Below are positions 1 to 64,000 of a DNA stretch of 64,000 nucleotides, piece by piece. Location: the NCBI GenBank assembly GCA_031291035.1, contig JAISLI010000026.1, positions 4,537 to 68,536 of the forward strand, read 5' to 3'. Source of the stretch: Desulfovibrio sp. Its GTDB lineage: Bacteria > Desulfobacterota > Desulfovibrionia > Desulfovibrionales > Desulfovibrionaceae. Each line of letters starts with the position of its first letter. Position 1 is the first letter of the stretch. Below the pieces are notes generated by a model. The model saw nothing but the letters and a program-made list of their open reading frames with translations. It searched no databases and was not told the DNA's origin. Position numbers and translations under genes: made by a program.

Positions 1-97
1 GATGCCCGTGGTGGATGGATTTTTCGCGGGCGGATTCTTTGTTGATGGCTTCCAGGGGAAGCGCGACTTCGATCAGTTTTTTCCTGTATTCCATCAT
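1..97 (-). CDS. DUF1156-family DNA methyltransferase, N-terminus only (runs off the left edge)
   Basis: Minus strand from 97 reads MMEYRKKLIEVALPLEAINKESAREKSIHHGH, matching the characteristic DUF1156 start KKLIEVALPLEAIN..SAREKSIRHGHP; too short for the ORF track. Confidence 0.8.
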   Translation of the reverse strand, partial: MMEYRKKLIEVALPLEAINKESAREKSIHHGH

Positions 98-306
98 TTC
101 GTTTTCCGTTTGAATACAGCCTTAACGGAAGACAGGGCGCGGGGAGAAGAAGGGGTCATGTTCCAGACTTCCTTTTCTCCATTGTCCGCGTCGTTCGCGC
201 CGGACCGCAGGGGCAGGCCCAGGTCCGGGATCAGGAAGCAGGCGCCGAAAAAAAGGATCGCCTGTTTACGCGGGGCGTTTCCGGGATGTTCACATGATGT
301 CTTCAT
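94..306 (-). CDS. Small hypothetical protein (70 aa), translationally coupled to the DUF1156 gene
   Basis: GGAGG RBS before ATG at 306; stop TGA overlaps the DUF1156 ATG; short hydrophobic stretch ILFFGACFLI. Confidence 0.35.
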   Translation of the reverse strand: MKTSCEHPGNAPRKQAILFFGACFLIPDLGLPLRSGANDADNGEKEVWNMTPSSPRALSSVKAVFKRKTK

Positions 307-470
307 GGGGCCTCCGGAGTGACGGGTAGAGGGCAAGAAAAAAGGCCGCAAATGACTGACAGGGGCATACCTTTCAGACTTGCGGCGAAAACGACGAAAC
401 GGCCCTGTCTCCCGAAGGAAACAGAGCCGCTCTGAAATGGAAAAACCGCGCCGTTCCTGGCGAAAGGCGC

Positions 471-521
<51 letters not shown>

Positions 522-1180
522 AAATCAGGCCACAACAGCCGATTTCAGCCCGCGCGTCCATCCTTTTTTTCTTTTTTCCGGGATGAATATCCTTTTTCGC
601 CCGCATCTTCATGCCCTCCGCCCAAGGAAAAAATGTCCGTCCGGCAGTGCCGGAACGTCGCACAATTGTCACACAGACGAAACACCTACCTGTTCGCGGC
701 GCGAAAGTAAAGGTTTTTCTTCATACTTTTCCGGGCACCCGAAGAAAATTCATAGAATCTTGAAATAACAAGTATTTTATACGATTTCGCCTGAAAATAT
801 TCCTCTGATAAAGAAGCACTGAATGATCCCGGTCCGGGCGGACAAAAAAATTTTACAAAGATTTTTTCTCTTGACAGTCGCCCGGACATGCCGGGGGCGA
901 GGTTCGGGCCTGTGATAAAATAAAATGAATATTCGTGAGAAAAATGAAGAAAAATTGATCTGCATTTGTTAAAAAAGCTTTTTTAAAATGTGAATTTCTT
1001 CAAAATACAGAAGATTTTCAAGGCTGAAAAATTGGGATGAATCTTCGACGGCAGAAAAAACAATATTTATATTGGCATATTATGCGTGTCCTTCTTTGGG
1101 AAAAATAAAAACAGCTCCTCAACATATATGCCTCTTCCGCTCCGGTTGTCCAAAACTTCCAGCTTGCGTAAAAGTATCCC

Positions 1181-2533
1181 ATGCAAGAAAAATGGACCGC
1201 AATTTCAGAAAATCTGGAAAAAACACTTGATCCGGGCACGTTTAAGGTCTGGATTGCGCCGTTGCGCGCCGCCGTGCGGGAGAAGAGCCTCTGTCTTTTT
1301 GCCCGGAACGCCTTTGTGGCGGACTGGCTGAAAACCCGCATGACGGCCCGCCTGCGCGAAGCCGCGGCTCCGGTTCTCGGCGTTGATCCCCAGGATGTGG
1401 AGATACGCATCGAGATTGAGCCGGCGCGGAATACAGCCCCCCTGAAGACCACGTTCGCGCGCCGGATCTGTCTGCCCCTGCCCAGGTGCGAGATGGGCAG
1501 GGGGGATCAGGTGTGGCGACACTCCTTTGAGGATTTTGAAGTGGGCTGCAGCAACAGCGTGGCCGTGGCCGCCGCCAGGGACGTCTGCGACAACGGCGGC
1601 ACTGTGAACACGCTGTTTGTGAACTCCGCCTCCGGCCTTGGCAAGACCCATCTGACGCACGCCGTGGGCAAGGCCATCAGCCAGTCACCGCGGGACATTC
1701 GCATAGCCTATATGACGGCGGAAGACTTTACCCGGCGTTTTGTCACGGCCCTGCGGCGACGGGAAGTTGAAGGATTCCGTGAATGTTTTGCTGATCTGGA
1801 GGTGCTGCTGCTTGAGGATGTGCATTTTCTGCAGGGCAAGGAAAAAATCCAGGAAATAGCCCTGACGACCCTCAAAACCCTGCAAAACCAGGGCGGCAGG
1901 GTTATCTTCACGTCGTCCTTTTCCCCGCGCGAGCTGCAGGAGGTGGACGGCAGTCTCGTCTCGCACTTCTGTTCAGGCATCCTCACCTGCATGGAACGTC
2001 CATCCAGAGACATGCGCCGGCGCATCCTCATGCGCAAGGCAAAACAGTTTCAGGTCATTCTGCCCGACGACGTCTGTGATCTTCTGGCCTCGCGCCTGCG
2101 CGGGGATGTTCGCCAGTTGGAGTCCTGTCTCAACAATCTGGCTTTCAAGGCCCGTCTGCTCAACTGCGGCATCAATCCGCAACTGGCAATGGACGTGCTG
2201 TCGCAATATGCCGGCACGGAATGCGGCGCGGACATGCGGACCATCATACGCCTTGTCTGCGAAAGTTTCGGCCTGACGGAACGGCAGATCGGCTCGCGTT
2301 CACGGCGCCATGACTGCGTTACAGGACGCAACACGGCATATTATCTGGCGCGCAAGCACACCGAGCTTTCCCTGGAAGAAATAGGCGCGACGTTCAATCG
2401 CCGCCACTCCACCGTCATCAAGGGTATTACATCCGTGGAGCGGGAAATCTCCAGAGAATCCACCGAGGGGCGCCGACTTGCCGGCACGGTGCGCCTCATT
2501 GAGCGGAATGCCGGTCTTTCCGCCACCCTTTAG
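1181..2533 (+). CDS. dnaA: Chromosomal replication initiator DnaA (divergent paralogue)
   Basis: 450 aa; domain I WIAPL, Walker A SASGLGKT, Walker B LLLEDVHF, DVRQLES, domain IV SLEEIGATFNRRHSTV. Confidence 0.9.
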   Translation: MQEKWTAISENLEKTLDPGTFKVWIAPLRAAVREKSLCLFARNAFVADWLKTRMTARLREAAAPVLGVDPQDVEIRIEIEPARNTAPLKTTFARRICLPLPRCEMGRGDQVWRHSFEDFEVGCSNSVAVAAARDVCDNGGTVNTLFVNSASGLGKTHLTHAVGKAISQSPRDIRIAYMTAEDFTRRFVTALRRREVEGFRECFADLEVLLLEDVHFLQGKEKIQEIALTTLKTLQNQGGRVIFTSSFSPRELQEVDGSLVSHFCSGILTCMERPSRDMRRRILMRKAKQFQVILPDDVCDLLASRLRGDVRQLESCLNNLAFKARLLNCGINPQLAMDVLSQYAGTECGADMRTIIRLVCESFGLTERQIGSRSRRHDCVTGRNTAYYLARKHTELSLEEIGATFNRRHSTVIKGITSVEREISRESTEGRRLAGTVRLIERNAGLSATL

Positions 2534-2832
2534 CCCGCTCGCACAAAAGCTCAATATCTCCGCCCGCGGCCAGATTCAGCATCTGGCGAACTGACGCACG
2601 GCCGCCAGACTGTGGGGATTGGCGTTGAAAATGCCGACGAACAGGGCAGCGTCCTCGGTAAGCATTTTTTTTGGCCGCGTCCAGGCGGCGAGAGAAAAAA
2701 TTTCCGCACCAGGGCCAGATGCCCGGCTTTTGCCCCGCGTCCGGGAACCACGGCCACGGGCTTGTCATCGTTCGCGGCGGATGCCGGACCGAAAAGAGGA
2801 TGCGCGCCCACGAGCACGATTTTGTCCTTCAT
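2496..2832 (-). pseudogene. tyrA: Prephenate dehydrogenase pseudogene
   Basis: Follows aroA with ATGA overlap; GAHPLFGP motif, then FSRRLDAAKK / MLTEDAALFVGIFNANP / QMLNLAAGGDIELL in different frames; NAD-binding GxGxxG region absent. Confidence 0.8.
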
Positions 2833-4220
2833 GCGATTTGTCTCCAGATATCCCAAAATTGCGGAAAGGACTTCGCGACCACCGAGGGATCGTCCAGACG
2901 CGCCTCCATGTCAAGCGCGCCGTCGGGACGGCCCAGGCCCAGCAGGGCCAGCGACATGGCGATGCGGTGATCATTGTGGGCCGAAAAAACAGCGTCTCCC
3001 GCGAGGCGCGGTCGGTCGGGATACACCCCCCGCACAACAAGGCCGTCCGCTTTTTCCTCGACCACAATGCCCGCCTTGCGCAACTCGGCGGCCGGGGCCG
3101 CGATGCGGTCTGACTCCTTGACACGCAGATGCGCCGCGTTGTACAGGCGGCTCGCCCCTTTGGCAAAAGCGGCCAGCACGGCCACTGTGGGAACCAGATC
3201 GGGGCAGGAACCCATGTCAACATCCACCGCGCGCAGCCCTGACGGAAAAACCGTCACCGCACCCGGCCCGGTTTCCACGCGCGCGCCCATGGACCTGAGG
3301 ATATCCAGAAAAATCCTGTCTCCCTGCGGAGAATCCTCGCGCAGCCCCTCCACGCGCACAGGCCCGCGTCCCAGCGCGCCCGCCGCCAGCAGGTAGGACG
3401 CGCCGGACCAATCCCCTTCCACGAGGTAATCGCCGGCGCGGTATTTTGAAGGCCGTACGGTCACGCGCAGACATCCCGGCCTTACCGCGGCGACAGCGCG
3501 GCAACCTTGCACAGTGTTTCTCCGCCAGGCCGAATGTACATCGGAACGCGTTTCCACGCGGACGTCAATGCCGAAATCCTCCAGGCACTGAAGAGTCAGG
3601 CCCACATAGGGCCAGGAAACGGCCCTGTCTCCCGCCACTTCCAGGGTAAGAGGGGCCGCCGCCAGAGGCCCGGCCAGCAGAAGACCGGAAAAATACTGGC
3701 TGGACACATTCATGCCTATCCGGAGACTGCCTCCGCAACGCGCCGGGTCAAGGCCGCGGGCGTGCAAAATCAGGGGCGGGCAATCCGGTTTCCGCTCAAA
3801 ACGAACCTCTGCCCCGAGGCGGACCAGAGCATGGACAAGCTCCCCGATGGGGCGCTCGTGCATGCGCCCGGCTCCGTGGATATGAAAAAATCCCTTGCCG
3901 GCCGCCAGTACGGCCGTGAGCAGACGGCAGGTTGTGCCGGATTCGTGCACATCGCAGGAAAGCGCGCCGCCCGCCTCGTCGCCGCCTCTGGGTATGGTCA
4001 TGCCGCTCACCTCCCAGCCGTCGGGCAGGGCGTTCACGGTCGCTCCGGCCGCGCGGAGAATGGCCCGGGTGCGTTCCAGATCCCGGCTTTCCAGAGTGTT
4101 CCGCACACGGGATACCCCGGGCGCGAGGGCCGCGCCGACAAGATAGCGGTGCGAGGCGGACTTTGAGGCCGGGGCCGCCACGGAAACAATGCCGCTACGA
4201 CGCGTCACGGTCGTCCTCAC
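2829..4220 (-). CDS. aroA: 3-phosphoshikimate 1-carboxyvinyltransferase (EPSP synthase)
   Basis: APASKSASHR, ESGTTCRL, SSQYFSG, LRVKESDR, HNDHRIAM, VAKSFPQFW; start estimated at GTG 4220. Confidence 0.95.
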   Translation of the reverse strand: MRTTVTRRSGIVSVAAPASKSASHRYLVGAALAPGVSRVRNTLESRDLERTRAILRAAGATVNALPDGWEVSGMTIPRGGDEAGGALSCDVHESGTTCRLLTAVLAAGKGFFHIHGAGRMHERPIGELVHALVRLGAEVRFERKPDCPPLILHARGLDPARCGGSLRIGMNVSSQYFSGLLLAGPLAAAPLTLEVAGDRAVSWPYVGLTLQCLEDFGIDVRVETRSDVHSAWRRNTVQGCRAVAAVRPGCLRVTVRPSKYRAGDYLVEGDWSGASYLLAAGALGRGPVRVEGLREDSPQGDRIFLDILRSMGARVETGPGAVTVFPSGLRAVDVDMGSCPDLVPTVAVLAAFAKGASRLYNAAHLRVKESDRIAAPAAELRKAGIVVEEKADGLVVRGVYPDRPRLAGDAVFSAHNDHRIAMSLALLGLGRPDGALDMEARLDDPSVVAKSFPQFWDIWRQIA

Positions 4221-5382
4221 ACGAATTTTCCCCGCTGTTATGCTCCAGACGCGGACCGGCCGGATATGCTCCCAGAATGCGAAAGCTCGTACAGACATCC
4301 TCCAGCCGACCGCGGAGGGCCGTGTGCCGCCTGGCGGTGAGATCGCTCTCCACATCCGCGAAAAAGACATAACGCCAGCTTTGCCCGCGCAGGGGGCGGG
4401 ACTCCAGCTTGCGCATGTTGATGCCGCCGTCCGCAAGCAGGGTGAGCACTCCGGAGAGAGCGCCCGCTTTGTCCGGCAGGGTAAACAACAGGGATGTCTT
4501 GTCCGCCGCGCCGCCGGCTTCGGGAGACGGCAGGGACTGAAAAGCCGCCCTGGGACCGATGACGACGAAACGCGTCCAGTTGTCGGAAAGGTCTTCAATA
4601 CGCCGGGCCAGAATGCCGAGACCCAGCATGTCGGACAGTTTGCGGTGTCCGATGGCCGCCGCGCTCCCGTTTCCCGCCGCGTTCCGGGCGGCGGCGGCAG
4701 TGGATTCCACCGGCACAAGGGCCGCCGTGGGCAAATGGACGCGCAGCCAGCCTCCGCACTGGGCCAGAGGCTGAGGATGGGAATACACGGTGCCTATGGC
4801 CGCAAGGGATGGCGCATCGCTCAGCAGACAGTGGGAAATGCGCGAAAACAGCTCCGCCTGGATGAAGACATCGTGGCTCAGGAAAAAGTCAAAGCTCACG
4901 CCGACCGTGCCTTGCAGGGAATTTTCCAGGGGCACGACGCCGAGGTCGCACCGGCCGGAAGAAACCTCTTCAAAAATCCCGGCAATGTCGCCGCAGGGAT
5001 GGAAAGAAGCCGCGTGCCCCAGGTATTCCACCCCGGCAAAATAGGAAAAGGTGCCTTCAGGGCCGAGATAGGCCACGTTCTGGGGACGCTGCAGGGCGCG
5101 GGAGGACGAAAAAATCTCGCGCCATACGGCCCGCAGGTGATCCGCGGGCAGGGGGCCCGGATTCCTGCGCACAAGGCTCTCCAGCACTTCACGCTCCCGA
5201 AGGGGCTTGAAGACGCCTGGTCCCATGTTCTTTTTGATGCTTCCCACTTCAAGGCTCAATGACGCCCGGCGATTGAGCAGGTCAAGCAGGGCGGCGTCCG
5301 CGGCGTCGATTTCCGCCCTGATGGCGGCAAGGCGTTCGGCCGGACTTGAGCGGACTTCGGCGTTTGCGAACGATTCCGTCAT
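4195..5382 (-). CDS. pheA: Chorismate mutase / prephenate dehydratase
   Basis: N-terminal CM (IRAEIDAAD..LLNRR), AYLGPEGTFS, VVPLENS, NWTRF, ACT domain KLESRP. Confidence 0.95.
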   Translation of the reverse strand: MTESFANAEVRSSPAERLAAIRAEIDAADAALLDLLNRRASLSLEVGSIKKNMGPGVFKPLREREVLESLVRRNPGPLPADHLRAVWREIFSSSRALQRPQNVAYLGPEGTFSYFAGVEYLGHAASFHPCGDIAGIFEEVSSGRCDLGVVPLENSLQGTVGVSFDFFLSHDVFIQAELFSRISHCLLSDAPSLAAIGTVYSHPQPLAQCGGWLRVHLPTAALVPVESTAAAARNAAGNGSAAAIGHRKLSDMLGLGILARRIEDLSDNWTRFVVIGPRAAFQSLPSPEAGGAADKTSLLFTLPDKAGALSGVLTLLADGGINMRKLESRPLRGQSWRYVFFADVESDLTARRHTALRGRLEDVCTSFRILGAYPAGPRLEHNSGENSCEDDRDAS

Positions 5383-5385
5383 AAC

Positions 5386-6372
5386 CTAGACCTCCCGTAT
5401 GTCTTCATGCACGCGCATGCCGAAATGCCGGCCCGCCTCGTCAGCGCGGCAGAGCACAACATCGCCGCGCCTGATCCCCACAACGCTCAAAGGGGTGCCG
5501 TCCGGGGCCGTCAGGCGTATGGTTTCCGCATTCTGCAAAAAAATCCCGCCGCTTTTTTTCAGACCCCGCTCGGCTTCGATCTCGGCTTCTATGTAGAGCA
5601 TGGGTCTCACCTCAATCTTGACGCGCCCCAGGGTGGCAAGCCGCGCCGCCCCGTCCGCGCTGACGATGAGAACTTCCCTGCCGGCGGCAAGCTCTCCCAG
5701 ATACGTGGTCCTGTCACGGGGCAGACGCACATAGGCGTGCACGGCTCCGGCGTTGACCCGAAAAGGCCGCGCGGCCACATATTCATTGTGCTCGGTTTCC
5801 GCATGGACGAGAAAGGTAAAGGCAGAGGAATTGCCCACGAGCATGCCTTCCCCCCGGCGCAGGAGGGAAAGGGTGTCCGCGCAGACGCGGTGGCCCAGGC
5901 CCGCGGCCTCCACGCGGGTGACGAGGCAGGGCTTCAGGTCTTCCCGGTTCTGGGAAAGTTTACAGGCGGCCACAATTTCCCTAACTTCCCCAATCGCCTC
6001 GTCCGTCAGCACGACGCCGGCCACTCCGCGCTCCAGAATGCCGGAGGCGAGTCTTGCCTCGTCAAGGCCGCCCGCTTCGACAAAAACGGCGTCGCTGCCG
6101 GCCAGCAAATTCTCCACGGGAATCACCTCCCAGCCGCGGGCCAGCACCAGACGTTCCCCCCCCCGCAAGCGGACAAGCGCGTCCTGTTCGTCGGATTTGG
6201 CAGCCAAGGTCACGCGGCGCGTTTCCTCATCAGCCCAGACGACGCAGCGGGCAAGAGCCGAGGCCTGCCCGGCCATATCCCGGGGCACAATCAGGCCGTC
6301 CACGCCGGATTCCAGGGCCAGGGTCACATGTGCCTTGTTGTAGGGCACGGAGCGGAAATATATCTGCGGCAT
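5386..6372 (-). CDS. 3-dehydroquinate synthase II (archaeal-type AroB')
   Basis: GHRVCADT, GEGMLVG, RPFRVNAGAVHAY, GRVKIEVRP, LQNAETIRL, GRHFGM. Confidence 0.93.
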   Translation of the reverse strand: MPQIYFRSVPYNKAHVTLALESGVDGLIVPRDMAGQASALARCVVWADEETRRVTLAAKSDEQDALVRLRGGERLVLARGWEVIPVENLLAGSDAVFVEAGGLDEARLASGILERGVAGVVLTDEAIGEVREIVAACKLSQNREDLKPCLVTRVEAAGLGHRVCADTLSLLRRGEGMLVGNSSAFTFLVHAETEHNEYVAARPFRVNAGAVHAYVRLPRDRTTYLGELAAGREVLIVSADGAARLATLGRVKIEVRPMLYIEAEIEAERGLKKSGGIFLQNAETIRLTAPDGTPLSVVGIRRGDVVLCRADEAGRHFGMRVHEDIREV

Positions 6373-6375
6373 CGT

Positions 6376-7173
6376 CTATTCTCCAACAATTTCCAGGGCC
6401 GCGTCCACGGTGGCGTCTTCGTGGACAATGGCGCGCAGAGCCTTGATAAGGTCAACGCGGCGGGGATGCTGGAACACGTTGCGGCCAACGGAAATACCGG
6501 CGCCGCCGGCCTGAAGGGAATCATAAATCATTTGCAGGATATCGCGGGTTGACTCCATGCGCTCGCCGCCGGCTATGACAACGGGCACACAGCAGGCGGC
6601 AATCACGGTGGAAAAGCTCTCCATATCCCCGGTATAGGGAACCTTGACAATATCCGCCCCCAGTTCCACGCCGACGCGCGCGCAGTGGGCCACAACATCC
6701 GGCGCATAGCCGTTGGGCACCCTCGGTCCGCGCGCGTATACCATGGTCAGCAAGGGCATGCCCCAGTTGTCGCACGCTTCGGCCACCTTGCCCATGTCCG
6801 CCAGCATGAACCGTTCGTTGGGGTCGCCCAGGTTGACATGCACGGACACGCAGTCCGCGCCGTGCCTGATGCCTTCCTCCACCGTGCCCACGAGTGTTTT
6901 GGTGTTGCCGGCCGGGCTCAGTGCGGTGGAGGCGGAAAGATGGACAATCAGGCCTATGTCCTTGCCGGCGCTACGGTGGGAGCAGCGCACCAGCCCCTTG
7001 TGCATCAATACCGCGTCGGCGCCGCCCCTGGCCATGTCGTTGACGGCCAGGCGCATGTCTATGAGACCTTCCACCGCGCCGATGGTGACCCCGTGATCCA
7101 TGGGCACAATGATGGTGCGGCCGTTTTCCCTGTTGATGATGCGTTCCAGACGGACTTTTTTGCCGAGATACAT
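6376..7173 (-). CDS. 2-amino-3,7-dideoxy-D-threo-hept-6-ulosonate synthase (class I aldolase, AroA')
   Basis: IVPMDHG, ELGADIVKVPY, VPVVIAGG, VGRNVFQH; adjacent to DHQ synthase II. Confidence 0.9.
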   Translation of the reverse strand: MYLGKKVRLERIINRENGRTIIVPMDHGVTIGAVEGLIDMRLAVNDMARGGADAVLMHKGLVRCSHRSAGKDIGLIVHLSASTALSPAGNTKTLVGTVEEGIRHGADCVSVHVNLGDPNERFMLADMGKVAEACDNWGMPLLTMVYARGPRVPNGYAPDVVAHCARVGVELGADIVKVPYTGDMESFSTVIAACCVPVVIAGGERMESTRDILQMIYDSLQAGGAGISVGRNVFQHPRRVDLIKALRAIVHEDATVDAALEIVGE

Positions 7174-7222
7174 GTGTGCGCTCCTGTGGTTTCAAATGTG
7201 CTGATTACGCCGGAGCGGCTCC

Positions 7223-7257
7223 AAAAAAAGGGCCGCCGGCGTTGTGCCTGCGGCCCT
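7223..7257 (-). terminator. Intrinsic terminator of the aro operon attenuator
   Basis: Minus strand AGGGCCGC-AGGCACAACGCCG-GCGGCCCT followed by a U-run, about 50 nt before the aroA' start. Confidence 0.85.
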
Positions 7258-7281
7258 CTGACTTTCTTGCTCGCGTTCGCG

Positions 7282-7383
7282 TCAACCAAGTCCCCGACCA
7301 CAGGCTCCGGCAAAATACGCAAAAAAGAACCAGCGAAAGCCGGCGGCGTACGGGGAGGAAGTGGCGGAAACAAAGGACTGCAT
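7282..7383 (-). CDS. Aromatic amino-acid leader peptide (33 aa)
   Basis: GGAG RBS; MQSFVSATSSPYAAGFRWFFFAYFAGACGRGLG*; 9 aromatic residues; precedes terminator; segment 7305-7296 can pair with the terminator 5' arm. Confidence 0.8.
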   Translation of the reverse strand: MQSFVSATSSPYAAGFRWFFFAYFAGACGRGLG

Positions 7384-7457
7384 GATGTGGACTCCGTAAC
7401 GGGAATGCGGATAGCCCGTTGCGAAAAATTTGTCAATACATTTTTTCGGGCACCCCA

Positions 7458-7487
7458 TTGACAGGCCCCGCAAAGCGGACATACATT
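7458..7487 (+). promoter_or_regulatory. Putative sigma70 promoter of HD-protein/ddl
   Basis: TTGACA-18 nt-TACATT; a divergent TTGACA on the minus strand nearby could drive the aro leader. Confidence 0.4.
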
Positions 7488-7557
7488 CCCGCATGCGCCA
7501 GACGAAAATAGCGGCAGGCCCGCGGTTGTTTCCGGCGGTTCGCGCGCACTGGTCATT

Positions 7558-8241
7558 ATGAGTACTGACAAGGCCGACGCTCCGCCCGGAAGATCCGCTC
7601 CCCGCCGTCCGATGACCGGACTGCCGCAGTGCGGAGCGCTTGCCCGCGCGCGTCCTCTGCCGCCCCCACCGGATGATGATCGCTGTTTCGCCCTGTGGCG
7701 CGCGTATGAAATGCTTCCCAACGTGCGGGGCCATTCGCTTCTGGTGGCCCATATCGCCACGCGTCTGGCCGAGCGCGCGGTGGAACAAGGTTTTGACGTT
7801 TCCGTGGAACAGGTGCGCGCCGCCGCCATGCTCCACGACATCGCAAAAAGCTACTGCGTCAGGTACGGCGGCAGCCATGCCATGATCGGCGCCAGTTGGG
7901 TTGTGGAACGCACAGCCCATTACCCTGTGGCGCAGGGGGTTCTGTTCCACGTCCACTGGCCCTGGCCTCTGCCGGAGGGTGCGAGTATCTGCGGCCTGCC
8001 CTTTTTCATCATTTATGCGGACAAAAGAGTGCGCCACGACCACTGCGTCAACCTGAAAGAACGCTTTGAAGATCTGCTCGCGCGTTACGGCAAAAACGCG
8101 GAGGCCAGACAAAGCATACGCGAATCCTTTGCCCAGGGAAAAAACATTGAACGCGCCTTTACTGCGCTGCTGAAATGGGACATGCATGAAGATTCTTTTG
8201 ATTGCGGGCGGTTGGTCGAGCGAGAGGGAGGTTTCCCTTGA
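7558..8241 (+). CDS. HD-domain phosphohydrolase
   Basis: GHSLLVA, AAMLHDIAK, GGSHA, IIYADKRV. Confidence 0.8.
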   Translation: MSTDKADAPPGRSAPRRPMTGLPQCGALARARPLPPPPDDDRCFALWRAYEMLPNVRGHSLLVAHIATRLAERAVEQGFDVSVEQVRAAAMLHDIAKSYCVRYGGSHAMIGASWVVERTAHYPVAQGVLFHVHWPWPLPEGASICGLPFFIIYADKRVRHDHCVNLKERFEDLLARYGKNAEARQSIRESFAQGKNIERAFTALLKWDMHEDSFDCGRLVEREGGFP

Positions 8242-9103
8242 CGGCGCGCGCGGCATGGAGAAAACTCTGCTGGCGCGCGGGCACAGGGTTACCTTTTTCG
8301 ACCTGCTTGGCGGCTTTGACAACCTGCTCGCCACGGCGGCCGGACACGATTTTGCCTTCATCAATCTGCACGGCGCGCCGGGAGAGGACGGTCTTGTGCA
8401 GGCCATGCTGGATCAGGCGGGCTGTCCCTATCAGGGGTCAGGCCCGGCCGGTTCCTTTCTCGCGCTGCACAAAGCCGCCGCCAAGCAGATTTTCCGTCAG
8501 GCCGGCCTGCCTACGGCCGATTGGGAATATCTGCCGCTCCCGCCGGAAAAATCATGGCGGCCGCGCCTGCCCTACCCGCTCTTTGCCAAAAGCAATACCG
8601 GCGGGTCCTCGCTTCGCATGGGCCGCGCCCGCGACCGCACCGAACTGGACGCAAAACTGGCTGAGATTTTTGCCGCCGGAGACGAAGCCCTGCTGGAAAG
8701 CGAAGTCAAAGGCAGGGAAGTCACTTGCGGGGTACTGGGAGAAGAGGCCCTGCCCCCCATTCTCATTGAGCCCGTCGGCTCGGTTTTTTTTGACTACCGG
8801 AGCAAATACGCCGTCGGCGGCGCGCGGGAGGTCTGCCCCGCCCCCCTTCCGCCCCCGGTTGTAAACGAAGTGCGGAAACTTGCTCTCGCGGCCCACAGGG
8901 CGCTGGGGCTCTCCGGCTACAGCAGGGCGGATTTCATTCTGGACAAAAAGGGGGAATTGATCCTGCTCGAAGTCAATACCCTGCCGGGCATGACCGCCAC
9001 AAGCCTTGTGCCGCGGGAGGCCAAAGCCGCGGGGCTGGATTTCGGCGACCTGCTGGAAAAACTCATGGAACTCGGCAAGCCGCCCGCTTCCGCCGAAAGC
9101 TGA
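8186..9103 (+). CDS. ddl: D-alanine--D-alanine ligase
   Basis: GGWSSEREVSL, LHGAPGEDG, GGSS, GREVTCG, SRADF, LEVNTLPGMT. Confidence 0.95.
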   Translation: MKILLIAGGWSSEREVSLDGARGMEKTLLARGHRVTFFDLLGGFDNLLATAAGHDFAFINLHGAPGEDGLVQAMLDQAGCPYQGSGPAGSFLALHKAAAKQIFRQAGLPTADWEYLPLPPEKSWRPRLPYPLFAKSNTGGSSLRMGRARDRTELDAKLAEIFAAGDEALLESEVKGREVTCGVLGEEALPPILIEPVGSVFFDYRSKYAVGGAREVCPAPLPPPVVNEVRKLALAAHRALGLSGYSRADFILDKKGELILLEVNTLPGMTATSLVPREAKAAGLDFGDLLEKLMELGKPPASAES

Positions 9104-9198
9104 TTCAGGCCGCCGGCCTGACCGGGATGAACCACCCGGGCTTCAGCAGTTTCGTCGTCCCGGCCGTAATGCCGGTGGGACAGGAGCTTGCGCACATA

Positions 9199-10053
9199 TC
9201 ATGAGGCTTTCCCGTCGCCGGCAAGCAGCATTTTCGCCGCGAACGCCGCGGCGCCGAACCCGTTGTTGATATTGACCACCGCCACGCCCGGCACACAGGT
9301 GCAGAGCATGGTTGTAAGGGCGGCAAAACCGCCGGCCCCGACGCCATAGCCCACGGATGTGGGCACAGCCACAACCGGGGATCTGATGATCCCGGCCAGA
9401 ACGCCGGGCAAAGCGCCTTCCATGCCGGCCACGGCAATGACCCCCTTTGCTTTGCGCAGTGCCCCGATATGCGGCAGGATGCGGTGCAGGCCGGACACCC
9501 CCACGTCGCTCACAAGGCCGGCGTCGCAATCCAGAAAGGCGAGGGTGCCGAGGGCTTCCAGGGCCACGGGCATGTCCGAGGCCCCGGCGGAAACCACCAG
9601 AATATCGCCTTGCCGGGGCCATGCTCCGTCCGTTTCCGCCCGCGCCGCATCAACCGGCGCCCGGGCAAACGCCCTGAAACGCTCCGGAGCGTTCAGCGCG
9701 AAAAGACAGGCTTTTTGCCAGTACTGCCCAGCGGGAAAGCGCGCGCGCAAGGCTTCCCCCTGAACCGACGTCACGCGGCTCGCCAGTGCCGGCCCATGAC
9801 GGGAAAGTCCCTCCAGCGCGGAAAAAAGCAGGTCGTCGCTCTTGCCCTCGGCAAAAACGACTTCACCCACGCCCGCGCGCGGTCCACGTTCCGGATCAAG
9901 CGTGAGGCCCGAATCCCGCTCCTGAAAACGGGGCGCAAACCCGTCAAGGGTAGCGCGCACATTCGCGGCGCATACGCGCTCCAGCGCCGCATCGGGCTCA
10001 AGACGCCCCTCCGCCACCAGAGCAAGAATATCGCGCAACAAAGCTGTTTCCAT
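9199..10053 (-). CDS. larB: Nickel pincer cofactor biosynthesis protein LarB (PurE-like)
   Basis: EVVFAEGK, SAGASDMPVALEA, DVGVSGLHR, VAGMEGALP, VPTSVGYG, VNINNGFGAA. Confidence 0.85.
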   Translation of the reverse strand: METALLRDILALVAEGRLEPDAALERVCAANVRATLDGFAPRFQERDSGLTLDPERGPRAGVGEVVFAEGKSDDLLFSALEGLSRHGPALASRVTSVQGEALRARFPAGQYWQKACLFALNAPERFRAFARAPVDAARAETDGAWPRQGDILVVSAGASDMPVALEALGTLAFLDCDAGLVSDVGVSGLHRILPHIGALRKAKGVIAVAGMEGALPGVLAGIIRSPVVAVPTSVGYGVGAGGFAALTTMLCTCVPGVAVVNINNGFGAAAFAAKMLLAGDGKAS

Positions 10054-10168
10054 CTGGAAACGGTCTCACATCACCCTCTTTTTTGCAAGTCAAAGTGTCG
10101 CGAGCACATGATATGCCCGATGTAGGCAGCAGGTGTAGTACGAATTTAAAAAAAATGTTAAAAATAGA

Positions 10169-10197
10169 TTGCACGGGAAAGAACTCTCGGGTAGCAT
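10169..10197 (+). promoter_or_regulatory. Putative sigma70 promoter of the Co/Ni uptake operon
   Basis: TTGCAC-17 nt-TAGCAT, 65 nt upstream of the DUF4198 ATG. Confidence 0.55.
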
Positions 10198-10261
10198 CCC
10201 ACATGCGATCGCCTCAGCAGCGCGTCAACTCCCCCAAAAATGCAACAAAAAGGAAATCAGT

Positions 10262-11068
10262 ATGCTGAAAACGACATCCGCCGCTCAAAAACTTTTCCGG
10301 GTCGCCCTGGCGCTGGCGCTTGTGCTGTGCTGCGCCACGCGGGCCGAGGCGCATTTCGGCATGGTCATCCCCTCATCTTCCACAGTGCCGGAAAAACAGG
10401 ATTCCGCGCTCACTCTTGACATTGCCTTTGCCCACCCCATGGAACGGGAGGGAATGGACATGGCCAAGCCCAAATCCCTCACCCTGACGCATGACGGAAA
10501 AAAGGAAGACCTCACGGCCCGGCTTACGCCCGCGATCATCATGAAGCACAAGGCCTGGCAGGCCCGCTATGCCGTAAGCCGGCCCGGCGTCCACCAGTTC
10601 GCCGTGACGCCGGAACCGTATTTTGAGCCGGCCGAGGACACCTATATTGTCCACTACACGAAAACCGTTGTGGCCGCTTTCGGAGAAGAGGATGGCTGGA
10701 GCGAGCCTATCGGCCTGCCGGCCGAAATCGTACCTTTGACGCGGCCCTTCGGCAACTATGCCGGCAACGTGTTTCGCGGACTTGTGCTTGTTAACGGCAA
10801 ACCGGCTCCCAATACGGATGTGGAAGTGGAATACTACAATGCGCGTGGCCGCCGTGCGGCCCCCAATCCGTATTTTGTGACCCAGGTTGTCAGAACGGAC
10901 GCCGACGGCGTTTTTGCCTATGGCATTCCGTGGGACGGCTGGTGGGGTTTTGCCGCTCTGAGCGAGAGCAAGGAGAAGCTGGATTACAAGGGCGTCCCCA
11001 AACCTGTGGAAATCGGCGCGGTATTGTGGACGGAGTTTGCCGCCCCCAAGGTTTCAACCGGGAAATAG
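10262..11068 (+). CDS. DUF4198 periplasmic protein (Co/Ni uptake-associated)
   Basis: Signal peptide ending [10 protein letters not shown]; [23 protein letters not shown]. Confidence 0.8.
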
Positions 11069-11070
11069 AC

Positions 11071-11673
11071 ATGCACGTTTCCGAGGGTGTCCTCTCCCCG
11101 GCCGTACTGGGGGCCGGGGCCGCGCTGGCGGCTCTGGGCACGGCCGTCGGCCTGCGCCGTCCGGACTATGACAGACTCATGACGGTCGCCCTGCTTTCAG
11201 CCGCGTTTTTTGTGGGCTCACTCGTTCACATACCCATAGGTCCGGGGAGCGTGCATCTTATTCTGAACGGCCTTCTGGGGGTACTGCTCGGCTGGGCGGC
11301 ATTCCCCGCCATTCTCGCGGCCCTGGTCCTGCAGGCGCTCCTCTTTCAATACGGAGGGCTGACGGTACTTGGCGTCAACACGTTCAACATGGCCTTTTCC
11401 GGCGTGCTGTCCGCCTATGCCTACAGGGCGCTTGTCCGCCTTCTGCCCGGTCCGCGCGGGCGGAAGGCCGCCGCCTTCTGCGGCGGGGCGCTGGGCGTGG
11501 CGCTGGCCGGATTTTTTACGGCGGCGGCCCTGGCTTTCAGTGACGAAGGCTTTCTTGTGGCGGCCAAACTGCTCTTCCTGGCGCATTTGCCCGTTATGGC
11601 CGTTGAAGGCGTCATTACCCTGTTCGCCGTCACCTTTATCGCGCGCGTGCGCCCGGAGATGCTGAATCTGTGA
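11071..11673 (+). CDS. cbiM: ECF Co/Ni transporter substrate component CbiM
   Basis: N-terminal MHVSEG metal-binding motif; SVHLILNGLLG, LFQYGG, LGVNTFNM. Confidence 0.92.
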   Translation: MHVSEGVLSPAVLGAGAALAALGTAVGLRRPDYDRLMTVALLSAAFFVGSLVHIPIGPGSVHLILNGLLGVLLGWAAFPAILAALVLQALLFQYGGLTVLGVNTFNMAFSGVLSAYAYRALVRLLPGPRGRKAAAFCGGALGVALAGFFTAAALAFSDEGFLVAAKLLFLAHLPVMAVEGVITLFAVTFIARVRPEMLNL

Positions 11674-12281
11674 AAATTCCCGTCCTTGCGGCCGCTTTGC
11701 TCCTGCTGGCCGCGTTCCCCTCGTTTGCCCACCGCGTGAACATCTACGCCTGGCTTGAAGGCGACAGCGTACAGGCGCGTTGCTCCTTCAACCGCGGCTC
11801 CCCCGTCAGGAACGGCCGCATCACCGTGTATGCCGCAACGGACGGCAGGGAACTGCTCAACGGCCTTACCGACGACGAAGGAAATTTTCGTTTTCCCGTT
11901 CCGGAGCAGGCGAAGGAAAACGGTCTGCGCATACGGATAAACGCCGGCGAAGGCCATGAAAACGAATGGCGCATGGAGGCCCGGGAGTTTTCCGCACGGG
12001 AAACGGCGGCAACCGGAGCCGGTGGGGCCGCGTCATCTCCGCCGGGCGATGGAGATCTTGCGGCGGAAACCGGAACGCCGGCCGCGCGGGAGACGGCCAG
12101 CCCGCAGGAAGTGCGGCGCATCGTTTCCGAAGTTATGGAGACCAGCCTCGCTCCTCTGCGGCGGGAGCTGGCCGCGCTGGTCAATCCGGAACCCGGCCCC
12201 AGAGAGATTGTCGGCGGCTTGGGCTGGCTTGTCGGCCTTGCCGGGATCGCGCTTTACTTCAGAAGCCGAAGAAAGCCGTGA
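11670..12281 (+). CDS. CbiL/NikL-like accessory component
   Basis: Signal peptide then AHRVNIYA; DAGEGH-like motif (INAGEGH); C-terminal TM GGLGWLVGLAG; position in operon. Confidence 0.65.
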   Translation: MKIPVLAAALLLLAAFPSFAHRVNIYAWLEGDSVQARCSFNRGSPVRNGRITVYAATDGRELLNGLTDDEGNFRFPVPEQAKENGLRIRINAGEGHENEWRMEAREFSARETAATGAGGAASSPPGDGDLAAETGTPAARETASPQEVRRIVSEVMETSLAPLRRELAALVNPEPGPREIVGGLGWLVGLAGIALYFRSRRKP

Positions 12282-13006
12282 CGCTGTCCGCCCTTGATCC
12301 CCGCGTGCGCCTCGGCCTGGCCGCCCTGACCACGCTGTGCCTGGCTCTTGTGCAACAGATTTCCTCAGGTCTGCTCGGTCTTGTCTTCGGCCTCGGTTTG
12401 CTCCGCCTCGCGCGGCCGGCTGTGACAAGCCTGCCGCGGCGTCTCGCGGCGGTCAACATTTTTGTGCTTTTTCTCTGGTGCGTGCTCCCCTTTACCATGC
12501 CCGGCGAACAAATCTCTTTCGGATGGCTCGCCGCGAGTCTGCCCGGCCTGCGTCTGTCCCTGCTCATCACCCTCAAGGCCAACGCCATTTTCTGCGTATT
12601 CCAGGCTCTATCCGGCGACATGCCCCCGTCCGCGGCCGGCCGCGCGCTGGAGGGCCTCGGCTGCCCGGCCAAACTGGTATTTCTTTTTCTGGTCACGGGC
12701 CGCTATGTCCATCTGCTCATGGAAGAATGGCAGACCCTCATGGACGCCGCCAAATTGCGCGGTTTCGCGCCGCGCGCCGGATTGCGCGCTTGGCGCGTCC
12801 TGGCCTGCCTGCTGGGGCTTCTGCTGATTCGCAGCCACGAGCGCTCCCGCCGGGTATATGAGGCCATGAGCCTGAGGGCCTTTACGGGCAATTTCAGAAC
12901 CGTGACCCTGTTTCAGACGCGCCCGGCGGACGCCATCCTGGCTCTTGTCGTTCTCCTTTTCCTCGCGGGCATCGCCCTGACGGAAATGGGCCTTGTCCAT
13001 GTCTGA
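12278..13006 (+). CDS. cbiQ: ECF transporter T component CbiQ
   Basis: LDPRVRL, RYVHLL, AAKLRGF, AMSLRAF. Confidence 0.88.
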   Translation: MTLSALDPRVRLGLAALTTLCLALVQQISSGLLGLVFGLGLLRLARPAVTSLPRRLAAVNIFVLFLWCVLPFTMPGEQISFGWLAASLPGLRLSLLITLKANAIFCVFQALSGDMPPSAAGRALEGLGCPAKLVFLFLVTGRYVHLLMEEWQTLMDAAKLRGFAPRAGLRAWRVLACLLGLLLIRSHERSRRVYEAMSLRAFTGNFRTVTLFQTRPADAILALVVLLFLAGIALTEMGLVHV

Positions 13007-13787
13007 GGCGGCGCGGCGGGAATCCATCTTCAGTCTGGAACACGTCCATCTGGCCTATGTTCAGGAAGAAACACGCAGGACAGTGCTGCGTGACGTCAAT
13101 TTCGCCTTTTTCCCCGGACAGCAGATCGCCCTTTATGGCCCCAACGGCAGCGGCAAAACCACGCTGTTCCGCTGCATAACCGGTCTTGTGCGTCCGCAAC
13201 GCGGACTGGTGCGTTTTCATGAGGCAATCATGCGGACGGAAAAGGATTTTCTCGCCCTGCGCCGCAACGTGGGTTTTGTGCTGCAGCAGGCCGAGGATCA
13301 GCTTTTTTTCCCCACGGTGCTGGAAGACGTGGCCTTCGGCCCCCTCAATCTGGGCCTTGCGCCGGAAGAAGCGCGGGAACGCGCTCTTGACACGCTGGCA
13401 AGCCTTGAGCTTTCCGGCTTTGAAAACCGGCTCATCCACCAGCTTTCCGGCGGAGAGAAAAAACTGGTTTCCCTGGCCGGCGTACTCGCCATGAGGCCCG
13501 AGGCCCTTTTGCTGGATGAGCCAACCACCGGCCTGGACAGCGCGTCACGGGATCGCCTGACAGAAATATTGCGCGGCCTTGCGACGCCGCGTGTCGTCAT
13601 TTCCCACGACTGGGATTTTCTCGCCCGGGTGACTACGGAATGCCTGACCATCCGGGAGGGCGGCCTGCACCGATTCTCCCCCTCTTTCGCCCACGCGCAC
13701 CTGCACGCGCACCCGCTGGGCGATGAGCCGCACGAACACAACACAGGGCAGCCCGCGGGCATGGTCCTGAGGAAGTCCAACGGGTAA
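12999..13787 (+). CDS. cbiO: ECF ATPase CbiO with His-rich tail
   Basis: GPNGSGKT, LSGGEKK, LLLDEPT; tail HAHLHAH...HEH. Confidence 0.92.
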   Translation: MSEAARRESIFSLEHVHLAYVQEETRRTVLRDVNFAFFPGQQIALYGPNGSGKTTLFRCITGLVRPQRGLVRFHEAIMRTEKDFLALRRNVGFVLQQAEDQLFFPTVLEDVAFGPLNLGLAPEEARERALDTLASLELSGFENRLIHQLSGGEKKLVSLAGVLAMRPEALLLDEPTTGLDSASRDRLTEILRGLATPRVVISHDWDFLARVTTECLTIREGGLHRFSPSFAHAHLHAHPLGDEPHEHNTGQPAGMVLRKSNG

Positions 13788-13871
13788 CCAAAGGGATATC
13801 CGTATACAACTTGTGCTACGGGCTATGCCGTATGCCTCACGGGCGGCCCCGCGCTGTGCAATCCGGAGAGA

Positions 13872-14219
13872 TCAGGAGCGGGCGAGAAAATCCAGACATT
13901 TTTCAGTCAGTTCATCCGCCAGATTCTCCACATCGGCGATTTCTTCCCGCGTGATGCCGTCATAGTGTATCCCGGCGCTCACGCAGACGGCGCGGCCCAA
14001 GGATTGCGCCAAAGTCCGGGCCATGCGCAGGGCTGTTCCGCCTTCCCTGTGTCCGGGCAGACAAAGGCTCTGCCCGCCGCCGGGTCGGGCGAGCGCCACA
14101 GCGCCGATATGGGCGTCCCCCCCGCAAAGCAGGCACTGCGCGTCCGCGCCCACGCGAATAATGCGGGCCTCAAGGGTTATTCTTCCGGCCTGGGCCGTAA
14201 AGCGGGCGGAATTTTTCAC
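13872..14219 (-). CDS. LpdD-like small protein (prenylated-flavin chaperone family)
   Basis: GGDAHIGAVALA, LPGHRE, VCVSAGIHYDGIT.EEI pattern. Confidence 0.6.
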   Translation of the reverse strand: MKNSARFTAQAGRITLEARIIRVGADAQCLLCGGDAHIGAVALARPGGGQSLCLPGHREGGTALRMARTLAQSLGRAVCVSAGIHYDGITREEIADVENLADELTEKCLDFLARS

Positions 14220-14406
14220 AATGCCGGCACTCTATCCCGGACGGTCTTCTTCCGCAAGGCCGGCCTTGCGCGGGGCACGTCCAGATTTCTGTTGACTTCC
14301 GCGCGGACATGCTATGATAGTAAGCCATGGCCGAACTTGCTTTTTCCGAATGCCGTCCCGGCGGCGGACATCGCCGGGGGGAGTTCCCGGTTTGCCGGGA
14401 GGGCGC

Positions 14407-15543
14407 GTGAAGGCCCTGCGGGAAGGATTCACCACCGGCACGGCGGCGGCGGGCGCTGCCCTGGCGGCGCTGACTCTGCTTGTGGAAGGGCACGCTCCCG
14501 TCAATGTTTCCGTCCCCTTGCCGCCGTATCAAGCGCCGTCCGGCTGCTCCGGGTTTGTGACCGTGCCGGTGGAGCGCTGCCGCCTGCTCGGCGGGGATGA
14601 AATCTCCGGCGCTCCCCGTGCGGAGGCGGGCGTACGCAAAGACGGCGGGGATGACCCCGACGTCACATCGGGCGCGCTCATTTTGTCCCGTGTGACGCTG
14701 GAGCCGTTGCGGCGGGCTTTGCCGTCGGACAGGGGATTTGTCCGTCTTGAGGGGGGCGGGGGAGTGGGCCGCGTGACGTTGCCCGGCCTGCCCGTGCCGA
14801 TGGGGGAGGCCGCCATCAATCCCGTTCCCCGGGAGCAGATGCGCGTTGCCCTGAGCCGTTATGCCATGTGGACGGCCCCGAGTTTCGGGCCGTGTCCTCC
14901 CCTGTCCGTGGTCATCAGCGTTCCCGGCGGGGAGAATCTCGCCCCGCGCACGCTCAATCCGCGCCTGGGCATTATGGGCGGTATTTCGATTCTGGGCACT
15001 CAGGGCACTGTGCGCCCTTACAGCCACGCGGCCTGGCGGGCGACGGTCCAACAGGGGCTTGATGTCGCCTTGGCCTCCGGCTGCGCGACGGTGTGCCTTT
15101 CCACCGGCCGCCGTTCGGAAGCGCTGCTCATGCGGAGGTACCCGCGCCTTTCGCCGCTGTCTTTTATCCAGGCGGCCGATTTTGCCGCGTTTTCCCTGCG
15201 CGCGGCAGGAGCCATGCCCTTTGCGGACGTAGTCTGGGGCTGTTTTTTCGGCAAGTTGCTCAAACTGGCCCAAGGCATGGAATACACCCACGCGCGGGAG
15301 GGGGACATTGACTTCGCGGCTCTGGCGACGCTGTGCTCAGGCATCGGCGCCCATTGCGCCGATGCCGTGCGGCGCTGCGCCACCGCCGCCCAGGCCCTGG
15401 AAATCCTGCTTGCAGACGAGGCGGGGCATCCGGCGCTGGAACGAGTTGCGCGCGTGGCGGCCGCCAAGGCGGCCTGTTTTGCCGGACGGGCTGTAAACAT
15501 CAACCTTTTTCACACGGACGGGGGCTTTTTGTGCGCGGCGTAA
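14407..15543 (+). CDS. cbiD: Cobalt-precorrin-5B C1-methyltransferase
   Basis: LREGFTTGTAAA, KDGGDDPDVT, AINPVP, TLNPRLGIMGGISILGT. Confidence 0.95.
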   Translation: MKALREGFTTGTAAAGAALAALTLLVEGHAPVNVSVPLPPYQAPSGCSGFVTVPVERCRLLGGDEISGAPRAEAGVRKDGGDDPDVTSGALILSRVTLEPLRRALPSDRGFVRLEGGGGVGRVTLPGLPVPMGEAAINPVPREQMRVALSRYAMWTAPSFGPCPPLSVVISVPGGENLAPRTLNPRLGIMGGISILGTQGTVRPYSHAAWRATVQQGLDVALASGCATVCLSTGRRSEALLMRRYPRLSPLSFIQAADFAAFSLRAAGAMPFADVVWGCFFGKLLKLAQGMEYTHAREGDIDFAALATLCSGIGAHCADAVRRCATAAQALEILLADEAGHPALERVARVAAAKAACFAGRAVNINLFHTDGGFLCAA

Positions 15544-17009
15544 AACAGCAGGCGCTTCTGCCGGGCATAACGCCCAAAAAGTCGCAAAGCCCGCCGGAAC
15601 AGGAATCCCCCGGAGAAAACACGGCTCAGGCGGCCGCGCCTGAGGGGCAAAAAGACGCATGGCCCCCCATGACGGAAATGCTGAACTCCCTGCTTGTTTT
15701 TGAATCTCCCGCGCAACAGCCGGACCCGGAACCTTCAGAGCCTGAATGCCGGTCTCTCTCCGCCCCAGAACCCGTTGTAGTTCTGGGCGTTGCCGGCGGT
15801 TGCCGCGTCCTGTCCGAAGCCCGGCGTCAACTGCTGGCGAGCGCGGATCTTCTTTGCGCCGGACGCGGTCTGTTGCGGCGTCTGCTCCCGGAAATCGGCG
15901 AGAACGGCGGCGCGGACGGAAATGTACTGGTTCTCGCCGCTCCGCTGGAACCCGTCTACGCGCGGATTGCGGAGGCCCATGCCGCCGGCCTGCGCGTGCT
16001 GGTGCTGGCTGACGGGGATCCCCTGTTTTTCGGCATAGGCGCGAGTCTGGCGCGGCGCATGGGCAGGGAGGCCGTGCGCGTCATCCCCGCGCTGAGCAGC
16101 CTGCAACTGGCCTGCGCCCGTCTCGGCCTGCCCTGGCACGACGTTGTCTGCCTTTCCTTGCACGGGAGAGACAATTTTGGCCCGCTCAACGCGTCCGTGA
16201 GCCGGGGCGCGCCGCTTTGCGTGCTGACGGACAGCGACATCCGGCCGGACGCCGTGGCGCGGCACCTGCTCGACCGCGGGGTGGACTGGTTTTTCGCGCA
16301 TGTTTTCGAACGCCTGAATTTTCCGGATGAAGCGGCGGCCCATGTGCCTCTGGACAAAGCGGCGGGCATGGACTTTGGCCCGTCATGCACGCTCGTGCTG
16401 ACCCCCTCGGCTTCGCCGCGCTGGCCCTTTCTCGGTCTGGGGAGCGGGGATCTGGCGGCGGACGGGGTTGTGACCAAAACCCCCGTCCGCGCCGCGGCGT
16501 TGGCGCTGCTGCGCATCGCGCCCGGGCATACTGTCTGGGATATCGGCTCCGGTTCCGGGGCCGTGGCCATTGAGGCCGCCGCGCTGGCCCATCGGGGGCT
16601 GGTCGTGGCGGTTGAAAAGAAGCCCGAGCGGATTTTGTGCATTGAGGAAAACCGCCGCCGTTTCGGCGCGGCCCTTGTGGATATCCGTCTGGGGGAATCG
16701 CCCGGCTGCCTTGACGCGCTGCCGGACCCCCAGCGTGTCTTCATCGGCGGGGGCATTTCCGGAAAAGACGGCCCGCGGACGCTCCTGGAGGTAAGCCGCC
16801 GCCTGCCGCCCGGCGGACGGGTGGTTGCCGCGTGCGTTCTGCTGGACACCCTTGCCCGCTGCCGTGACTTTTTCAGAGAGCGGGACTGGCCTTGCGAGAT
16901 TGTCTGCGTGCAGGCGGCGGAATCCCGCCCTCTGGCGGGCGACGCGCATCTTGCCGCCATGAATCCGGTGTTTGTGCTGGCCGCGCAAAAACCCGGGAGG
17001 GCATCATAA
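15531..17009 (+). CDS. cbiET: Bifunctional cobalt-precorrin-7 C5/C15-methyltransferase (CbiE/CbiT)
   Basis: LADGDPLFFGIG, PALSSLQ, SLHGR, VWDIGSGSGAVAIE, VFIGGG; start uncertain (15531 or 15669). Confidence 0.88.
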   Translation: MRGVKQQALLPGITPKKSQSPPEQESPGENTAQAAAPEGQKDAWPPMTEMLNSLLVFESPAQQPDPEPSEPECRSLSAPEPVVVLGVAGGCRVLSEARRQLLASADLLCAGRGLLRRLLPEIGENGGADGNVLVLAAPLEPVYARIAEAHAAGLRVLVLADGDPLFFGIGASLARRMGREAVRVIPALSSLQLACARLGLPWHDVVCLSLHGRDNFGPLNASVSRGAPLCVLTDSDIRPDAVARHLLDRGVDWFFAHVFERLNFPDEAAAHVPLDKAAGMDFGPSCTLVLTPSASPRWPFLGLGSGDLAADGVVTKTPVRAAALALLRIAPGHTVWDIGSGSGAVAIEAAALAHRGLVVAVEKKPERILCIEENRRRFGAALVDIRLGESPGCLDALPDPQRVFIGGGISGKDGPRTLLEVSRRLPPGGRVVAACVLLDTLARCRDFFRERDWPCEIVCVQAAESRPLAGDAHLAAMNPVFVLAAQKPGRAS

Positions 17010-17765
17010 ATGCCCGGTCTTGTTTCTTTTGTGGGTGCCGGCCCGGGGGATCCGGAACTCGTGACCATCAAGGGCCGCAAGGCGATAGAGGAAGCGGGGC
17101 TTGTTCTTTACGCCGGTTCTCTCGTGCCGCCCGGCGTGGTGGCCGGCGCGCGCGCCGACGCGCGCGCGCTGGATTCGTCTCCGCTCACCCTGGAGGAGTG
17201 CCACGCTCTTGTGAAAGAGGCTTCTCTCGCCGGGGAGAGGGTGGCGCGCGTGCACACGGGGGATCCCTCGCTGTACGGCGCGCTGCGGGAACAGGCGGAA
17301 CTGCTGGACAGGGACGGCATACCCTGGCGCGTCATTCCCGGCGTCACGGCGGCCTGCGCAGCGGCCGCGGCCGCGGGGATAACCTTTACCGTGCCGGAGC
17401 TCACCCAAAGCCTGATCATCACGCGCCTGGAAGGGCGCACGCCCATGCCCGGACGGGAGAAAATCCGCCATTTGGCCGCGCACCAAAGCTCTTTGGCCAT
17501 CTATCTGGCCGGCAGGGACGCGGCGAGGGCGCGCGAGGAACTTCTTCTCGCGCTTCCGTCCGGTACGCCCGTCCTGTGCGCGCACCTTGTGGGCTGGCCG
17601 GAAGAACGGCTTGTCTGGACGGATGTTGAAAATTTGGCCCGTTGCGTTGAGGAAAACCGCCTGGAAAACGATACGGTATTTCTCGTCCTGCCGGCGGAGG
17701 GCAGGGCTGGCGCGCCTTCGCGTCTGTATGCCGCCGGTTTCCGCCACTCGTTTCGCCAGGCGTAA
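17010..17765 (+). CDS. cbiF: Precorrin-4 C11-methyltransferase
   Basis: FVGAGPGDPELVT, LYAGSLV, VHTGDPSLYGA, IPGVTA. Confidence 0.93.
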   Translation: MPGLVSFVGAGPGDPELVTIKGRKAIEEAGLVLYAGSLVPPGVVAGARADARALDSSPLTLEECHALVKEASLAGERVARVHTGDPSLYGALREQAELLDRDGIPWRVIPGVTAACAAAAAAGITFTVPELTQSLIITRLEGRTPMPGREKIRHLAAHQSSLAIYLAGRDAARAREELLLALPSGTPVLCAHLVGWPEERLVWTDVENLARCVEENRLENDTVFLVLPAEGRAGAPSRLYAAGFRHSFRQA

Positions 17766-17770
17766 TGTTT

Positions 17771-18994
17771 TCAGGCGACATCCCAGTCCAGTCCGAACGT
17801 GTCGTGCAGGATGCGCACAGCCAGCTCCACATATTTTTCCTGGATCAGGATGGTAATTTTTATTTCCGACGTGCTGATCATCAGAATATTGATGCCTTCC
17901 TGGGTCAGGGCGGCGAAAGCCCTGGCCGCCACGCCGGAATGGTTGCGCATACCCACGCCGATGGCCGAAACCTTGGCCACATTCACGTCGTGCACCACTT
18001 CGGCCGCGCCGGTTTTGGCGGCGACCTCCGCCGTGATTTCCAGGGTGTGTTTCAGATCCTTGCGGGAGATGGTGAAGGTGATATCCGTCAGGCCGTCAAG
18101 GCTTGTGTTCTGCACAATCATGTCAACAAGCACGCCTTTTTCGGAAAGCGGGCCGAAGACAGCCGCGGCGACGCCCGGCACATCGGGCACGTCGTGCAGG
18201 GTTACGCGGGCCTGATCCCTGTCGTACGCGATGCCGGAAACGAGCAGAGCTTCCATGCTGGAATCCTCCTGGGTGACAAGAGTGCCGGGGTCGTCATTGA
18301 AGGTGGAGCGCACCCGGACGGGAACATTGTATTTCTGGGCAAATTCCACAGAGCGGATATGGAGCACCTTTGCGCCCATGCTGGCCATTTCCAGCATTTC
18401 GCTGTAGGCGACGCGGTCCATTTTGCGGGCCGCGGAGCAAATATTGGGGTCGGTGGTGTAAACGCCGTCAACATCCGTGTAAATTTCACACTCCACAGAG
18501 CCGAGGGCCGCGGCCAGAGCCACGGCCGACGTGTCCGAACCGCCGCGTCCCAGCGTGGTGACGCGCCCGTCTTCCGTACAGCCCTGAAAGCCCGTCACCA
18601 CAAGCACATCGTAGCGATCCAGAAAGGCGCGCAGGGCTTCGCTCCCGATGGAGCGGATGCGCGCGCGGCCGAAACTGTCGTCCGTGACGACGGGTATCTG
18701 GCAGGCCAGCAGGGAGCGGGCCTTTATGCCGCCGTCCTTGAGCAGCATGGTGAAAAGGGCCACGGAAACCTGTTCGCCGGTGGAAGCAAGGACGTCGCAT
18801 TCCGCCCGGTCCGGATTTTTTGACCACTGCCCCGCCAGGGCCAGCAGATTGTCGGTGTCACCGGCGCGGGCCGAGAGTACGGCCACGACCTTGTCGGCGC
18901 GTCCGAGGCCGTCCTCCACCTTTTCACGCACCTTTTGCATGCGTTCCAGCGTGGCGACCGAGGTGCCGCCGAATTTTTGCACAAGAATTTTCAT
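17771..18994 (-). CDS. lysC: Aspartate kinase
   Basis: VQKFGGTSV, TLGRGGSDTSA, TDVDGVYT, two ACT domains, STSEIK. Confidence 0.96.
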   Translation of the reverse strand: MKILVQKFGGTSVATLERMQKVREKVEDGLGRADKVVAVLSARAGDTDNLLALAGQWSKNPDRAECDVLASTGEQVSVALFTMLLKDGGIKARSLLACQIPVVTDDSFGRARIRSIGSEALRAFLDRYDVLVVTGFQGCTEDGRVTTLGRGGSDTSAVALAAALGSVECEIYTDVDGVYTTDPNICSAARKMDRVAYSEMLEMASMGAKVLHIRSVEFAQKYNVPVRVRSTFNDDPGTLVTQEDSSMEALLVSGIAYDRDQARVTLHDVPDVPGVAAAVFGPLSEKGVLVDMIVQNTSLDGLTDITFTISRKDLKHTLEITAEVAAKTGAAEVVHDVNVAKVSAIGVGMRNHSGVAARAFAALTQEGINILMISTSEIKITILIQEKYVELAVRILHDTFGLDWDVA

Positions 18995-19500
18995 AGCAGC
19001 CATGCCTTTTGTTCCTTCCCGCCTGTTCCCGGCCAGTACCGGCACAACTCGCGCGTCAGTTCCTTCGCGTCGCGGCCGACAGCGTTTACGGTCAGCAATC
19101 GCGCAGTTTCGCACGGGGTAAAAAGTATGTCCAGAAATTCTTCGGGGAGATCGGCCCCGGGCAGGAATTCGGCCCATTCGAGAACAGTCAGTATGTCGGC
19201 GTCCCGCAACGCTTCTGTGAGTTCTTCCGGCGGCGAGTCCGGGCAGCGGTACAAATCGCCGTGCAGCATGGCCGGGGTGGTGGGATAGCGATTGCAGAGG
19301 GTAAAGGACGGGCTGCCCGTTTCCGCGGATTCGCCGCCGGGCAGAGACTGGGCAAGGCGGCAGGCGAAGGTTGTTTTGCCGCTGCCCAGCGGCCCCCGCA
19401 GCAGAAGCGCTCTCACGGGCCTGAGGCGGGGAAGGCGCAGCGCGAACCAGCGCGCCAGGCGTTCCGTGTCTTCAAGGCTTTCAAGGCGTATTTCGGCCAC
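18991..19500 (-). CDS. tsaE: tRNA t6A biosynthesis ATPase
   Basis: [29 protein letters not shown]; start estimated. Confidence 0.9.
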
Positions 19501-19515
19501 GGCGGACTGCCCCGC

Positions 19516-19642
19516 TACAGCAATTAACGCTTGAAACAGTTCGCTTACGGCGGGCAAAGCCCGCCTGCTCCTGTTTCGCGGCAAGGATTTTCCGGCAAAT
19601 CCTTGCAGGGCGGCTCACTCGTTTCATTCGTGTAGTGCCCTG
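19516..19642. repeat. MITE-like dispersed repeat, copy A
   Basis: About 127 bp; inverted near-identical match to 26914-27041; core palindrome GCAAGGATTT..AAATCCTTGC (19581-19606). Confidence 0.88.
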
Positions 19643-21237
19643 GCGGCCGCGGCATCCGCCCGCGTGGCGTTTGCCCGGGCGCGGGGAATCGCGTCGGCGA
19701 TTTCGCCCGCCGTATTGCCTCGTCCGGGGCAGGACGCCGCGCATTCAAGGCCGGCGAGCGCGTGCAGCGCAATCCCCATGCCCGCGCAAGACAGGCTCGC
19801 GCGCGCGGCGGAAGATCGCCCGCCAGCCAGAAACGCGCCGAGACAGCCCGCCAGGACATCCCCGCTGCCGCCCACCGCCAGTTGCGGAACATCGTGGGGG
19901 CTTATGAGAACGGGTCTGTCCGCCTTTCCCGCCAGGCTTCCGGCGCCCTTGAGAATCACGGCGCAGGGGAACAGGCGGCACAGCGCGCCAAGCGCGGCGA
20001 ACCTGTCGGCCTGCACGGCCGGCGCGGTTGTGCCCAGCAGAGCCGCCGCTTCTCCCGGATGCGGGGTGATGATGTCGTCTTCGGCAATATGGCGCGGCAG
20101 CCTCGCATGTCCGGCGAGCAACATGAGGGCGTCGGCGTCGATCACGGCCGGCGGGCGTCCGGGCAGGCTCAGAACGGCGGACAAAAAAGCGCCCGCCTCG
20201 CGGTCGCGCCCCAGTCCCGGCCCGATAACCAGCGCGTCGCAACGGTTCAGGAGTTCGGACAGCTTTTCCGGAAGCGCGTCCGGCCATGTACGGCTGCCGG
20301 GCTCGCCCAGCGGCAGGGTTATGACTTCCGGAAGGCCGTTTTTTATCAGCCCTTCGGATTTTGCCGGGGCCGCGACGCTGACAAGCCCGGCGCCGGCGCG
20401 CAGGGCGGCGCGGGCGGCCAAGTGAGCGGCCCCGCTGTATTGCGGAATTCCGCCGATGACGAGAACATGGCCGAAGCTGTTTTTGTAAGAATTTTCGGCA
20501 TATTGCGGAAGGCACGCCAGGCAGCGGGCATCCAGCAAGCGGGCGGCGCAGGGGGCCTGTGAACGCACGCGGGCGGGTATGCCGATCCCGCGGACATGCA
20601 GGCGGCCCGTAAAAGCCCGCGCCCAGGGAAGAACAAGCCCCGGCTTGGCCGCGGCGAAGCTGACCGTGGCGTCGGCCTTTACGGCCACGGGGGAGGGCAG
20701 GCCCGTAACGGCGTCCAGCCCGGAAGGAATGTCCAGGGCAAGCACAAAGCGGGCCGGGAAGCCGTTGATTGTTTCCACAAGCTCCGTCAGCGGGGGGCGC
20801 AGGTTGCCGGCAAGGCCCGCGCCGGTCAGGCCGTCCACCAGGATTGGCGGAGCGTTGTCCGGCATGCGGCGGCGCAGGTGGGCAAAGGGCACGCCGGCCG
20901 CTTTTGCCAAGCGCATGTGTCTGGCGGCGGCTCCCCTGTATTCTCCAAGGGGTTTTGTGTGCAAAACAAGCGGGCGCGCTCCGGCGTCGAGCAGGTGGCG
21001 CGCCAGGCAGGCGGCGTCACCGCCGTTGTTGCCGCCGCCCATAAAAAGCCATATCCGCTCCCGCGCGATGTCCGGCACATGCCGCCGCAACACGTCAAAG
21101 GCGGCCCGCCCGGCGTTTTCCATCAGCAGCGATTCCGGCAGGCCCAAGGCGACCGCGCCGGCGTCCCACAGACGCATTTCCCGAGGCAGCGGCAGGGGGG
21201 GCAGAGAGACGGCAAAGTCCGCGTCGGTTTTCATCAC
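19624..21237 (-). CDS. nnr: Bifunctional NAD(P)H-hydrate epimerase/dehydratase
   Basis: [51 protein letters not shown]. Confidence 0.93.
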
Positions 21238-21605
21238 GCCTCCAGCACGACAACAGCGAGGGCCATGGAGCGTTCATGGCTGATGGAAAGCAGGGCGCGC
21301 CTGACGCCGATCTCCCCGCGGCGTTCGTCCGCCCTGCCGAGAAAGGTTATTCGCGGCCCTCCCCGGCTGTCGTGCCCGATTGCAATCTGTCGCGGCCCTA
21401 TGCCCCGGCTGAATCCCGTGCCGAGGGCCTTGACGGCCGCCTCCTTGGCCGCGAAACGCCCGGCGAGGGCGGACGCGGAGGCGGGGGGCAGGGCGTCCAG
21501 CTCTTCCGGCGTAAAAATTTTTTCCAGGAAGCGCTGCCCGAATCTCCCGTAAATCCTCCCGATACGGGGAATTTCCACGATATCCACGCCCAGCCCTATG
21601 ATCAT
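21234..21605 (-). CDS. acpS: Holo-ACP synthase
   Basis: GLGVDIV, AGRFAAKEA.VKALGTG, LSISHE. Confidence 0.95.
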   Translation of the reverse strand: MIIGLGVDIVEIPRIGRIYGRFGQRFLEKIFTPEELDALPPASASALAGRFAAKEAAVKALGTGFSRGIGPRQIAIGHDSRGGPRITFLGRADERRGEIGVRRALLSISHERSMALAVVVLEA

Positions 21606-21776
21606 CTCTGTTGTACCAAAATCGTGCCTCTCGTCCCGAGCTTGCCTGCCGTCGGGTTTTTAAGTACCATAACAAATTCGTTACGGCGGGCGGACGATAT
21701 TCTGACCGTTTCGCCGGCAAGCGTCAAGCGCGGAAGCCGGCGCGGGGTTTGCGGAACAGCGGGGGAGAAGTCGCCA

Positions 21777-23111
21777 ATGAAATTGTGCATAATCGGTACG
21801 GGATATGTGGGCTTGGTGAGTGCCGCCTGCTTTGCGGAAATGGGGAACATCGTGACCTGCGTGGATGTGAATCCCGCTGTGGTTGAAAAACTCAATGCCG
21901 GTTCCGTCCATATTTTTGAGCCGGGCCTGGAGGAGATGGTCCAGCGCAGCCGCGCCGACGGCCGTCTCCTGTTTACCACATCCCTCGCCGGGGGCCTTGC
22001 CGGGGCGGAGTGCGCCTTCATCTGCGTGGGCACCCCGTCTCTGCCCGACGGGTCGTGTGATTTGAGCCATGTGCGGCAGGCCGCCCGCGAAATCGGCCGG
22101 GCCATGCGGACGGACCTGATTGTGGTGGACAAGTCCACAGTGCCTGTGGGCACGGCCGATATGGTGCGCGGCATCATTGAGGAGGAGCTTGCGGCCGGAA
22201 AGTCCGGCCTTGCGGTCACGGTGGTCTCCAATCCGGAATTTCTCAAGGAAGGCGCCGCGGTCGCGGATTTTATGAAGCCAGACCGCGTGGTTGTGGGCAC
22301 GGATTCCGACAGGGCCGCCGCCGTCATGCGGGAGCTTTACGCGCCTTTTGCCCGCACCCGCGACAAAATTCTCGTTATGACGACGCGTAGCGCGGAAATG
22401 ACAAAATACGCCGCCAACTGCATGCTGGCGACAAAAATTTCCTTTATCAACGAAATCGCCGCCATCTGCGAGCGCGTCGGGGCGGATGTGCGCGATGTGC
22501 GCGCCGGCATAGGGTCCGACACGCGCATCGGCTATCAGTTCATCTACCCCGGCCTCGGCTATGGCGGTTCCTGCTTTCCCAAGGATGTCAGAGCTTTGGC
22601 GCATACCGCCGCCGAAGCGGGAGTGGAGCCGTTGCTGCTCAATGCCGTGGAATCCGTGAACGCCCGCCGGAAACAAAGCATGGTCCTGCGCATCCGGGAA
22701 TATTTTGAACCCCGGGGGGGGCTGGAGGGAAAAATTCTGGCCCTTTGGGGCCTGGCCTTCAAGGCCAATACCGACGACATGCGCGAGGCGGCTTCCATAA
22801 GCATCATAGCCGGTCTGACGGCTCAGGGCATGAAGGTGCGCGCCTTTGACCCCGTGGCCGGAGAAAATGCCCGCCGCATTTTCAGGGGCAATCCCTTGGT
22901 GGAGATTATGGACGGCCAGTACGAGGTTTGTGACGGCGCGCAGGCCCTGCTTGTCGCCACGGAGTGGAACCAGTTCCGCAATCCGGACTTCGCGCGCCTC
23001 AAATCCCTGTTGACGAATCCGCTGCTCTTTGACGGACGCAATCTGTATTCCCCCTCCGCCATGACGGAGCGGGGGTTCACCTATTTCTGCGTGGGTCGCA
23101 AGACCGTATAG
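21777..23111 (+). CDS. ugd: UDP-glucose 6-dehydrogenase
   Basis: IGTGYVG, ICVGTP, KSTVPVGT, SNPEFLKEG, GYGGSCFPKD, AFKANTDDMRE. Confidence 0.95.
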   Translation: MKLCIIGTGYVGLVSAACFAEMGNIVTCVDVNPAVVEKLNAGSVHIFEPGLEEMVQRSRADGRLLFTTSLAGGLAGAECAFICVGTPSLPDGSCDLSHVRQAAREIGRAMRTDLIVVDKSTVPVGTADMVRGIIEEELAAGKSGLAVTVVSNPEFLKEGAAVADFMKPDRVVVGTDSDRAAAVMRELYAPFARTRDKILVMTTRSAEMTKYAANCMLATKISFINEIAAICERVGADVRDVRAGIGSDTRIGYQFIYPGLGYGGSCFPKDVRALAHTAAEAGVEPLLLNAVESVNARRKQSMVLRIREYFEPRGGLEGKILALWGLAFKANTDDMREAASISIIAGLTAQGMKVRAFDPVAGENARRIFRGNPLVEIMDGQYEVCDGAQALLVATEWNQFRNPDFARLKSLLTNPLLFDGRNLYSPSAMTERGFTYFCVGRKTV

Positions 23112-23595
23112 CGGCCCCGCATTCCGGAAGCCGCCGGGCCAGCTCCGACACGACCTTGCGGCAGAATTCCGGCAGGCGGGCTTCTGCTTCGGGCGTCAGC
23201 TCCACGCCCGTGCTTTCGCAGTCAAAGGGTTCCATGCCGATGACGACAGCCCGTGGCCTGTGGCCGGCAAGCTCGCAGGTGATCAGCGTGTCCAGCAGAT
23301 CCGTCTGGTGCATGGAATCGCGGAAGCTGAAGCTTTTGCGCAGATCCTCGCCTTCAAGCAGATAGACCGTCCCCGGAGTTCCGCCGCCAAGCACCACGTC
23401 CAGCACAATGAGCAGGTCGCATTCCTGGATGTCCCCCATGAGCATGAGGCCCTGCGTCCCGCCGTCCAGCAGGCGCACATGTTCGGGCCAGACATAGCGC
23501 TCCCGCAGATATTCCACGGCGCGCACACCGAAGCCCTCGTCGGTGAGCAAAATATTGCCCACGCCCAGAATCAGAATTTTTTGACTGTGTCGCAT
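23077..23595 (-). CDS. [NiFe]-hydrogenase maturation protease (HyaD/HybD family)
   Basis: ILGVGNILLTDEGFG, LLDGGTQG, SMHQ, IGMEP. Confidence 0.92.
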   Translation of the reverse strand: MRHSQKILILGVGNILLTDEGFGVRAVEYLRERYVWPEHVRLLDGGTQGLMLMGDIQECDLLIVLDVVLGGGTPGTVYLLEGEDLRKSFSFRDSMHQTDLLDTLITCELAGHRPRAVVIGMEPFDCESTGVELTPEAEARLPEFCRKVVSELARRLPECGAAIRSCDPRRNR

Positions 23596-23691
23596 GCCGT
23601 CGCTTTTGAAACCTCTCCCTTCAGGGAGAGGCCTCAAACCATAAAGGAAGTTTGGTGAAGATGTAACCGGGAAAAACAACGGAAAAACTCT

Positions 23692-24804
23692 TCAGAAGAG
23701 CGACAACAAGTCCTTGTTGCCTTTTTTTCGGGAAAGGGCGTCCGGACTGGCCCCGGCAGCGGCCGGTCCGCGCGGGGTGGCGTCCGCCTGTTCCGTCCCG
23801 CCGGGCTGATCCGGAGCGAAAACGGAAGGTTCGCCCCCGTCCGGAGTATGTTCCGGCCTGTGCATATGCCGCCCCAATGTTTGCTGCCAGGGGGTCCATT
23901 CCTGCCCGCTGTCGGCAAAGCGGGCGAAAAGGTCGCGGCATTGCGCCATTTTGGCGTCCAGATTGTCGGCATAGTGCAGGGCAAAGGCTTCCGGCGTCTG
24001 GGGCAGACGCGCCGTCCCGAATTCCGGCTCGCCGTGATGGCTTAAAACAAGATGCTTCAAATGGCGCTGGAGGTACGCTTCCAGGCCGGAGTTCGCAAGA
24101 TAGGGGGCCAGCAGTTCCAGCCCCAGTTCCAGATGCCCGAGCAAACGGCCTTCCGTGGTGTAATCATTGGCGATACCGCCGGAATACTCCCGTATTTTGC
24201 CAATATCGTGAAAAAGCGCTCCGGCAAGCAGGGTTTGACGATCCAGCTCCGGATATTGCTCGGCCATGCGCCGGCACAGGCCGAACACGCCCAGGGTGTG
24301 CTCCAGCAGGCCGCCCGCGTAGGCGTGGTGTATGCTTTTCGCCGCCGGCCAGATACGAAAGGCCGCGCGCAATTCCCGGTTTCGCAAAACGGAGAACACC
24401 AGTCCGCGCCAAGGGAGATGGATGAATTCCTTCTCTGACAAGACGAGAAGCTCTTCCAGCATGGCATCGGGGTCATACGGCCCGCGCGGCAACAGCGCCG
24501 TCTGGTCCACGGAGGCGCTTTCCGCGGCCCTCAGCAGACGCATGCGCGTGACGGCGAGCTGCACTTCCCCGCGGTAGGTCTCCGCCCGGCCTTCGACCGA
24601 AACCATGGCCCCCGCGGGAATATCCGCGAAATCGGCGCTCAGGGGATGCCATATTTTGGCCTCCAGAACTCCGCTGGCGTCACAGAGGGTCAGCCGCCAG
24701 TAGGCGCCGTTGCGCGCGCTGCCCAAGGCGGCCTGACCGACGACGAAAACGCCGGCGGCCTCAATACCCGGCGCAATGTCTTTGACGTAACATCCTTTTT
24801 CCAT
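23692..24804 (-). CDS. yhaM: YhaM-like 3'-5' exoribonuclease (OB + HD)
   Basis: OB fold, PAAKSIHHAYAGGLLEH, ALFHDIGK, GRLLGH, HHG, LHYADNLD. Confidence 0.85.
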   Translation of the reverse strand: MEKGCYVKDIAPGIEAAGVFVVGQAALGSARNGAYWRLTLCDASGVLEAKIWHPLSADFADIPAGAMVSVEGRAETYRGEVQLAVTRMRLLRAAESASVDQTALLPRGPYDPDAMLEELLVLSEKEFIHLPWRGLVFSVLRNRELRAAFRIWPAAKSIHHAYAGGLLEHTLGVFGLCRRMAEQYPELDRQTLLAGALFHDIGKIREYSGGIANDYTTEGRLLGHLELGLELLAPYLANSGLEAYLQRHLKHLVLSHHGEPEFGTARLPQTPEAFALHYADNLDAKMAQCRDLFARFADSGQEWTPWQQTLGRHMHRPEHTPDGGEPSVFAPDQPGGTEQADATPRGPAAAGASPDALSRKKGNKDLLSLF

Positions 24805-24935
24805 ACCATGCCCGCCGGCCGCCGGATATGGACATTGCCGGCGTTTCCTGTTATTGACGTAAACTGTCTTTTGACGCAATTTGTCCTTATCCTCTTTTTT
24901 CAGAGCATTGTCAACAGATTTTGAGGTGTTGCCAG

Positions 24936-25691
24936 ATGGACGTGTTGTTGACCAATGATGACGGCATCCGCGCCAAAGGTCTCCGGGCGCTCTACATGGC
25001 TCTGGCGGAATCCGGGCATACCGTGCATGTGGTGGCGCCCATGCGCCAGCAGTCCGGAGTCGGGCATTCCCTCACGGTTTTTGAGCCGGTGCGGGCGATG
25101 GAAATTGAGGAGCCGGACTTTCGCGGGCTCGGAATTTACGGCACCCCCACCGACTGCGTCAAACTGGCTCTCGGCAGTCTGCTGCCGAAAATGCCGGATA
25201 TCGTCATCTCCGGCATCAATGCCGGAGCCAACGTCGGGCCCGACATTCTGTATTCCGGCACGGTGGCCGCCGCCACCGAGGCGGCCCTGGAAGATCTGCC
25301 GGCTCTTGCCGTTTCCCACGACGACCACAAGGCGGACATTGAACCGCTGCCCCAGGCCCGCCACCTGGTGGCCCTGGTCACCCGCCTTGACTGGGCGCGT
25401 CTGCCGAAGCGCAGGGTAATCAACATCAATTATCCCGCCGGGCCCCTCTCCCGCGCCAGAGAGATCAGGCTCTGCCCCCAGACCAGCGCCGTCTGGAAAA
25501 ACGTCTATACGGAACGCCGGGACCCGCGCGGCGGACGCTATTGGTGGCTGGAAGGGGAAATACCGGCTCACGCCGTGAATGCCGGTTCCGACAAGGACAT
25601 GCTCAACAAGGGGTACATCACCATAACCCCGCTGCATTTTGAATTTACGGATGAAGGGTGCATGGCGTCCATGCGGGACGCGCTGGCATGA
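24936..25691 (+). CDS. surE: 5'/3'-nucleotidase SurE
   Basis: LLTNDDG, QSGVGHSLT, GTPTDCV, SGINAGAN, YSGTVAAA. Confidence 0.96.
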   Translation: MDVLLTNDDGIRAKGLRALYMALAESGHTVHVVAPMRQQSGVGHSLTVFEPVRAMEIEEPDFRGLGIYGTPTDCVKLALGSLLPKMPDIVISGINAGANVGPDILYSGTVAAATEAALEDLPALAVSHDDHKADIEPLPQARHLVALVTRLDWARLPKRRVININYPAGPLSRAREIRLCPQTSAVWKNVYTERRDPRGGRYWWLEGEIPAHAVNAGSDKDMLNKGYITITPLHFEFTDEGCMASMRDALA

Positions 25692-25740
25692 TGGTTCACC
25701 CGAAACGCCGTCAGCCGCGCGGGGCAAGACGGGAGGGGAC

Positions 25741-26916
25741 ATGTTGTTGCCGGGCGCTCTGACGGCCCTTGCCCAATGCCTGCTCTTTCTGCTTCTCGCG
25801 CGCGTGGGAAGAAGACTGCCCGCCCAGGCCGCAAGGGACGCCGCCCTGCCGCCGCCGGACGTCTGGCCGCGGGTGGCCCTGGTCATCCCGGCGGCGGGTT
25901 CCCACCCGCGCATGGCCCAGGCTCTGAAAAGCCTCCTCTGCCAGAATTATCCCCGCTATGTGCCCATCCTCGTCACCGCCGGGGAAAATGACGAAGCCGC
26001 CGCGCTGACACGCGATCTGCAAAAACAATTTCCTTCCGCGCGCCGGGTGGTGGCCGGCGAAGCGCGGGGCTGCGGGCAGAAAAACCACAACAGCCTTTGC
26101 GGCGTGAGGGCCGCGGGCGAAACGGCGGAGGTTCTGGTTTTCTGCGACAGCACACACCCGGCCGGGCCGGATTTCGTCCGCACCCTTGTAAAGCCCATTG
26201 CCCGAGGCGAGGCGGACTTCACTACCGGCTACCATCAGGTGCGCCCCAACGACACGCGGCCTGTCACCCTTGCCTATGCCCTCTGCGTTCTCCTCATGCG
26301 GCTTTTGCAGGCCTTTGCCCCCTTTACCCAGCCATGGGGCGGAGCCATGGCCATACGGCGCTCCGCCTTTCTGCGTTACGGCATCGCCGGGCTCTGGGCC
26401 GGCAATGTGGTGGACGACTGTTCCCTGGCCGGAATTCTGCCGGACATCGGCGTTCGCGTGCGCCTGTGCCCCGGAGCCGTGCTGGATACGGAGGCCGACC
26501 TCCACCCTTTGTCCGTCTGGCGAGCCTGGATGGACAGGCAGGTGCTCTTTCTCAAATTCTGCGTGCCGGGGCAATGGATTTTGCTGGGCTTTCTGTGCTT
26601 CATCATGGCGGCTCCCCTCTGCTGGGCGGCCTTTGTTCTCTGCGCCGCGTCATTGCACGCCGCCGCCGGTCCCGCTGTATGGGGCGCGCTGCTTTATACG
26701 GGTATTCTCGCCGGGCTGCTGCGCGCGTGGCGGGAGTTTCTGCCCGTTCCCGTTCCCCTGCTGCCCTGGTTACGGGCCTTTGTCTGCGCCGTCGGCATGT
26801 TCGTCTACGTGTATGCGCGCAGCGTAACGGCGGCGGGCCTTGTGTGGCACGGCATCGAGTACAAGGTGGGGCGCGGGGGAAAAGTCACCGGCATGCGGCG
26901 GCCCAAAAGTTTTTAG
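25741..26916 (+). CDS. GT2 glycosyltransferase (ceramide glucosyltransferase/HpnI-like)
   Basis: N-terminal TM, QKNHN, FCDS, WGGAMAI, VDDCSL, RQ motif, C-terminal TMs. Confidence 0.7.
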
Positions 26917-27041
26917 AACAGTCCACGAATGAAATGAGTGAACTGTTCCGCAAGGATTTGCAAGCAAATCCTTGCCGCGAAACAGGAGCAGGTGGGCTTT
27001 GCCCGCCGTAAACGAACTGTTTCAAGCGTTAATCGCCATAG
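26914..27041. repeat. MITE-like dispersed repeat, copy B
   Basis: 128 bp starting at the TAG stop of the GT2 gene; inverted match to copy A. Confidence 0.88.
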
Positions 27042-27231
27042 TGAACCGGTCTTGCGGCAATCACGCTTTTCGGCCGGAATTCCTCGCTTGAAAAAAACGG
27101 GCATATTGTTTACCATTGTTTACTTCGAAAAAAGACCCGGTATTGTTATAGAGTCGTTTTACTGCCCCGAGCCGGACGACCCGACTTTCCACAAGACCGC
27201 AAGAGACGACTCCGTTGCCGCGGGAGTATGG

Positions 27232-29778
27232 ATGAAGCGGAAAAAATCCATCGGCTTCAATACGATACTGACCATTGAGTTGCTGGTGTTATTCGTCATG
27301 GCGGGCATTTTTGTCATCATTGCCGTCCAGACGAGAGACAGCCTGAAAAATCTGGCCCAAATCTCCAGTTTTCAGATACTGAAGGCCAGGGCGGGTACGA
27401 TAAACGAAATTATCAATTCCTATCAGAGACTGCTCAGCGTCCAGTCGCGCCAGGATATTTTCATCTCCGGGACCGACCGGGAAGTCGAGGAAGCGGCCCA
27501 TGCGCAAACGGGGAAGCTTGGCGACGACATCTCCAGCGTTTTTATCATATGGCCGGACGGAAGAGCGACCACCACGCCGGGAAATTATATCGACATCGCC
27601 GATCGCCCCTATGTCCGGGCCGTCTATTCCGGAGAAATGGACACCGCTGTCAGCGATCCTTTCAATTCCCGCAATACCGGCCGTCCGGCGGTGATTATGG
27701 TTCATGCGGTCAAAACCCCCGGAGGGAGAACCCGGGCGCTGCTGGCCATTGAAATGACCCTTGCCAAGGTGAACGCGCTGGTTGACGGGATCAGTCTGGG
27801 CGCGGGCGAATCCGGCTATGCCTGGGTGGCGGACAAAAACGGCCTGATTTTTTTATCGGACCGGCCCGAACTGACCATGAAAACAAACATAGCCAGGGCT
27901 GACGAAGAAGCGGGCTACAAGGGCTTGACCGCGCTTTCCAGAGAAATACTCGGCCGGAAGCAGGCAACGGGAACTTTTGTCAACCCCCAGGGAGTTGAAT
28001 ATACCCTGTTCGCCGAGGAGATATCCGGGCAGATCCGGTGGAAACTGGGCATCGTCATAAGCACTGAATTCCTTATGCTTCCCTTCCACAACCTCATGCT
28101 GGCGCTGGCAGGCCTCATGCTCACGGCGCTGGCCGCGTCCATGGCGGCGGCCGTGCATGTGGGCAAGCTTCGCGCTGTCCGGAACGATCTGATTCACGCG
28201 CAGGAAGAGGCCATTGCCGGGGCCAATGCCAAAAGCAGTTTTCTTGCCAATATGAGCCATGAAATACGCACGCCCCTCAATGCCGTGGTGGGCATGACCA
28301 CGCTGGGCAAAAACGCTTCCAGTCCGGAGAGAAAGGACTACTGTTTTTCAAAAATTGAGGACGCGTCCAATCACCTTCTGGGAGTCATCAACGATATTCT
28401 GGACATATCCAAAATTGAGGCGAACAAGCTGGAGCTTTCCCCGAGGAATTTCGATTTTGAGAAAATGGTCCAGCGCGTGTTCAATGTCGTCAATTTCCGG
28501 GTGGAAGAAAAACGGCTGAACTTTCTTTTTCATAAGGACAAAACCATTCCCCGCGCCCTGCTGGGGGACGCCCAGCGACTGGCGCAGGTTATCGCCAACC
28601 TGTTGTCCAACGCGATAAAATTCACCCCCGAACTCGGAACGGTGTCCTTGACCGTGCGCCTGCTTCGGGAAGAGGAGGGAATTTTCACCCTGCAATTTGA
28701 AGTGACGGATACCGGCATCGGGCTCAGCCCGGAGCAGCAGGCCAAACTGTTCAGCCCGTTTCAGCAGGCCGAGAGCGACACGTCCCGCAAATTCGGCGGC
28801 ACAGGACTGGGACTGGCGATTTCCAAACGCATTGTGGAACTGATGAACGGGCGCATCTGGGTGAGTTCCGAACCCGGCCGGGGTTCGACATTCGCGTTCA
28901 CCGTCTGTCTTGAACGCGGGGCAATGGAGTACCACAACCTTCTCAGCCCCGACGTCAACTGGGGCAATGTGCGGGTGCTGGCGGTGGACGACGCGTCGGA
29001 AGACAGGGAATACTTCCTTGACGTGGCCGGCCAGCTGCATATTTCCTGCGACGTTGCCGCGAGCGGCGAAGAGGCCTTGCGCATGTCGGCGATGAACGGC
29101 CCCTATGACATCTATTTTATGGACTGGAAAATGCCGGGCATGGACGGCCTTGAGACGGCCGCCCGCATCGGGGAGGCCACCGCCGGGAAGTCCGTGGTGA
29201 TAATGGTTTCATCCGCCGACCTGAGGCATATTGAGACGGATGCCAAAAAAGCCGGCGTCGGCCATTTTTTGTCCAAGCCGATATTCCGTTCGGATATCGT
29301 CGATTGTCTCAACCAGTGCCTCGGCAGGCCCTGGCCGGCCAACGCAAAGGAGCGGCAGGGCGTGGAACCGGAAGAGCGCTTTGCGGGCTACCGCATTCTT
29401 TTGGCCGAAGATGTGGAAATCAATCGGGAAATAGCCCTGGCTCTTTTTGAGCCGACCGGGCTCGCGGTGGATTGCGCGGAAAACGGCAGGCAGGCCCTGG
29501 AGATGATTCAGGCCGCCCCGGAACGCTATGACGCCGTTCTTATGGACATCCAGATGCCGGAGATGGACGGTTATGAGGCCACGCGCAAAATTCGCGGGCT
29601 GGATGACGCAAGGGCGCGGGCTGTGCCCATTATCGCGATGACCGCCAACGTATTCCGCGAGGATGTCGAAAAGTGTCTGGCGGCCGGCATGGACGACCAT
29701 ACGGGAAAACCGCTGGATTTTGAGGACGTCAAGAGAAAATTACGCAAATATCTGCCCGCCCGGAGCACGGCCGCCTGA
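27232..29778 (+). CDS. Hybrid sensor histidine kinase with Cache sensor and two receiver domains
   Basis: TM-Cache-[44 protein letters not shown] and MDIQMP. Confidence 0.92.
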
Positions 29779-30152
29779 CTTCCCGGCTTTCCGCTTCGCC
29801 CGCGAAGCCTTTCATTGCCTGACTCCGCGCTTGGCATGATGCCCGCATTTGGGCATACCGTCCCTATTCGGGCGAACAGAAGTTCGCCGCTACTGTATTG
29901 TTTCCTGTATATTCTTATAATTATTTTTTATTTTCAATATCGCCAGAGATGGAATAATTTTTGCTATAATCAGACGCCGGAAGGATCGCTCTCCCTGTCT
30001 CTTTTTCCAAGGTGGATCAAATGCGCCCGGATCTCGAATACGGCGTGGATACCCCATATATTTTGTTGAATATGCCCTGTAATCGGTTACGCGGGAAAGG
30101 CCCGGCGTGTTGCGGGGCAACAGTCATACCGTAACCTAAGGAAGGAGCGGAC

Positions 30153-30437
30153 ATGTCCATTGATTTTGTGGTGCACGAGGAAGCCGACGGCGTCGGCGTC
30201 GTGGTGGTGGAAGGCATGAAGGCCGGGACGCAATGCACCGGCTGGATCATGCAGGAAGACAAAACCGTTACGTTCACCGTTCTTGACGACATCCCCATCG
30301 GCCACAAGGTGGCCCTGAAGGATTTCGCGGTGGGCGACACCGTAATCAAGTACAACACGGATATCGGCAAGGTGGTGGCCCCTATCAAAAAGGGCGGGCA
30401 TCTCCATGTACACAACGTGAAGACCAAGAGGTGGTGA
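30153..30437 (+). CDS. suyA: (2R)-sulfolactate sulfo-lyase alpha subunit (SAF domain)
   Basis: 94 aa, D.VGVVVVE, IPIGHKVAL, VIKY..DIG, HVHNVKTKRW; immediately upstream of suyB. Confidence 0.82.
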   Translation: MSIDFVVHEEADGVGVVVVEGMKAGTQCTGWIMQEDKTVTFTVLDDIPIGHKVALKDFAVGDTVIKYNTDIGKVVAPIKKGGHLHVHNVKTKRW

Positions 30438-30440
30438 ATC

Positions 30441-31601
30441 ATGCAAAAAACATTTTACGGCTATCGCCGCGACAACGGCCGGGTGGGCATCCGCAATCAC
30501 GTCGTCATTCTGCCTCTTGACGATCTCTCCAACGCCGCCTGCGAGGCCGTGGCCAACAACATCAAGGGTACGCTGGCCCTGCCGCACGCTTACGGCCGTC
30601 TGCAGTTCGGCGAGGACCTGGACCTGCATTTCCGCACGCTCATCGGCATGGGCTGCAACCCCAATGTGGCCGCCGTGGTGGTTATAGGCATTGAACCCGT
30701 ATGGACGCAACGCATTGTGGACGGCATAGCGAAAACCGGCAAGCCCGTCGCCGGCTTCGGCATTGAACAGCACGGCGATCTGGAAACCATCATGCGTGCT
30801 TCCCGGAAAGCCAAGGAATTCGTGCAATATGCCACGGAACTGCAACGCACGGAATGCAAGGTCAATGAACTGTGGGTCTCGTGCAAGTGCGGCGAATCCG
30901 ACACCACATCCGGCCTGGCATCCAACCCCACGGTGGGCAACGCCTTCGACAAACTCTGGGAGGCCGGCGCCACCACGGTATTCGGCGAAACGACGGAAAT
31001 CACGGGCGGGGAGCATCTGGTCATGGCCCGTTGCGCCACCGGGGAGGTCCGCGCCAAATTCAAATTCTTCTTTGACCGCTACGCCAAGGTGGTGGACGAT
31101 CACAAGGTGGACGACCTGTGCGACTCCCAGCCGACCAAGGGCAATATTGAAGGCGGCCTGACGACCATTGAGGAAAAGGCCCTCGGCAACGTGCAGAAAA
31201 TCGGCCGCAAGGCGCCCGTCATAGGCTGCCTGGACAAGGCGGAATCTCCCACGGGCCCCGGCCTCTGGTTTATGGATTCTTCCTCGGCGGCGGCGGAAAT
31301 GATCACCCTGGTCGCGGCGGCCGGTTTTGCGGTGCACTTCTTCCCCACCGGCCAGGGCAACATTATCGGCAATCCCGTTCTGCCGGTCATAAAACTTTCG
31401 GCGAACCCGCGCACCGTGCGCACCATGAGCGAGCATATCGACGTGGACGTTTCCGGCATTCTGCGTCGTGAAATAAATCTGGATCAGGCGGGGGACAAAC
31501 TGCTTGACATGATGTTCCGGACGTGCAATGGTCGAAACACATCGGCCGAAGCGCTCGGACACAGAGAATTCATCATGACGAAACTCTATGAAAGCGCGTA
31601 G
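30441..31601 (+). CDS. suyB: (2R)-sulfolactate sulfo-lyase beta subunit (UxaA family)
   Basis: [66 protein letters not shown]. Confidence 0.85.
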
Positions 31602-31620
31602 CCGGTTATTTCCTTATCCT

Positions 31621-31678
31621 CCACACCGCACTGCGCCGCGTGACCAGCAGGTGGTTGCGCGGTGTGGTGTGGTTTTTT
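31621..31678 (+). terminator. Possible terminator/stem-loop after suyB
   Basis: CCACACCGC...GCGGTGTGG then TTTTTT. Confidence 0.4.
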
Positions 31679-31776
31679 CATCTCCCGGCACATTCCATCC
31701 GGAGGCCGTTCGCCGGCCGGAATTCAAAGACAGCGCGCATCCGCCCGCCGTCTCAAGCCATTTACAAGGAGGTTCC

Positions 31777-32724
31777 ATGAAACGCCGTTTTCTCTCAACA
31801 CTCGTCCTGGCCGCATGCCTGATGCTGATCGCGGCTTTGCCGGCGCGGGCCGCCTACCCCGACAAACCCGTCACAATGATCATCGCGTTCACGGCCGGCG
31901 GTTCCAGCGACGTGCAGGCCCGCGTCATGGAAAAATACTGGAACAAGTACGTGCCCCGGCAGAAGTGGGTTTTTGTGTACAAGCCGGGAGCCGGCGGCGC
32001 CATCGGCTTCGGCGAGATCGCCATGGCCAGGAAGGACGGCTACACCATCGGGGGAATCAACATTCCCCATCTCGTCATCCAGGCCCTCACCCAGAAAGCC
32101 CAGTTCAAGGTGGACGATTTTGACTACATCTGTCAGGTGGTCAACGACCCCCAGTGCGTCGTGGTGCGCAAGGACAGCAAAATAAAAAGCGCGAAGGAGC
32201 TTTTTGAGTACGCCAGGGCCAATCCCGGCAAGCTCAAGGTCGGCCTTGTCGGTCCCAACAGCGGGCATCACCTGATGTATCTCGCCGCCAGGAAAAAACT
32301 CGGCTTTCCCGTCACGGAAGTGTTTTACAAGGGCGCGGCCGACCAGAACGCGGCCCTGCTCGGCGGGGAAGTGGACGCCATGTTCGGCAACCTGAACGAC
32401 GTCATGCGCAGTCTGGAGGAATTTAACATTCTGGCTCTTGCCGCCGAAAAGCGCAACGATTTTCTGCCGGACGTACCCACCCTGAAAGAACAGGGCTATG
32501 ACATTCTTTCGGACATACGCCGCGCCTTTGTGGCGCCTAGGGGCATTCCGGCGGCGGATCTGGCCTTTCTGCGCGAAACCTTCAAAAAAATCTGCATGGA
32601 TCCCGATTACCTGAAAGATATGAAAACCGCCGGCCAGCCCGCCGAATATCTGGACGGCGCGGCCCTGTACAAACACATGCAGTCTCTGGAGACGGAAATC
32701 AGAAACGCCTTCGTCAAAAAATAA
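31777..32724 (+). CDS. Tripartite tricarboxylate transporter substrate-binding protein (TctC/SlcH-like)
   Basis: Signal peptide, YPDKPV, AGGSSD, KPGAGGAIG, KDGYT; GGAGG RBS. Confidence 0.9.
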   Translation: MKRRFLSTLVLAACLMLIAALPARAAYPDKPVTMIIAFTAGGSSDVQARVMEKYWNKYVPRQKWVFVYKPGAGGAIGFGEIAMARKDGYTIGGINIPHLVIQALTQKAQFKVDDFDYICQVVNDPQCVVVRKDSKIKSAKELFEYARANPGKLKVGLVGPNSGHHLMYLAARKKLGFPVTEVFYKGAADQNAALLGGEVDAMFGNLNDVMRSLEEFNILALAAEKRNDFLPDVPTLKEQGYDILSDIRRAFVAPRGIPAADLAFLRETFKKICMDPDYLKDMKTAGQPAEYLDGAALYKHMQSLETEIRNAFVKK

Positions 32725-32754
32725 ACATCGACCGGCAGACCAATGATGTTCCGG

Positions 32755-32783
32755 TTGTCCGGCGGGCGCCGCCCGCCGGACAA
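32755..32783 (+). other. 12-bp perfect stem-loop after the binding-protein gene
   Basis: TTGTCCGGCGGG-CGCCG-CCCGCCGGACAA. Confidence 0.7.
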
Positions 32784-32826
32784 TGCGGACAGGCATTGCC
32801 TCGGCACACGCCTGGCGGAGAGCACA

Positions 32827-34824
32827 ATGAACGAATTCATTTTGACGGCTTTGGCAAACCTCTGTGATCCGGTCAACATTTTGCTGATGATCGGCGGACT
32901 TGCCGGAGGCATAATCATCGGCGCGCTGCCGGGGCTTACGGCCACCATGGGCGTGGCCCTCATGGTGCCCGTCACCTTTGCCATGGACGCGACCAGCGGC
33001 CTTGTCATGCTGGGGGCCATCTATGTCGGGGGCATTTACGGCGGTTCCAACTCCGCCTGTCTCATCTGCACGCCGGGGACGCCCTCTTCCGTCGCCACCA
33101 CCTTCGACGGCTGGCCCATGTGCCAGGCGGGCAAGGCTGACAAGGCACTGATGACTTCCCTTCTGTCCTCGTCCTTCGGCGGCATTGTGGGCACCTTTTT
33201 TCTGCTTTTTCTCGCGGCGCCCCTGGCGCGCGTGGCGCTCCAGTTCGGCGGGCCGGAAAACTTCTGGCTCTGTCTTTTCGGCCTTTCGTCCATTGCCGTC
33301 ATGTCTTCCGGCAACATATACAAGGGCCTTGTTTCCGGCGGCCTGGGCATGCTGGTGGCCACCATGGGCCTTGACCCGCACGTGGCCACGCCGCGCTTCA
33401 CCTTCGGCTATTATCCGCTGATTCAGGGCGTGGAAGTCATCCCCGCCATGATCGGCCTTTTTTCCATCTCCCAGGTTCTCTATCTCATCGGCAGCTACAA
33501 GCCCTTCATTGCGCAATACAATCCCACTCCCGGCGCGCTCGGCATTGTGGCGCGCGAATTGCTGGCAAAATGCAAGACGGTGCTGCTGCGCTCCTCGATC
33601 ATCGGCACGTTTGTGGGCATGCTGCCCGGCGCCGGCGGAGAAATAGCCTCCATCATCGCCTACAATGAAAGCAAACGCTGGGACAAACGGCCGGAGCGCT
33701 ACGGCACGGGCATCACGGAAGGCGTGGCCGCCAGCGAAAGCGCCAACAACGCCGTCATCGGCGGAGCGCTCATCCCCATGCTCACCCTGGGCATCCCCGG
33801 CAGCGCGGTGGCCGCCGTCATTCTCGGCGCGCTGCTGGCCAAGGGGATTCAGCCCGGCTTCAAGGTGTTCACGGTCACGGGGGATTTGGCCTACACGTTC
33901 ATCTTTTCCCAGTTCGCCGTGAATCTGCTCATGATTCCCGTCGGCCTGCTGCTCATCAGGCTGCTGGTCCGCCTGCTCAGCATACGCCTTACCTTTGTGG
34001 CCATCGGCATTGTGCTGCTTTCGGTCATCGGGTCGTACGCCATCCGCAACAGCATGCTGGATGTCTGGATTGCCCTGCTTTTCGGCATCCTCGGCTACTT
34101 CTGCAACAGGGTCAGACTGGACACCGGGGCAATGGCGCTCGGCATTATTCTGGGGCCGATGGTTGAAGAAAACTTCGGCAAATGCGTCAGCCTTGCCAAG
34201 GCCCCCGGCTCTTCGGTCATGCAGGTTTTTCTGGACAGCCCCATCGCGCTGGCGTTGATTTTTCTGACCCTGCTCTCCCTGTGCACGCCCTTTCTCATGA
34301 ATTTGCGCCGCCGGCGCGCCGTTGCGGAATCCGGCCTGCCCGTCCGGCCCGCGCTCACTAACAGGGCGGACTGGCTGAAAGACATGTTGTCCGGGCTTTT
34401 CGTCCTCCTGATTTCCGCGGTCTTTTTTACCCAGATGTACGAACTGGAGGATGTGGGCAGAAACTACGCCCTGCTGCTTCTGGCTTTCATTGTCCTGATG
34501 GGTCTCTGGCTCTGCTTTCAGGGCTTCAGAAAACGGCGCCTCCTGGTTGAGGGGCTTGCGTCCGGGGAAGAAGAGCCGGTCGCCATGCGCCGCGTGGCGA
34601 TTATCGTCGCCGCGTCCGCCGTGTACGCGGCCTTTATCCCCATTCTCGGCTTCTACCCGGCCAGCGCCTTTTTCCTCTGCCTTTCGGCCATAGTGTTGAA
34701 CGACACCGACAGTTCGCCCTACGTCGCCGCCTGCCTTCTGACGCTCATAATGTGTCTGGCCGTATGGCTTGTCTTTGCCATGCTGCTCGGCGTGCCCACG
34801 CCGGAAGGCATGCTGTTTCAATAA
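32827..34824 (+). CDS. TTT permease, TctA fused to C-terminal TctB
   Basis: GALPGL, YGGS, PGTPSSVATTFDG, PGAGG, ESANNA, LGIPGS; extra C-terminal 4-TM module with GFYPAS and VF..LLGVPTPEG. Confidence 0.87.
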   Translation: MNEFILTALANLCDPVNILLMIGGLAGGIIIGALPGLTATMGVALMVPVTFAMDATSGLVMLGAIYVGGIYGGSNSACLICTPGTPSSVATTFDGWPMCQAGKADKALMTSLLSSSFGGIVGTFFLLFLAAPLARVALQFGGPENFWLCLFGLSSIAVMSSGNIYKGLVSGGLGMLVATMGLDPHVATPRFTFGYYPLIQGVEVIPAMIGLFSISQVLYLIGSYKPFIAQYNPTPGALGIVARELLAKCKTVLLRSSIIGTFVGMLPGAGGEIASIIAYNESKRWDKRPERYGTGITEGVAASESANNAVIGGALIPMLTLGIPGSAVAAVILGALLAKGIQPGFKVFTVTGDLAYTFIFSQFAVNLLMIPVGLLLIRLLVRLLSIRLTFVAIGIVLLSVIGSYAIRNSMLDVWIALLFGILGYFCNRVRLDTGAMALGIILGPMVEENFGKCVSLAKAPGSSVMQVFLDSPIALALIFLTLLSLCTPFLMNLRRRRAVAESGLPVRPALTNRADWLKDMLSGLFVLLISAVFFTQMYELEDVGRNYALLLLAFIVLMGLWLCFQGFRKRRLLVEGLASGEEEPVAMRRVAIIVAASAVYAAFIPILGFYPASAFFLCLSAIVLNDTDSSPYVAACLLTLIMCLAVWLVFAMLLGVPTPEGMLFQ

Positions 34825-34851
34825 CCTGAACCGGTTGCCGGAGATTTTTCT

Positions 34852-35865
34852 GTGAACGGATTCTCCCCTCTTCTCCCTGTTGACGAACTGCGCGAACTCG
34901 CCCGGGACGCCTTCAAAGCGGCGCGGATTCCGGAGGCCGTGGCCGCGCTTCTGACAGATTTCCTGCTGTTGGCGGAACTGGACGGCATCCCTTCGCACGG
35001 CTTCTCCCGTCTCCCCTTTTATGCCGATCAGGCCCTGTCCGGCAAAGTTCGGGCCGACGCCACGCCGGTGCTGACAAATCCCAAACCGGCGGTGGTTCTG
35101 GCGGACGCGGGCAACGGATTTTCCTTTCCCGCGATACAGGCCGGGCTTGAGGCGGCGTTCGCGCGGACGGAAGATGAGGGGATATGCTCGCTGGCCGTCA
35201 GGCGCTCGCACCATTGCGGCGTTCTGGGGCACTTTGTGGAAAAAATTGCCGCCGGAGGTTTTGTGGGCCTTGCCTGCGCCAACACTCCGGCCGCCATTGC
35301 CCCGTGGGGAGGAACCAGGGGAGTTTTCGGCACAAATCCTCTGGCCTTTGCCTGTCCGCGCGCGCGCGGCGAACCTGTGGTGGTGGACCTTTCCCTGAGC
35401 GCCGTGGCGCGGGGCAAAATCATGCTGGCAAAACAGCGCGGGGAGAAGATACAGCCCGGCTGGGCGCTTGACCCGGAAGGCCGGGAAACCACTGATCCGG
35501 ACGCGGCGATGGCCGGCACCATGCAACCCCTAGGCGGGGCCAAGGGCGCGGCGCTCGCCCTGATGGTGGAACTGCTGGCCGCCACGCTCACCGGGGCCAA
35601 CCACGCCTCGGAGGCCAGCTCTCTTTTTGAGGCTCAAGGCCCGCCGCCGGGTATCGGACAATTTTTTCTGCTTATTGACCCGCGGCCATTCAACGCCGCT
35701 TTTCTCAACCGGGTGGAAGCGCTCTGCGCCGACATTCTGGAGCAGAAAAATACCCGACTGCCCGGCGCGCGCCGCCAGGAACAACGGCGAAAACGCTCCC
35801 GTGAAGGCTTGCGCCTGCCGGAAAACCTGCTGGCGGAATTGCGCCGCCGCGCCGCCGCCGCGTGA
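34852..35865 (+). CDS. comC: Ldh_2-family dehydrogenase, likely (2R)-3-sulfolactate dehydrogenase
   Basis: DGIPSHG, RSHHCG, FGTNPLAF, GGAKG; family clear, substrate inferred from suyAB context. Confidence 0.72.
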   Translation: MNGFSPLLPVDELRELARDAFKAARIPEAVAALLTDFLLLAELDGIPSHGFSRLPFYADQALSGKVRADATPVLTNPKPAVVLADAGNGFSFPAIQAGLEAAFARTEDEGICSLAVRRSHHCGVLGHFVEKIAAGGFVGLACANTPAAIAPWGGTRGVFGTNPLAFACPRARGEPVVVDLSLSAVARGKIMLAKQRGEKIQPGWALDPEGRETTDPDAAMAGTMQPLGGAKGAALALMVELLAATLTGANHASEASSLFEAQGPPPGIGQFFLLIDPRPFNAAFLNRVEALCADILEQKNTRLPGARRQEQRRKRSREGLRLPENLLAELRRRAAAA

Positions 35866-35916
35866 CGGTAGAAGCCGGAACGTCCCTCGTCCGCTCCGCG
35901 ATCAGCCGGCAGGTCA

Positions 35917-36951
35917 TCATTTTTTGCTTTTTTGCTTTTTTTGTGCCGCCGCGCCGCGTGACGGCGATTCCTGGGCGCGCAGAAGCGCCCGGGCGTTCGG
36001 CTCGCCGTTCCGGGCGGCCAGCCTGTACCAGCGATTGGCCTCGCTCAGGTTGCGCGCCACTCCTGTGCCCTGCTCGTACATGAGCCCAAGGCTGTACTGG
36101 GCCGCCGGCTCGTTCTGCTCGGCGGCGTTGCGGTAATATTCAACGGCCTTGTTGTAATCCTGGGGCACACCGCGGCCCTGCTCGTACATGAGGCCGAGAT
36201 TGTACCGGGCTTCGGCGGAGCCGCGCTCGGCGGCGCGGGAATACCAATGCACGGCTTTGACGGCGTCCTGCACGTAGCCTCGTCCTTCGGCGTACATGTA
36301 GGCCAGATTGTTCTGCGCCTTGACGTGGTCCTGATCAGCGGCCTTGCTGAACCAGTGGGCGGCTTTGCTGTCGCTCTGGTTTTCCCCTTTGGAATTCAGG
36401 TATATCCAGCCCAAAGAATACTGGGCCTGGTCAAGCCCCTGGTTGGCGGCCCGGCTGTACCAGTCTATGGCGGTATTTTCATTTTTGGGCACGCCCCGGC
36501 CATAGGCGTAAAGATATCCAAGGCTGTACTGGGCCAGCGCGTGTCCCTGCTCGGCGGCCTTGGACAGCCAGCGCGCCGCCTCCCTGTAATTGCGGCGTAC
36601 GCCCGTGCCCGAGGCCAAGGCCGCGCCGAAGGCGTACTGGGCGCTTGTGTCGCCCTTTTCAGCGGCCTGACTGAAAAGCCGGACAGCCCGCGTCTTGTCC
36701 TGCTTGACCCCTTTGCCCTCCAAAAGCAGTATGCCCTGCATGTACAGGGCTTCGGCGTTGCCGGCGGTCGCGGCCGTTTCAAGCAGGGCGGCGGCCCCGG
36801 CGTAATCCTGTCTGTCAAAAGCCTCCTGGGCTTCGCGCAGGGGTTCCTCGCCGGCGGCAAAACAGAAGCGCGCGGGAAAGCACAACAGGAAAAGCAGCGT
36901 ACAGAAATATCTGGCCGCGGGCAAAAAAACCGCTGTCGTTGTCTGTTTCAT
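35917..36951 (-). CDS. Secreted Sel1-repeat protein
   Basis: Signal peptide; repeated AQYxLGxxYxxGxGV...AxxWYxxAA units. Confidence 0.92.
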   Translation of the reverse strand: MKQTTTAVFLPAARYFCTLLFLLCFPARFCFAAGEEPLREAQEAFDRQDYAGAAALLETAATAGNAEALYMQGILLLEGKGVKQDKTRAVRLFSQAAEKGDTSAQYAFGAALASGTGVRRNYREAARWLSKAAEQGHALAQYSLGYLYAYGRGVPKNENTAIDWYSRAANQGLDQAQYSLGWIYLNSKGENQSDSKAAHWFSKAADQDHVKAQNNLAYMYAEGRGYVQDAVKAVHWYSRAAERGSAEARYNLGLMYEQGRGVPQDYNKAVEYYRNAAEQNEPAAQYSLGLMYEQGTGVARNLSEANRWYRLAARNGEPNARALLRAQESPSRGAAAQKKQKSKK

Positions 36952-36958
36952 ACCGGTC

Positions 36959-38656
36959 TCATAGTCGCGCAAGCGTTCTGATCCAATACTGATTTTCACT
37001 GCCCCGCACCGTCAGGGCATATTTGGCGCAATATCGGCGGCGCGCGCTCTGCACGGCGTCACTTTTCCACCAACGCGAAGGATTGTCAAAAACGCGCCCC
37101 ACCGCGCGGGCCGCATCCTCCGGTGTGGGATACCATATACCGGCCTCCGCGAGGCCGTCGAGCATGATTTCGCTTTCCCGCGTGAAAGACCAAAAATGGC
37201 GCGACCAGTACGACACTGTGGGAACATTGGCCACCAGGGCTTCCAGCATGGTAGTGCCCGGATGGTCAAGGACAAGCAGACGGCAGGAAAGCATCCGCCC
37301 GGCAAGATTGCCAGCGCACAGGCGCACTTGCGGAAACTGCGGCAAAAGCCAGTCCGCGTCCCTGAGAGTGCCCGGCACGGGGAAATAGGGGCGATACAGG
37401 CTGCGCCCGCGCAAATCATCGCGCAGGGCCGTGAAAAACCGCCTTTTGGCCTGACGGTATTCCAGCACCCGCAGCGGGGTCGGCCAGCCGTCCAGCCTGT
37501 AGGGGAAAAGCGGCATTTCCGTGCCCACAAAGAGGATGTCTTCCCCCCCGGCGCGATGTTGTTCCGCGATGCGGGCAAGCTGCGGGTAGGGCAAGGGGAT
37601 GAAATTGCCGCGCAGGCCGCCGTGCTCCCGCCAGCCCCAGGTGACAAAGGCGTGCTGGCAGTATTCCACGGCGGGCGCCATGCACCCCGCGCGTATCTGG
37701 CCGTAGCCGGCGCCGTGCTGCGCATACATGAGACGATGCCCGCGCCCGCGCCAGACGGCCAGCCTCTGGAGATATTTTTCGTCTTCATAAGACAGGATGC
37801 TCGCAACGCGCAGACGGGGGGCGGCGGTCACACGCAACTTCACCGGATGCCTGAGTTCACGCAGGCCGCGCGGCAACGCCGCAAGAAAAACAGGCAGAGC
37901 CGGCAAGGGCGGATCGCATTGCGGCCTTGCCCCTTCAAAAATTGCGCCGGGCGGGAAAGAATGATCCTTTCCCCTGCTTTTATGCAGCAGCGCCAGTGAA
38001 AAGCGCAGGCTCTGGAGCAGGCTCATTCCCTTGAGAGGCGGGCAGGGCAGCCCCAGGACCAGACGGCGAGCGCCCTGCCGCAGGCGTTCTTTCACTCCCC
38101 GGGGCCTGTTGTCGATCCCGCGCCGTTCGCTGACGGGGGGCAGGATTTCCTTCCGCCACGCTCCGGGCCATGCGGCCTCCAGCAGGCGGGAAAGGAGCCA
38201 GTGATTGAAGGCCGTGCCCAGCGCGCCGTACAGGGTAAAATCATGCCCCGTGGCAAAGCTGAAGGAACATTCCTCCGGCAGCAGGGGCACGCGCAGGGGC
38301 AGCCCCCCCCAAAGCTCGATCATGGCGGCGACGCGCATCCGGCGTTCGGCTATTTGCCGGGCCACATCCACACCCCAGGGCGCGAGCAGCGTTTCCCAAT
38401 AGGCCGGGGGCAGGTTGTTGGCCGGGCAAAGCGTCTCGGCCAGGGCCGGCAGCGCTTCGGCATAGATGACCAGCGCCTGTTGCGCGCAATGTTCCAGACA
38501 GGCCGGATCGCGCAGGGGTTCCGGCGCGAAGACGAAACGATTTTCCCAGTCGGGGAAAATCTCCTCCCTGCCGGCAAAACACCAGGGCCCGGCCGCAAGA
38601 CAAACCCTGGGGTCCGCTCCTTCGGGCATGGCCCCCAACACCAGAATTTTTTCCAT
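36959..38656 (-). CDS. LIC12162-family putative transferase
   Basis: LAAGPWC, YAQHG..YG, FVTWGW, YRPY, LDHPGTT.LEAL. Confidence 0.7.
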   Translation of the reverse strand: MEKILVLGAMPEGADPRVCLAAGPWCFAGREEIFPDWENRFVFAPEPLRDPACLEHCAQQALVIYAEALPALAETLCPANNLPPAYWETLLAPWGVDVARQIAERRMRVAAMIELWGGLPLRVPLLPEECSFSFATGHDFTLYGALGTAFNHWLLSRLLEAAWPGAWRKEILPPVSERRGIDNRPRGVKERLRQGARRLVLGLPCPPLKGMSLLQSLRFSLALLHKSRGKDHSFPPGAIFEGARPQCDPPLPALPVFLAALPRGLRELRHPVKLRVTAAPRLRVASILSYEDEKYLQRLAVWRGRGHRLMYAQHGAGYGQIRAGCMAPAVEYCQHAFVTWGWREHGGLRGNFIPLPYPQLARIAEQHRAGGEDILFVGTEMPLFPYRLDGWPTPLRVLEYRQAKRRFFTALRDDLRGRSLYRPYFPVPGTLRDADWLLPQFPQVRLCAGNLAGRMLSCRLLVLDHPGTTMLEALVANVPTVSYWSRHFWSFTRESEIMLDGLAEAGIWYPTPEDAARAVGRVFDNPSRWWKSDAVQSARRRYCAKYALTVRGSENQYWIRTLARL

Positions 38657-38661
38657 GTCTC

Positions 38662-39723
38662 TTATAAGTTGTCGAGATCGGCCCAGGCAAGCACCGTATC
38701 TTCCGGCAAATCGCGCCGGGCGCGCATGGTGAGCACCTCGTCGTAGTTGCGCGGGGAAATGCCGTGGGCCGGGCGCTTCCATGTCAGATCCCGCGGGGTG
38801 AGTTTCCTCCCCGCCCCGACGGGGCGTGCCGTCACCAGGGAGCGGCGGGCATTGGCTCTGGCGGGATCTTCCTCCGGCAGGGCGCGCAGGCTGAATTCTC
38901 CGATGGAGGCCAGGGTCAGTTTGAGACGCCGTAAAAAGCGCCGCAAATCGTCCTTGTCCATTGCGTGATAGTGGTCATTGCCGGGCAGGGTTTTGTCGTG
39001 GGTGAAATGCTTTTCCAGCACGCGCGCGCCCAGCAGTACGGCTGTTTCCAGAATATGCATGTCTCCGGGCAGGGTATGGTCGGAATAACCGATGACATAT
39101 TCCGGAAAATGCCGTTTAAGGGCCGGAATCATCCCCAGAGCCGCGTTTTCGTCGGCGGTGGGATAGTTCAGGACACAGTGCATGAGGGCCAGGGGATTGC
39201 CTTTTTCCCCAATCCATTCCACAGCCTCCGCGATTTCGTGCAGATGCGACGCGCCGGTGGAAAGCAGGATGGGTTTTTTGAAATCACACAGGATGCGGAT
39301 AAAAGGCTTGTTGGTGATATCCGAGGAGGAAATTTTAAAAACCTCCATGAGATCGTTGAGAAATCGGGCGCTCTCCACATCGAAGGGGGTGGAAAGAAAA
39401 ACAATGCCCTCGCTCTCGCAACATTTTTTCAGGGCCTCGAATTCTTTTTTCCAGAAGGAATCGTGTTTTTTGAAAAGTTCGTACTGGGTTTTTGCCGGCT
39501 CCTTGCCGGTATCCCAATAGGCGGGAGAATCCCTGGAAGCCAGGGTGGTCGCCCTGTACGTCTGGAACTTGACGGCGTCGGCCCCGCCTTCGGCCGCCTC
39601 GGCGACAAGGCGTCTGGCGGTCTCCATGCTCCCTTCGTGATTCACGCCGGCCTCGGCAATGACGCAGGGCATCGGTATGGCTTTTTCCGGTCCGGGGCAG
39701 GCAAAAATGTCGGCAAATTTCAT
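38662..39723 (-). CDS. NeuB/SpsE-family nonulosonic acid synthase
   Basis: IAEAGVNHEG, DAVKFQ, STPFD, KISSSD, LLSTG, GYSDHT, EKHFT, C-terminal SAF (RRSL..KRP.HGI). Confidence 0.92.
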   Translation of the reverse strand: MKFADIFACPGPEKAIPMPCVIAEAGVNHEGSMETARRLVAEAAEGGADAVKFQTYRATTLASRDSPAYWDTGKEPAKTQYELFKKHDSFWKKEFEALKKCCESEGIVFLSTPFDVESARFLNDLMEVFKISSSDITNKPFIRILCDFKKPILLSTGASHLHEIAEAVEWIGEKGNPLALMHCVLNYPTADENAALGMIPALKRHFPEYVIGYSDHTLPGDMHILETAVLLGARVLEKHFTHDKTLPGNDHYHAMDKDDLRRFLRRLKLTLASIGEFSLRALPEEDPARANARRSLVTARPVGAGRKLTPRDLTWKRPAHGISPRNYDEVLTMRARRDLPEDTVLAWADLDNL

Positions 39724-39801
39724 GCGCTAAGGTCAACCTCGCAACGAACACTCAACATACGGCAAAGCGCGTTGCGGGTCAATAGAGACGCCGAGATAAT
39801 C

Positions 39802-40152
39802 CGGGGCAGACGCATCTAAAAAAGTCTACAGAGTGGGGGCATGAACACCCCCACAGAAATTACTTTGGCAATTTTCCGAACCTTACCTGACCCGCGAGTG
39901 GAACGCACAAAGATACATAGTATTGAAATTATTATATTTATTGCTTTGTGTACAGACTTGTCGGGAGGTAATGGCTTTTATGACATGGAGGGTTATGCCC
40001 ATGCCCGAAAGAAATGGCTCCGTAAGCATATCGGCATGACGGACATTCCCAGCCACGACACGTTTAATCGTGTGTTTCAGGCTATTTCGCCAGCCTGTTT
40101 TGGGAAATGCCTCATGGAATTATCCCGCTGTTTGCGTGAGCAAGTAAGCGGT
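39802..40152 (+). mobile_element. ISAs1-family transposase remnant (5' part only)
   Basis: ORF 39841 reads LPDPRVERTKIH.....IFIALC..LSG...FYDME..A...W.....IPSHDTFNRVF; homology stops after about 104 codons, before the DDE core. Confidence 0.85.
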
Positions 40153-40160
40153 GATACACT

Positions 40161-40322
40161 TATAACGAGGTCGGCAACGCGATATACAGGCAAGCCCAAC
40201 TGTTGCGGGGAGAACGGGAGCGCGGGGACTGGAAAGAGTATCCGCAGCGCATGATCAATTACGCTTTCGGCGCGGCGGGCGACATCGACATTTCGAAGTT
40301 TGTTTGGGCGCGTAAGATTTGA
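40161..40322 (+). pseudogene. Orphan C-terminal fragment of an unidentified gene
   Basis: Open frame YNEVGNAIYRQAQLLRGERERGDWKEYPQRMINYAFGAAGDIDISKFVWARKI*, no start, cut by the IS remnant. Confidence 0.35.
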
Positions 40323-41658
40323 GAGAGGATATCATTTTATTCGCGAGTTCAATATGTTTTGGCAATGTCGAAAGTATGCCGAACGGAATCCAAACTCCTT
40401 CATTACTTGGCAAAGACAAATGATAAAGAGCAATCATAAATTTATTTGCAAAAAGCATTATTTCAATTCTTTCTCCAGAATTTACTGCCATTAATGAATT
40501 CTTACTGACCATATTTCTATTAAATTTATTGTGAAAAATTTGTTCATGCTTTATATTATATTCTGTATCAAGCCATAAATTAATTTTTTTAACTTTACCA
40601 TTGTCACGAAACTCATGTATTGCATCGATAAATAGATGGTCTTTTCCCCAAAGCGCATAATCAGGTTTAACCCAGTCAACCTCATAATTTAATTTATTAT
40701 TTATACAAATTTCATTAATTTTATTAATGGTCTTTTTAATATTATTATCCAAATAAATATTACCAAAAAAGGATTCAACTCCATTTATTGTTTTTTGAGT
40801 ATTTACAAAATGTTTCTCATTAATAAGATATTTAATAATATTAAATGAATTATTATTAATATATTTACCTAAATAATGAATACCGAATTCGGCTATAAAT
40901 TTATTTAAACCAATATTATTTTTATCAAATATAACAATACGCCTACTGTCATTAGGCATTTTAGAAGTAATTTCCTTATTGAGCATATTTTTGAAATCTT
41001 GGCTTAAATTATCAATACTTTCACTAAAATTTCTTATGATATTTCCATCACTGTTAAGTGCAAAAGAAACAGGAATATTAATATATCCACCTCCAACAGA
41101 TTCAATATCTTCAATAGAATAAACACTAAAGGATTTTTCACGAATTTTATCGGCTCGAGTTGATGCTATTTCAGGGTATTGCCTATGGAATGCATCTTCT
41201 GCATATTTTTTGCTATTACTAATATTATTTTCAGGAATTTCAAGTAATATTGAAGTATCAATCTTATTTAAGAGTGAGCATGGAGGTAAAAAAATAAAAG
41301 TAAAAAGCTCAAAAACAACAGTATATTGATGCCGTTCGATTTTATTTAATCTAGGGTATTTACCTCCTGTGTCCTGAAAACGCTCTAAGGCATATTTTGT
41401 TAAACTGATTGTTTCTCCATTTAAATCTAAAAATCCTTGACGATGTAAAGATTCAACAACAGAAATAACTTCATTCGGTGTAAAACCAAAATATTTCCTC
41501 AATGATGCTATTGATATATTATCACAAATATATATTAACTTTAAACAAAATTCGGTCACTGCAGGTAGACGCTCATCTAATGCAATATTTGCAGAAATGC
41601 GAAATTTTTCAACAGGCAAAGAATATGTAATATGGTTAAATTCTACTACATCAGTCAT
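40255..41658 (-). CDS. Partner protein of the kinase-helicase (MkoB-like; N-terminal winged-helix-like region)
   Basis: 467 aa AT-rich ORF starting 1 nt after the helicase stop; YFGFT..EV..V..L...GF pattern; no HxK(x4)D. Confidence 0.75.
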   Translation of the reverse strand: MTDVVEFNHITYSLPVEKFRISANIALDERLPAVTEFCLKLIYICDNISIASLRKYFGFTPNEVISVVESLHRQGFLDLNGETISLTKYALERFQDTGGKYPRLNKIERHQYTVVFELFTFIFLPPCSLLNKIDTSILLEIPENNISNSKKYAEDAFHRQYPEIASTRADKIREKSFSVYSIEDIESVGGGYINIPVSFALNSDGNIIRNFSESIDNLSQDFKNMLNKEITSKMPNDSRRIVIFDKNNIGLNKFIAEFGIHYLGKYINNNSFNIIKYLINEKHFVNTQKTINGVESFFGNIYLDNNIKKTINKINEICINNKLNYEVDWVKPDYALWGKDHLFIDAIHEFRDNGKVKKINLWLDTEYNIKHEQIFHNKFNRNMVSKNSLMAVNSGERIEIMLFANKFMIALYHLSLPSNEGVWIPFGILSTLPKHIELANKMISSLKSYAPKQTSKCRCRPPRRKRN

Positions 41659-44600
41659 TTATTTAATCCCCCTAAGGTTTTCTGCATCAAAAATATTCGC
41701 GCGACCGTCAGTAGTTAATTCTTGCACTTTACTAAAAACCTTGCCTAACGGTGTTGATGAATTATCACCACTCCACATTTTTGAAGAGCCTACAATGATC
41801 AGGCGTTCCATGGCGCGTGAAATTGCGACATTGATTCTGTTCGGGCTATCCAAAAAACCATATTCAAAATCTTTATTATTTCTGACAGTTGAGAGAATAA
41901 TAATTTTATTTTCTTTCCCTTGGTAACTGTCGACTGTACCTACCTTAATCAACCCCTCAAGCTCAATCAAAGATTCTTCTTGTGATTTCAATTCCTCAAT
42001 TATATCACATTGTTTACTATACATACTAATTATGCCTATAGGTATTTCATGCTCACGTAAATTATCCCGCAGATATTTTAGGAAGTCTGCTGACGTGGAA
42101 AATTGCTGTAGTAAATTAATGATCATTTTGGCTTCTTTTTGATTCCATTTATCTTTACCAGAACTCTGTTCAAATCCATCTTTTCCAAGAGAAGCTGTGT
42201 CTATCCATATAATTTGTTTATCCAAAGGACATGATAAATAATTAAAATATTGAGGTGGATTTCCTCTACCTGTATCTAATTTATCTCCATAAAAACATGT
42301 TGAAACAAGTTCTCCAATATCTGCTGCCATGCGATACTGTGTTGTTAGTGTTACTCCAACTTTTTTCCCATAAGCGGAATTAAATATTCGCTCAAAATCA
42401 CTGTTAAATAACGGTGATGTTTGTGATAACGAATATCGTCTGCAAATGATATCTTTAACTTCTTGAGGAAATGTAGGCAGAAGTTGAAGGTGGTCCCCGA
42501 CCATAAGAATTCGTTTGCCAGCCTGTATGGCAACTGCTATTTCGCTTGATGTAGCACGTCCCGCCTCATCAATGATAACCCAATCGAAAATATTTTGGAG
42601 GACACCCGTACCACGATACCCGATCCCAACAAGTGTCCCTGCAACAACCGTCCTAGATTTAGCAAGAAATTCTGCAAAGTTTGATTTGCGCGAGCCCAAA
42701 ATTCTGCCCCATTCCCCAGAGAGACGAATCAGCTTTTTTAGTCGATCAACCGCATCTTGTGAGTGAACACCGTACTTGTTCATCAGCTCTTCTTCGAGCC
42801 TCTTGATTGTATCAATTAGAGAAAAATCTTTAGATAATCCATAATCATTTACGGAAATATCATAAAAAGCTTCAGTGTTTGATTTAATATGAGATTCAAG
42901 TAGATTTATATTGTTAGTATTGTCAGATTTACGTGATTCTAATTCATTAATATGCTCATAAATTGTAAAAAGTCTATGATAGATATCAATAAAATCGATA
43001 ATAAATTTTTTAGGGAGGCCTAAGTGTAGTACGACATCAATAATTCTTTCTTTTTGCTCTGCTTTGAATAATTCACGGTAAGATTGCTCAATGGATATTG
43101 CATGCAAATTATATATTTCTAAAGATGATCTAGATTCATCCCCCAGACGTACAGCGTTAAATTGTTCACCTTTACCTCGGCAAATTTCTTGGCTCTTTCC
43201 CAAGGCATTATTGACAGCTTCATGTGTTTGACTAACTAACAAAATATGACGAGCTTTTTCATGCTTCATCAAGTAATGCAGGAGGGTAGCAATAAACCAT
43301 GTTTTACCAGTTCCAGGTGGCCCTTGAACTAGGCTGATAGGCCCATTACTAAGTACCTTATTAAATGCCTTTCTCTGACTATTATTTAGTTGCCTACCGC
43401 CTTCAGAGTAGGAATCGAGCGTATCCTCCGTTGAAGCAATATGTTCCATAGGTTTATGCGCAGTTTTAGGTTCAAAGTATTCAACAAGATCAGGGATTAA
43501 TGCCTTTCCATCAAGTATATGTTGCATCGCGGATTGGCGTCGACTAAAAGACGCTATTTGTAGTGTACTTCTAAGCTGGAGTTGGCTGTCACGCGAAAGA
43601 TTTACGCGAGCATCAAAATCATCAATGACGAGTTGTTCTACCAATCCCTCTGGAGTATCTTTACGTTCTTTTAAATTAAGTATACCACAACGGCGCCAGT
43701 CATCTTTATCCTTCGTCTGACTAAAAACTAAGACTGTATCGGAATCCTGAAACTCATTAACCCATTTGTGACATTGCAATATAACCTGTTTGTCCTTTCT
43801 TTTTATACGTTTTATAATCCTAACTGTTACAAATGATGCTTCTTCAGCTTTAATTAATTCATTCCATAATTCTGAAATTGAGACATGTATTTCATTTGAA
43901 TAATCTTCTGTATCTATTTTTATTTCATCAAAACTATCTTTATGGTTTGAGACCCCGTATATTTTATCATGAATTGTTTTATTTGTTAATAAATATTGAA
44001 TTAAATCATCTATTGAGTCATCTTTATCTTTTAATATGTCAATATATAATGGAATATGCATATCTTTCCGTCTTTGTGATTCAAATAATAAATTTTGAGG
44101 TATTTTTTTAGAAGTTAATTTATTAGTTTTTTGTTTAATAAAATTCCATGAGCAATATAATCTTCTGTCAATTCCAGTTATTGTAAACATAATACTATTT
44201 TCAAAATTTTTATCTTTATTGACTTCAACATAAAAATTACCATTAACTTGACGCATTTTAAATGATTTTTCTTCAATATTCTTCAATTTAACAGTAAATT
44301 TGGGTATTTCTTGAGTTTCAACTTTTGTAGCAGCCACAACTGCGCGAGACAATGGTTCTAGGCTTGACAGCGTATTAGCTTCTAAAAGATTAGAAATTTC
44401 TTTATAGATTTGTGGAATTGGATATATCCCTGTTTCTGGGTTTTCTATTGTACTGGAATAGCCAAGAATATCTTTTAAAATAGCTGCAATACTATATCTA
44501 TCGCGCTCGATCTGGCTTAATGATTTATAATTATCTGGTAAATATGCCGTTGTGTATTGATCATTTGTATTAATGCGAAAATCAAGAATATCAATTAATA

Positions 44601-46479
44601 TAGCAATATCGTCATCTTTAATGATAATGTTTTGTGGGTGTAAATCTCCATGTGCTAGTTCTAGCACATGGATACGTTCAATTGTATCAATTATGGAATG
44701 GGATAAAATTAGGCGTTTCTCAAAAGAAGGGTTTGTATTAAGCCAATCAGTTAGATTTTTACCTTCTACCCATTCCAGCACAAGCAATAAGCTACGTCGA
44801 GAAAGGCCAAAATCGTATATTTTTGGCAGGCCTGAAATATCACAGGATTTAATATCCCTTGCTCGCTCAAGGAAGGATAGAAGGTGTCTCGCTTGGTCTG
44901 GGTTCTTGTCATCTAGGCTAATTCCATACCACACTTTAACAAGTTTCGTTCCGTCAGTTGTTCTAAAAAATAGAGCGTCATTGCTATCTTCGATGGTGTC
45001 GATATACTCATAGTCCCGTTCACGGGTAACTGCCTCAAAGGCGGCAAACATTGTAGGGTCAATAATCTGTGCTTGCTTACGATCATCGGTTGCGGCATTA
45101 AAGGCTTCAAGCATTTCACGAGCATTTTGGAAACTTTTTCCTGGGTCTGAGTTCAATGCTTTGGCAAAAAATACATCCAAATCGCCGTGTAATGGCTCTT
45201 CCGCCCTAGCACTCCACTCAAAAATACCGCGTGGTTTTGGGGGGGCTTCGCCGTACAGTAAAAGATATACGACAACACCTAGCATAAAGACATCCTGCTC
45301 ATATGGTGTTGCAGATGGTGGGTATATACTCTGCTCTACCTTGATTTTTTTACTTAATGCCCCAACCGTTTGCATTGTAGGAAAGTCTGCCGCCTGGAAA
45401 CCTGACATAACAATTTTTGCTGGGAGGTCAAGCCACAGACTATGTTGTCCAATATCGCGATGTGCTATTTTTAAATCATGCAAATCTGCAAAGCGTGAGA
45501 GTAGTGTTTTAATAAGAAGAAGACGATCTTCTTGAGACAGACCCGCAAGTTTACGTGGAAATTCCTCTAAGCGTGTTATTTTATTAGGAAGAAAATAAAT
45601 TTCTTGGAAATTAATTGTTACATCATTTTCTACGTTCCGTGTTACTGGACGTAACAAGCTGCTGAGCAATTCCTCATTTATTGCTTCTACATGTTCAAAG
45701 ATACGTTGTTCACGTAAACCAATAAATGCACGATCTTTTTCGCCAATTAACTCAACTCCTGGTGCGTTAAAATTCCATGCTCTTAGTAACGCCAGCTTTT
45801 TAAAATCATCTTTTGCGTACGCTTTAAATTCTTTATAAAGTTCTTTTGGATGTTCAAAAATCGGGGAGTCACCAGGGCAAAAACCATTAATATAGTAGTT
45901 TTTTGGCTTAAAATTAGATCCTCTAAAAAATTTGTCGTAATCAACTAGATAGTTAAGTGGATTAATATTAGACTTAGACTGTTTAAAATAATCTTTATAA
46001 ATAGCATTATATCTCCAATTAAGTATATCTTTCATATTAAGAACATTCAGCTTTTCTTCATCAGGTAAAGTTATGGTTTCAATATCCCCATGAAGGACAA
46101 CATATGCATAAATGAAAGGGGTCATCTTCCGACCTAACTTCTGTGTCATTTTAGAAGCCAGTTTTTTTGCATTGAGGTTGGATTTTTTTACAGGAGAAGT
46201 ATCTTTACGCTCTCCATCGACATACCATTCCTGTCCGTCAGATTTAAGCACCTTACCGTGCCAGTTTTTAAGCTCAATGACAACTATGTTTGTATGTGTA
46301 ATCAAAACAAGGTCAAAATCATCATCTCCAGCCCCGCGTTGTTGCCGAACTAGAGCGAATGACGCATAACCTTTCCAGTGTTTGCTGAATGGAGTACTAT
46401 CAAAAGCTTTCTTTATTTGTTGATGGGCCTCACGTTCAGCTTGAGGGACTCCATTTTGTTTTAATGGGACAATTTCCAT
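41659..46479 (-). CDS. NERD-kinase-kinase-SF1 (Upf1-like) helicase, MkoA-like defence protein
   Basis: NERD DFDLVLIT..IVVIELKNW; kinase 1 AHRDIG; kinase 2 LVK, HGDLHPQN; helicase QGPPGTGKT, IIDEAG, VGDHLQL, QYRM, TVDSYQGKE, NRINVAISRA. Confidence 0.9.
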   Translation of the reverse strand: MEIVPLKQNGVPQAEREAHQQIKKAFDSTPFSKHWKGYASFALVRQQRGAGDDDFDLVLITHTNIVVIELKNWHGKVLKSDGQEWYVDGERKDTSPVKKSNLNAKKLASKMTQKLGRKMTPFIYAYVVLHGDIETITLPDEEKLNVLNMKDILNWRYNAIYKDYFKQSKSNINPLNYLVDYDKFFRGSNFKPKNYYINGFCPGDSPIFEHPKELYKEFKAYAKDDFKKLALLRAWNFNAPGVELIGEKDRAFIGLREQRIFEHVEAINEELLSSLLRPVTRNVENDVTINFQEIYFLPNKITRLEEFPRKLAGLSQEDRLLLIKTLLSRFADLHDLKIAHRDIGQHSLWLDLPAKIVMSGFQAADFPTMQTVGALSKKIKVEQSIYPPSATPYEQDVFMLGVVVYLLLYGEAPPKPRGIFEWSARAEEPLHGDLDVFFAKALNSDPGKSFQNAREMLEAFNAATDDRKQAQIIDPTMFAAFEAVTRERDYEYIDTIEDSNDALFFRTTDGTKLVKVWYGISLDDKNPDQARHLLSFLERARDIKSCDISGLPKIYDFGLSRRSLLLVLEWVEGKNLTDWLNTNPSFEKRLILSHSIIDTIERIHVLELAHGDLHPQNIIIKDDDIAILIDILDFRINTNDQYTTAYLPDNYKSLSQIERDRYSIAAILKDILGYSSTIENPETGIYPIPQIYKEISNLLEANTLSSLEPLSRAVVAATKVETQEIPKFTVKLKNIEEKSFKMRQVNGNFYVEVNKDKNFENSIMFTITGIDRRLYCSWNFIKQKTNKLTSKKIPQNLLFESQRRKDMHIPLYIDILKDKDDSIDDLIQYLLTNKTIHDKIYGVSNHKDSFDEIKIDTEDYSNEIHVSISELWNELIKAEEASFVTVRIIKRIKRKDKQVILQCHKWVNEFQDSDTVLVFSQTKDKDDWRRCGILNLKERKDTPEGLVEQLVIDDFDARVNLSRDSQLQLRSTLQIASFSRRQSAMQHILDGKALIPDLVEYFEPKTAHKPMEHIASTEDTLDSYSEGGRQLNNSQRKAFNKVLSNGPISLVQGPPGTGKTWFIATLLHYLMKHEKARHILLVSQTHEAVNNALGKSQEICRGKGEQFNAVRLGDESRSSLEIYNLHAISIEQSYRELFKAEQKERIIDVVLHLGLPKKFIIDFIDIYHRLFTIYEHINELESRKSDNTNNINLLESHIKSNTEAFYDISVNDYGLSKDFSLIDTIKRLEEELMNKYGVHSQDAVDRLKKLIRLSGEWGRILGSRKSNFAEFLAKSRTVVAGTLVGIGYRGTGVLQNIFDWVIIDEAGRATSSEIAVAIQAGKRILMVGDHLQLLPTFPQEVKDIICRRYSLSQTSPLFNSDFERIFNSAYGKKVGVTLTTQYRMAADIGELVSTCFYGDKLDTGRGNPPQYFNYLSCPLDKQIIWIDTASLGKDGFEQSSGKDKWNQKEAKMIINLLQQFSTSADFLKYLRDNLREHEIPIGIISMYSKQCDIIEELKSQEESLIELEGLIKVGTVDSYQGKENKIIILSTVRNNKDFEYGFLDSPNRINVAISRAMERLIIVGSSKMWSGDNSSTPLGKVFSKVQELTTDGRANIFDAENLRGIK

Positions 46480-46634
46480 TTTTTCCTCAGATAGCTTTGC
46501 AAATTTAACATAAACATAATTAAAACACGATGTTAAATAACAGTAACAACGACTGTGGGTATTGTAAATATAAATCTGGCAAATGACAAGAGTACGTCAA
46601 AACGTAATATATTGGCACAGTTCGCTTCAAGCTG

Positions 46635-47312
46635 GTGCCGGTTTTTCCCGCTGAAAAGCGCGAAAGATACGTCCCTTCTGATGATGACGTTGTGAAGGTT
46701 ATTCTTTTGGCGAAGGGACAAGACTTGGTAATGTTGATGTTGTTTTACTACACAGGTGCGAGGGCGGGCGAAGTTTTTCGGCTGAAATGGGATGACATTG
46801 ATTTTCCCGGAAACAGAATCCGCCTGATCGACCACAAGACGAAAGGCGGCGGCAAGCGGGAGAGATGGCTTCCCTTGCATTCAGAACTTGTGAAAGCTCT
46901 TCTCTGGTGGCAGGCGGAGCGGCCATGCCGCGCGGAACCGGTTTTCTTCCAGACGGAAAACAAAACGCACTTGGGAGAACCGTTCACGCACAGAAGCCAT
47001 TTTATGCCGGCACTTTGCAGACGTGCCGGTGTAAAGCCCTTTGGTTTTTATTCCTTGCGGCACAAGAGTGCAACCATTGCTTTTTCGACTCAAGGCTTGG
47101 GCGCGGCTCAAATGCTGATGGGGCATTACCGGGCAACGACTACAGACGGATACATCAAGAGTTTCGGGCAATACGCGGATCGCGTTACCGTAGTTGATGC
47201 TTTGGCAGGTTGTACTGTAGGATTGGCTTTAGGCAACCATTTCGATGAAATGGCAATGCCTCAGAAGAAGCAATCTTCTGAGGCATTTTGTAAATCGGCA
47301 CTTGTAAATTAG
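46635..47312 (+). pseudogene. Tyrosine integrase, catalytic domain only (N-terminus missing)
   Basis: YTGARAGE, KTK, FYSLRH, LMGH, TDGY; in-frame stop at 46605; points at the tRNA-Glu 3' end. Confidence 0.85.
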
Positions 47313-47355
47313 CGAGTGCCATATTCAAAAGGCATGTGCAACCCTTTGAAATTCT

Positions 47356-47432
47356 TGGCGTCCCCAAGCGGATTCGAACCGCTGTTGACGGCGTGAAAGG
47401 CCGTTGTCCTGGGCCGACTAGACGATGGGGAC
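47356..47432 (-). tRNA. tRNA-Glu (TTC)
   Basis: GTCCCCA acceptor, anticodon arm ACGGC-CTTTCAC-GCCGT, GTTCGAATC, encoded CCA. Confidence 0.97.
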
Positions 47433-47455
47433 GTTGTCTTAGTTGTCTTACATGT

Positions 47456-47530
47456 TGGCTGGGCTGCTAGGACTCGAACCTAGATTAGCGGAGCCAGAAT
47501 CCGCCGTCCTGCCAATTGAACGACAACCCA
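47456..47530 (-). tRNA. tRNA-Gln (CTG)
   Basis: Anticodon arm GCGGA-TTCTGGC-TCCGC, GGTTCGAGTCC, encoded CCA. Confidence 0.97.
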
Positions 47531-47545
47531 ATAACGTAATTTTTA

Positions 47546-47574
47546 ACTATAGACGAATTGCAGCGGGATGTCAA
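47546..47574 (-). promoter_or_regulatory. sigma70 promoter of the tRNA pair
   Basis: TTGACA-17 nt-TATAGT, 15 nt upstream of tRNA-Gln. Confidence 0.85.
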
Positions 47575-47746
47575 GTTTTTGTTGCTTTCGTCCAGCAATT
47601 CTATGTATAGACCCGCCTCGCGAGTCAAGGTTTTTTTGAGTTTTCGAATCGAATGCAATCCATGTATCTGACATCTTTTACGGGAAAGACCGTTGCACAA
47701 TAAAGTGACGTTACATATTGAAAAAATTGGATAAATTTATAAAAAG

Positions 47747-47936
47747 CCTAGAGAATTTTGCTATTGAAAATATCTACAGCTTTCAAGCCACCCCCGCGCG
47801 TTTGAAGGCGTTATGCATTCGAAAACTTCCTTGACTGCTATGCTTCTACAGCCCTTTCTCGAGTGTCTTTGCTTGCTATTGACATGCAGGTATTCTAAAT
47901 AAATTTTAGATAATTTCAATAGCAAATTGCTCTAGG
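47747..47936. mobile_element. 190-bp MITE with 25-bp terminal inverted repeats
   Basis: CCTAGAGAATTTTGCTATTGAAAAT vs AATTTCAATAGCAAATTGCTCTAGG (22/25 match as inverted repeats); CTAG at both ends; AT-rich non-coding interior. Confidence 0.8.
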
Positions 47937-49620
47937 GCCTGCTCTGACGCGATTCCTCCGGAGCGTCCGGCGCGGCTACAGGTTTCGCCGGCGCGTCGGC
48001 CCGCTCCGGCTGTTCCGGCTTTGGCGCGGCTTCCCGCCCCGCGCCTGCTTCCGCGGGAGCGGGAGCGCCCTGTTCCCGCGACAGGGCCTTTTTTTCAGGT
48101 CCGTCCCGCCGCCACAACATACTGCCATAGTTGAGGCAGAACCGGGGTTCAAGCCACAACATGACCGGCTGGGCCAGAGCGGCCGCCAGCAGAGTACATG
48201 CGAGCAGGGAACCGGCGGGTTTTGCCAGATTTGTGAAACGGACAAGAATGAAGGCCGCCGCCAGGCAACAGAGTCCAATCCCCGGCAAGGCCATATCCCC
48301 CGAGAGTTCGGGCGGCAAGGCCATGTTGAAGGTCCGCGCGAGCCAGTCCCCCGAATGGCTGAAACTCAACGCCGTCATCCCCGCAGCCGAAACAAGCAGA
48401 CAGAGAACCACAAACGAATAGAAAAACCGGCTGCCGAAATTCGAAAGGCGCAACAGGGCCTTGCCCAGAAGGAGGGCCGCCAGGGCGCAGAGCGTTATAC
48501 CCGGTCCGGCGGGGCCGGACGCGAGCGGGGCCAGCAGCGCGGCGCAGGCGAGAGCAATCCAGACAAAAGCGGCTCCGGCACGCTCCGCCCGCGCCACTTT
48601 GAGGGTTGTTGCCGCCTCGCGGGCCACACGGGTCCAGGAGACAAAAACGACAAGGGCCAACCAGGGCAAAAGCCCCAAAAGGGCCGCGCCGGCATCAGGC
48701 AAGGCGCGCCGTCGGAAATCCGCCCCCGTATTTCCCAAAGGCAAAAGGTCGGCGCGCAGGCGCCGGAAATATTCGTCGGCATTTCCCCAGAGCATCACAG
48801 CGCCGAGCCAGGCCGCGATCAACGCAAGGCACAAGGCAAAGCCGAACACGGCGTCGAACTTTTGCGCGCGCTGAACGCGGCCGAGCCAGCAAAGAAAAAC
48901 CAATGATCCCAAAAAAGGCAGAAGCAGATAGTACGGCCCCCCCGTAAGGGCGGCCAGCGCGGCGAGCAGACAACCCGAGGGGACGGCAAGGCCGGACGCC
49001 TCCCTTTGCCAACCTCGGCAAAAACAGCAAAGGGAAAACAGGGTCAGCGCGACCGCCAAAATTTCCGGCCCGGTAAAATTTGCGAGCAGCGCGGAAACCG
49101 GCGCGCAAAGCAATATCAGACCGGCCGACAGCGCCGCGCGCGGGCCGAGACGGGCTGCGAGGCCCAAACACCAGACGCCCAGCAGCGTCAGGAGTGCGCA
49201 AAAAGCGCTCAGCCCCGCGAGCAGCGCCGGGAAGGCGGTTATTTCGCCAAAGTATCCCGCGCATTTCAGAATGATTGTAAAAAGGGCGGAAAAACCCGGC
49301 CATTGGGCCACCCCTCCGGCGGAAGGGGCCGGCCAGGCTCCCTGTTCCATGACATGCCGCAAAATTCGGCCGCTCTCCGGATCAGACGGGAAACAGGGCG
49401 TCCTGCCCAAAAATGCCGGCCAGACATACAGCGCGAACACACAGATCAGAAGCAGCGGCCCCAGGCGGCTTGCTCCCTCAAAGCATTGTTGCAGCCGGCC
49501 ATCCCTTGCCGACGAATCGCATCCAGCCTCCCCGGCTTCCGCGGCATCCGCGATTTCCGCGACAGAAACATTTTCATTTTCGGCGGTTCCGGGCCTCGCG
49601 TCCGGGGCATTTTCTCCCAT
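47932..49620 (-). CDS. Polytopic membrane protein, ArnT/GT39-like
   Basis: Many TM helices; AALTGGP, PWLAL patterns. Confidence 0.55.
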   Translation of the reverse strand: MGENAPDARPGTAENENVSVAEIADAAEAGEAGCDSSARDGRLQQCFEGASRLGPLLLICVFALYVWPAFLGRTPCFPSDPESGRILRHVMEQGAWPAPSAGGVAQWPGFSALFTIILKCAGYFGEITAFPALLAGLSAFCALLTLLGVWCLGLAARLGPRAALSAGLILLCAPVSALLANFTGPEILAVALTLFSLCCFCRGWQREASGLAVPSGCLLAALAALTGGPYYLLLPFLGSLVFLCWLGRVQRAQKFDAVFGFALCLALIAAWLGAVMLWGNADEYFRRLRADLLPLGNTGADFRRRALPDAGAALLGLLPWLALVVFVSWTRVAREAATTLKVARAERAGAAFVWIALACAALLAPLASGPAGPGITLCALAALLLGKALLRLSNFGSRFFYSFVVLCLLVSAAGMTALSFSHSGDWLARTFNMALPPELSGDMALPGIGLCCLAAAFILVRFTNLAKPAGSLLACTLLAAALAQPVMLWLEPRFCLNYGSMLWRRDGPEKKALSREQGAPAPAEAGAGREAAPKPEQPERADAPAKPVAAPDAPEESRQSRP

Positions 49621-49641
49621 ATCACCACTCCTTTCGTGTGG

Positions 49642-51714
49642 TCAAAAAATCAGCAAATGCCGGGACTGACGGGCGTCAAGGGCCAGCACAAGCCGGTTCC
49701 CCTGTATGCCCGACACCTCGCCGCCGGCAATGTCGCGCGCGTATTTTCCGCGCATCTCCTGAGGAAGATTTATGGAAAAGTCACGGGGCACGGCCGAAAA
49801 ATTTGTCGCCAGCAGCCAGTGCCGCCCGTCCGGAAGTTCGCTTATGGCGGCCGCGCAGCCAGCCGGGCCGGCCACTATCGCCCGCAGGGAACCCTGATGC
49901 AGACCAGCCCCCCGGCGGGCCAGCAGAAGATTTCTGACGGAGTGCAGGAAACTCGCGCCGTCAGCCCACTGGACCGGCAATGCTCCAAAAACGGGAGCGG
50001 GCTGGGGGCGCTGTCCGTTCATTTCCCACACAGGGACCACGGCCGCGCCGTCATTGGCGGATGCATGGACGGCGGCATCGGGAGCCAGCGCTCCGGTCAA
50101 ATCATGCGGACTGAGAAACACGAGGCCCGGCAATCCGATCTTCCAGGAGAGCAGGGAAAGGCAGGCCTGCCGCATGGCCCGCGCGTTTTCCGGCAGGGCG
50201 GCCCGTTTTGCGTCCAGACGTAGCGCGCGCGCGGCCAATGAGGCGGCTGTCGCCAGGCTGCCCAAATTTTTGGCCGCCCCCCCCGCGAGATGTTGAGCCT
50301 TGCGGATCAGTTCCGCCCCGTTCTCCACTTCCAGAAAAGCCCGCCAGTCCACCCGCGCCCCCTCATCCAGACCGCGCACCAGACGGCTGTATTCCACCCC
50401 CTGGGCCGCCGGGGCGCGCAAAAGCGCCGCCAGAGGCCCGGCATCCCCGCTGAGCAGGGCATAGGCGGCGGCCGGCCATGCGGCCGCGTCCCTGGCAAAG
50501 TCCACCGCGCCGTTGAGGATGCGCCGCGTCAGGGATTGGGGCAAAACGTCCGCCTGCGCCAGCCAGCCCCCATAGCGATGGACCTCGCGGGCCATATCGT
50601 CGAGGGCCTCCGGCCCCGGCGTCAATTCGCTCCATTGCCCCCCCGGCGCGGCGCGGAGGCCGCCCGGCAAATCCTGGCGCGCGTCAAGCCCCATGAGCGG
50701 TTCCAGCCTGACGGCGGCGAGCGCCTGCCGTTGCGCGCCCGTATGTTGTATGGCGGCGGCCGAAAAAATACGGCGGGCGTTGCCGGAAGGATCCTGCCAA
50801 AGGAGCACCGGCCGCGACACATTGCCGCTGTAGCGGTACAGCCAGCGGCGTGCTTGCCCGTCAGCCCCGTGTATTTCTCCGGTGACGGCCCAGCCGCCCC
50901 GGGTTGCCCAAGGCAACCCGTCACGGGTCAGACGCGCGGGCAACAGCCCATCATCGGCAAATTTCGCCGCCGCGGCCGGGGACAGCGGTTTACAGTCCCA
51001 CTCCGAAGCGGAGGCCGGCAGCATTTCCCGGTACTTCGGCGGAACCGGCAGCATCGCGTAAATTCCGTCAAAACGCGAGGCCCGTCTGGCCTGAAGCATA
51101 AAATCCGGCCCCATGCCCGTGGCCGCCGGAAGCAGGGAGCCGCCAAGCTGTATCCGGAATTTTTCCAGGCCGTCGGCCAGGTTCTTGAAGTCGTCGTCCT
51201 TGCCCAACCCGTGAGCAAAGCGCAAGGAGACAATGTTGTCTCCCGCCGCCCCGTCCGGTCTCGCCGGCCCGGCGGAGCCCCAAACGTCGGCGCGCTCTCC
51301 GGCGGGGGCCACATAAATTCCGCCGAAGCCCGTTCCGGACAGGAAGGCCAGAAAATCCGTTTCGGCAAGAACCGCGAACAGCGGGCGATCCCCGGAGGCA
51401 ACCAGATCCGGATTGACATCAAGCCAGTTGGGGGCCGCCTCAAGCAGCAGATTCGGACGCAGCGCCGCGGCGCTGTTGCGCCAGAGAATCCGTGTGCCGG
51501 AAATACCGGCCGTAATCTGCGCCGCGGACCTCAGCATGGATTGATGTTCCAGCCACTGGAGATAGGCCGGATCCGCCCTCGGCAGCAGCACGGCACCGGG
51601 ATCCGGCGGCCCGGCATCCGCCTGACGGCGCGGGGCGCAGGCCGCGACAAGCGCGAGCAGAAGCAGCGCCGCAACCCGCCTTCCCGCAACATGGCGGCGC
51701 AGAAAAAATATCAT
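49642..51714 (-). CDS. Lipoprotein resembling Pseudomonas-type trehalose synthase (GH13 TreS-like)
   Basis: Lipobox LVAAC; YLQWLEHQSML, LPAATGMGPDF, GIYAM..V.....LLP, RWLYRY, P.L.WQDPS. Confidence 0.55.
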   Translation of the reverse strand: MIFFLRRHVAGRRVAALLLLALVAACAPRRQADAGPPDPGAVLLPRADPAYLQWLEHQSMLRSAAQITAGISGTRILWRNSAAALRPNLLLEAAPNWLDVNPDLVASGDRPLFAVLAETDFLAFLSGTGFGGIYVAPAGERADVWGSAGPARPDGAAGDNIVSLRFAHGLGKDDDFKNLADGLEKFRIQLGGSLLPAATGMGPDFMLQARRASRFDGIYAMLPVPPKYREMLPASASEWDCKPLSPAAAAKFADDGLLPARLTRDGLPWATRGGWAVTGEIHGADGQARRWLYRYSGNVSRPVLLWQDPSGNARRIFSAAAIQHTGAQRQALAAVRLEPLMGLDARQDLPGGLRAAPGGQWSELTPGPEALDDMAREVHRYGGWLAQADVLPQSLTRRILNGAVDFARDAAAWPAAAYALLSGDAGPLAALLRAPAAQGVEYSRLVRGLDEGARVDWRAFLEVENGAELIRKAQHLAGGAAKNLGSLATAASLAARALRLDAKRAALPENARAMRQACLSLLSWKIGLPGLVFLSPHDLTGALAPDAAVHASANDGAAVVPVWEMNGQRPQPAPVFGALPVQWADGASFLHSVRNLLLARRGAGLHQGSLRAIVAGPAGCAAAISELPDGRHWLLATNFSAVPRDFSINLPQEMRGKYARDIAGGEVSGIQGNRLVLALDARQSRHLLIF

Positions 51715-51737
51715 GCCCCGGAACACAGGCCCGCCGT

Positions 51738-52535
51738 TCAATCCGCCGAAGATTCTTCGGCTTTTGCCCTGTCCCACAGGGCTTCTTTTTCATCGGGCGA
51801 AAGGGAGGCAAAATCCTGTCCCCGCTCCTCCGCCAAGGCCTCCATCCGGGCAAAGCGCCGCAAAAATCTTCGCGCGGCGAGGTCCAGCGCCTCATTGGCC
51901 CTGATTCCCCTCCGGCGGCCAAGCTCAACCAACGAAAAAAGCAGATCGCCGAATTCATGCCCGCGGGCGGCGGCGTCCTCCCCGGCGGCGGCGTCAAGCC
52001 ATTCGAGCCATTCCGCCTCCACCTGCCGGGCGGCCGCCTCGTCATCCTTCCAGGTGAAGCCGGCCCTAGCCGCCCTGGAATGAATCCGGTACGCCTTTAT
52101 CAGCGGGGGCAGCGTATCGGGCAGGGTGGCGAAAACACCCCGCCGGGCGCCGTGTTCCCCCGCGTGTTCCGCCCTTTTGATCCGCTCCCAGGCCTCAAGT
52201 TGCCCGTTGATGTCGCTGAAAACCCTGTCGCCGAAAACGTGCGGGTGGCGGCGAATCATTTTTTCCCGGCTGACGTCCAGCGCGTCCCCGAATCCGAATT
52301 TTTCCTGTCTTTCATAGAGGCGGCTGACAAAAAGCAGCAAAAACAGCACGTCTCCGAGTTCCTCGCGGACGTCCGCGGCCTTTCCGGAACGAATGGCGCA
52401 GACAAGCTCATGGCTTTCCTCAATAATGTAATCGCAAAGACTTTCCGGGGTCTGCGCCTTGTCCCAAGGGCAGCCGTCCGGGCCAATGAGCGTGTCGATA
52501 ACGGCAAAAAGTTTTTCCAGGGCCGGAGACGGCAT
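51738..52535 (-). CDS. mazG: Nucleoside triphosphate pyrophosphohydrolase
   Basis: GCPWDKAQT, EESHEL, EELGDVL, KMIRRHPHVF, EFGDLLF. Confidence 0.95.
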   Translation of the reverse strand: MPSPALEKLFAVIDTLIGPDGCPWDKAQTPESLCDYIIEESHELVCAIRSGKAADVREELGDVLFLLLFVSRLYERQEKFGFGDALDVSREKMIRRHPHVFGDRVFSDINGQLEAWERIKRAEHAGEHGARRGVFATLPDTLPPLIKAYRIHSRAARAGFTWKDDEAAARQVEAEWLEWLDAAAGEDAAARGHEFGDLLFSLVELGRRRGIRANEALDLAARRFLRRFARMEALAEERGQDFASLSPDEKEALWDRAKAEESSAD

Positions 52536-52587
52536 TCTGTCTTCCTTGGGTTTGGCCGGCGTCGGGGCCGAGCATTCATCAACGTGG

Positions 52588-53076
52588 TCACACGCCGGCC
52601 ATGTCGCGCAGTTCCGGCGGCAGCCAGTTTCTGACCTGCTCCGTCAGCGCGTCCAGATACGGCAAGACGCGCGACTGCTTCATAAACGGCTCGTCAGGGA
52701 AAAATTTTTGCAGAACTATCAGGGCAAACGCGCACAGCAGCATTCCTTTGGCAAAGCCGACAAGCGTGCCGGCGGCTTTGTCCACCCAGGAAATGAAGGA
52801 AAAAACGAGGATTTTTTGCAGCACTCGCGCCAAAAGCCCGACGACAAGAATAACGGCCAGAAAAATCAGGACATAGGCGGCTATGACGCGCCATGACTGG
52901 CCGCCTATGAAATCCAGATGGCCCGCCAGCAGAGGATGCCATGTCCAGGCCGCCCAGAATCCGCCCACAATGACGGCAAGGCCCGCCACTTCACCGACAA
53001 AACCTTGCAGAAAACCCCGTCCGGAGAAAAAAACCAGCACGAGAACAACAACCAGATCAAAAATGTCCTGTCCCAT
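52588..53076 (-). CDS. cvpA: CvpA family membrane protein
   Basis: DLVVVLVL...[24 protein letters not shown]. Confidence 0.88.
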
Positions 53077-53247
53077 CCGGAACTCCCTTTGCATTGTCGG
53101 GAGAACATAACAAAAGCCCGTCAAAGATACAATCGCATGCCCCGCGGGTTCAAGTTTTTCTGTACAGCCGGAAACATCCGGGGTATACTGGACAGCATCA
53201 TTTATCCGGAGGGATTTCAACAGCATGGCAGCAGCGCAGCCGAACGC

Positions 53248-57745
<4,498 letters not shown>

Positions 57746-57755
57746 CCCGATGCGT

Positions 57756-57793
57756 ATGCCGCGCACCGGCCCCAAGGGGCCGGTGCGCGGCAT
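57756..57793. repeat. Perfect 18-bp inverted repeat between por and pta
   Basis: ATGCCGCGCACCGGCCCC-AA-GGGGCCGGTGCGCGGCAT; no U-tract. Confidence 0.9.
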
Positions 57794-57826
57794 GTCCCCG
57801 CCAACCGCCCGGAACTGGAGGACAGC

Positions 57827-59932
57827 ATGTACAACGGCCTCTATATCACAGCCACATCCCAGCGCAACGGCAAAAGCGTCATCGCCCTCGGCATGATGCA
57901 GCTTTTGAGCCGCACGTTGCGCAAGGTGGCGATTTTTCGCCCGATTATCAGCGAACCGCAGCTTGACGACCTTGATCCGGACATCAACCTGATGCTCAAA
58001 CACTTCAAAATCGACATGGAGTACGCCGCCACCTTCGCCTACACCTACACGGAGGCGCGGGAAATCATCAATCAGGGTTCCCGCAGTCTTCTTGTGGAAA
58101 ACATATTGCGCAAATATAAAAAACTCCTTGAGACCCACGATTTTGTCCTCTGCGTCGGCACCGATTTTCTGGGCAAGGATCCCGTGCCGGAATTCGAGCT
58201 CAATGTCGAGATAGCCGCCAACCTGGGGTGCCCGGTAATTCTCGTCACCACCGGCGAGAACAAAACCGCCGATGAGGCGCGCGAATCCCTCCAGCCGGTC
58301 ATGGACGCGCTGGCCCAGTATTCCGTGGACGTGATCGCCGCCGTCATCAACATGGCCGGCCTGACCCAAACCGAGCTTGACGAACTCCGCCGGCATTTCG
58401 CCCGCGGGGAAAGCGCCCCCCTGCTCTATGCCGTGCCGGACGAGCCGCTTGTCGGCAAACCCACCATGCGGGATGTGCAAAAAATCGTCGACGGCGAAAT
58501 CCTCTTCGGCCACAACCGCATGGACGCCCTTGTGGGCGACTATCTTGTGGCGGCCATGCACGTGGACCATGTGCTGCAGTACATCGCCAAAGATCAGCTT
58601 GTCATCGCCCCCGGCGACCGCACCGACATGCTGCTGGCCGCCATAGCCTCGCGGCTGTCCTCCTCGACGCCGGATATAGCGGGCGTGCTCCTCACGGGCG
58701 GGCTCCGGCCGCCCGCGGAGGTATGCGACCTCATAGAGGGCTGGTCAGGCTCGCCTCTGCCGGTGCTGCTCACCAGACATCACACCTACAAAACCATTCT
58801 GGCCCTCAGGGAAATTTACAGCGTCATCGAGCCCGACGACATCCGCAAAATAAACACGGTACTCGGCCTGTTTGAACACTATGTCAACGGCAAGGAAATC
58901 GCCGAACGCCTGCAAACCAGGTGCGGCAGCCACACAACGCCCATGATGTTCGAATTCAACCTGATAGAGCGGGCCAAAAGCGCCAGAATGCGCATCGTTC
59001 TGCCCGAAGGGACGGAAGAGCGCATTCTCCGGGCGACGGACATTCTGCTCCGCCGGGACGTCGCGGAAATCATTCTGCTGGGCGATCCCGGCGTCATTGC
59101 GCAAAAGGCCCAGGCCCTCGGCCTGGACATCGGTAAGGCCGGGGTAATCAATCCCGCGGCATCGCCCAGGTTTGACGAATACTCCCAAAGCTACTTCGAG
59201 TTCCGCAAAAACAAGGGCATTACCTCGGAACAGGCGCGCGACATCATGTCCGACGCCACCTATTTCGGCACCATGATGGTGAAAAAAAACGACGCCGACG
59301 GCATGGTGTCCGGTTCCGTCAACACCACGTCCCACACCATCCGCCCGGCCTTTGAATTCATCAAGACAAAGCCGGGCTTTTCCGTGGTTTCCTCGGTATT
59401 TCTGATGTGCCTCAAAAATCGCGTGCTGGTTTTCGGCGACTGCGCCGTCAATCCCAATCCGACCGCGCGGCAACTGGCGGAAATCGCCATCGCCTCGGCC
59501 CGCACCGCCAGGGTTTTCGACATTGAGCCCCGCGTGGCCATGCTCTCCTACTCCACCGGCACGTCGGGCAAGGGGGCCGATGTGGATATTGTGGTGGAGG
59601 CCACAAAAATCGCCCGACAACTGGCGCCCGAACTGGCGATTGAAGGCCCCCTGCAGTACGACGCGGCCATTGACCCCGCGGTCGCCAGGACAAAGCTGCC
59701 CGACAGCGAGGTGGCGGGCCGGGCCACCGTGTTTATCTTCCCGGACCTGAACACCGGCAACAACACCTACAAGGCCGTGCAGCGCGCCGCCGGGGCGCTG
59801 GCCATAGGCCCGGTGCTCCAGGGGCTGAACAGACCCGTAAACGATCTTTCCCGCGGCTGCACGGTGGCCGACATTGTAAACACCGTCGCCATCACGGCCG
59901 TGCAGGCGGCGGCGGAAAAGGCGGACGGCTAG
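57827..59932 (+). CDS. pta: Phosphate acetyltransferase (long form with DRTGG domain)
   Basis: N-terminal AAA_26, PGDRTD, VLPEG, FGDCAVNPNP, GPLQYDAA, FPDLNTGN, DLSRG. Confidence 0.97.
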   Translation: MYNGLYITATSQRNGKSVIALGMMQLLSRTLRKVAIFRPIISEPQLDDLDPDINLMLKHFKIDMEYAATFAYTYTEAREIINQGSRSLLVENILRKYKKLLETHDFVLCVGTDFLGKDPVPEFELNVEIAANLGCPVILVTTGENKTADEARESLQPVMDALAQYSVDVIAAVINMAGLTQTELDELRRHFARGESAPLLYAVPDEPLVGKPTMRDVQKIVDGEILFGHNRMDALVGDYLVAAMHVDHVLQYIAKDQLVIAPGDRTDMLLAAIASRLSSSTPDIAGVLLTGGLRPPAEVCDLIEGWSGSPLPVLLTRHHTYKTILALREIYSVIEPDDIRKINTVLGLFEHYVNGKEIAERLQTRCGSHTTPMMFEFNLIERAKSARMRIVLPEGTEERILRATDILLRRDVAEIILLGDPGVIAQKAQALGLDIGKAGVINPAASPRFDEYSQSYFEFRKNKGITSEQARDIMSDATYFGTMMVKKNDADGMVSGSVNTTSHTIRPAFEFIKTKPGFSVVSSVFLMCLKNRVLVFGDCAVNPNPTARQLAEIAIASARTARVFDIEPRVAMLSYSTGTSGKGADVDIVVEATKIARQLAPELAIEGPLQYDAAIDPAVARTKLPDSEVAGRATVFIFPDLNTGNNTYKAVQRAAGALAIGPVLQGLNRPVNDLSRGCTVADIVNTVAITAVQAAAEKADG

Positions 59933-59986
59933 CCCCGGTTGCCGGCGCGGTCGCCGGACAAAAAAACCAACGCAAAGGAAGGCGCC

Positions 59987-61201
59987 ATGAAAATTCTGGT
60001 CATCAATGCGGGCTCGTCCTCGTGCAAATATCAGCTTCTGGAGATGGACACGCAAAGCCTGCTCTGTTCGGGGCTGGTGGAACGCATCGGCGCGCGGGCG
60101 GGCTGCCTCACGCACAGAACGTACAGGGACGGCAGGGAAGAAAAAATCGTGCGTGAACACCCCTTCCCCACGCATGAGGAAAGCATGGAGGAGGTCATTG
60201 CGCTTCTGGCTGATCCCGAAGCGGGCGTCATCAAAAACAAAAATGAAATCGCCGCCATAGGCCACCGCGTGGTGCACGGCGGCGAGAAGATTGCCGAGCC
60301 GGTGCTGGTGACCCGGCGCGTCAAGGACATCATACGCGAATGCTTTATGTTCAGCCCGCTGCACAACCCCGCCAATCTCACGGGCATCGAGGTGACGGAA
60401 AAGCTGTTTCCCGGTGTGCCGAACGTCGCGGTTTTCGACACGGAATTCGGCATGGGCATTCCCGAGGAAGCCTACATGTACGCGCTGCCCTACAGTTTGT
60501 ATGAGGAGCTCGGCATACGCCGCTACGGCTTCCACGGCACGTCCCACAAATACATTGCCCACAGAACGGCGGAGTACCTCGGCAAAGCGCCCGGGGAGCT
60601 TTGCTCCGTCACCATGCACCTCGGCAACGGCTCGTCCATGACCTGCGTGAAAAACGGCGGGTGTTTCGACACAAGCATGGGCCTGACGCCGCTGGAAGGC
60701 CTTGTCATGGGCACCCGCTGCGGCAGCATTGATCCGGCCATAGTGCCCTTTGTCATGGAGAAAAAGGGCCTGTCGGCTTCCGAAGTCGACGCCCTGATGA
60801 ACAAGCAATCCGGCCTGCTCGGCCTGTGCGGGCACACCGACATGCGCGATGTGCACAGCCGGATTGAAGCGGGCGACAAGCGGGCGGACCTGGCCTTCAA
60901 CATGCTTGTCCGCAGCGTCAAAAAAATTCTCGGCTCATATCTGGTTTTGCTGGAGGGCAAAACGGATGCCGTGGTCTTTACGGCGGGCATCGGCGAAAAC
61001 GACAGCCTGCTGCGCGCCGCGGTGTGCGAGGGCATGGAGGCCTTCGGCATAAAACTGGACAGGACGGAAAACAGCGCGCGCAAGCCGGGCGCGCGGACGA
61101 TCTCCACGCCGGACAGCAAAATCCCGGTATTGATCATCCCCACCAACGAGGAATTGCAGATCGCCTTGGCGACAAAGGACCTGCTGGAGCAAAGCGCGTG
61201 A
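59987..61201 (+). CDS. ackA: Acetate kinase
   Basis: INAGSSSCK, GHRVVHGG, PLHNPAN, RRYGFHGTSH, HLGNGSS, TNEE. Confidence 0.97.
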   Translation: MKILVINAGSSSCKYQLLEMDTQSLLCSGLVERIGARAGCLTHRTYRDGREEKIVREHPFPTHEESMEEVIALLADPEAGVIKNKNEIAAIGHRVVHGGEKIAEPVLVTRRVKDIIRECFMFSPLHNPANLTGIEVTEKLFPGVPNVAVFDTEFGMGIPEEAYMYALPYSLYEELGIRRYGFHGTSHKYIAHRTAEYLGKAPGELCSVTMHLGNGSSMTCVKNGGCFDTSMGLTPLEGLVMGTRCGSIDPAIVPFVMEKKGLSASEVDALMNKQSGLLGLCGHTDMRDVHSRIEAGDKRADLAFNMLVRSVKKILGSYLVLLEGKTDAVVFTAGIGENDSLLRAAVCEGMEAFGIKLDRTENSARKPGARTISTPDSKIPVLIIPTNEELQIALATKDLLEQSA

Positions 61202-61239
61202 AACCGTAACTTCGCCCTGAAGCGATTCCGCCCCGCAGC

Positions 61240-61716
61240 TCAGAACACGCCCGGCAGCCCGTGGTCACGCAGGGCCGCGTCGCAGGCACCCAGGTGATAG
61301 CCGCTGTGCGAGGCCAGCATCACGGCCGTCGCCATGTACGACAGCTCCCGGCCGATTTTCTTCGACAACGCGGGGTTTGTCCCGGCCAGGGCGGCATCCG
61401 TCAAACGCGCGAACCAGGCGTCCACGCGGAATTTTACTGCGGCCGCGTATTCCTTCATGGCGGCCCTGCCGACAACCTCGCCTCCCCGCGCCTTGAGGCG
61501 GGCGGCCTCCGCGCCGAACGGCGCGGGTGGCATGCTTTCCCCATCGGGGCACACAAAAAGGTCCATCACCCAGAAGGCATGCGCGATCTGCTGCCAGACG
61601 GGCCAGCCGCCGTTCTCTTCCGCCCAGACCTCGTCCGGGCAAACCTTCAGGTACTCCGTCAGCAGGTCGTACATGTGTTCAAACGGCCCTTGCGCCGCCT
61701 GCGCCTCGCGGGACAT
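61240..61716 (-). CDS. DinB-like protein
   Basis: WQQIAH, HSGYHLG; four-helix DinB pattern. Confidence 0.7.
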   Translation of the reverse strand: MSREAQAAQGPFEHMYDLLTEYLKVCPDEVWAEENGGWPVWQQIAHAFWVMDLFVCPDGESMPPAPFGAEAARLKARGGEVVGRAAMKEYAAAVKFRVDAWFARLTDAALAGTNPALSKKIGRELSYMATAVMLASHSGYHLGACDAALRDHGLPGVF

Positions 61717-61727
61717 GTTTTTCCCTC

Positions 61728-61852
61728 CAGAGCAATTTCGCTTTGAGATTGTCGCTTGCGGCGGAGTAAATCCGCCTTGCGACAATCTCGCGGCAAGGAT
61801 TTGCGGAAAAATTCTTGCGGAGCAGCCCGACTTTTTCAAAGATGGACTGCTC
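61728..61852. repeat. MITE-like repeat copy
   Basis: CAGAGCAATTTCGCTTTGAGA terminus and GCAAGGATTTGC..AAATTCTTGC core. Confidence 0.75.
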
Positions 61853-61860
61853 CGGCCTGA

Positions 61861-62370
61861 TTATTCAAAACGGCTCGCGCCCGTAATCAAAACCATATCC
61901 GCCGGAACATTTTCATGGATGCCGCGGGATATTGTTTTCACCCCGGCGATCTTGTCCACAACGTCCATTCCTTCAACAACCTTGCCGAAAACGCAGTACC
62001 CCCACCCGTCGGGCGTAGAGGCGGCATGGTTGAGAAAGGCATTGTCATCGAGATTGATGAAGAACTGGGCGGTCGCGCTGTGCGGTTCGCCGGCGCGGGC
62101 CATGGCAATGGTTCCGCGCTCGTTGGCAAGGCCGTTGTCCGCCTCGTTTTCAACCGGGGCTCCGGCGGGTTTTTCCTCCATGCGGGTGGAAAGGCCGCCG
62201 CCCTGAATCATGAAACCCGGAATGACGCGATGAAAAATCGTGTTCCGGTAAAAGCCGTCATCCACGTAGCGTAAAAAATTTTCAACGGTTTTCGGCGCCT
62301 TGTCCGCAAAAAGCTCCAGCAGGACATCTCCCGAGGAAGTTTCCAGCAGAATCACGGTGTTGTCCGGCAT
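61861..62370 (-). CDS. ppiB: Cyclophilin-type peptidyl-prolyl isomerase
   Basis: [38 protein letters not shown]. Confidence 0.95.
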
Positions 62371-62431
62371 GGCCGCTCCTTGTCAACATTTGCTCCAGCA
62401 TACGCCGGATGAAAGGGGATTGCAACCGCCG

Positions 62432-62484
62432 CCGGGCTTTGCCGGCAAATCCTTGCGGAGCATTTCAAGTGTGAAATGCTCTAA
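62432..62484. repeat. MITE-like repeat, partial copy
   Basis: GGCAAATCCTTGC core then GAGCATTTCA-AGTG-TGAAATGCTCTAA terminus. Confidence 0.72.
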
Positions 62485-62501
62485 TTATCCCGGCTTCTCT
62501 C

Positions 62502-63473
62502 CTATTGTCCCGCAGTCGCCGCCCAGCAGGCCGTCTGGCGGTCGCCGTCAGCGATTGTCCGGGGCGGTTCCTCCCGGCAGCGGGCAACCGCATCCGGACA
62601 GCGCGGATGAAAAGGACAGCCTTCGGGCATATCCCGCAGGCCCGGCACCGTGCCGTCAATGGCGGGCATGCGTCGTAAACCCAGACAATGACGCCCCGGC
62701 GCGGCGCGTATAAGCCCGCGACTGTAAGGATGACGCGGACCCGTAAAAAAACCCGCCGCCGGGGCGTACTCCACCAGGTGTCCGGCATACATGACGCCCG
62801 CAAAATCGGCGATCTGCGCCGCTACGCCGAGGTCGTGCGTGATAAAAAGCACCGTCATGCCGCGTTCCCTGCTCCGTGATACGATAAGACGCAGAATCTG
62901 TCCCTGTATAGTTGTGTCAAGAGCCGTGGTGGGTTCGTCCGCCAGAAGCAGTTCCGGCCGGCAGGACAGGGCCATGGCTATCATGACCCGCTGCCTCATG
63001 CCGCCGGACAGCTGATGCGGGTAATCCTCATAGCGGCTTTCCGGAGAAGGTATGCCGACCTCGGAGAAAAGTCCTTCCGCGCGTTCGCGCGCTTCACGAG
63101 CCGTCAGACCGAAATGCAGCCGCAACGGTTCCGCCGTCTGCTCCCCCACTGTGAGCACCGGATTGAGCGACGTCATAGGTTCCTGAAAAATCATTGCCGC
63201 CCCCGCTCCCCGGAAGCGGCGCAATTCCTTCTCCTTCAAGGAAAAAATATCCTTTCCGTGAAAAAGGACGCGCCCCCCCACTCTGGAGTTCTCCGGAAGA
63301 AGACGCATGACGGCGCGCGCCGTAAGGCTTTTGCCGCAACCGGACTCACCCACAAGGCAGGTCACGGACCCCTCGGGCAAAACAAGATTCAGGTCGCTGA
63401 CGGCCGCAAGCGGCATGCCTCCGACGTCAAAACACACGGAGAGGCGATCAAGGGCAAGCAGGGCATTCGACAT
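62502..63473 (-). CDS. Oligo/dipeptide ABC transporter ATPase (OppD/DppD)
   Basis: GESGCGKS, IFQEPMTSLNP, LSGGMRQR, ADEPTTALD, HPY, GCPFHPRC. Confidence 0.93.
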   Translation of the reverse strand: MSNALLALDRLSVCFDVGGMPLAAVSDLNLVLPEGSVTCLVGESGCGKSLTARAVMRLLPENSRVGGRVLFHGKDIFSLKEKELRRFRGAGAAMIFQEPMTSLNPVLTVGEQTAEPLRLHFGLTAREARERAEGLFSEVGIPSPESRYEDYPHQLSGGMRQRVMIAMALSCRPELLLADEPTTALDTTIQGQILRLIVSRSRERGMTVLFITHDLGVAAQIADFAGVMYAGHLVEYAPAAGFFTGPRHPYSRGLIRAAPGRHCLGLRRMPAIDGTVPGLRDMPEGCPFHPRCPDAVARCREEPPRTIADGDRQTACWAATAGQ

Positions 63474-63482
63474 AAGCGGATG

Positions 63483-64000
63483 TCACCGGGCTACCTGAAT
63501 GCGACGAAGATTGACGTAGGCCTGCCGCATGGCAATGTAGGGGTCCACCGCCGCCCTGTTCATCTCTTCATAAAGGGGGAGTATGTCGTCCATATCGTTA
63601 AAGCGCAAGTAAAGTTCCGCTCCGGTGGCAAGCTCCCAGGGACTCACATAAAACAGAGGATCGGCAAACAGGTTTCCGATACGCCCCAGGGTGTCACGCG
63701 GCGATGAGGGGCCGATGACAGGCCAGACAATGTAAAAGCCGTGCCCTATGCCCCAGCTCCCCAGAGTCTGCCCGAAATCCTCCCCGCCCGGCTCCACCGG
63801 AACAATGGTTTTTTTATCCTTGGCCACATTGGCGAAGCCGAGGCTGGTGGTTGTATTGATGATAAAGCGGCCGAATTCAACGCCGGCCTCCATAAAACGA
63901 AACTGGAAAATATTGTTGACGAAGCGTACGGGGAAAAAAAGGTTGAAAAAAAAATTTTTCATGCCGCTACGGAACTGACGCGGCGTAACAGCGGCATATC
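63483..64000 (-). CDS. mlaA: MlaA/VacJ lipoprotein, 3' part (starts beyond the right edge)
   Basis: RFIINTT, EDFGQTLG.WG, YIVWPVIGPS..RD, DPYIAMRQAY. Confidence 0.9.
   Translation of the reverse strand, partial: YAAVTPRQFRSGMKNFFFNLFFPVRFVNNIFQFRFMEAGVEFGRFIINTTTSLGFANVAKDKKTIVPVEPGGEDFGQTLGSWGIGHGFYIVWPVIGPSSPRDTLGRIGNLFADPLFYVSPWELATGAELYLRFNDMDDILPLYEEMNRAAVDPYIAMRQAYVNLRRIQVAR

What the first reader, a model, noticed from the sequence alone, without database searches (positions are those of the whole stretch)
7223..7400. Unannotated ribosome-mediated attenuator sensing Phe, Trp and Tyr upstream of the archaeal-type aro operon
Seen: RBS plus a 33-aa leader with the core FRWFFFAYF (6 Phe, 2 Tyr, 1 Trp in total). 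A GC stem with a U-run follows at 7257-7223. Leader segment GCCUGUGGUC (7305-7296, codons 27-30) pairs over 10 bp, with two G-U, with the terminator 5' arm GGCCGCAGGC (7255-7246), giving an exclusive antiterminator. Known: this is the trpL/pheL logic. Inference: one leader integrates all three aromatic amino acids for a shared pathway; I do not know of this being characterised in Desulfovibrio.
Basis: partly seen in the sequence, partly recalled or inferred. Interest (0 to 1): 0.78.

Follow-up and report, generated by a model that had tools for sequence, protein, structure and literature searches.

The report
Aromatic leader-peptide attenuator before aro operon
A 33-codon mini-gene packed with Phe, Tyr and Trp codons, followed by a switchable terminator hairpin, sits in front of the aromatic amino-acid synthesis genes of this Desulfovibrio and most of its relatives; it is a real, conserved and unnamed example of the classic ribosome-sensing "attenuator" switch, not a new kind of mechanism.

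Summary
On the minus strand there is GGAG (7395-7392), a 33-codon ORF (7383-7282, MQSFVSATSSPYAAGFRWFFFAYFAGACGRGLG), a terminator (7256-7230) with U7 (7229-7223), and a 10-bp alternative pairing 7305-7296 with 7255-7246. Downstream lie aroA' (ADH-synthase type), aroB' (DHQ synthase II), pheA and EPSP synthase.

Comparative evidence is strong. About 65 of 77 usable aroA' loci carry an aromatic-rich leader ORF. Tyr+Trp codons are frame-specific (3.6 per core versus 0.1 and 0.8). On a structure-blind alignment of 51 sequences, 93% of antiterminator cells and 99% of terminator cells pair. One antiterminator pair covaries (UA30/CG10/UG5/AU2) at a base that is unpaired in the terminator. A model built only from distant relatives finds the window element (61 bits, E~1e-13). 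Ribosome-footprint modelling reproduces trpL/pheL logic.

It matches no Rfam, Pfam or NCBIfam family. A 2005 paper already listed a predicted attenuator before the D. vulgaris aroA' supraoperon, and C. glutamicum aroR-aroF is a characterised analogue. No transcript 3'-end or starvation data could be obtained, so sensing of all three amino acids remains inferred.

Verdict: real, and a new member of a known kind. Interest is moderate.

The parts
7431..7436 (-). putative -35 hexamer TTGACA of the leader promoter
   Evidence: Read directly from the sequence. A perfect TTGACA about 17 nt before a TA-initial hexamer recurs upstream of the leader in 10 of 11 close relatives. The role as a promoter is inferred; no transcription start site data exist.
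7408..7413 (-). putative -10 hexamer TATCCG (a weak match)
   Evidence: It lies 17 nt after the TTGACA. Relatives have TAACGT, TAGATT, TAGCTT or TAAAAG at the same spacing. The consensus scanner did not report it.
7392..7395 (-). Shine-Dalgarno sequence GGAG of the leader ORF
   Evidence: It lies 8 nt upstream of the ATG. An in-frame start preceded by a Shine-Dalgarno sequence is present in 45 of 63 loci, and 43 of those starts are ATG.
7282..7383 (-). leader ORF, 33 codons plus TGA: MQSFVSATSSPYAAGFRWFFFAYFAGACGRGLG
   Evidence: Translation. Homologous aromatic-rich leaders are found in about 65 loci. Aromatic codons are frame-specific. Median leader length is 34 aa.
7312..7338 (-). control-codon cluster F16 R W F F F A Y F24 (5 Phe, 1 Trp, 1 Tyr)
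   Evidence: It is the only stop-free 9-codon stretch with at least 7 F/W/Y in all six frames of the window.
7316..7350 (-). hairpin spanning the control codons (UACGC-GCCGGC...GCUGGU...GCGUA); its 5' half, 7348-7337 CGCCGCCGGCUU, is also the best 'segment 1' partner of arm 2
   Evidence: It appears in the RNAalifold consensus of 11 close relatives. It folds at -11.8 kcal/mol. The 1:2 duplex is -13.6 kcal/mol with z -1.7 in the window, but the signal is weak across all loci. The inner hairpin plus U-run was flagged as terminator-like. Any role as a pause site or anti-antiterminator is inferred.
7296..7305 (-). antiterminator 5' arm ('segment 2'), GCCUGUGGUC, covering codons 27-30 (A C G R)
   Evidence: It pairs 10 of 10 with 7255-7246. 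On the MAFFT alignment, 93.3% of cells are paired against 35-45% when the partner is slid, and 4 pairs show changes on both sides.
7282..7284 (-). leader stop codon TGA, 12 nt after the end of arm 2
   Evidence: A ribosome modelled at the stop codon removes all antiterminator pairs. Arm 2 sits at -24 to -15 relative to the end of the stop codon in most Desulfovibrionaceae loci.
7246..7256 (-). terminator 5' arm GGGCCGC-A-GGC ('segment 3'), shared with the antiterminator
   Evidence: The A at 7249 is unpaired in the terminator but covaries with the leader base 7302 (UA30/CG10/UG5/AU2).
7230..7240 (-). terminator 3' arm GCC-G-GCGGCCC ('segment 4')
   Evidence: 98.8% of cells are paired, and 6 pairs show changes on both sides across 51 sequences.
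7223..7229 (-). U7 tract of the intrinsic terminator
   Evidence: A T-run follows the hairpin in nearly all loci.
6376..7173 (-). aroA' (2-amino-3,7-dideoxy-D-threo-hept-6-ulosonate synthase type, DeoC family), the first regulated gene; its ATG is 49 nt after the U-tract
   Evidence: Pfam PF01791, E 3.6e-63. Relatives are named ADH synthase by their sources.
5386..6372 (-). aroB' (3-dehydroquinate synthase II)
   Evidence: Pfam PF01959, E 1.9e-95.
4195..5382 (-). pheA (chorismate mutase, prephenate dehydratase and ACT domains)
   Evidence: Pfam PF01817, PF00800 and PF01842.
2829..4190 (-). aroA (EPSP synthase), the last gene of the operon; the next gene, dnaA, is convergent
   Evidence: Pfam PF00275, E 4.3e-88; DnaA domains in the ORF at 1181-2533(+). 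The exact start codon was not determined.

Best explanation
This is a ribosome-mediated (leader-peptide) transcription attenuator of the trpL/pheL type. It controls the aroA'-aroB'-pheA-aroA operon.

Transcription probably starts about 20 nt upstream of the leader ATG, from a TTGACA-N17-TATCCG promoter. A ribosome then translates the 33-codon leader while RNA polymerase is still transcribing the region downstream.

- Charged aromatic tRNAs plentiful: the ribosome runs to the TGA at 7284-7282. There it covers or disrupts segment 2 (7305-7296). Segment 3 (7256-7246) therefore pairs with segment 4 (7240-7230), and the hairpin plus U7 terminates transcription 49 nt before aroA'.
- Charged tRNA-Phe scarce (and probably tRNA-Tyr or tRNA-Trp too): the ribosome stalls in the FRWFFFAYF cluster. 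It then covers the upstream partner of segment 2 and leaves segment 2 free. Segment 2 captures segment 3 as soon as it is made, the terminator cannot form, and polymerase reads into the operon.
- No translation at all: segment 2 is held by upstream sequence and termination is the default.

What is shown: the sequence anatomy; conservation of the ORF, the aromatic codons, the terminator and the antiterminator; covariation of both helices; and co-transcription of leader and aroA' in relatives.

What is inferred: the promoter and start site; coupling of ribosome and polymerase; actual termination at 7223-7229; and which of the three amino acids the switch responds to in vivo.
For: 1. Anatomy is exact.

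2. The regulated genes are aromatic-pathway genes.

3. Of 80 aroA' loci from GTDB species genomes, about 65 of 77 with enough upstream DNA have a short ORF with an aromatic-rich core upstream. It is usually 100-140 nt from aroA', followed by a hairpin and T-run.

4. The signal is at the codon level. There are 8.0 aromatic codons per 15-codon core in the leader frame, against 2.0 and 2.8 in the other frames. Tyr+Trp codons number 3.6 against 0.10 and 0.81. Both synonymous codons are used (TTT 231, TTC 66, TAT 115, TAC 67).

5. On a MAFFT alignment made without any structure input (A2, 51 sequences), 93.3% of antiterminator cells are paired, against 35-45% when the partner is slid. Four pairs show changes on both sides, and 0 of 500 shuffles reach the covariation score. 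The terminator has 98.8% paired and 6 such pairs.

6. The pair 7302:7249 covaries (UA30/CG10/UG5/AU2), although 7249 is the unpaired A of the terminator's A.G mismatch. Only the antiterminator helix explains that covariation.

7. Mailhella-type loci changed both arms together (GUGCCUGUGGUU with AACCACGGCAC).

8. Footprint modelling: with the A-site at W18-F21, 10 of 10 antiterminator pairs form on the nascent RNA. With the A-site at the stop codon, 0 of 10 form and the terminator forms. With no ribosome, segment 2 is held upstream and the terminator forms.

9. A covariance model built from 37 distant relatives only finds 7311-7222(-) at 61.4 bits, E~1e-13, and nothing else independent in the 64 kb.

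10. RNA contigs from relatives join the leader and aroA' in one transcript. One metatranscriptome contig starts 21 nt upstream of the leader ATG.

11. A -35 TTGACA and a Shine-Dalgarno sequence are conserved upstream of the leader.
Against: - No experimental evidence was available. No public run holds this organism. For relatives, only assembled contigs with flat depth were available. They show read-through but no short terminated RNA and no 3' ends.
- At equilibrium the terminator state is about 9 kcal/mol more stable than the antiterminator state, even with a stalled ribosome. Antitermination must therefore be kinetic. This is usual for attenuators (my knowledge of the trp leader energies) but was not demonstrated here.
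- The whole-leader folding z-score is only -1.5.
- The 1:2 'anti-antiterminator' pairing is only weakly supported across loci (mean z -1.4).
- The -10 hexamer TATCCG is poor and was not called by the scanner.
- A ribosome stalled at the last two aromatic codons (Y23, F24) would partly occlude segment 2, leaving 9 of 10 and 6 of 10 pairs. Not every control codon is equally effective.
- Trp codons are missing from 16 of 63 leaders. In the C. glutamicum aroR leader, Tyr limitation had no effect (PMC11802643). Three-way sensing is therefore not assured.
Confidence: 0.85

Rival explanations
1. This is a Phe-only (or Phe-dominated) attenuator. The mechanism is as above, but only tRNA-Phe charging matters in practice. 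The Tyr and Trp codons would be tolerated or only weakly contributing, so the leader would not truly integrate three signals.
For: Phe codons dominate: 5 of the 7 aromatic codons in the window core, and TTT+TTC = 297 of 543 aromatic codons across loci. The operon contains the Phe-branch gene pheA but no tyrA or trp genes. The single Trp codon and the Tyr codon at position 23 are not in tandem runs. In C. glutamicum aroR (Phe-Tyr-Phe) the operon responded to Phe but not Tyr (PMC11802643). Trp is absent from 16 of 63 leaders.
Against: Tyr codons are present in 62 of 63 leaders and Trp in 47 of 63. Both are strongly frame-specific (3.6 versus 0.1 and 0.8), although Trp is the rarest amino acid. 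Some lineages are Tyr-rich (YYFYFYY in L077 and L078) or have two or three Trp codons (L036, L045, L080). That is hard to explain without selection for these codons. The Trp codon is kept at the same place throughout the window's clade (alignment).
Confidence: 0.3
2. The terminator/antiterminator switch is set by a protein or small ligand (TRAP-like, T-box-like or a riboswitch), and the short ORF is incidental.
For: The arm sequences are conserved at the level of sequence, not just pairing, across a whole order. That could hint at a binding partner. No translation data exist.
Against: No Rfam family, T-box and riboswitches included, matches even at E<=10. Only 6 scattered (G/U)AG triplets are present, so there is no TRAP-type array. 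The ORF, its start with a Shine-Dalgarno sequence, and above all the frame-specific aromatic codons with synonymous variation are conserved. The stop codon keeps a fixed distance from arm 2. None of this is expected for a non-translated element. The region between arm 2 and the terminator is variable and has no conserved ligand-pocket-like core.
Confidence: 0.04
3. The ORF encodes a functional small hydrophobic protein with its own terminator, and aroA' is transcribed independently. Alternatively, the terminated leader RNA works mainly in trans as an sRNA, as rnTrpL does in Sinorhizobium.
For: Gene callers predict 35-37 aa proteins at this position in relatives. The peptide is hydrophobic. The unusual sequence-level conservation of the arms could serve as a seed. 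Trans-acting attenuator RNAs and leader peptides are documented in Sinorhizobium (PMC6614838, PMC7298713).
Against: Outside the aromatic run and the codons that form RNA arms, the peptide sequence and length are not conserved (18-56 aa). Only 49 nt separate the U-tract from the aroA' ATG, and no promoter-like site was found there. RNA contigs join the leader to aroA'. The element is always linked to aroA'. A trans role would be additional to cis attenuation, not an alternative to it.
Confidence: 0.06
4. It is a chance juxtaposition of a T-rich ORF and an ordinary terminator belonging to an upstream transcript.
For: The high-GC genome has many mechanical ORFs. The leader frame is open for 374 codons upstream.
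Against: The upstream genes are divergent (HD-domain gene and ddl on the + strand), so there is no upstream transcript to terminate. The aromatic cluster is unique in the window. The element is conserved and covaries across about 65 species.
Confidence: 0.01

Closest known systems
E. coli pheL-pheA and trpL-trpEDCBA leader-peptide attenuators (Rfam Phe_leader, Trp_leader)
   Same: The same logic applies. A short translated leader carries clustered codons for the end-product amino acid. An intrinsic terminator precedes the first biosynthetic gene. An alternative antiterminator has its 5' arm just downstream of the control codons and is blocked by a ribosome at the stop codon. Termination is the default without translation (the mechanism of trpL/pheL is as summarised in PMC11802643 and from my own knowledge).
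   Different: There is no sequence or structure similarity: no Rfam hit even at E<=10. The control cluster mixes three amino acids rather than one. The regulated genes include the common pathway, in its archaeal-type aroA'/aroB' form, not only one terminal branch. The candidate segment 1 lies 5' of and overlapping the start of the control codons, and its pairing is only weakly supported.
Corynebacterium glutamicum aroR leader upstream of aroF (DAHP synthase) (Neshat et al. 2014, as described in PMC11802643)
   Same: It is a leader-peptide attenuator placed in front of the first step of the common aromatic pathway, with a mixed aromatic control motif (Phe-Tyr-Phe). This is the closest characterised functional analogue.
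   Different: It is in a different phylum, regulates a different first enzyme (a classical DAHP synthase rather than an ADH-synthase type), and has only three control codons with no Trp. It was shown experimentally to respond to Phe but not Tyr. No homology was tested or is expected. The Desulfovibrio element has 7-9 aromatic codons, usually including Trp.
[quoted passage not shown] 2005, PMC1173090, Table 7)
   Same: It is very probably the orthologous element. The Nitratidesulfovibrio loci L026 and L027 carry the same leader, terminator and antiterminator family.
   Different: That record is an automated terminator/antiterminator prediction listed in a table. As far as the searchable literature shows, it came with no leader peptide, no control codons, no conservation analysis and no experiment. 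In the window organism the operon is shorter, with no tyrA or trp genes.
Multivalent leaders such as ilvGMEDA (Leu/Val/Ile) and thr (Thr/Ile) of enterobacteria
   Same: One leader peptide carries codons for several end products of a branched pathway, so any one limitation can relieve termination (from my own knowledge of these systems).
   Different: Different amino acids, no homology, and the multivalent response is experimentally established there but only inferred here.

Membership tests
Ribosome-mediated (leader-peptide) transcription attenuators (mechanistic class) | Short ORF with its own start codon and ribosome-binding site in the 5' leader | tested here: met
   GGAG, 8 nt, then ATG; 33 codons. 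An in-frame start preceded by a Shine-Dalgarno sequence is present in 45 of 63 related loci.
Ribosome-mediated (leader-peptide) transcription attenuators (mechanistic class) | Cluster of codons for the amino acid(s) made by the regulated genes, conserved as codons | tested here: met
   The core is FRWFFFAYF. The frame-specific excess of aromatic codons is 8.0 versus 2.0 and 2.8, and for Tyr+Trp 3.6 versus 0.1 and 0.8, with synonymous variation. The cluster is unique in the window.
Ribosome-mediated (leader-peptide) transcription attenuators (mechanistic class) | Intrinsic terminator between the leader ORF and the first structural gene | tested here: met
   -24.7 kcal/mol hairpin plus U7 at 7256-7223. 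It is conserved, with 98.8% of cells paired and 6 covarying pairs.
Ribosome-mediated (leader-peptide) transcription attenuators (mechanistic class) | Antiterminator mutually exclusive with the terminator and supported independently of it | tested here: met
   10-bp helix 7305-7296 with 7255-7246. 93.3% of cells paired, 4 covarying pairs, including a pair whose 3' base is unpaired in the terminator.
Ribosome-mediated (leader-peptide) transcription attenuators (mechanistic class) | Geometry: a ribosome stalled at the control codons leaves the antiterminator arm free, and a ribosome at the stop codon blocks it | tested here: met
   In the footprint model, 10 of 10 pairs form for the A-site at W18-F21, 9 of 10 at Y23, 6 of 10 at F24 and 0 of 10 at the stop codon. 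Arm 2 sits at -24 to -15 from the end of the stop codon in most loci. The footprint size is an assumption.
Ribosome-mediated (leader-peptide) transcription attenuators (mechanistic class) | Segment 1:2 pairing (anti-antiterminator or pause hairpin) that gives termination without translation | tested here: inconclusive
   In the window, arm 2 pairs with CGCCGCCGGCUU (7348-7337, -13.6 kcal/mol) or CCGCCAC (7367-7361). Across 51 loci the mean z is -1.4 and only 35% fall below -1.64.
Ribosome-mediated (leader-peptide) transcription attenuators (mechanistic class) | Read-through increases on starvation for the cognate amino acid, and terminated leader transcripts are detectable | not testable with these tools
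   No run holds the organism. Contigs from relatives show co-transcription only.
Rfam leader families (Trp_leader, Phe_leader, His_leader, Thr_leader, Leu_leader and others) | Score at or above the family's gathering threshold against its covariance model | tested here: not met
   No leader family appears even at E<=10 in 6500-8500. The whole window at gathering threshold gives only two tRNAs.
T-box and TRAP-type attenuation | T-box covariance-model match, or an array of about 9-11 (G/U)AG repeats | tested here: not met
   No T-box hit. Only 6 scattered (G/U)AG triplets in the 232-nt leader.
Known leader-peptide protein families (Pfam, NCBIfam) | HMM match of the peptide | tested here: not met
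   No family at E<=10 for three representative leaders.
Conserved aroA' leader RNA of Desulfovibrionales and relatives (family defined here) | Match to a covariance model built from other members that excludes the query and its close clade | tested here: met
   Model R1, built from 37 distant loci, gives window 7311-7222(-) at 61.4 bits, E~1e-13. The next independent hit scores 17.8 bits.

The most novel reading that the evidence does not exclude
The most novel reading is a phylum-scale, still unnamed attenuator family of the Desulfovibrionales and neighbouring Thermodesulfobacteriota. In it, a single leader peptide truly integrates the charging state of tRNA-Phe, tRNA-Tyr and tRNA-Trp to gate the archaeal-type (aroA'/aroB') entry into the common aromatic pathway. 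The codon mix would be retuned lineage by lineage: Tyr-rich, Trp-rich or Phe-only leaders. A further possibility follows from the unusually sequence-conserved arm (GGGCCGCAGGC) and its conserved A.G mismatch: the released roughly 180-nt leader RNA might have a second, trans-acting role like rnTrpL.
Probability: 0.35. Interest if true: 0.55.

Novelty: new member of a known kind. Interest (0 to 1): 0.4.

Why it matters
It gives a concrete, testable regulatory mechanism for aromatic amino-acid biosynthesis in sulfate-reducing and gut Desulfovibrionaceae. The entry steps of that pathway are the unusual aroA'/aroB' enzymes, and the searchable literature contains only a one-line database prediction about their regulation.

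The element is conserved in about 65 species, yet it is absent from Rfam, Pfam and NCBIfam. It could therefore be added as a new RNA family and leader-peptide family, and used to annotate hundreds of genomes and MAGs.

It is also a natural series for studying multivalent attenuation, because leaders range from Phe-only to Tyr-rich or Trp-rich.

It does not change what is understood about how attenuation works.

Tried and rejected
- Rfam at permissive and at gathering thresholds gave nothing relevant. The best hit was STnc380 at 22 bits against a gathering score of 60, driven by the terminator.
- Pfam and NCBIfam scans of three leader peptides gave no hits.
An exact look-up of two relatives' leader ORFs found unnamed clusters only.
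- RNA evidence was sought in several ways:
  - The window sequence is in no public run (at most 8% of words, in termite-gut metagenomes).
  - For the Bilophila-like locus, RNA contigs are 2-6x deep and start inside aroA'.
  - For the Nitratidesulfovibrio locus, contigs cross the terminator, but contig depth is flat by construction, so no attenuation ratio or 3' ends can be read.
- Literature: Rodionov 2004 (PMC545781), Naville & Gautheret 2010 (PMC2965389), Sun 2013 (PMC3766115), Leyn 2016 (PMC5343134) and Korolev 2016 (PMC4833913) do not mention this element. 'DVU0460' occurs in no held paper. Price et al. 2011 (PMC3187205) is not held.
- I tried to test whether Trp codons in the leader track with trp genes in the operon. 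The 5-kb flanks end at tyrA, so the test could not be done.
- The 374-codon mechanical ORF in the leader frame (7282-8406) and the 260-codon ORF 7059-7841 were rejected as genes. They are antisense to, or overlap, the Pfam-supported HD-domain gene and ddl, and their translations are low-complexity.
- The simple promoter and terminator scanner missed both the leader promoter and the main terminator. I did not rely on it.
Full report
**1. What is in the sequence.**

Read on the minus strand, the region contains the following, in order:
- TTGACA at 7436-7431, then 17 nt, then TATCCG at 7413-7408.
- GGAG at 7395-7392.
- An ATG at 7383 opening a 33-codon ORF that ends in TGA at 7284-7282. It reads MQSFVSATSSPYAAGFRWFFFAYFAGACGRGLG.
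- A hairpin, GGGCCGC-A-GGC / ACAAC / GCC-G-GCGGCCC, at 7256-7230.
- Seven T at 7229-7223.
- The ATG of a 265-aa gene at 7173, 49 nt further on.

So is the 10-bp pairing with two G-U pairs. The hairpin folds at -24.7 kcal/mol and the 2:3 duplex at -21.1 kcal/mol.

The downstream genes are:
- a DeoC-family aldolase of the ADH-synthase (aroA') type;
- 3-dehydroquinate synthase II (aroB');
- a chorismate mutase-prephenate dehydratase-ACT protein (pheA);
- EPSP synthase.

They are tightly packed, and the operon ends where a convergent dnaA begins. The upstream neighbours, an HD-domain gene and ddl, are divergent. The terminator therefore cannot belong to an upstream transcript.

The closest AroA' proteins are from gut and uncultured Desulfovibrio species, at 95% to 80% identity, with D. 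piger at 80%.

**2. Is it more than chance?**

In all six frames of the 64-kb window, the leader core is the only stop-free 9-codon stretch with at least 7 aromatic residues. A first-order Markov simulation expects 0.35 stretches per window even at the weaker threshold of 6.

Folding energy is not an argument here. The leader's z-score is only -1.5.

**3. Comparative test.**

I used an alignment of AroA' proteins to fetch 80 loci from one-genome-per-species bacterial collections. They range from gut Desulfovibrio, Mailhella and Bilophila through Nitratidesulfovibrio (the D. vulgaris group), Solidesulfovibrio and Pseudodesulfovibrio to Desulfobacterales-like MAGs and Aquificota.

A short ORF with an aromatic-rich core lies upstream of aroA' in about 65 of the 77 loci with enough upstream DNA. 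It is typically 100-140 nt from the aroA' start. Examples:
- ...AAGFSWYFFAYFTEACGRELR (L001)
- ...YRTNYYFWYFFSYGEARGRMERA (Nitratidesulfovibrio, L026/L027)
- MQTLRNLTSGFYFWFWFSHARGLGGVRSN (Solidesulfovibrio, L036)
- ...QYYFYFYYPWP (L077)

The element is absent from all five Aquificota loci and from a few Desulfovibrionales loci where another gene precedes aroA'.

The aromatic signal is at the codon level:
- The leader frame has 8.0 aromatic codons per 15-codon core, against 2.0 and 2.8 in the other frames.
- For Tyr plus Trp codons, which U-richness cannot produce, the figures are 3.6 against 0.10 and 0.81.
- Both synonymous codons are used.

An in-frame start preceded by a Shine-Dalgarno sequence is found in 45 of 63 loci, and the median leader is 34 aa. 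Outside the aromatic run, the only widely conserved 'residues' are A-C-G-(R/Q/E). These are the codons that form RNA arm 2.

**4. The two alternative helices.**

A hairpin plus T-run follows the leader in nearly all loci, with a strikingly conserved sequence. When the terminator's 3' arm is left out of the fold, its 5' arm pairs with a segment in the last eight or so leader codons in almost every locus.

I aligned 51 leader-tail-to-terminator segments with MAFFT, with no structure input (A2). I then projected the window's two helices onto the alignment.

- Antiterminator: 93.3% of cells are paired, against 35-45% when the partner is slid by 1-3 columns. Four pairs show changes on both sides, and 0 of 500 shuffles reach the covariation score.
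- Terminator: 98.8% of cells are paired, with six such pairs.

The most telling pair is window 7302 with 7249 (UA 30, CG 10, UG 5, AU 2). Position 7249 is the A of the conserved A.G mismatch and is unpaired in the terminator. Its covariation with a leader codon can only reflect the antiterminator.

Mailhella-type loci have changed both arms in concert (GUGCCUGUGGUU with AACCACGGCAC).

A covariance model built from 37 distant loci only, leaving out the window and its close clade, finds window 7311-7222(-) at 61.4 bits, E~1e-13. Apart from the reverse complement of the same near-palindromic terminator, nothing else in the window scores above 18 bits.

**5. How it most likely works.**

I modelled a ribosome as an unavailable stretch reaching 15 nt beyond the first P-site base.

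| Ribosome state | Antiterminator pairs on nascent RNA | Outcome |
|---|---|---|
| A-site at W18 to F21 | 10 of 10 (-31.4 kcal/mol) | read-through |
| A-site at Y23 | 9 of 10 | mostly read-through |
| A-site at F24 | 6 of 10 | partly occluded |
| A-site at the stop codon | 0 of 10 | terminator forms |
| No ribosome | arm 2 held by upstream sequence | terminator forms |

This is the behaviour of trpL and pheL.

At equilibrium the terminator state is about 9 kcal/mol more stable. The decision must therefore be kinetic: segment 2 captures segment 3 before segment 4 is transcribed. This is also how the classical systems are understood (my knowledge).

In the window's clade, RNAalifold also finds a conserved hairpin across the control codons (7350-7316, -11.8 kcal/mol). 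Its 5' half, CGCCGCCGGCUU, is the best alternative partner of arm 2 (-13.6 kcal/mol). A ribosome stalled at W18-F21 would cover it, which is the classical 'segment 1' position. Across all loci, however, this 1:2 pairing is only weakly better than shuffled controls (mean z -1.4). I call it plausible, not shown.

The inner hairpin followed by UCUUUUUUG was flagged as terminator-like. It could be the polymerase pause site that synchronises translation with transcription. This is inference only.

**6. Transcript evidence.**

No public run holds the window's sequence.

For a Nitratidesulfovibrio relative (L027), isolate transcriptome contigs span the leader, terminator and aroA' in one piece. A metatranscriptome contig starts 21 nt upstream of the leader ATG. 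Other metatranscriptome contigs cross the terminator.

This shows co-transcription and read-through. These are assembled contigs with flat depth, so they cannot show terminated RNAs or 3' ends. The Bilophila-like locus was uninformative.

**7. Rivals.**

- Protein- or ligand-driven switch. This is disfavoured by the conserved, frame-specific codons, the fixed distance from arm 2 to the stop codon, the lack of any Rfam match and the absence of a (G/U)AG array.
- Free-standing small-protein gene. This is disfavoured because the peptide is not conserved outside the codons under RNA or aromatic constraint. There are also only 49 nt, with no promoter-like site, before aroA'.
- Phe-dominated attenuator. 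This is the serious rival. Phe codons dominate, pheA is in the operon, and in C. glutamicum the Phe-Tyr-Phe aroR leader responded to Phe but not Tyr (PMC11802643). Against it, Tyr codons occur in 62 and Trp codons in 47 of 63 leaders, with strong frame specificity. Some lineages are Tyr-rich or carry two or three Trp codons. The window's leader keeps a Trp codon even though its operon has no trp genes. That fits control of the shared pathway.

**8. Comparison with what is known.**

Mechanistically this is a member of the leader-peptide attenuator class. Six of its seven defining features were testable here. Five were met and one, the 1:2 pairing, was inconclusive. The physiological response could not be tested.

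It is not a member of any Rfam leader family or any Pfam or NCBIfam leader-peptide family.

Prior art is as follows:
- Song et al. [quoted passage not shown] They do not describe a leader peptide.
- I found no description of the peptide, its codons or its conservation in the searchable literature. Price et al. 2011, which might bear on it, is not held.
- The closest characterised analogue is C. glutamicum aroR-aroF.
- Multivalent leaders as such are known for ilv and thr (my knowledge).

**9. Verdict.**

The element is a conserved, unnamed family and a new member of a well-known kind.

A specialist would find it satisfying rather than surprising. Its value lies in annotation, in explaining regulation of the unusual aroA'/aroB' pathway, and as a natural series for multivalent attenuation.

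- Interest: 0.4.
- Confidence in the attenuator mechanism: 0.85.
- Confidence that all three amino acids are sensed: roughly one in three to one in two.

Noticed in passing
window 7319-7344 (-): Inside the leader ORF, the hairpin GCCGGCUUUCGCUGGU (-8 kcal/mol) is followed directly by UCUUUUUUG, which is the Phe codons. The consensus scanner flagged it as terminator-like. It could be an RNA-polymerase pause site that couples transcription to leader translation.
   Followed up: partly
L084-L086, 659-2301: In these Nitratidesulfovibrio-like contigs the leader is followed by two tandem DeoC/aroA' paralogs (266 aa each) before aroB'. This looks like a duplication of the first pathway gene under the same attenuator.
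   Followed up: no
L026/L027 (L027 740-972): In N. liaohensis and N. oxamicus, a GC-rich spacer of about 234 nt lies between the terminator and the aroA' start, against about 45-110 nt elsewhere. Its content is unknown; it could hold a second regulatory element or a decayed gene.
   Followed up: no
L050, L058, L065 (about 48-85 nt upstream of aroA'): Instead of a leader, these loci have a conserved 59-70 aa ORF (MVKRVATK...VVWAWSDMTRK) immediately upstream of aroA'. Its function is unknown, and no aromatic leader was found within 2.5 kb.
   Followed up: no
L005 (1-682): A gut Desulfovibrio MAG whose AroA' is 81% identical to the window's shows no aromatic leader in the 682 nt available upstream. 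This is either loss of the attenuator or a contig or assembly issue.
   Followed up: no
window 1018-2533: dnaA (450 aa, + strand, 1181-2533) converges on the end of the aro operon. An AT-rich stretch lies just upstream of dnaA (about 1018-1180). This could be the replication-origin neighbourhood.
   Followed up: no
window about 40700-41320, 44190, 45820: AT-rich, stop-rich stretches stand out from the 58.6% GC background. They appeared as aromatic-codon-rich windows containing stop codons. Their nature was not examined.
   Followed up: no
window 47359-47432 and 47459-47530 (-): Two adjacent tRNA genes are the only Rfam matches at gathering threshold in the whole window.
   Followed up: no
window 7282-8406 (-): The leader's reading frame stays open for 374 codons upstream. 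The mechanical ORF list therefore shows a 374-aa 'ORF' ending at the leader stop. It is antisense to the Pfam-supported HD-domain gene (7558-8241, +) and is not a gene.
   Followed up: yes
window 7458-7487 (+): A promoter-like site (TTGACA-18-TACATT, 10 of 12 matches) points toward the divergent HD-domain gene and ddl. It lies back-to-back with the leader promoter, so the roughly 120-bp intergenic core probably holds two divergent promoters.
   Followed up: no

Follow-up and report, generated by a model that had tools for sequence, protein, structure and literature searches.

Mokosh is among the commoner of the recently described defence systems. It was defined as the combination of a helicase with a PLD nuclease, and mutants of the PLD active site lose defence, while mutations in the helicase ATP-binding site abolish Mokosh defence (Millman et al. 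2022). The long form is represented by E. coli SEC470 SG199, a verified type I Mokosh with an MkoA of 1652 aa labelled 'Kinase-Helicase' and an MkoB of 478 aa labelled 'HTH', and this long architecture from SEC470 defends against phage; for the short form of ETEC H10407, an MkoA of 1215 aa and an MkoB of 602 aa labelled 'HTH-PLD' are listed (Millman et al. 2022). Since the MkoB of the verified SEC470 system is labelled only 'HTH', a PLD with its HKD motif is not universal in type I Mokosh as published. In a 2025 survey, type I Mokosh resisted purification. As detailed below, the published labels conceal a NERD domain with conserved catalytic-type residues, a conserved pseudokinase and a PLD-like partner devoid of the HKD motif.

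We analyzed a stretch of 64,000 nucleotides from a Desulfovibrionaceae-like genome (the window), the translation of which contains a single intact open reading frame of 1606 aa at positions 41659–46479 of the minus strand, the strand to which all coordinates of the two genes and their domains given here refer. Residues 1–1604 of this protein align to positions 1–1605 of the 1607 positions of the PADLOC MkoA model PDLC03921 (1571.7 bits). The stop of the gene (41659) abuts the start (41658) of a second gene on the same strand (40255–41658, 467 aa), which matches the PADLOC MkoB model PDLC03923 at 6.2e-84, so that adjacent same-strand genes matching both curated models of type I Mokosh are present. 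The further hallmarks of the type, an Upf1-like (COG1112) SF1 helicase and a Ser/Thr kinase domain, were also found in the large protein, the former by Pfam and with intact Walker motifs, the latter as a Pfam Pkinase match (2.4e-11). In addition, the N-terminus of SEC470 MkoA, which is 91% identical to that of the E. coli plasmid homologue L002, aligns collinearly with the window protein over the NERD and the first kinase fold (34% identity, E 3e-58). Because of the full-length profile match, the MkoB match, the abutting genes and the kinship to SEC470, the product of 41659–46479 is assigned, on its sequence, as MkoA, the large protein of a catalogued two-gene anti-phage system, namely the long form of type I Mokosh. 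It is hence not a new kind of protein, matching as it does the already curated MkoA end to end.

With the long form (SEC470; PDLC03921, PDLC03923) the locus shares the two-gene operon, the domain order and a wHTH-containing MkoB without HKD. The window protein is, however, only about 32–34% identical to the SEC470 protein, it is for the SEC470 system that phage protection was seen, and the window copy differs further in its Desulfovibrionaceae-like host genome, its GC content of 34% and the truncated C-terminal tail of its MkoB. A total of 118 full-length MkoA homologues share 42–55% identity with the window protein, and no protein that we found exceeds 55%. Of the long-form loci examined, 8/8 pair mkoA with mkoB, as do a further 26 loci from genomes; mkoB is the obligate partner gene of mkoA. 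MkoA begins with the NERD, continues with pseudokinase and kinase and ends, after a small beta domain, in the Upf1-like SF1 helicase. An earlier sequence-only reading had singled out positions 43700–46479, which correspond to MkoA residues 1–927; it recognized neither the MkoA of type I Mokosh nor the mkoB gene downstream.

The N-terminal NERD domain of the PD-(D/E)xK type comprises residues 15–129 (46093–46437; Pfam NERD, 2.5e-12) and is likewise recognized by the PADLOC PglW model (17–169, 2.3e-17). Its core adopts an alpha-beta-beta-beta arrangement in the AlphaFold2 model and harbors the motifs DDDFD (52–56) and IELK (68–71), with E15, D56, E69 and K71 as candidate catalytic residues. Together with D54, these are kept in 116–118 of the 118 homologues, and the E, the D and the (E/D)xK of the motif are also retained in plasmid relatives of about 30% identity.

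In the canonical view of Mokosh, the effector is MkoB with its PLD nuclease, and we turn to this partner before considering a role of the NERD domain. The model of MkoB shows an N-terminal wHTH and a C-terminal PLD-like domain, with Foldseek matches to TrmBL2 (the best), NucT, Nuc, Zucchini, FAM83 and PLD, the model being of medium confidence (pLDDT 70) and the Foldseek scores behind the PLD-like call being weak (E about 1e-3, TM about 0.5). A profile search of MkoB against PDB chains yielded chance matches only (E >= 0.38), and four diverse MkoB proteins of the long form had no match to a Pfam PLD even when E <= 1 was allowed. When long-form MkoB was compared with canonical PLD-containing MkoB by hhalign, only the N-terminal wHTH region was aligned (Prob 23%), so that homology of the C-terminal parts rests on the fold and on a MAFFT alignment. 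In the latter, THAKILVYD of the short form falls on ERIEI or GRVEL of the long form, the HKD histidine being replaced by R, N or S and the lysine by an invariant glutamate (E399). No HxKxxxxD stands at the catalytic position in long-form MkoB among 9 paired partners, 67 homologues and 26 genome-locus partners. The HxK..D pattern is missing altogether from 25 of the latter 26, and the lone match, L039, aligns elsewhere; this match and those in Moraxella MkoB and in the tail of P0149 were rejected as they lie outside the catalytic-strand position. Measured against the description 'HTH + PLD (HKD)', the window MkoB thus possesses the wHTH and a predicted PLD-like fold but lacks the HKD motif. Since this holds for the long-form class, the in-cis NERD seems, by sequence conservation, to be the only intact nuclease-type catalytic set in MkoA and MkoB together, which makes the idea of the NERD as nuclease effector of long-form Mokosh plausible.

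It is nevertheless conceivable that MkoB is the effector and acts through its PLD-like domain, in which a non-canonical active site may exist, for example around H413, while the NERD would serve as an accessory, be it a back-up suicide nuclease or a binder of DNA ends or structures. This would agree with Millman et al. (2022), who define Mokosh by a helicase and a PLD nuclease and observed a loss of defence in PLD active-site mutants, with the resemblance of the model to NucT, Nuc, Zucchini and PLD folds, and with comparative papers (including PMC12839542) in which the NERD of PglW and of DndF is taken for a back-up effector. H413 and E399 are also conserved in the close family, but H413 varies across the class, and the absence of HKD from every long-form MkoB, with its exchange of histidine for R/N/S and of lysine for glutamate, as well as the missing Pfam PLD match, are difficult to reconcile with such a role. 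Moreover, the table of Millman et al. sets the 'HTH' of SEC470 MkoB apart from the 'HTH-PLD' of H10407, and TrmBL2, the best structural match, is called a chromatin (DNA-binding) protein in its PDB entry. We thus consider an MkoB effector unlikely and retain the NERD as the candidate nuclease.

The relation between both domains is not a simple exchange. In the short form (H10407; PDLC03920, PDLC03922), MkoA has homologues of the second kinase, 1B barrel and helicase of the window protein (PDLC03920, 6e-138), and the N-terminal wHTH region of MkoB is homologous as well, whereas short-form MkoA has neither NERD nor pseudokinase, and its MkoB, unlike that of the long form, often carries a canonical HKD PLD (GSHAKIIVCD; HAKILVYD..SFNW). 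A strict rule that HKD is lost where NERD is present and kept where it is absent nevertheless fails, as only 3/7 short-form partners keep the HKD. Some short-form loci hence contain neither NERD nor HKD, and in these the output may not be a nuclease, or another effector may take its place.

The NERD is followed by a kinase-fold domain at residues about 196–470 (45070–45894). While a Pfam search of MkoA did not detect it, the NCBIfam MAD6 model matches residues 40–471 (8.6e-32), the PADLOC PglW model extends into it, phmmer relates it to the structures of DAPK2 and CaMK, and the best Foldseek match of the AlphaFold2 model of MkoA is a tandem duplication of kinase domains (9p9u, E 3e-13, 582 columns). 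Its motifs are ALLRAW (230–235), HRDIGQHS (340–347) and SGF (359–361). In the model, R233 sits in strand 229–235 at the position of the beta3 lysine, and SGF directly follows strand 355–358 at the position of DFG. E257 and H340-R341-D342 are kept, while G344 and S347 replace lysine and asparagine. Arginine for the beta3 lysine, S347 for the asparagine and S/T359 for the DFG aspartate were found in 118/118 homologues, none of which has the catalytic-loop lysine, and R233, E257 and the HRD are invariant among them. As K223 is invariant in the close family, it was considered as an alternative beta3 lysine and rejected, since the model places it in the beta2-beta3 turn and distant long-form relatives conserve R233 but not K223. 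Classically, a kinase counts as a pseudokinase once one or more of the beta3 lysine, the catalytic-loop Asp/Asn and the DFG aspartate are missing; by this sequence definition, kinase 1 is a deeply conserved and catalytically degenerate pseudokinase, in line with its initial reading as inactive.

The second kinase domain (residues about 484–700, 44380–45030) is minimal and resembles Bud32 and PD-T4-6. It is supported by conservation and by the Pfam Pkinase match at residues 547–634 (2.4e-11), is matched by the PADLOC models for mad6 and PD-T4-6 and carries the motifs LVK (513–515), HGDLHPQN (610–617) and LID (628–630). K515, E538, H610-G-D612, N617, D630 and D633 are invariant in the 118 homologues, and the domain is predicted to be active. 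In an alignment with CDPK (HRDLKPEN/IDFG), ILDF falls on IDFG, which identifies D633 of LDF as the DFG equivalent rather than D630 of LID. The sequence-only reading, which had called kinase 2 plausibly active with LID in this position, is hence supported as to the predicted activity and corrected as to the motif.

The intact second kinase invites the alternative that it is itself the effector, phosphorylating host or phage proteins in an abortive infection as do Stk2 and PD-T4-6, with NERD and helicase merely sensing nucleic acid. The similarity to PD-T4-6 and MAD6, the defence kinases closest to it, the full set of catalytic residues and the existence of short-form loci without NERD and HKD would fit this, and PP2C phosphatase genes, which occur in two short-form loci, suggest a role for phospho-signalling. 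A pure binding module, on the other hand, would not be expected to keep the catalytic-type residues of the NERD down to about 30% identity, and canonical short-form MkoB retains an intact HKD that is required for defence. A kinase effector therefore strikes us as improbable, and we continue with the NERD as output.

Between kinases and helicase lies a beta-rich linker domain (residues about 720–865, 43885–44322), with strands at 727–817 in the AlphaFold2 model, which is confined to long-form MkoA, as among the PADLOC models only the long MkoA model matches it. The Upf1-like SF1 helicase itself occupies residues 868–1606 (41659–43878), as judged from Pfam (AAA_11, 1.9e-39; AAA_12, 7.8e-44) and from NCBIfam, where the IGHMBP2 family matches at 2.7e-49. 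Walker A (GPPGTGKT, K1059) and Walker B (DEAG, D1304-E1305) are intact and conserved. The helicase starts with a stalk and a 1B-like beta-barrel, which the model renders as helix-barrel-helix at 868–989, and the alignment to the short-form MkoA model sets in at about residue 885. Upf1 and the MOV10L1-Zucchini pair involve the same helicase family, yet these are eukaryotic proteins without NERD or kinases, and Zucchini retains a catalytic motif that the PLD-like domain of long-form MkoB does not; the analogy of Mokosh to the piRNA pathway is already published. Altogether, Pfam, NCBIfam, PADLOC, phmmer and the AlphaFold2 model confirm the proposal that NERD, pseudokinase and kinase form the front part of a protein with an Upf1-like helicase. 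Every motif cited for this arrangement (DDDFD, IELK, ALLRAW, HRDIGQHS, SGF, LVK, HGDLHPQN and LID) is present, and the suggested AlphaFold and Foldseek check, run on the whole MkoA model, recovered the tandem kinase duplication.

Taking these data together, we favor, with a probability of roughly 55%, the reading that the region represents the N-terminal 927 aa of MkoA from a horizontally acquired long-form Mokosh whose output is provided by the NERD. Apart from the ATPase dependence, which is published for Mokosh systems, we infer the steps for the window locus as follows. The Upf1-like helicase, aided by the wHTH protein MkoB, would engage nucleic acid derived from the phage, be it RNA or a replication intermediate, at the expense of ATP. 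This engagement would alter the PglW-type regulatory pair, in which the degenerate kinase 1 might act as allosteric or decoy partner and the intact kinase 2 might autophosphorylate or phosphorylate targets, and the final output would be cleavage of nucleic acid by the in-cis NERD PD-(D/E)xK domain. That the pseudokinase/kinase pair gates the NERD is purely what we infer. If the NERD is indeed the effector, long-form Mokosh would be mechanistically unlike the piRNA-like helicase-PLD picture of the family, and Mokosh would be linked to BREX-2 PglW, DndF and MADS via one common module.

This module is best described for PglW of BREX-2. The triad of NERD, inactive kinase and active kinase occurs in PglW and some DndF proteins (PMC12839542), in agreement with the sequence-only reading, which had ascribed NERD and tandem kinase domains to PglW. 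The same N-terminal triad is collinear in the window MkoA, as far as its sequence allows the kinases to be called inactive and active; PADLOC PglW positions 17–169 and 294–437 match MkoA, and relatives align to PglW 33–488 at 1.8e-31. This collinearity of NERD and pseudokinase justifies the term 'PglW-like'. MkoA is nevertheless no PglW, as the NCBIfam model BREX_PglW, the cutoff of which is 990 bits, scores 59.9 bits and aligns to residues 15–153 only. In PglW, furthermore, the triad is followed by an RNAP-alpha-CTD-like domain, a set of three wHTH and an inactive STAND, and the gene has BREX neighbours (PMC12839542), whereas MkoA ends in the SF1 helicase and has no pglX, pglZ, brxC, brxD or brxH as neighbours. 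MAD6 of the MADS system matches NERD plus kinase 1 as well as kinase 2, but has no helicase, and MAD6 identity was rejected because the score for NF047741, 110.4 bits, stays below the cutoff of 460. The defence kinases PD-T4-6 and Stk2, equally without helicase, match kinase 2 below their family cutoffs. Nhi and Nhi-like proteins were dismissed since no Nhi model is among the PADLOC matches with E <= 1e-3 for the NERD and helicase segments, and a direct Nhi-type PD-(D/E)xK-SF1 fusion was dismissed since two kinase folds and the linker intervene. Plant tandem kinase-pseudokinase immune receptors, which also combine an active and a degenerate kinase in an immune protein, offer an analogy only, sharing the kinase fold in an otherwise different domain context. 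A broader and more speculative scenario, which we hold to be possible though somewhat doubtful, is that in the long-form branch an ancestral MkoB PLD decayed to a non-catalytic module and the nuclease role passed to a NERD that arrived with the pseudokinase as a portable cassette. In the same tentative scenario, the NERD/pseudokinase/kinase cassette common to BREX-2 PglW, some DndF and MAD6 would be a reusable 'regulated nuclease' module, combined with different sensors, of which Mokosh would use an SF1 helicase, PglW an inactive STAND and DndF a P-loop kinase.

The mkoAB cassette has a GC content of 34.3% compared to 61.7% in the genome, with junctions at about 40300 and about 46650–46700. 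Its neighbours are neuB, an N-terminal fragment of an ISAs1-type transposase (39841–40254, plus strand; Pfam DDE_Tnp_1_assoc, 4e-23) at one island edge, a 5'-truncated tyrosine integrase reduced to its catalytic domain (46635–47312, plus strand; Pfam Phage_integrase, 1.2e-17) at the other, and two tRNAs predicted by ARAGORN, tRNA-Glu (UUC) (47356–47432, minus strand) and tRNA-Gln (47456–47530); no BREX genes are nearby. Since the GC contents differ and remnants of integrase, tRNA and IS mark the edges, sequence composition and context identify mkoAB as a low-GC cassette of horizontal origin within a decayed island linked to tRNA-Glu, with tRNA-Glu (UUC) as the probable original integration target. 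No att-like direct repeats were found flanking the cassette, nor did megablast match it to any plasmid sequence. On weak evidence, a promoter-like TTGTCA-17-TACAAT (46561–46589, minus strand) precedes mkoA by about 80 nt, promoter- and terminator-like sites being no commoner in the region than in shuffled sequence. The genome thereby gains the annotation of a two-gene defence islet adjoining tRNA-Glu that was recently acquired by horizontal transfer.

The state of the island also bears on whether the locus still functions. The 3' end of mkoB is replaced by GC-rich flank, and the tail RYGGRAKF..FEEGCPFLxYS conserved in close homologues is lost. As integrase and transposase are decayed as well, truncated at the 5' and 3' end, respectively, the window copy might be impaired, and in the extreme the locus would be a non-functional remnant in a decaying island, inactivated by the mkoB truncation. 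A look for public sequencing runs covering the stretch found none that could attest its expression. We judge this quite unlikely, because an open reading frame of 1606 codons with all catalytic motifs intact in DNA of 34% GC argues for recent function. MkoB, too, keeps every structured element through its last helix, which is where the MkoB proteins of E. coli and Moraxella, devoid of such a tail, end.

The gene mkoA (41659–46479, minus strand) is one unbroken open reading frame of 1606 codons, and the span 43700–46479, in which a sequence-only reading had placed a PglW-like NERD-pseudokinase-kinase front end on an Upf1-like helicase, encodes residues 1–927 of its product MkoA. All motifs quoted in that reading are present in the translation: DDDFD (52–56) and IELK (68–71) in the NERD domain, ALLRAW (230–235), HRDIGQHS (340–347) and SGF (359–361) in kinase 1, and LVK (513–515), HGDLHPQN (610–617) and LID (628–630) in kinase 2. 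Pfam assigns NERD to residues 15–129 (2.5e-12), Pkinase to 547–634 (2.4e-11), AAA_11 to 1030–1337 (1.9e-39) and AAA_12 to 1359–1566 (7.8e-44). NCBIfam matches, each scoring below its family cutoff, were obtained to an IGHMBP2/Upf1-type helicase family (2.7e-49), the MAD6 kinase (residues 40–471, 8.6e-32) and PglW (residues 15–153, 1e-16). An AlphaFold2 model of residues 1–1030 (39 homologues as input, mean pLDDT 79.6) contains a NERD domain with an alpha-beta-beta-beta core, a pair of kinase folds, a beta-rich domain (727–817) and, at 868–989, a helix/beta-barrel/helix element ahead of RecA1 comparable to the 1B barrel of Upf1-like helicases. When this model was searched against the PDB with Foldseek, a tandem kinase-domain duplication ranked first (9p9u, E 3e-13, 582 columns), ahead of ordinary Ser/Thr kinases. 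The proposed domain order is thus borne out by reading frame, family matches and predicted fold; the interpretation attached to it is supported in part.

PADLOC model PDLC03921 (MkoA) aligns its positions 1–1605 of 1607 with MkoA residues 1–1604 at 1571.7 bits, and the gene directly downstream, mkoB (40255–41658, minus strand), whose start abuts the mkoA stop, matches the MkoB model PDLC03923 at 6.2e-84. Type I Mokosh consists of a gene for a kinase plus Upf1-like helicase and an HTH/PLD gene (Millman et al.), and we regard mkoAB, at a probability of about 95%, as a type I Mokosh defence system of the long form, i.e. with NERD and kinase 1. The table of tested constructs in Millman et al. holds two verified type I systems, both from E. 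coli: that of ETEC H10407 (MkoA 1215 aa; MkoB 602 aa, "HTH-PLD", with GSHAKIIVCD...GSCNW) and that of SEC470 (MkoA 1652 aa; MkoB 478 aa, labelled "HTH" alone). The motifs of NERD and kinase 1 recur in the printed N-terminus of SEC470 MkoA (EFDLVIVTH..VELKDW, ALLRVWNF, IAHRDVADHSLW and LSNF), which shares 91% identity with a homologue on an E. coli plasmid and aligns collinearly with residues 35–377 of MkoA from the window (34% identity, E 3e-58). Hence, the long architecture has already been verified as anti-phage, published under the label "Kinase-Helicase" (Millman et al.). A NERD domain is entered for Mokosh type I in a 2023 review table, and no paper searched names Mokosh alongside a pseudokinase or PglW; the triad of NERD, inactive kinase and active kinase is known from PglW (PMC12839542) and some DndF proteins. 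The window system is a divergent member of a known, experimentally verified defence family, and what keeps it of interest is how long-form Mokosh works, together with the idea, open to testing, that its nuclease is NERD rather than a PLD.

Compared domain by domain in PADLOC, NERD matches PglW 17–169 (2.3e-17), kinase 1 matches PglW 294–437, kinase 2 matches mad6 and PD-T4-6, and the helicase matches MkoA and MkoC; residues 720–1020 have no PADLOC match except long MkoA. The first two matches make "PglW-like" a fair description of the front end. Assignment of the whole protein to PglW was rejected, as its 59.9 bits fall below the cutoff of 990, its C-terminus is without the wHTH or inactive STAND domains and the neighbourhood contains no BREX genes.

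Across 118 full-length MkoA homologues, the NERD residues E69 and K71 are found in all sequences, D54 and D56 in 117 and E15 in 116; plasmid relatives at ~30% identity keep E15, D56 and (E/D)xK, with D54 varying. In kinase 1, R233 (ALLRxW), located in model strand 229–235 at the beta3 position, E257 and H340-R341-D342 are invariant, G344 and S347 occupy the catalytic-loop Lys and Asn positions, and S/T-G-F follows strand 355–358 in every sequence. HRDIGQHS was aligned by phmmer with HFDLKPEN of DAPK2. Judged by these residues, kinase 1, already suspected to be degenerate, is a pseudokinase across the family under the classical definition, with non-canonical catalysis possible; because it is under strong constraint, its role is probably structural, allosteric or ligand-binding. 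In kinase 2, position 515 is Lys in 115 homologues and Arg in three, and E538, H610/D612, N617, D630 and D633 are invariant. In a CDPK alignment HGDLHPQN corresponds to HRDLKPEN and ILDF falls on IDFG, so the DFG-equivalent is D633 rather than the LID proposed earlier, a minor correction; the retention of K515, HGD and N617 stands. The kinase may itself be the true effector.

The 67 MkoB homologues are all annotated as "hypothetical" and none contains a Pfam domain. In the model of MkoB (pLDDT 70), a winged helix at the N-terminus is followed by a C-terminal alpha/beta domain, for which the modelled fold is PLD-like: Foldseek retrieved TrmBL2, entered in the PDB as a chromatin protein of archaea (E 1e-4), the PLD nuclease NucT (1e-3) and further FAM83 DUF1669, phospholipase D, vaccinia F13, Nuc and Zucchini. 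The catalytic PLD motif HxKxxxxD (HKD) is absent at the right position from the window MkoB and eight other long-form partners, and from the 67 homologues (one spurious match in an acidic tail); 25 of 26 genome-locus partners have none, and that of the remaining one aligns elsewhere. Short-form partners of Arthrobacter, Nostoc and Streptomyces carry a canonical HAK[IV]L..D...SFNW and weak Pfam PLDc_2 matches. MAFFT places the short-form THAKI opposite ERIEI, GRVEL or GNVEI of the long form, where His would be replaced by R, N or S and Lys by an invariant E399, a column assignment of moderate confidence since profile-profile comparison of both forms supported homology at the N-terminus only. 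The assignment agrees with the labels "HTH" versus "HTH-PLD" of Millman et al. A clean exchange of HKD for NERD was rejected, because HKD is also missing from four of seven short-form partners. Among these, the 617-aa partner at the MkoB position on Mycobacterium marinum pRAW (6135–7988) bears an S1 RNA-binding domain (2.8e-14) at its C-terminus instead, which suggests an interchangeable C-terminal module in MkoB.

For Mokosh generally, Millman et al. report that the systems defend and that mutants in the helicase ATP-binding site or the PLD site lose defence; a 2025 survey of nuclease-NTPase systems did not yield purified type I Mokosh. In the long form, the helicase and the wHTH partner MkoB would engage phage nucleic acid, the pseudokinase/kinase pair would transduce or license the response, and the in-cis NERD would cleave nucleic acid. 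We propose NERD for cleavage because no other nuclease-type site in the MkoA/MkoB pair is intact; that it is the principal effector is a tentative reading, with a little under even odds. MkoB, PLD-like in its modelled fold and devoid of HKD, may instead be a non-canonical nuclease with NERD as back-up.

The cassette (40300–46650) has 34.3% GC versus 61.7% for the remaining window. Its closest MkoA relatives are betaproteobacterial (≤55% identity) and the chromosome is Desulfovibrionaceae-like, a flanking Ldh_2 (sulfolactate dehydrogenase-like) protein sharing 83–87% identity with Desulfovibrio sp. MAG proteins. At one edge, a 5'-truncated tyrosine integrase reduced to its catalytic domain (46635–47312, plus strand, 1.2e-17) adjoins tRNA-Glu and tRNA-Gln (edge region 46635–47530); at the other lies an N-terminal fragment of an ISAs1-type transposase (39841–40254, plus strand). 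No att-like repeats were found around the cassette, and the neighbours examined showed no further defence genes. At its 3' end (40255–40310), mkoB has lost the last 30–45 codons, which close homologues conserve, and instead reads through into the GC-rich flank, ending in ..CRCRPPRRKRN and a stop in place of the tail RYGGRAKF..FEEGCPFLxYS. The system may be an inactive remnant; despite the tail loss MkoB keeps all structured elements, and MkoB of E. coli and Moraxella end at the same final helix. Just past the tRNAs lies a 562-aa Ala/Leu-rich, membrane-like open reading frame without Pfam match (47932–49620, minus strand), over which AT skew reaches +0.57, especially at 48200–49400. A TctC gene and a TctA-TctB fusion transporter adjoin an Ldh_2 protein (31588–35865); as JGI names homologues of the latter (2R)-3-sulfolactate dehydrogenase, the cluster may serve to take up and oxidize sulfolactate or organosulfonates.

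At E ≤ 1e-10, 165 relatives are present in the protein database; the top 120 are nearly all proteins of 1.6 kaa with 42–55% identity, predominantly from Betaproteobacteria (such as Cupriavidus, Caballeronia, Methylobacillus, Rubrivivax and Laribacter). By tblastn, 229 plasmids carry relatives, of which 102 span the full length (~28–34% identity), the hosts being Acinetobacter, Pseudomonas, Ralstonia and Enterobacteriaceae; a scan of species-representative genomes gave 29 loci. NERD plus kinase 1, searched against 1.84 billion cluster representatives, hit 139 clusters at E ≤ 1e-30; 103 of the best 150 measure 1538–1841 aa. A PDLC03923 match is the next gene in all eight long-form loci inspected (468–523 aa, "hypothetical protein"), in most cases with a short overlap of a few bases with mkoA, and an MkoB partner is present at 26 further genome loci. 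In the closest named homologue (Cupriavidus basilensis CP163419.1, 716–7658), mkoAB comes right after PIN_4, GmrSD, DUF4062/RloB-like and AAA_15/AAA_21 genes, a typical defence island, whereas the window copy stands alone amid housekeeping genes. PP2C phosphatase genes lie within short-form Mokosh-like operons of Sinorhizobium pWSM1115_3 (7482–8267) and a Rhodoferax plasmid (34–2162), and in the latter the kinase is a gene of its own upstream of a helicase without kinase, which hints at reversible phosphorylation as part of Mokosh control.
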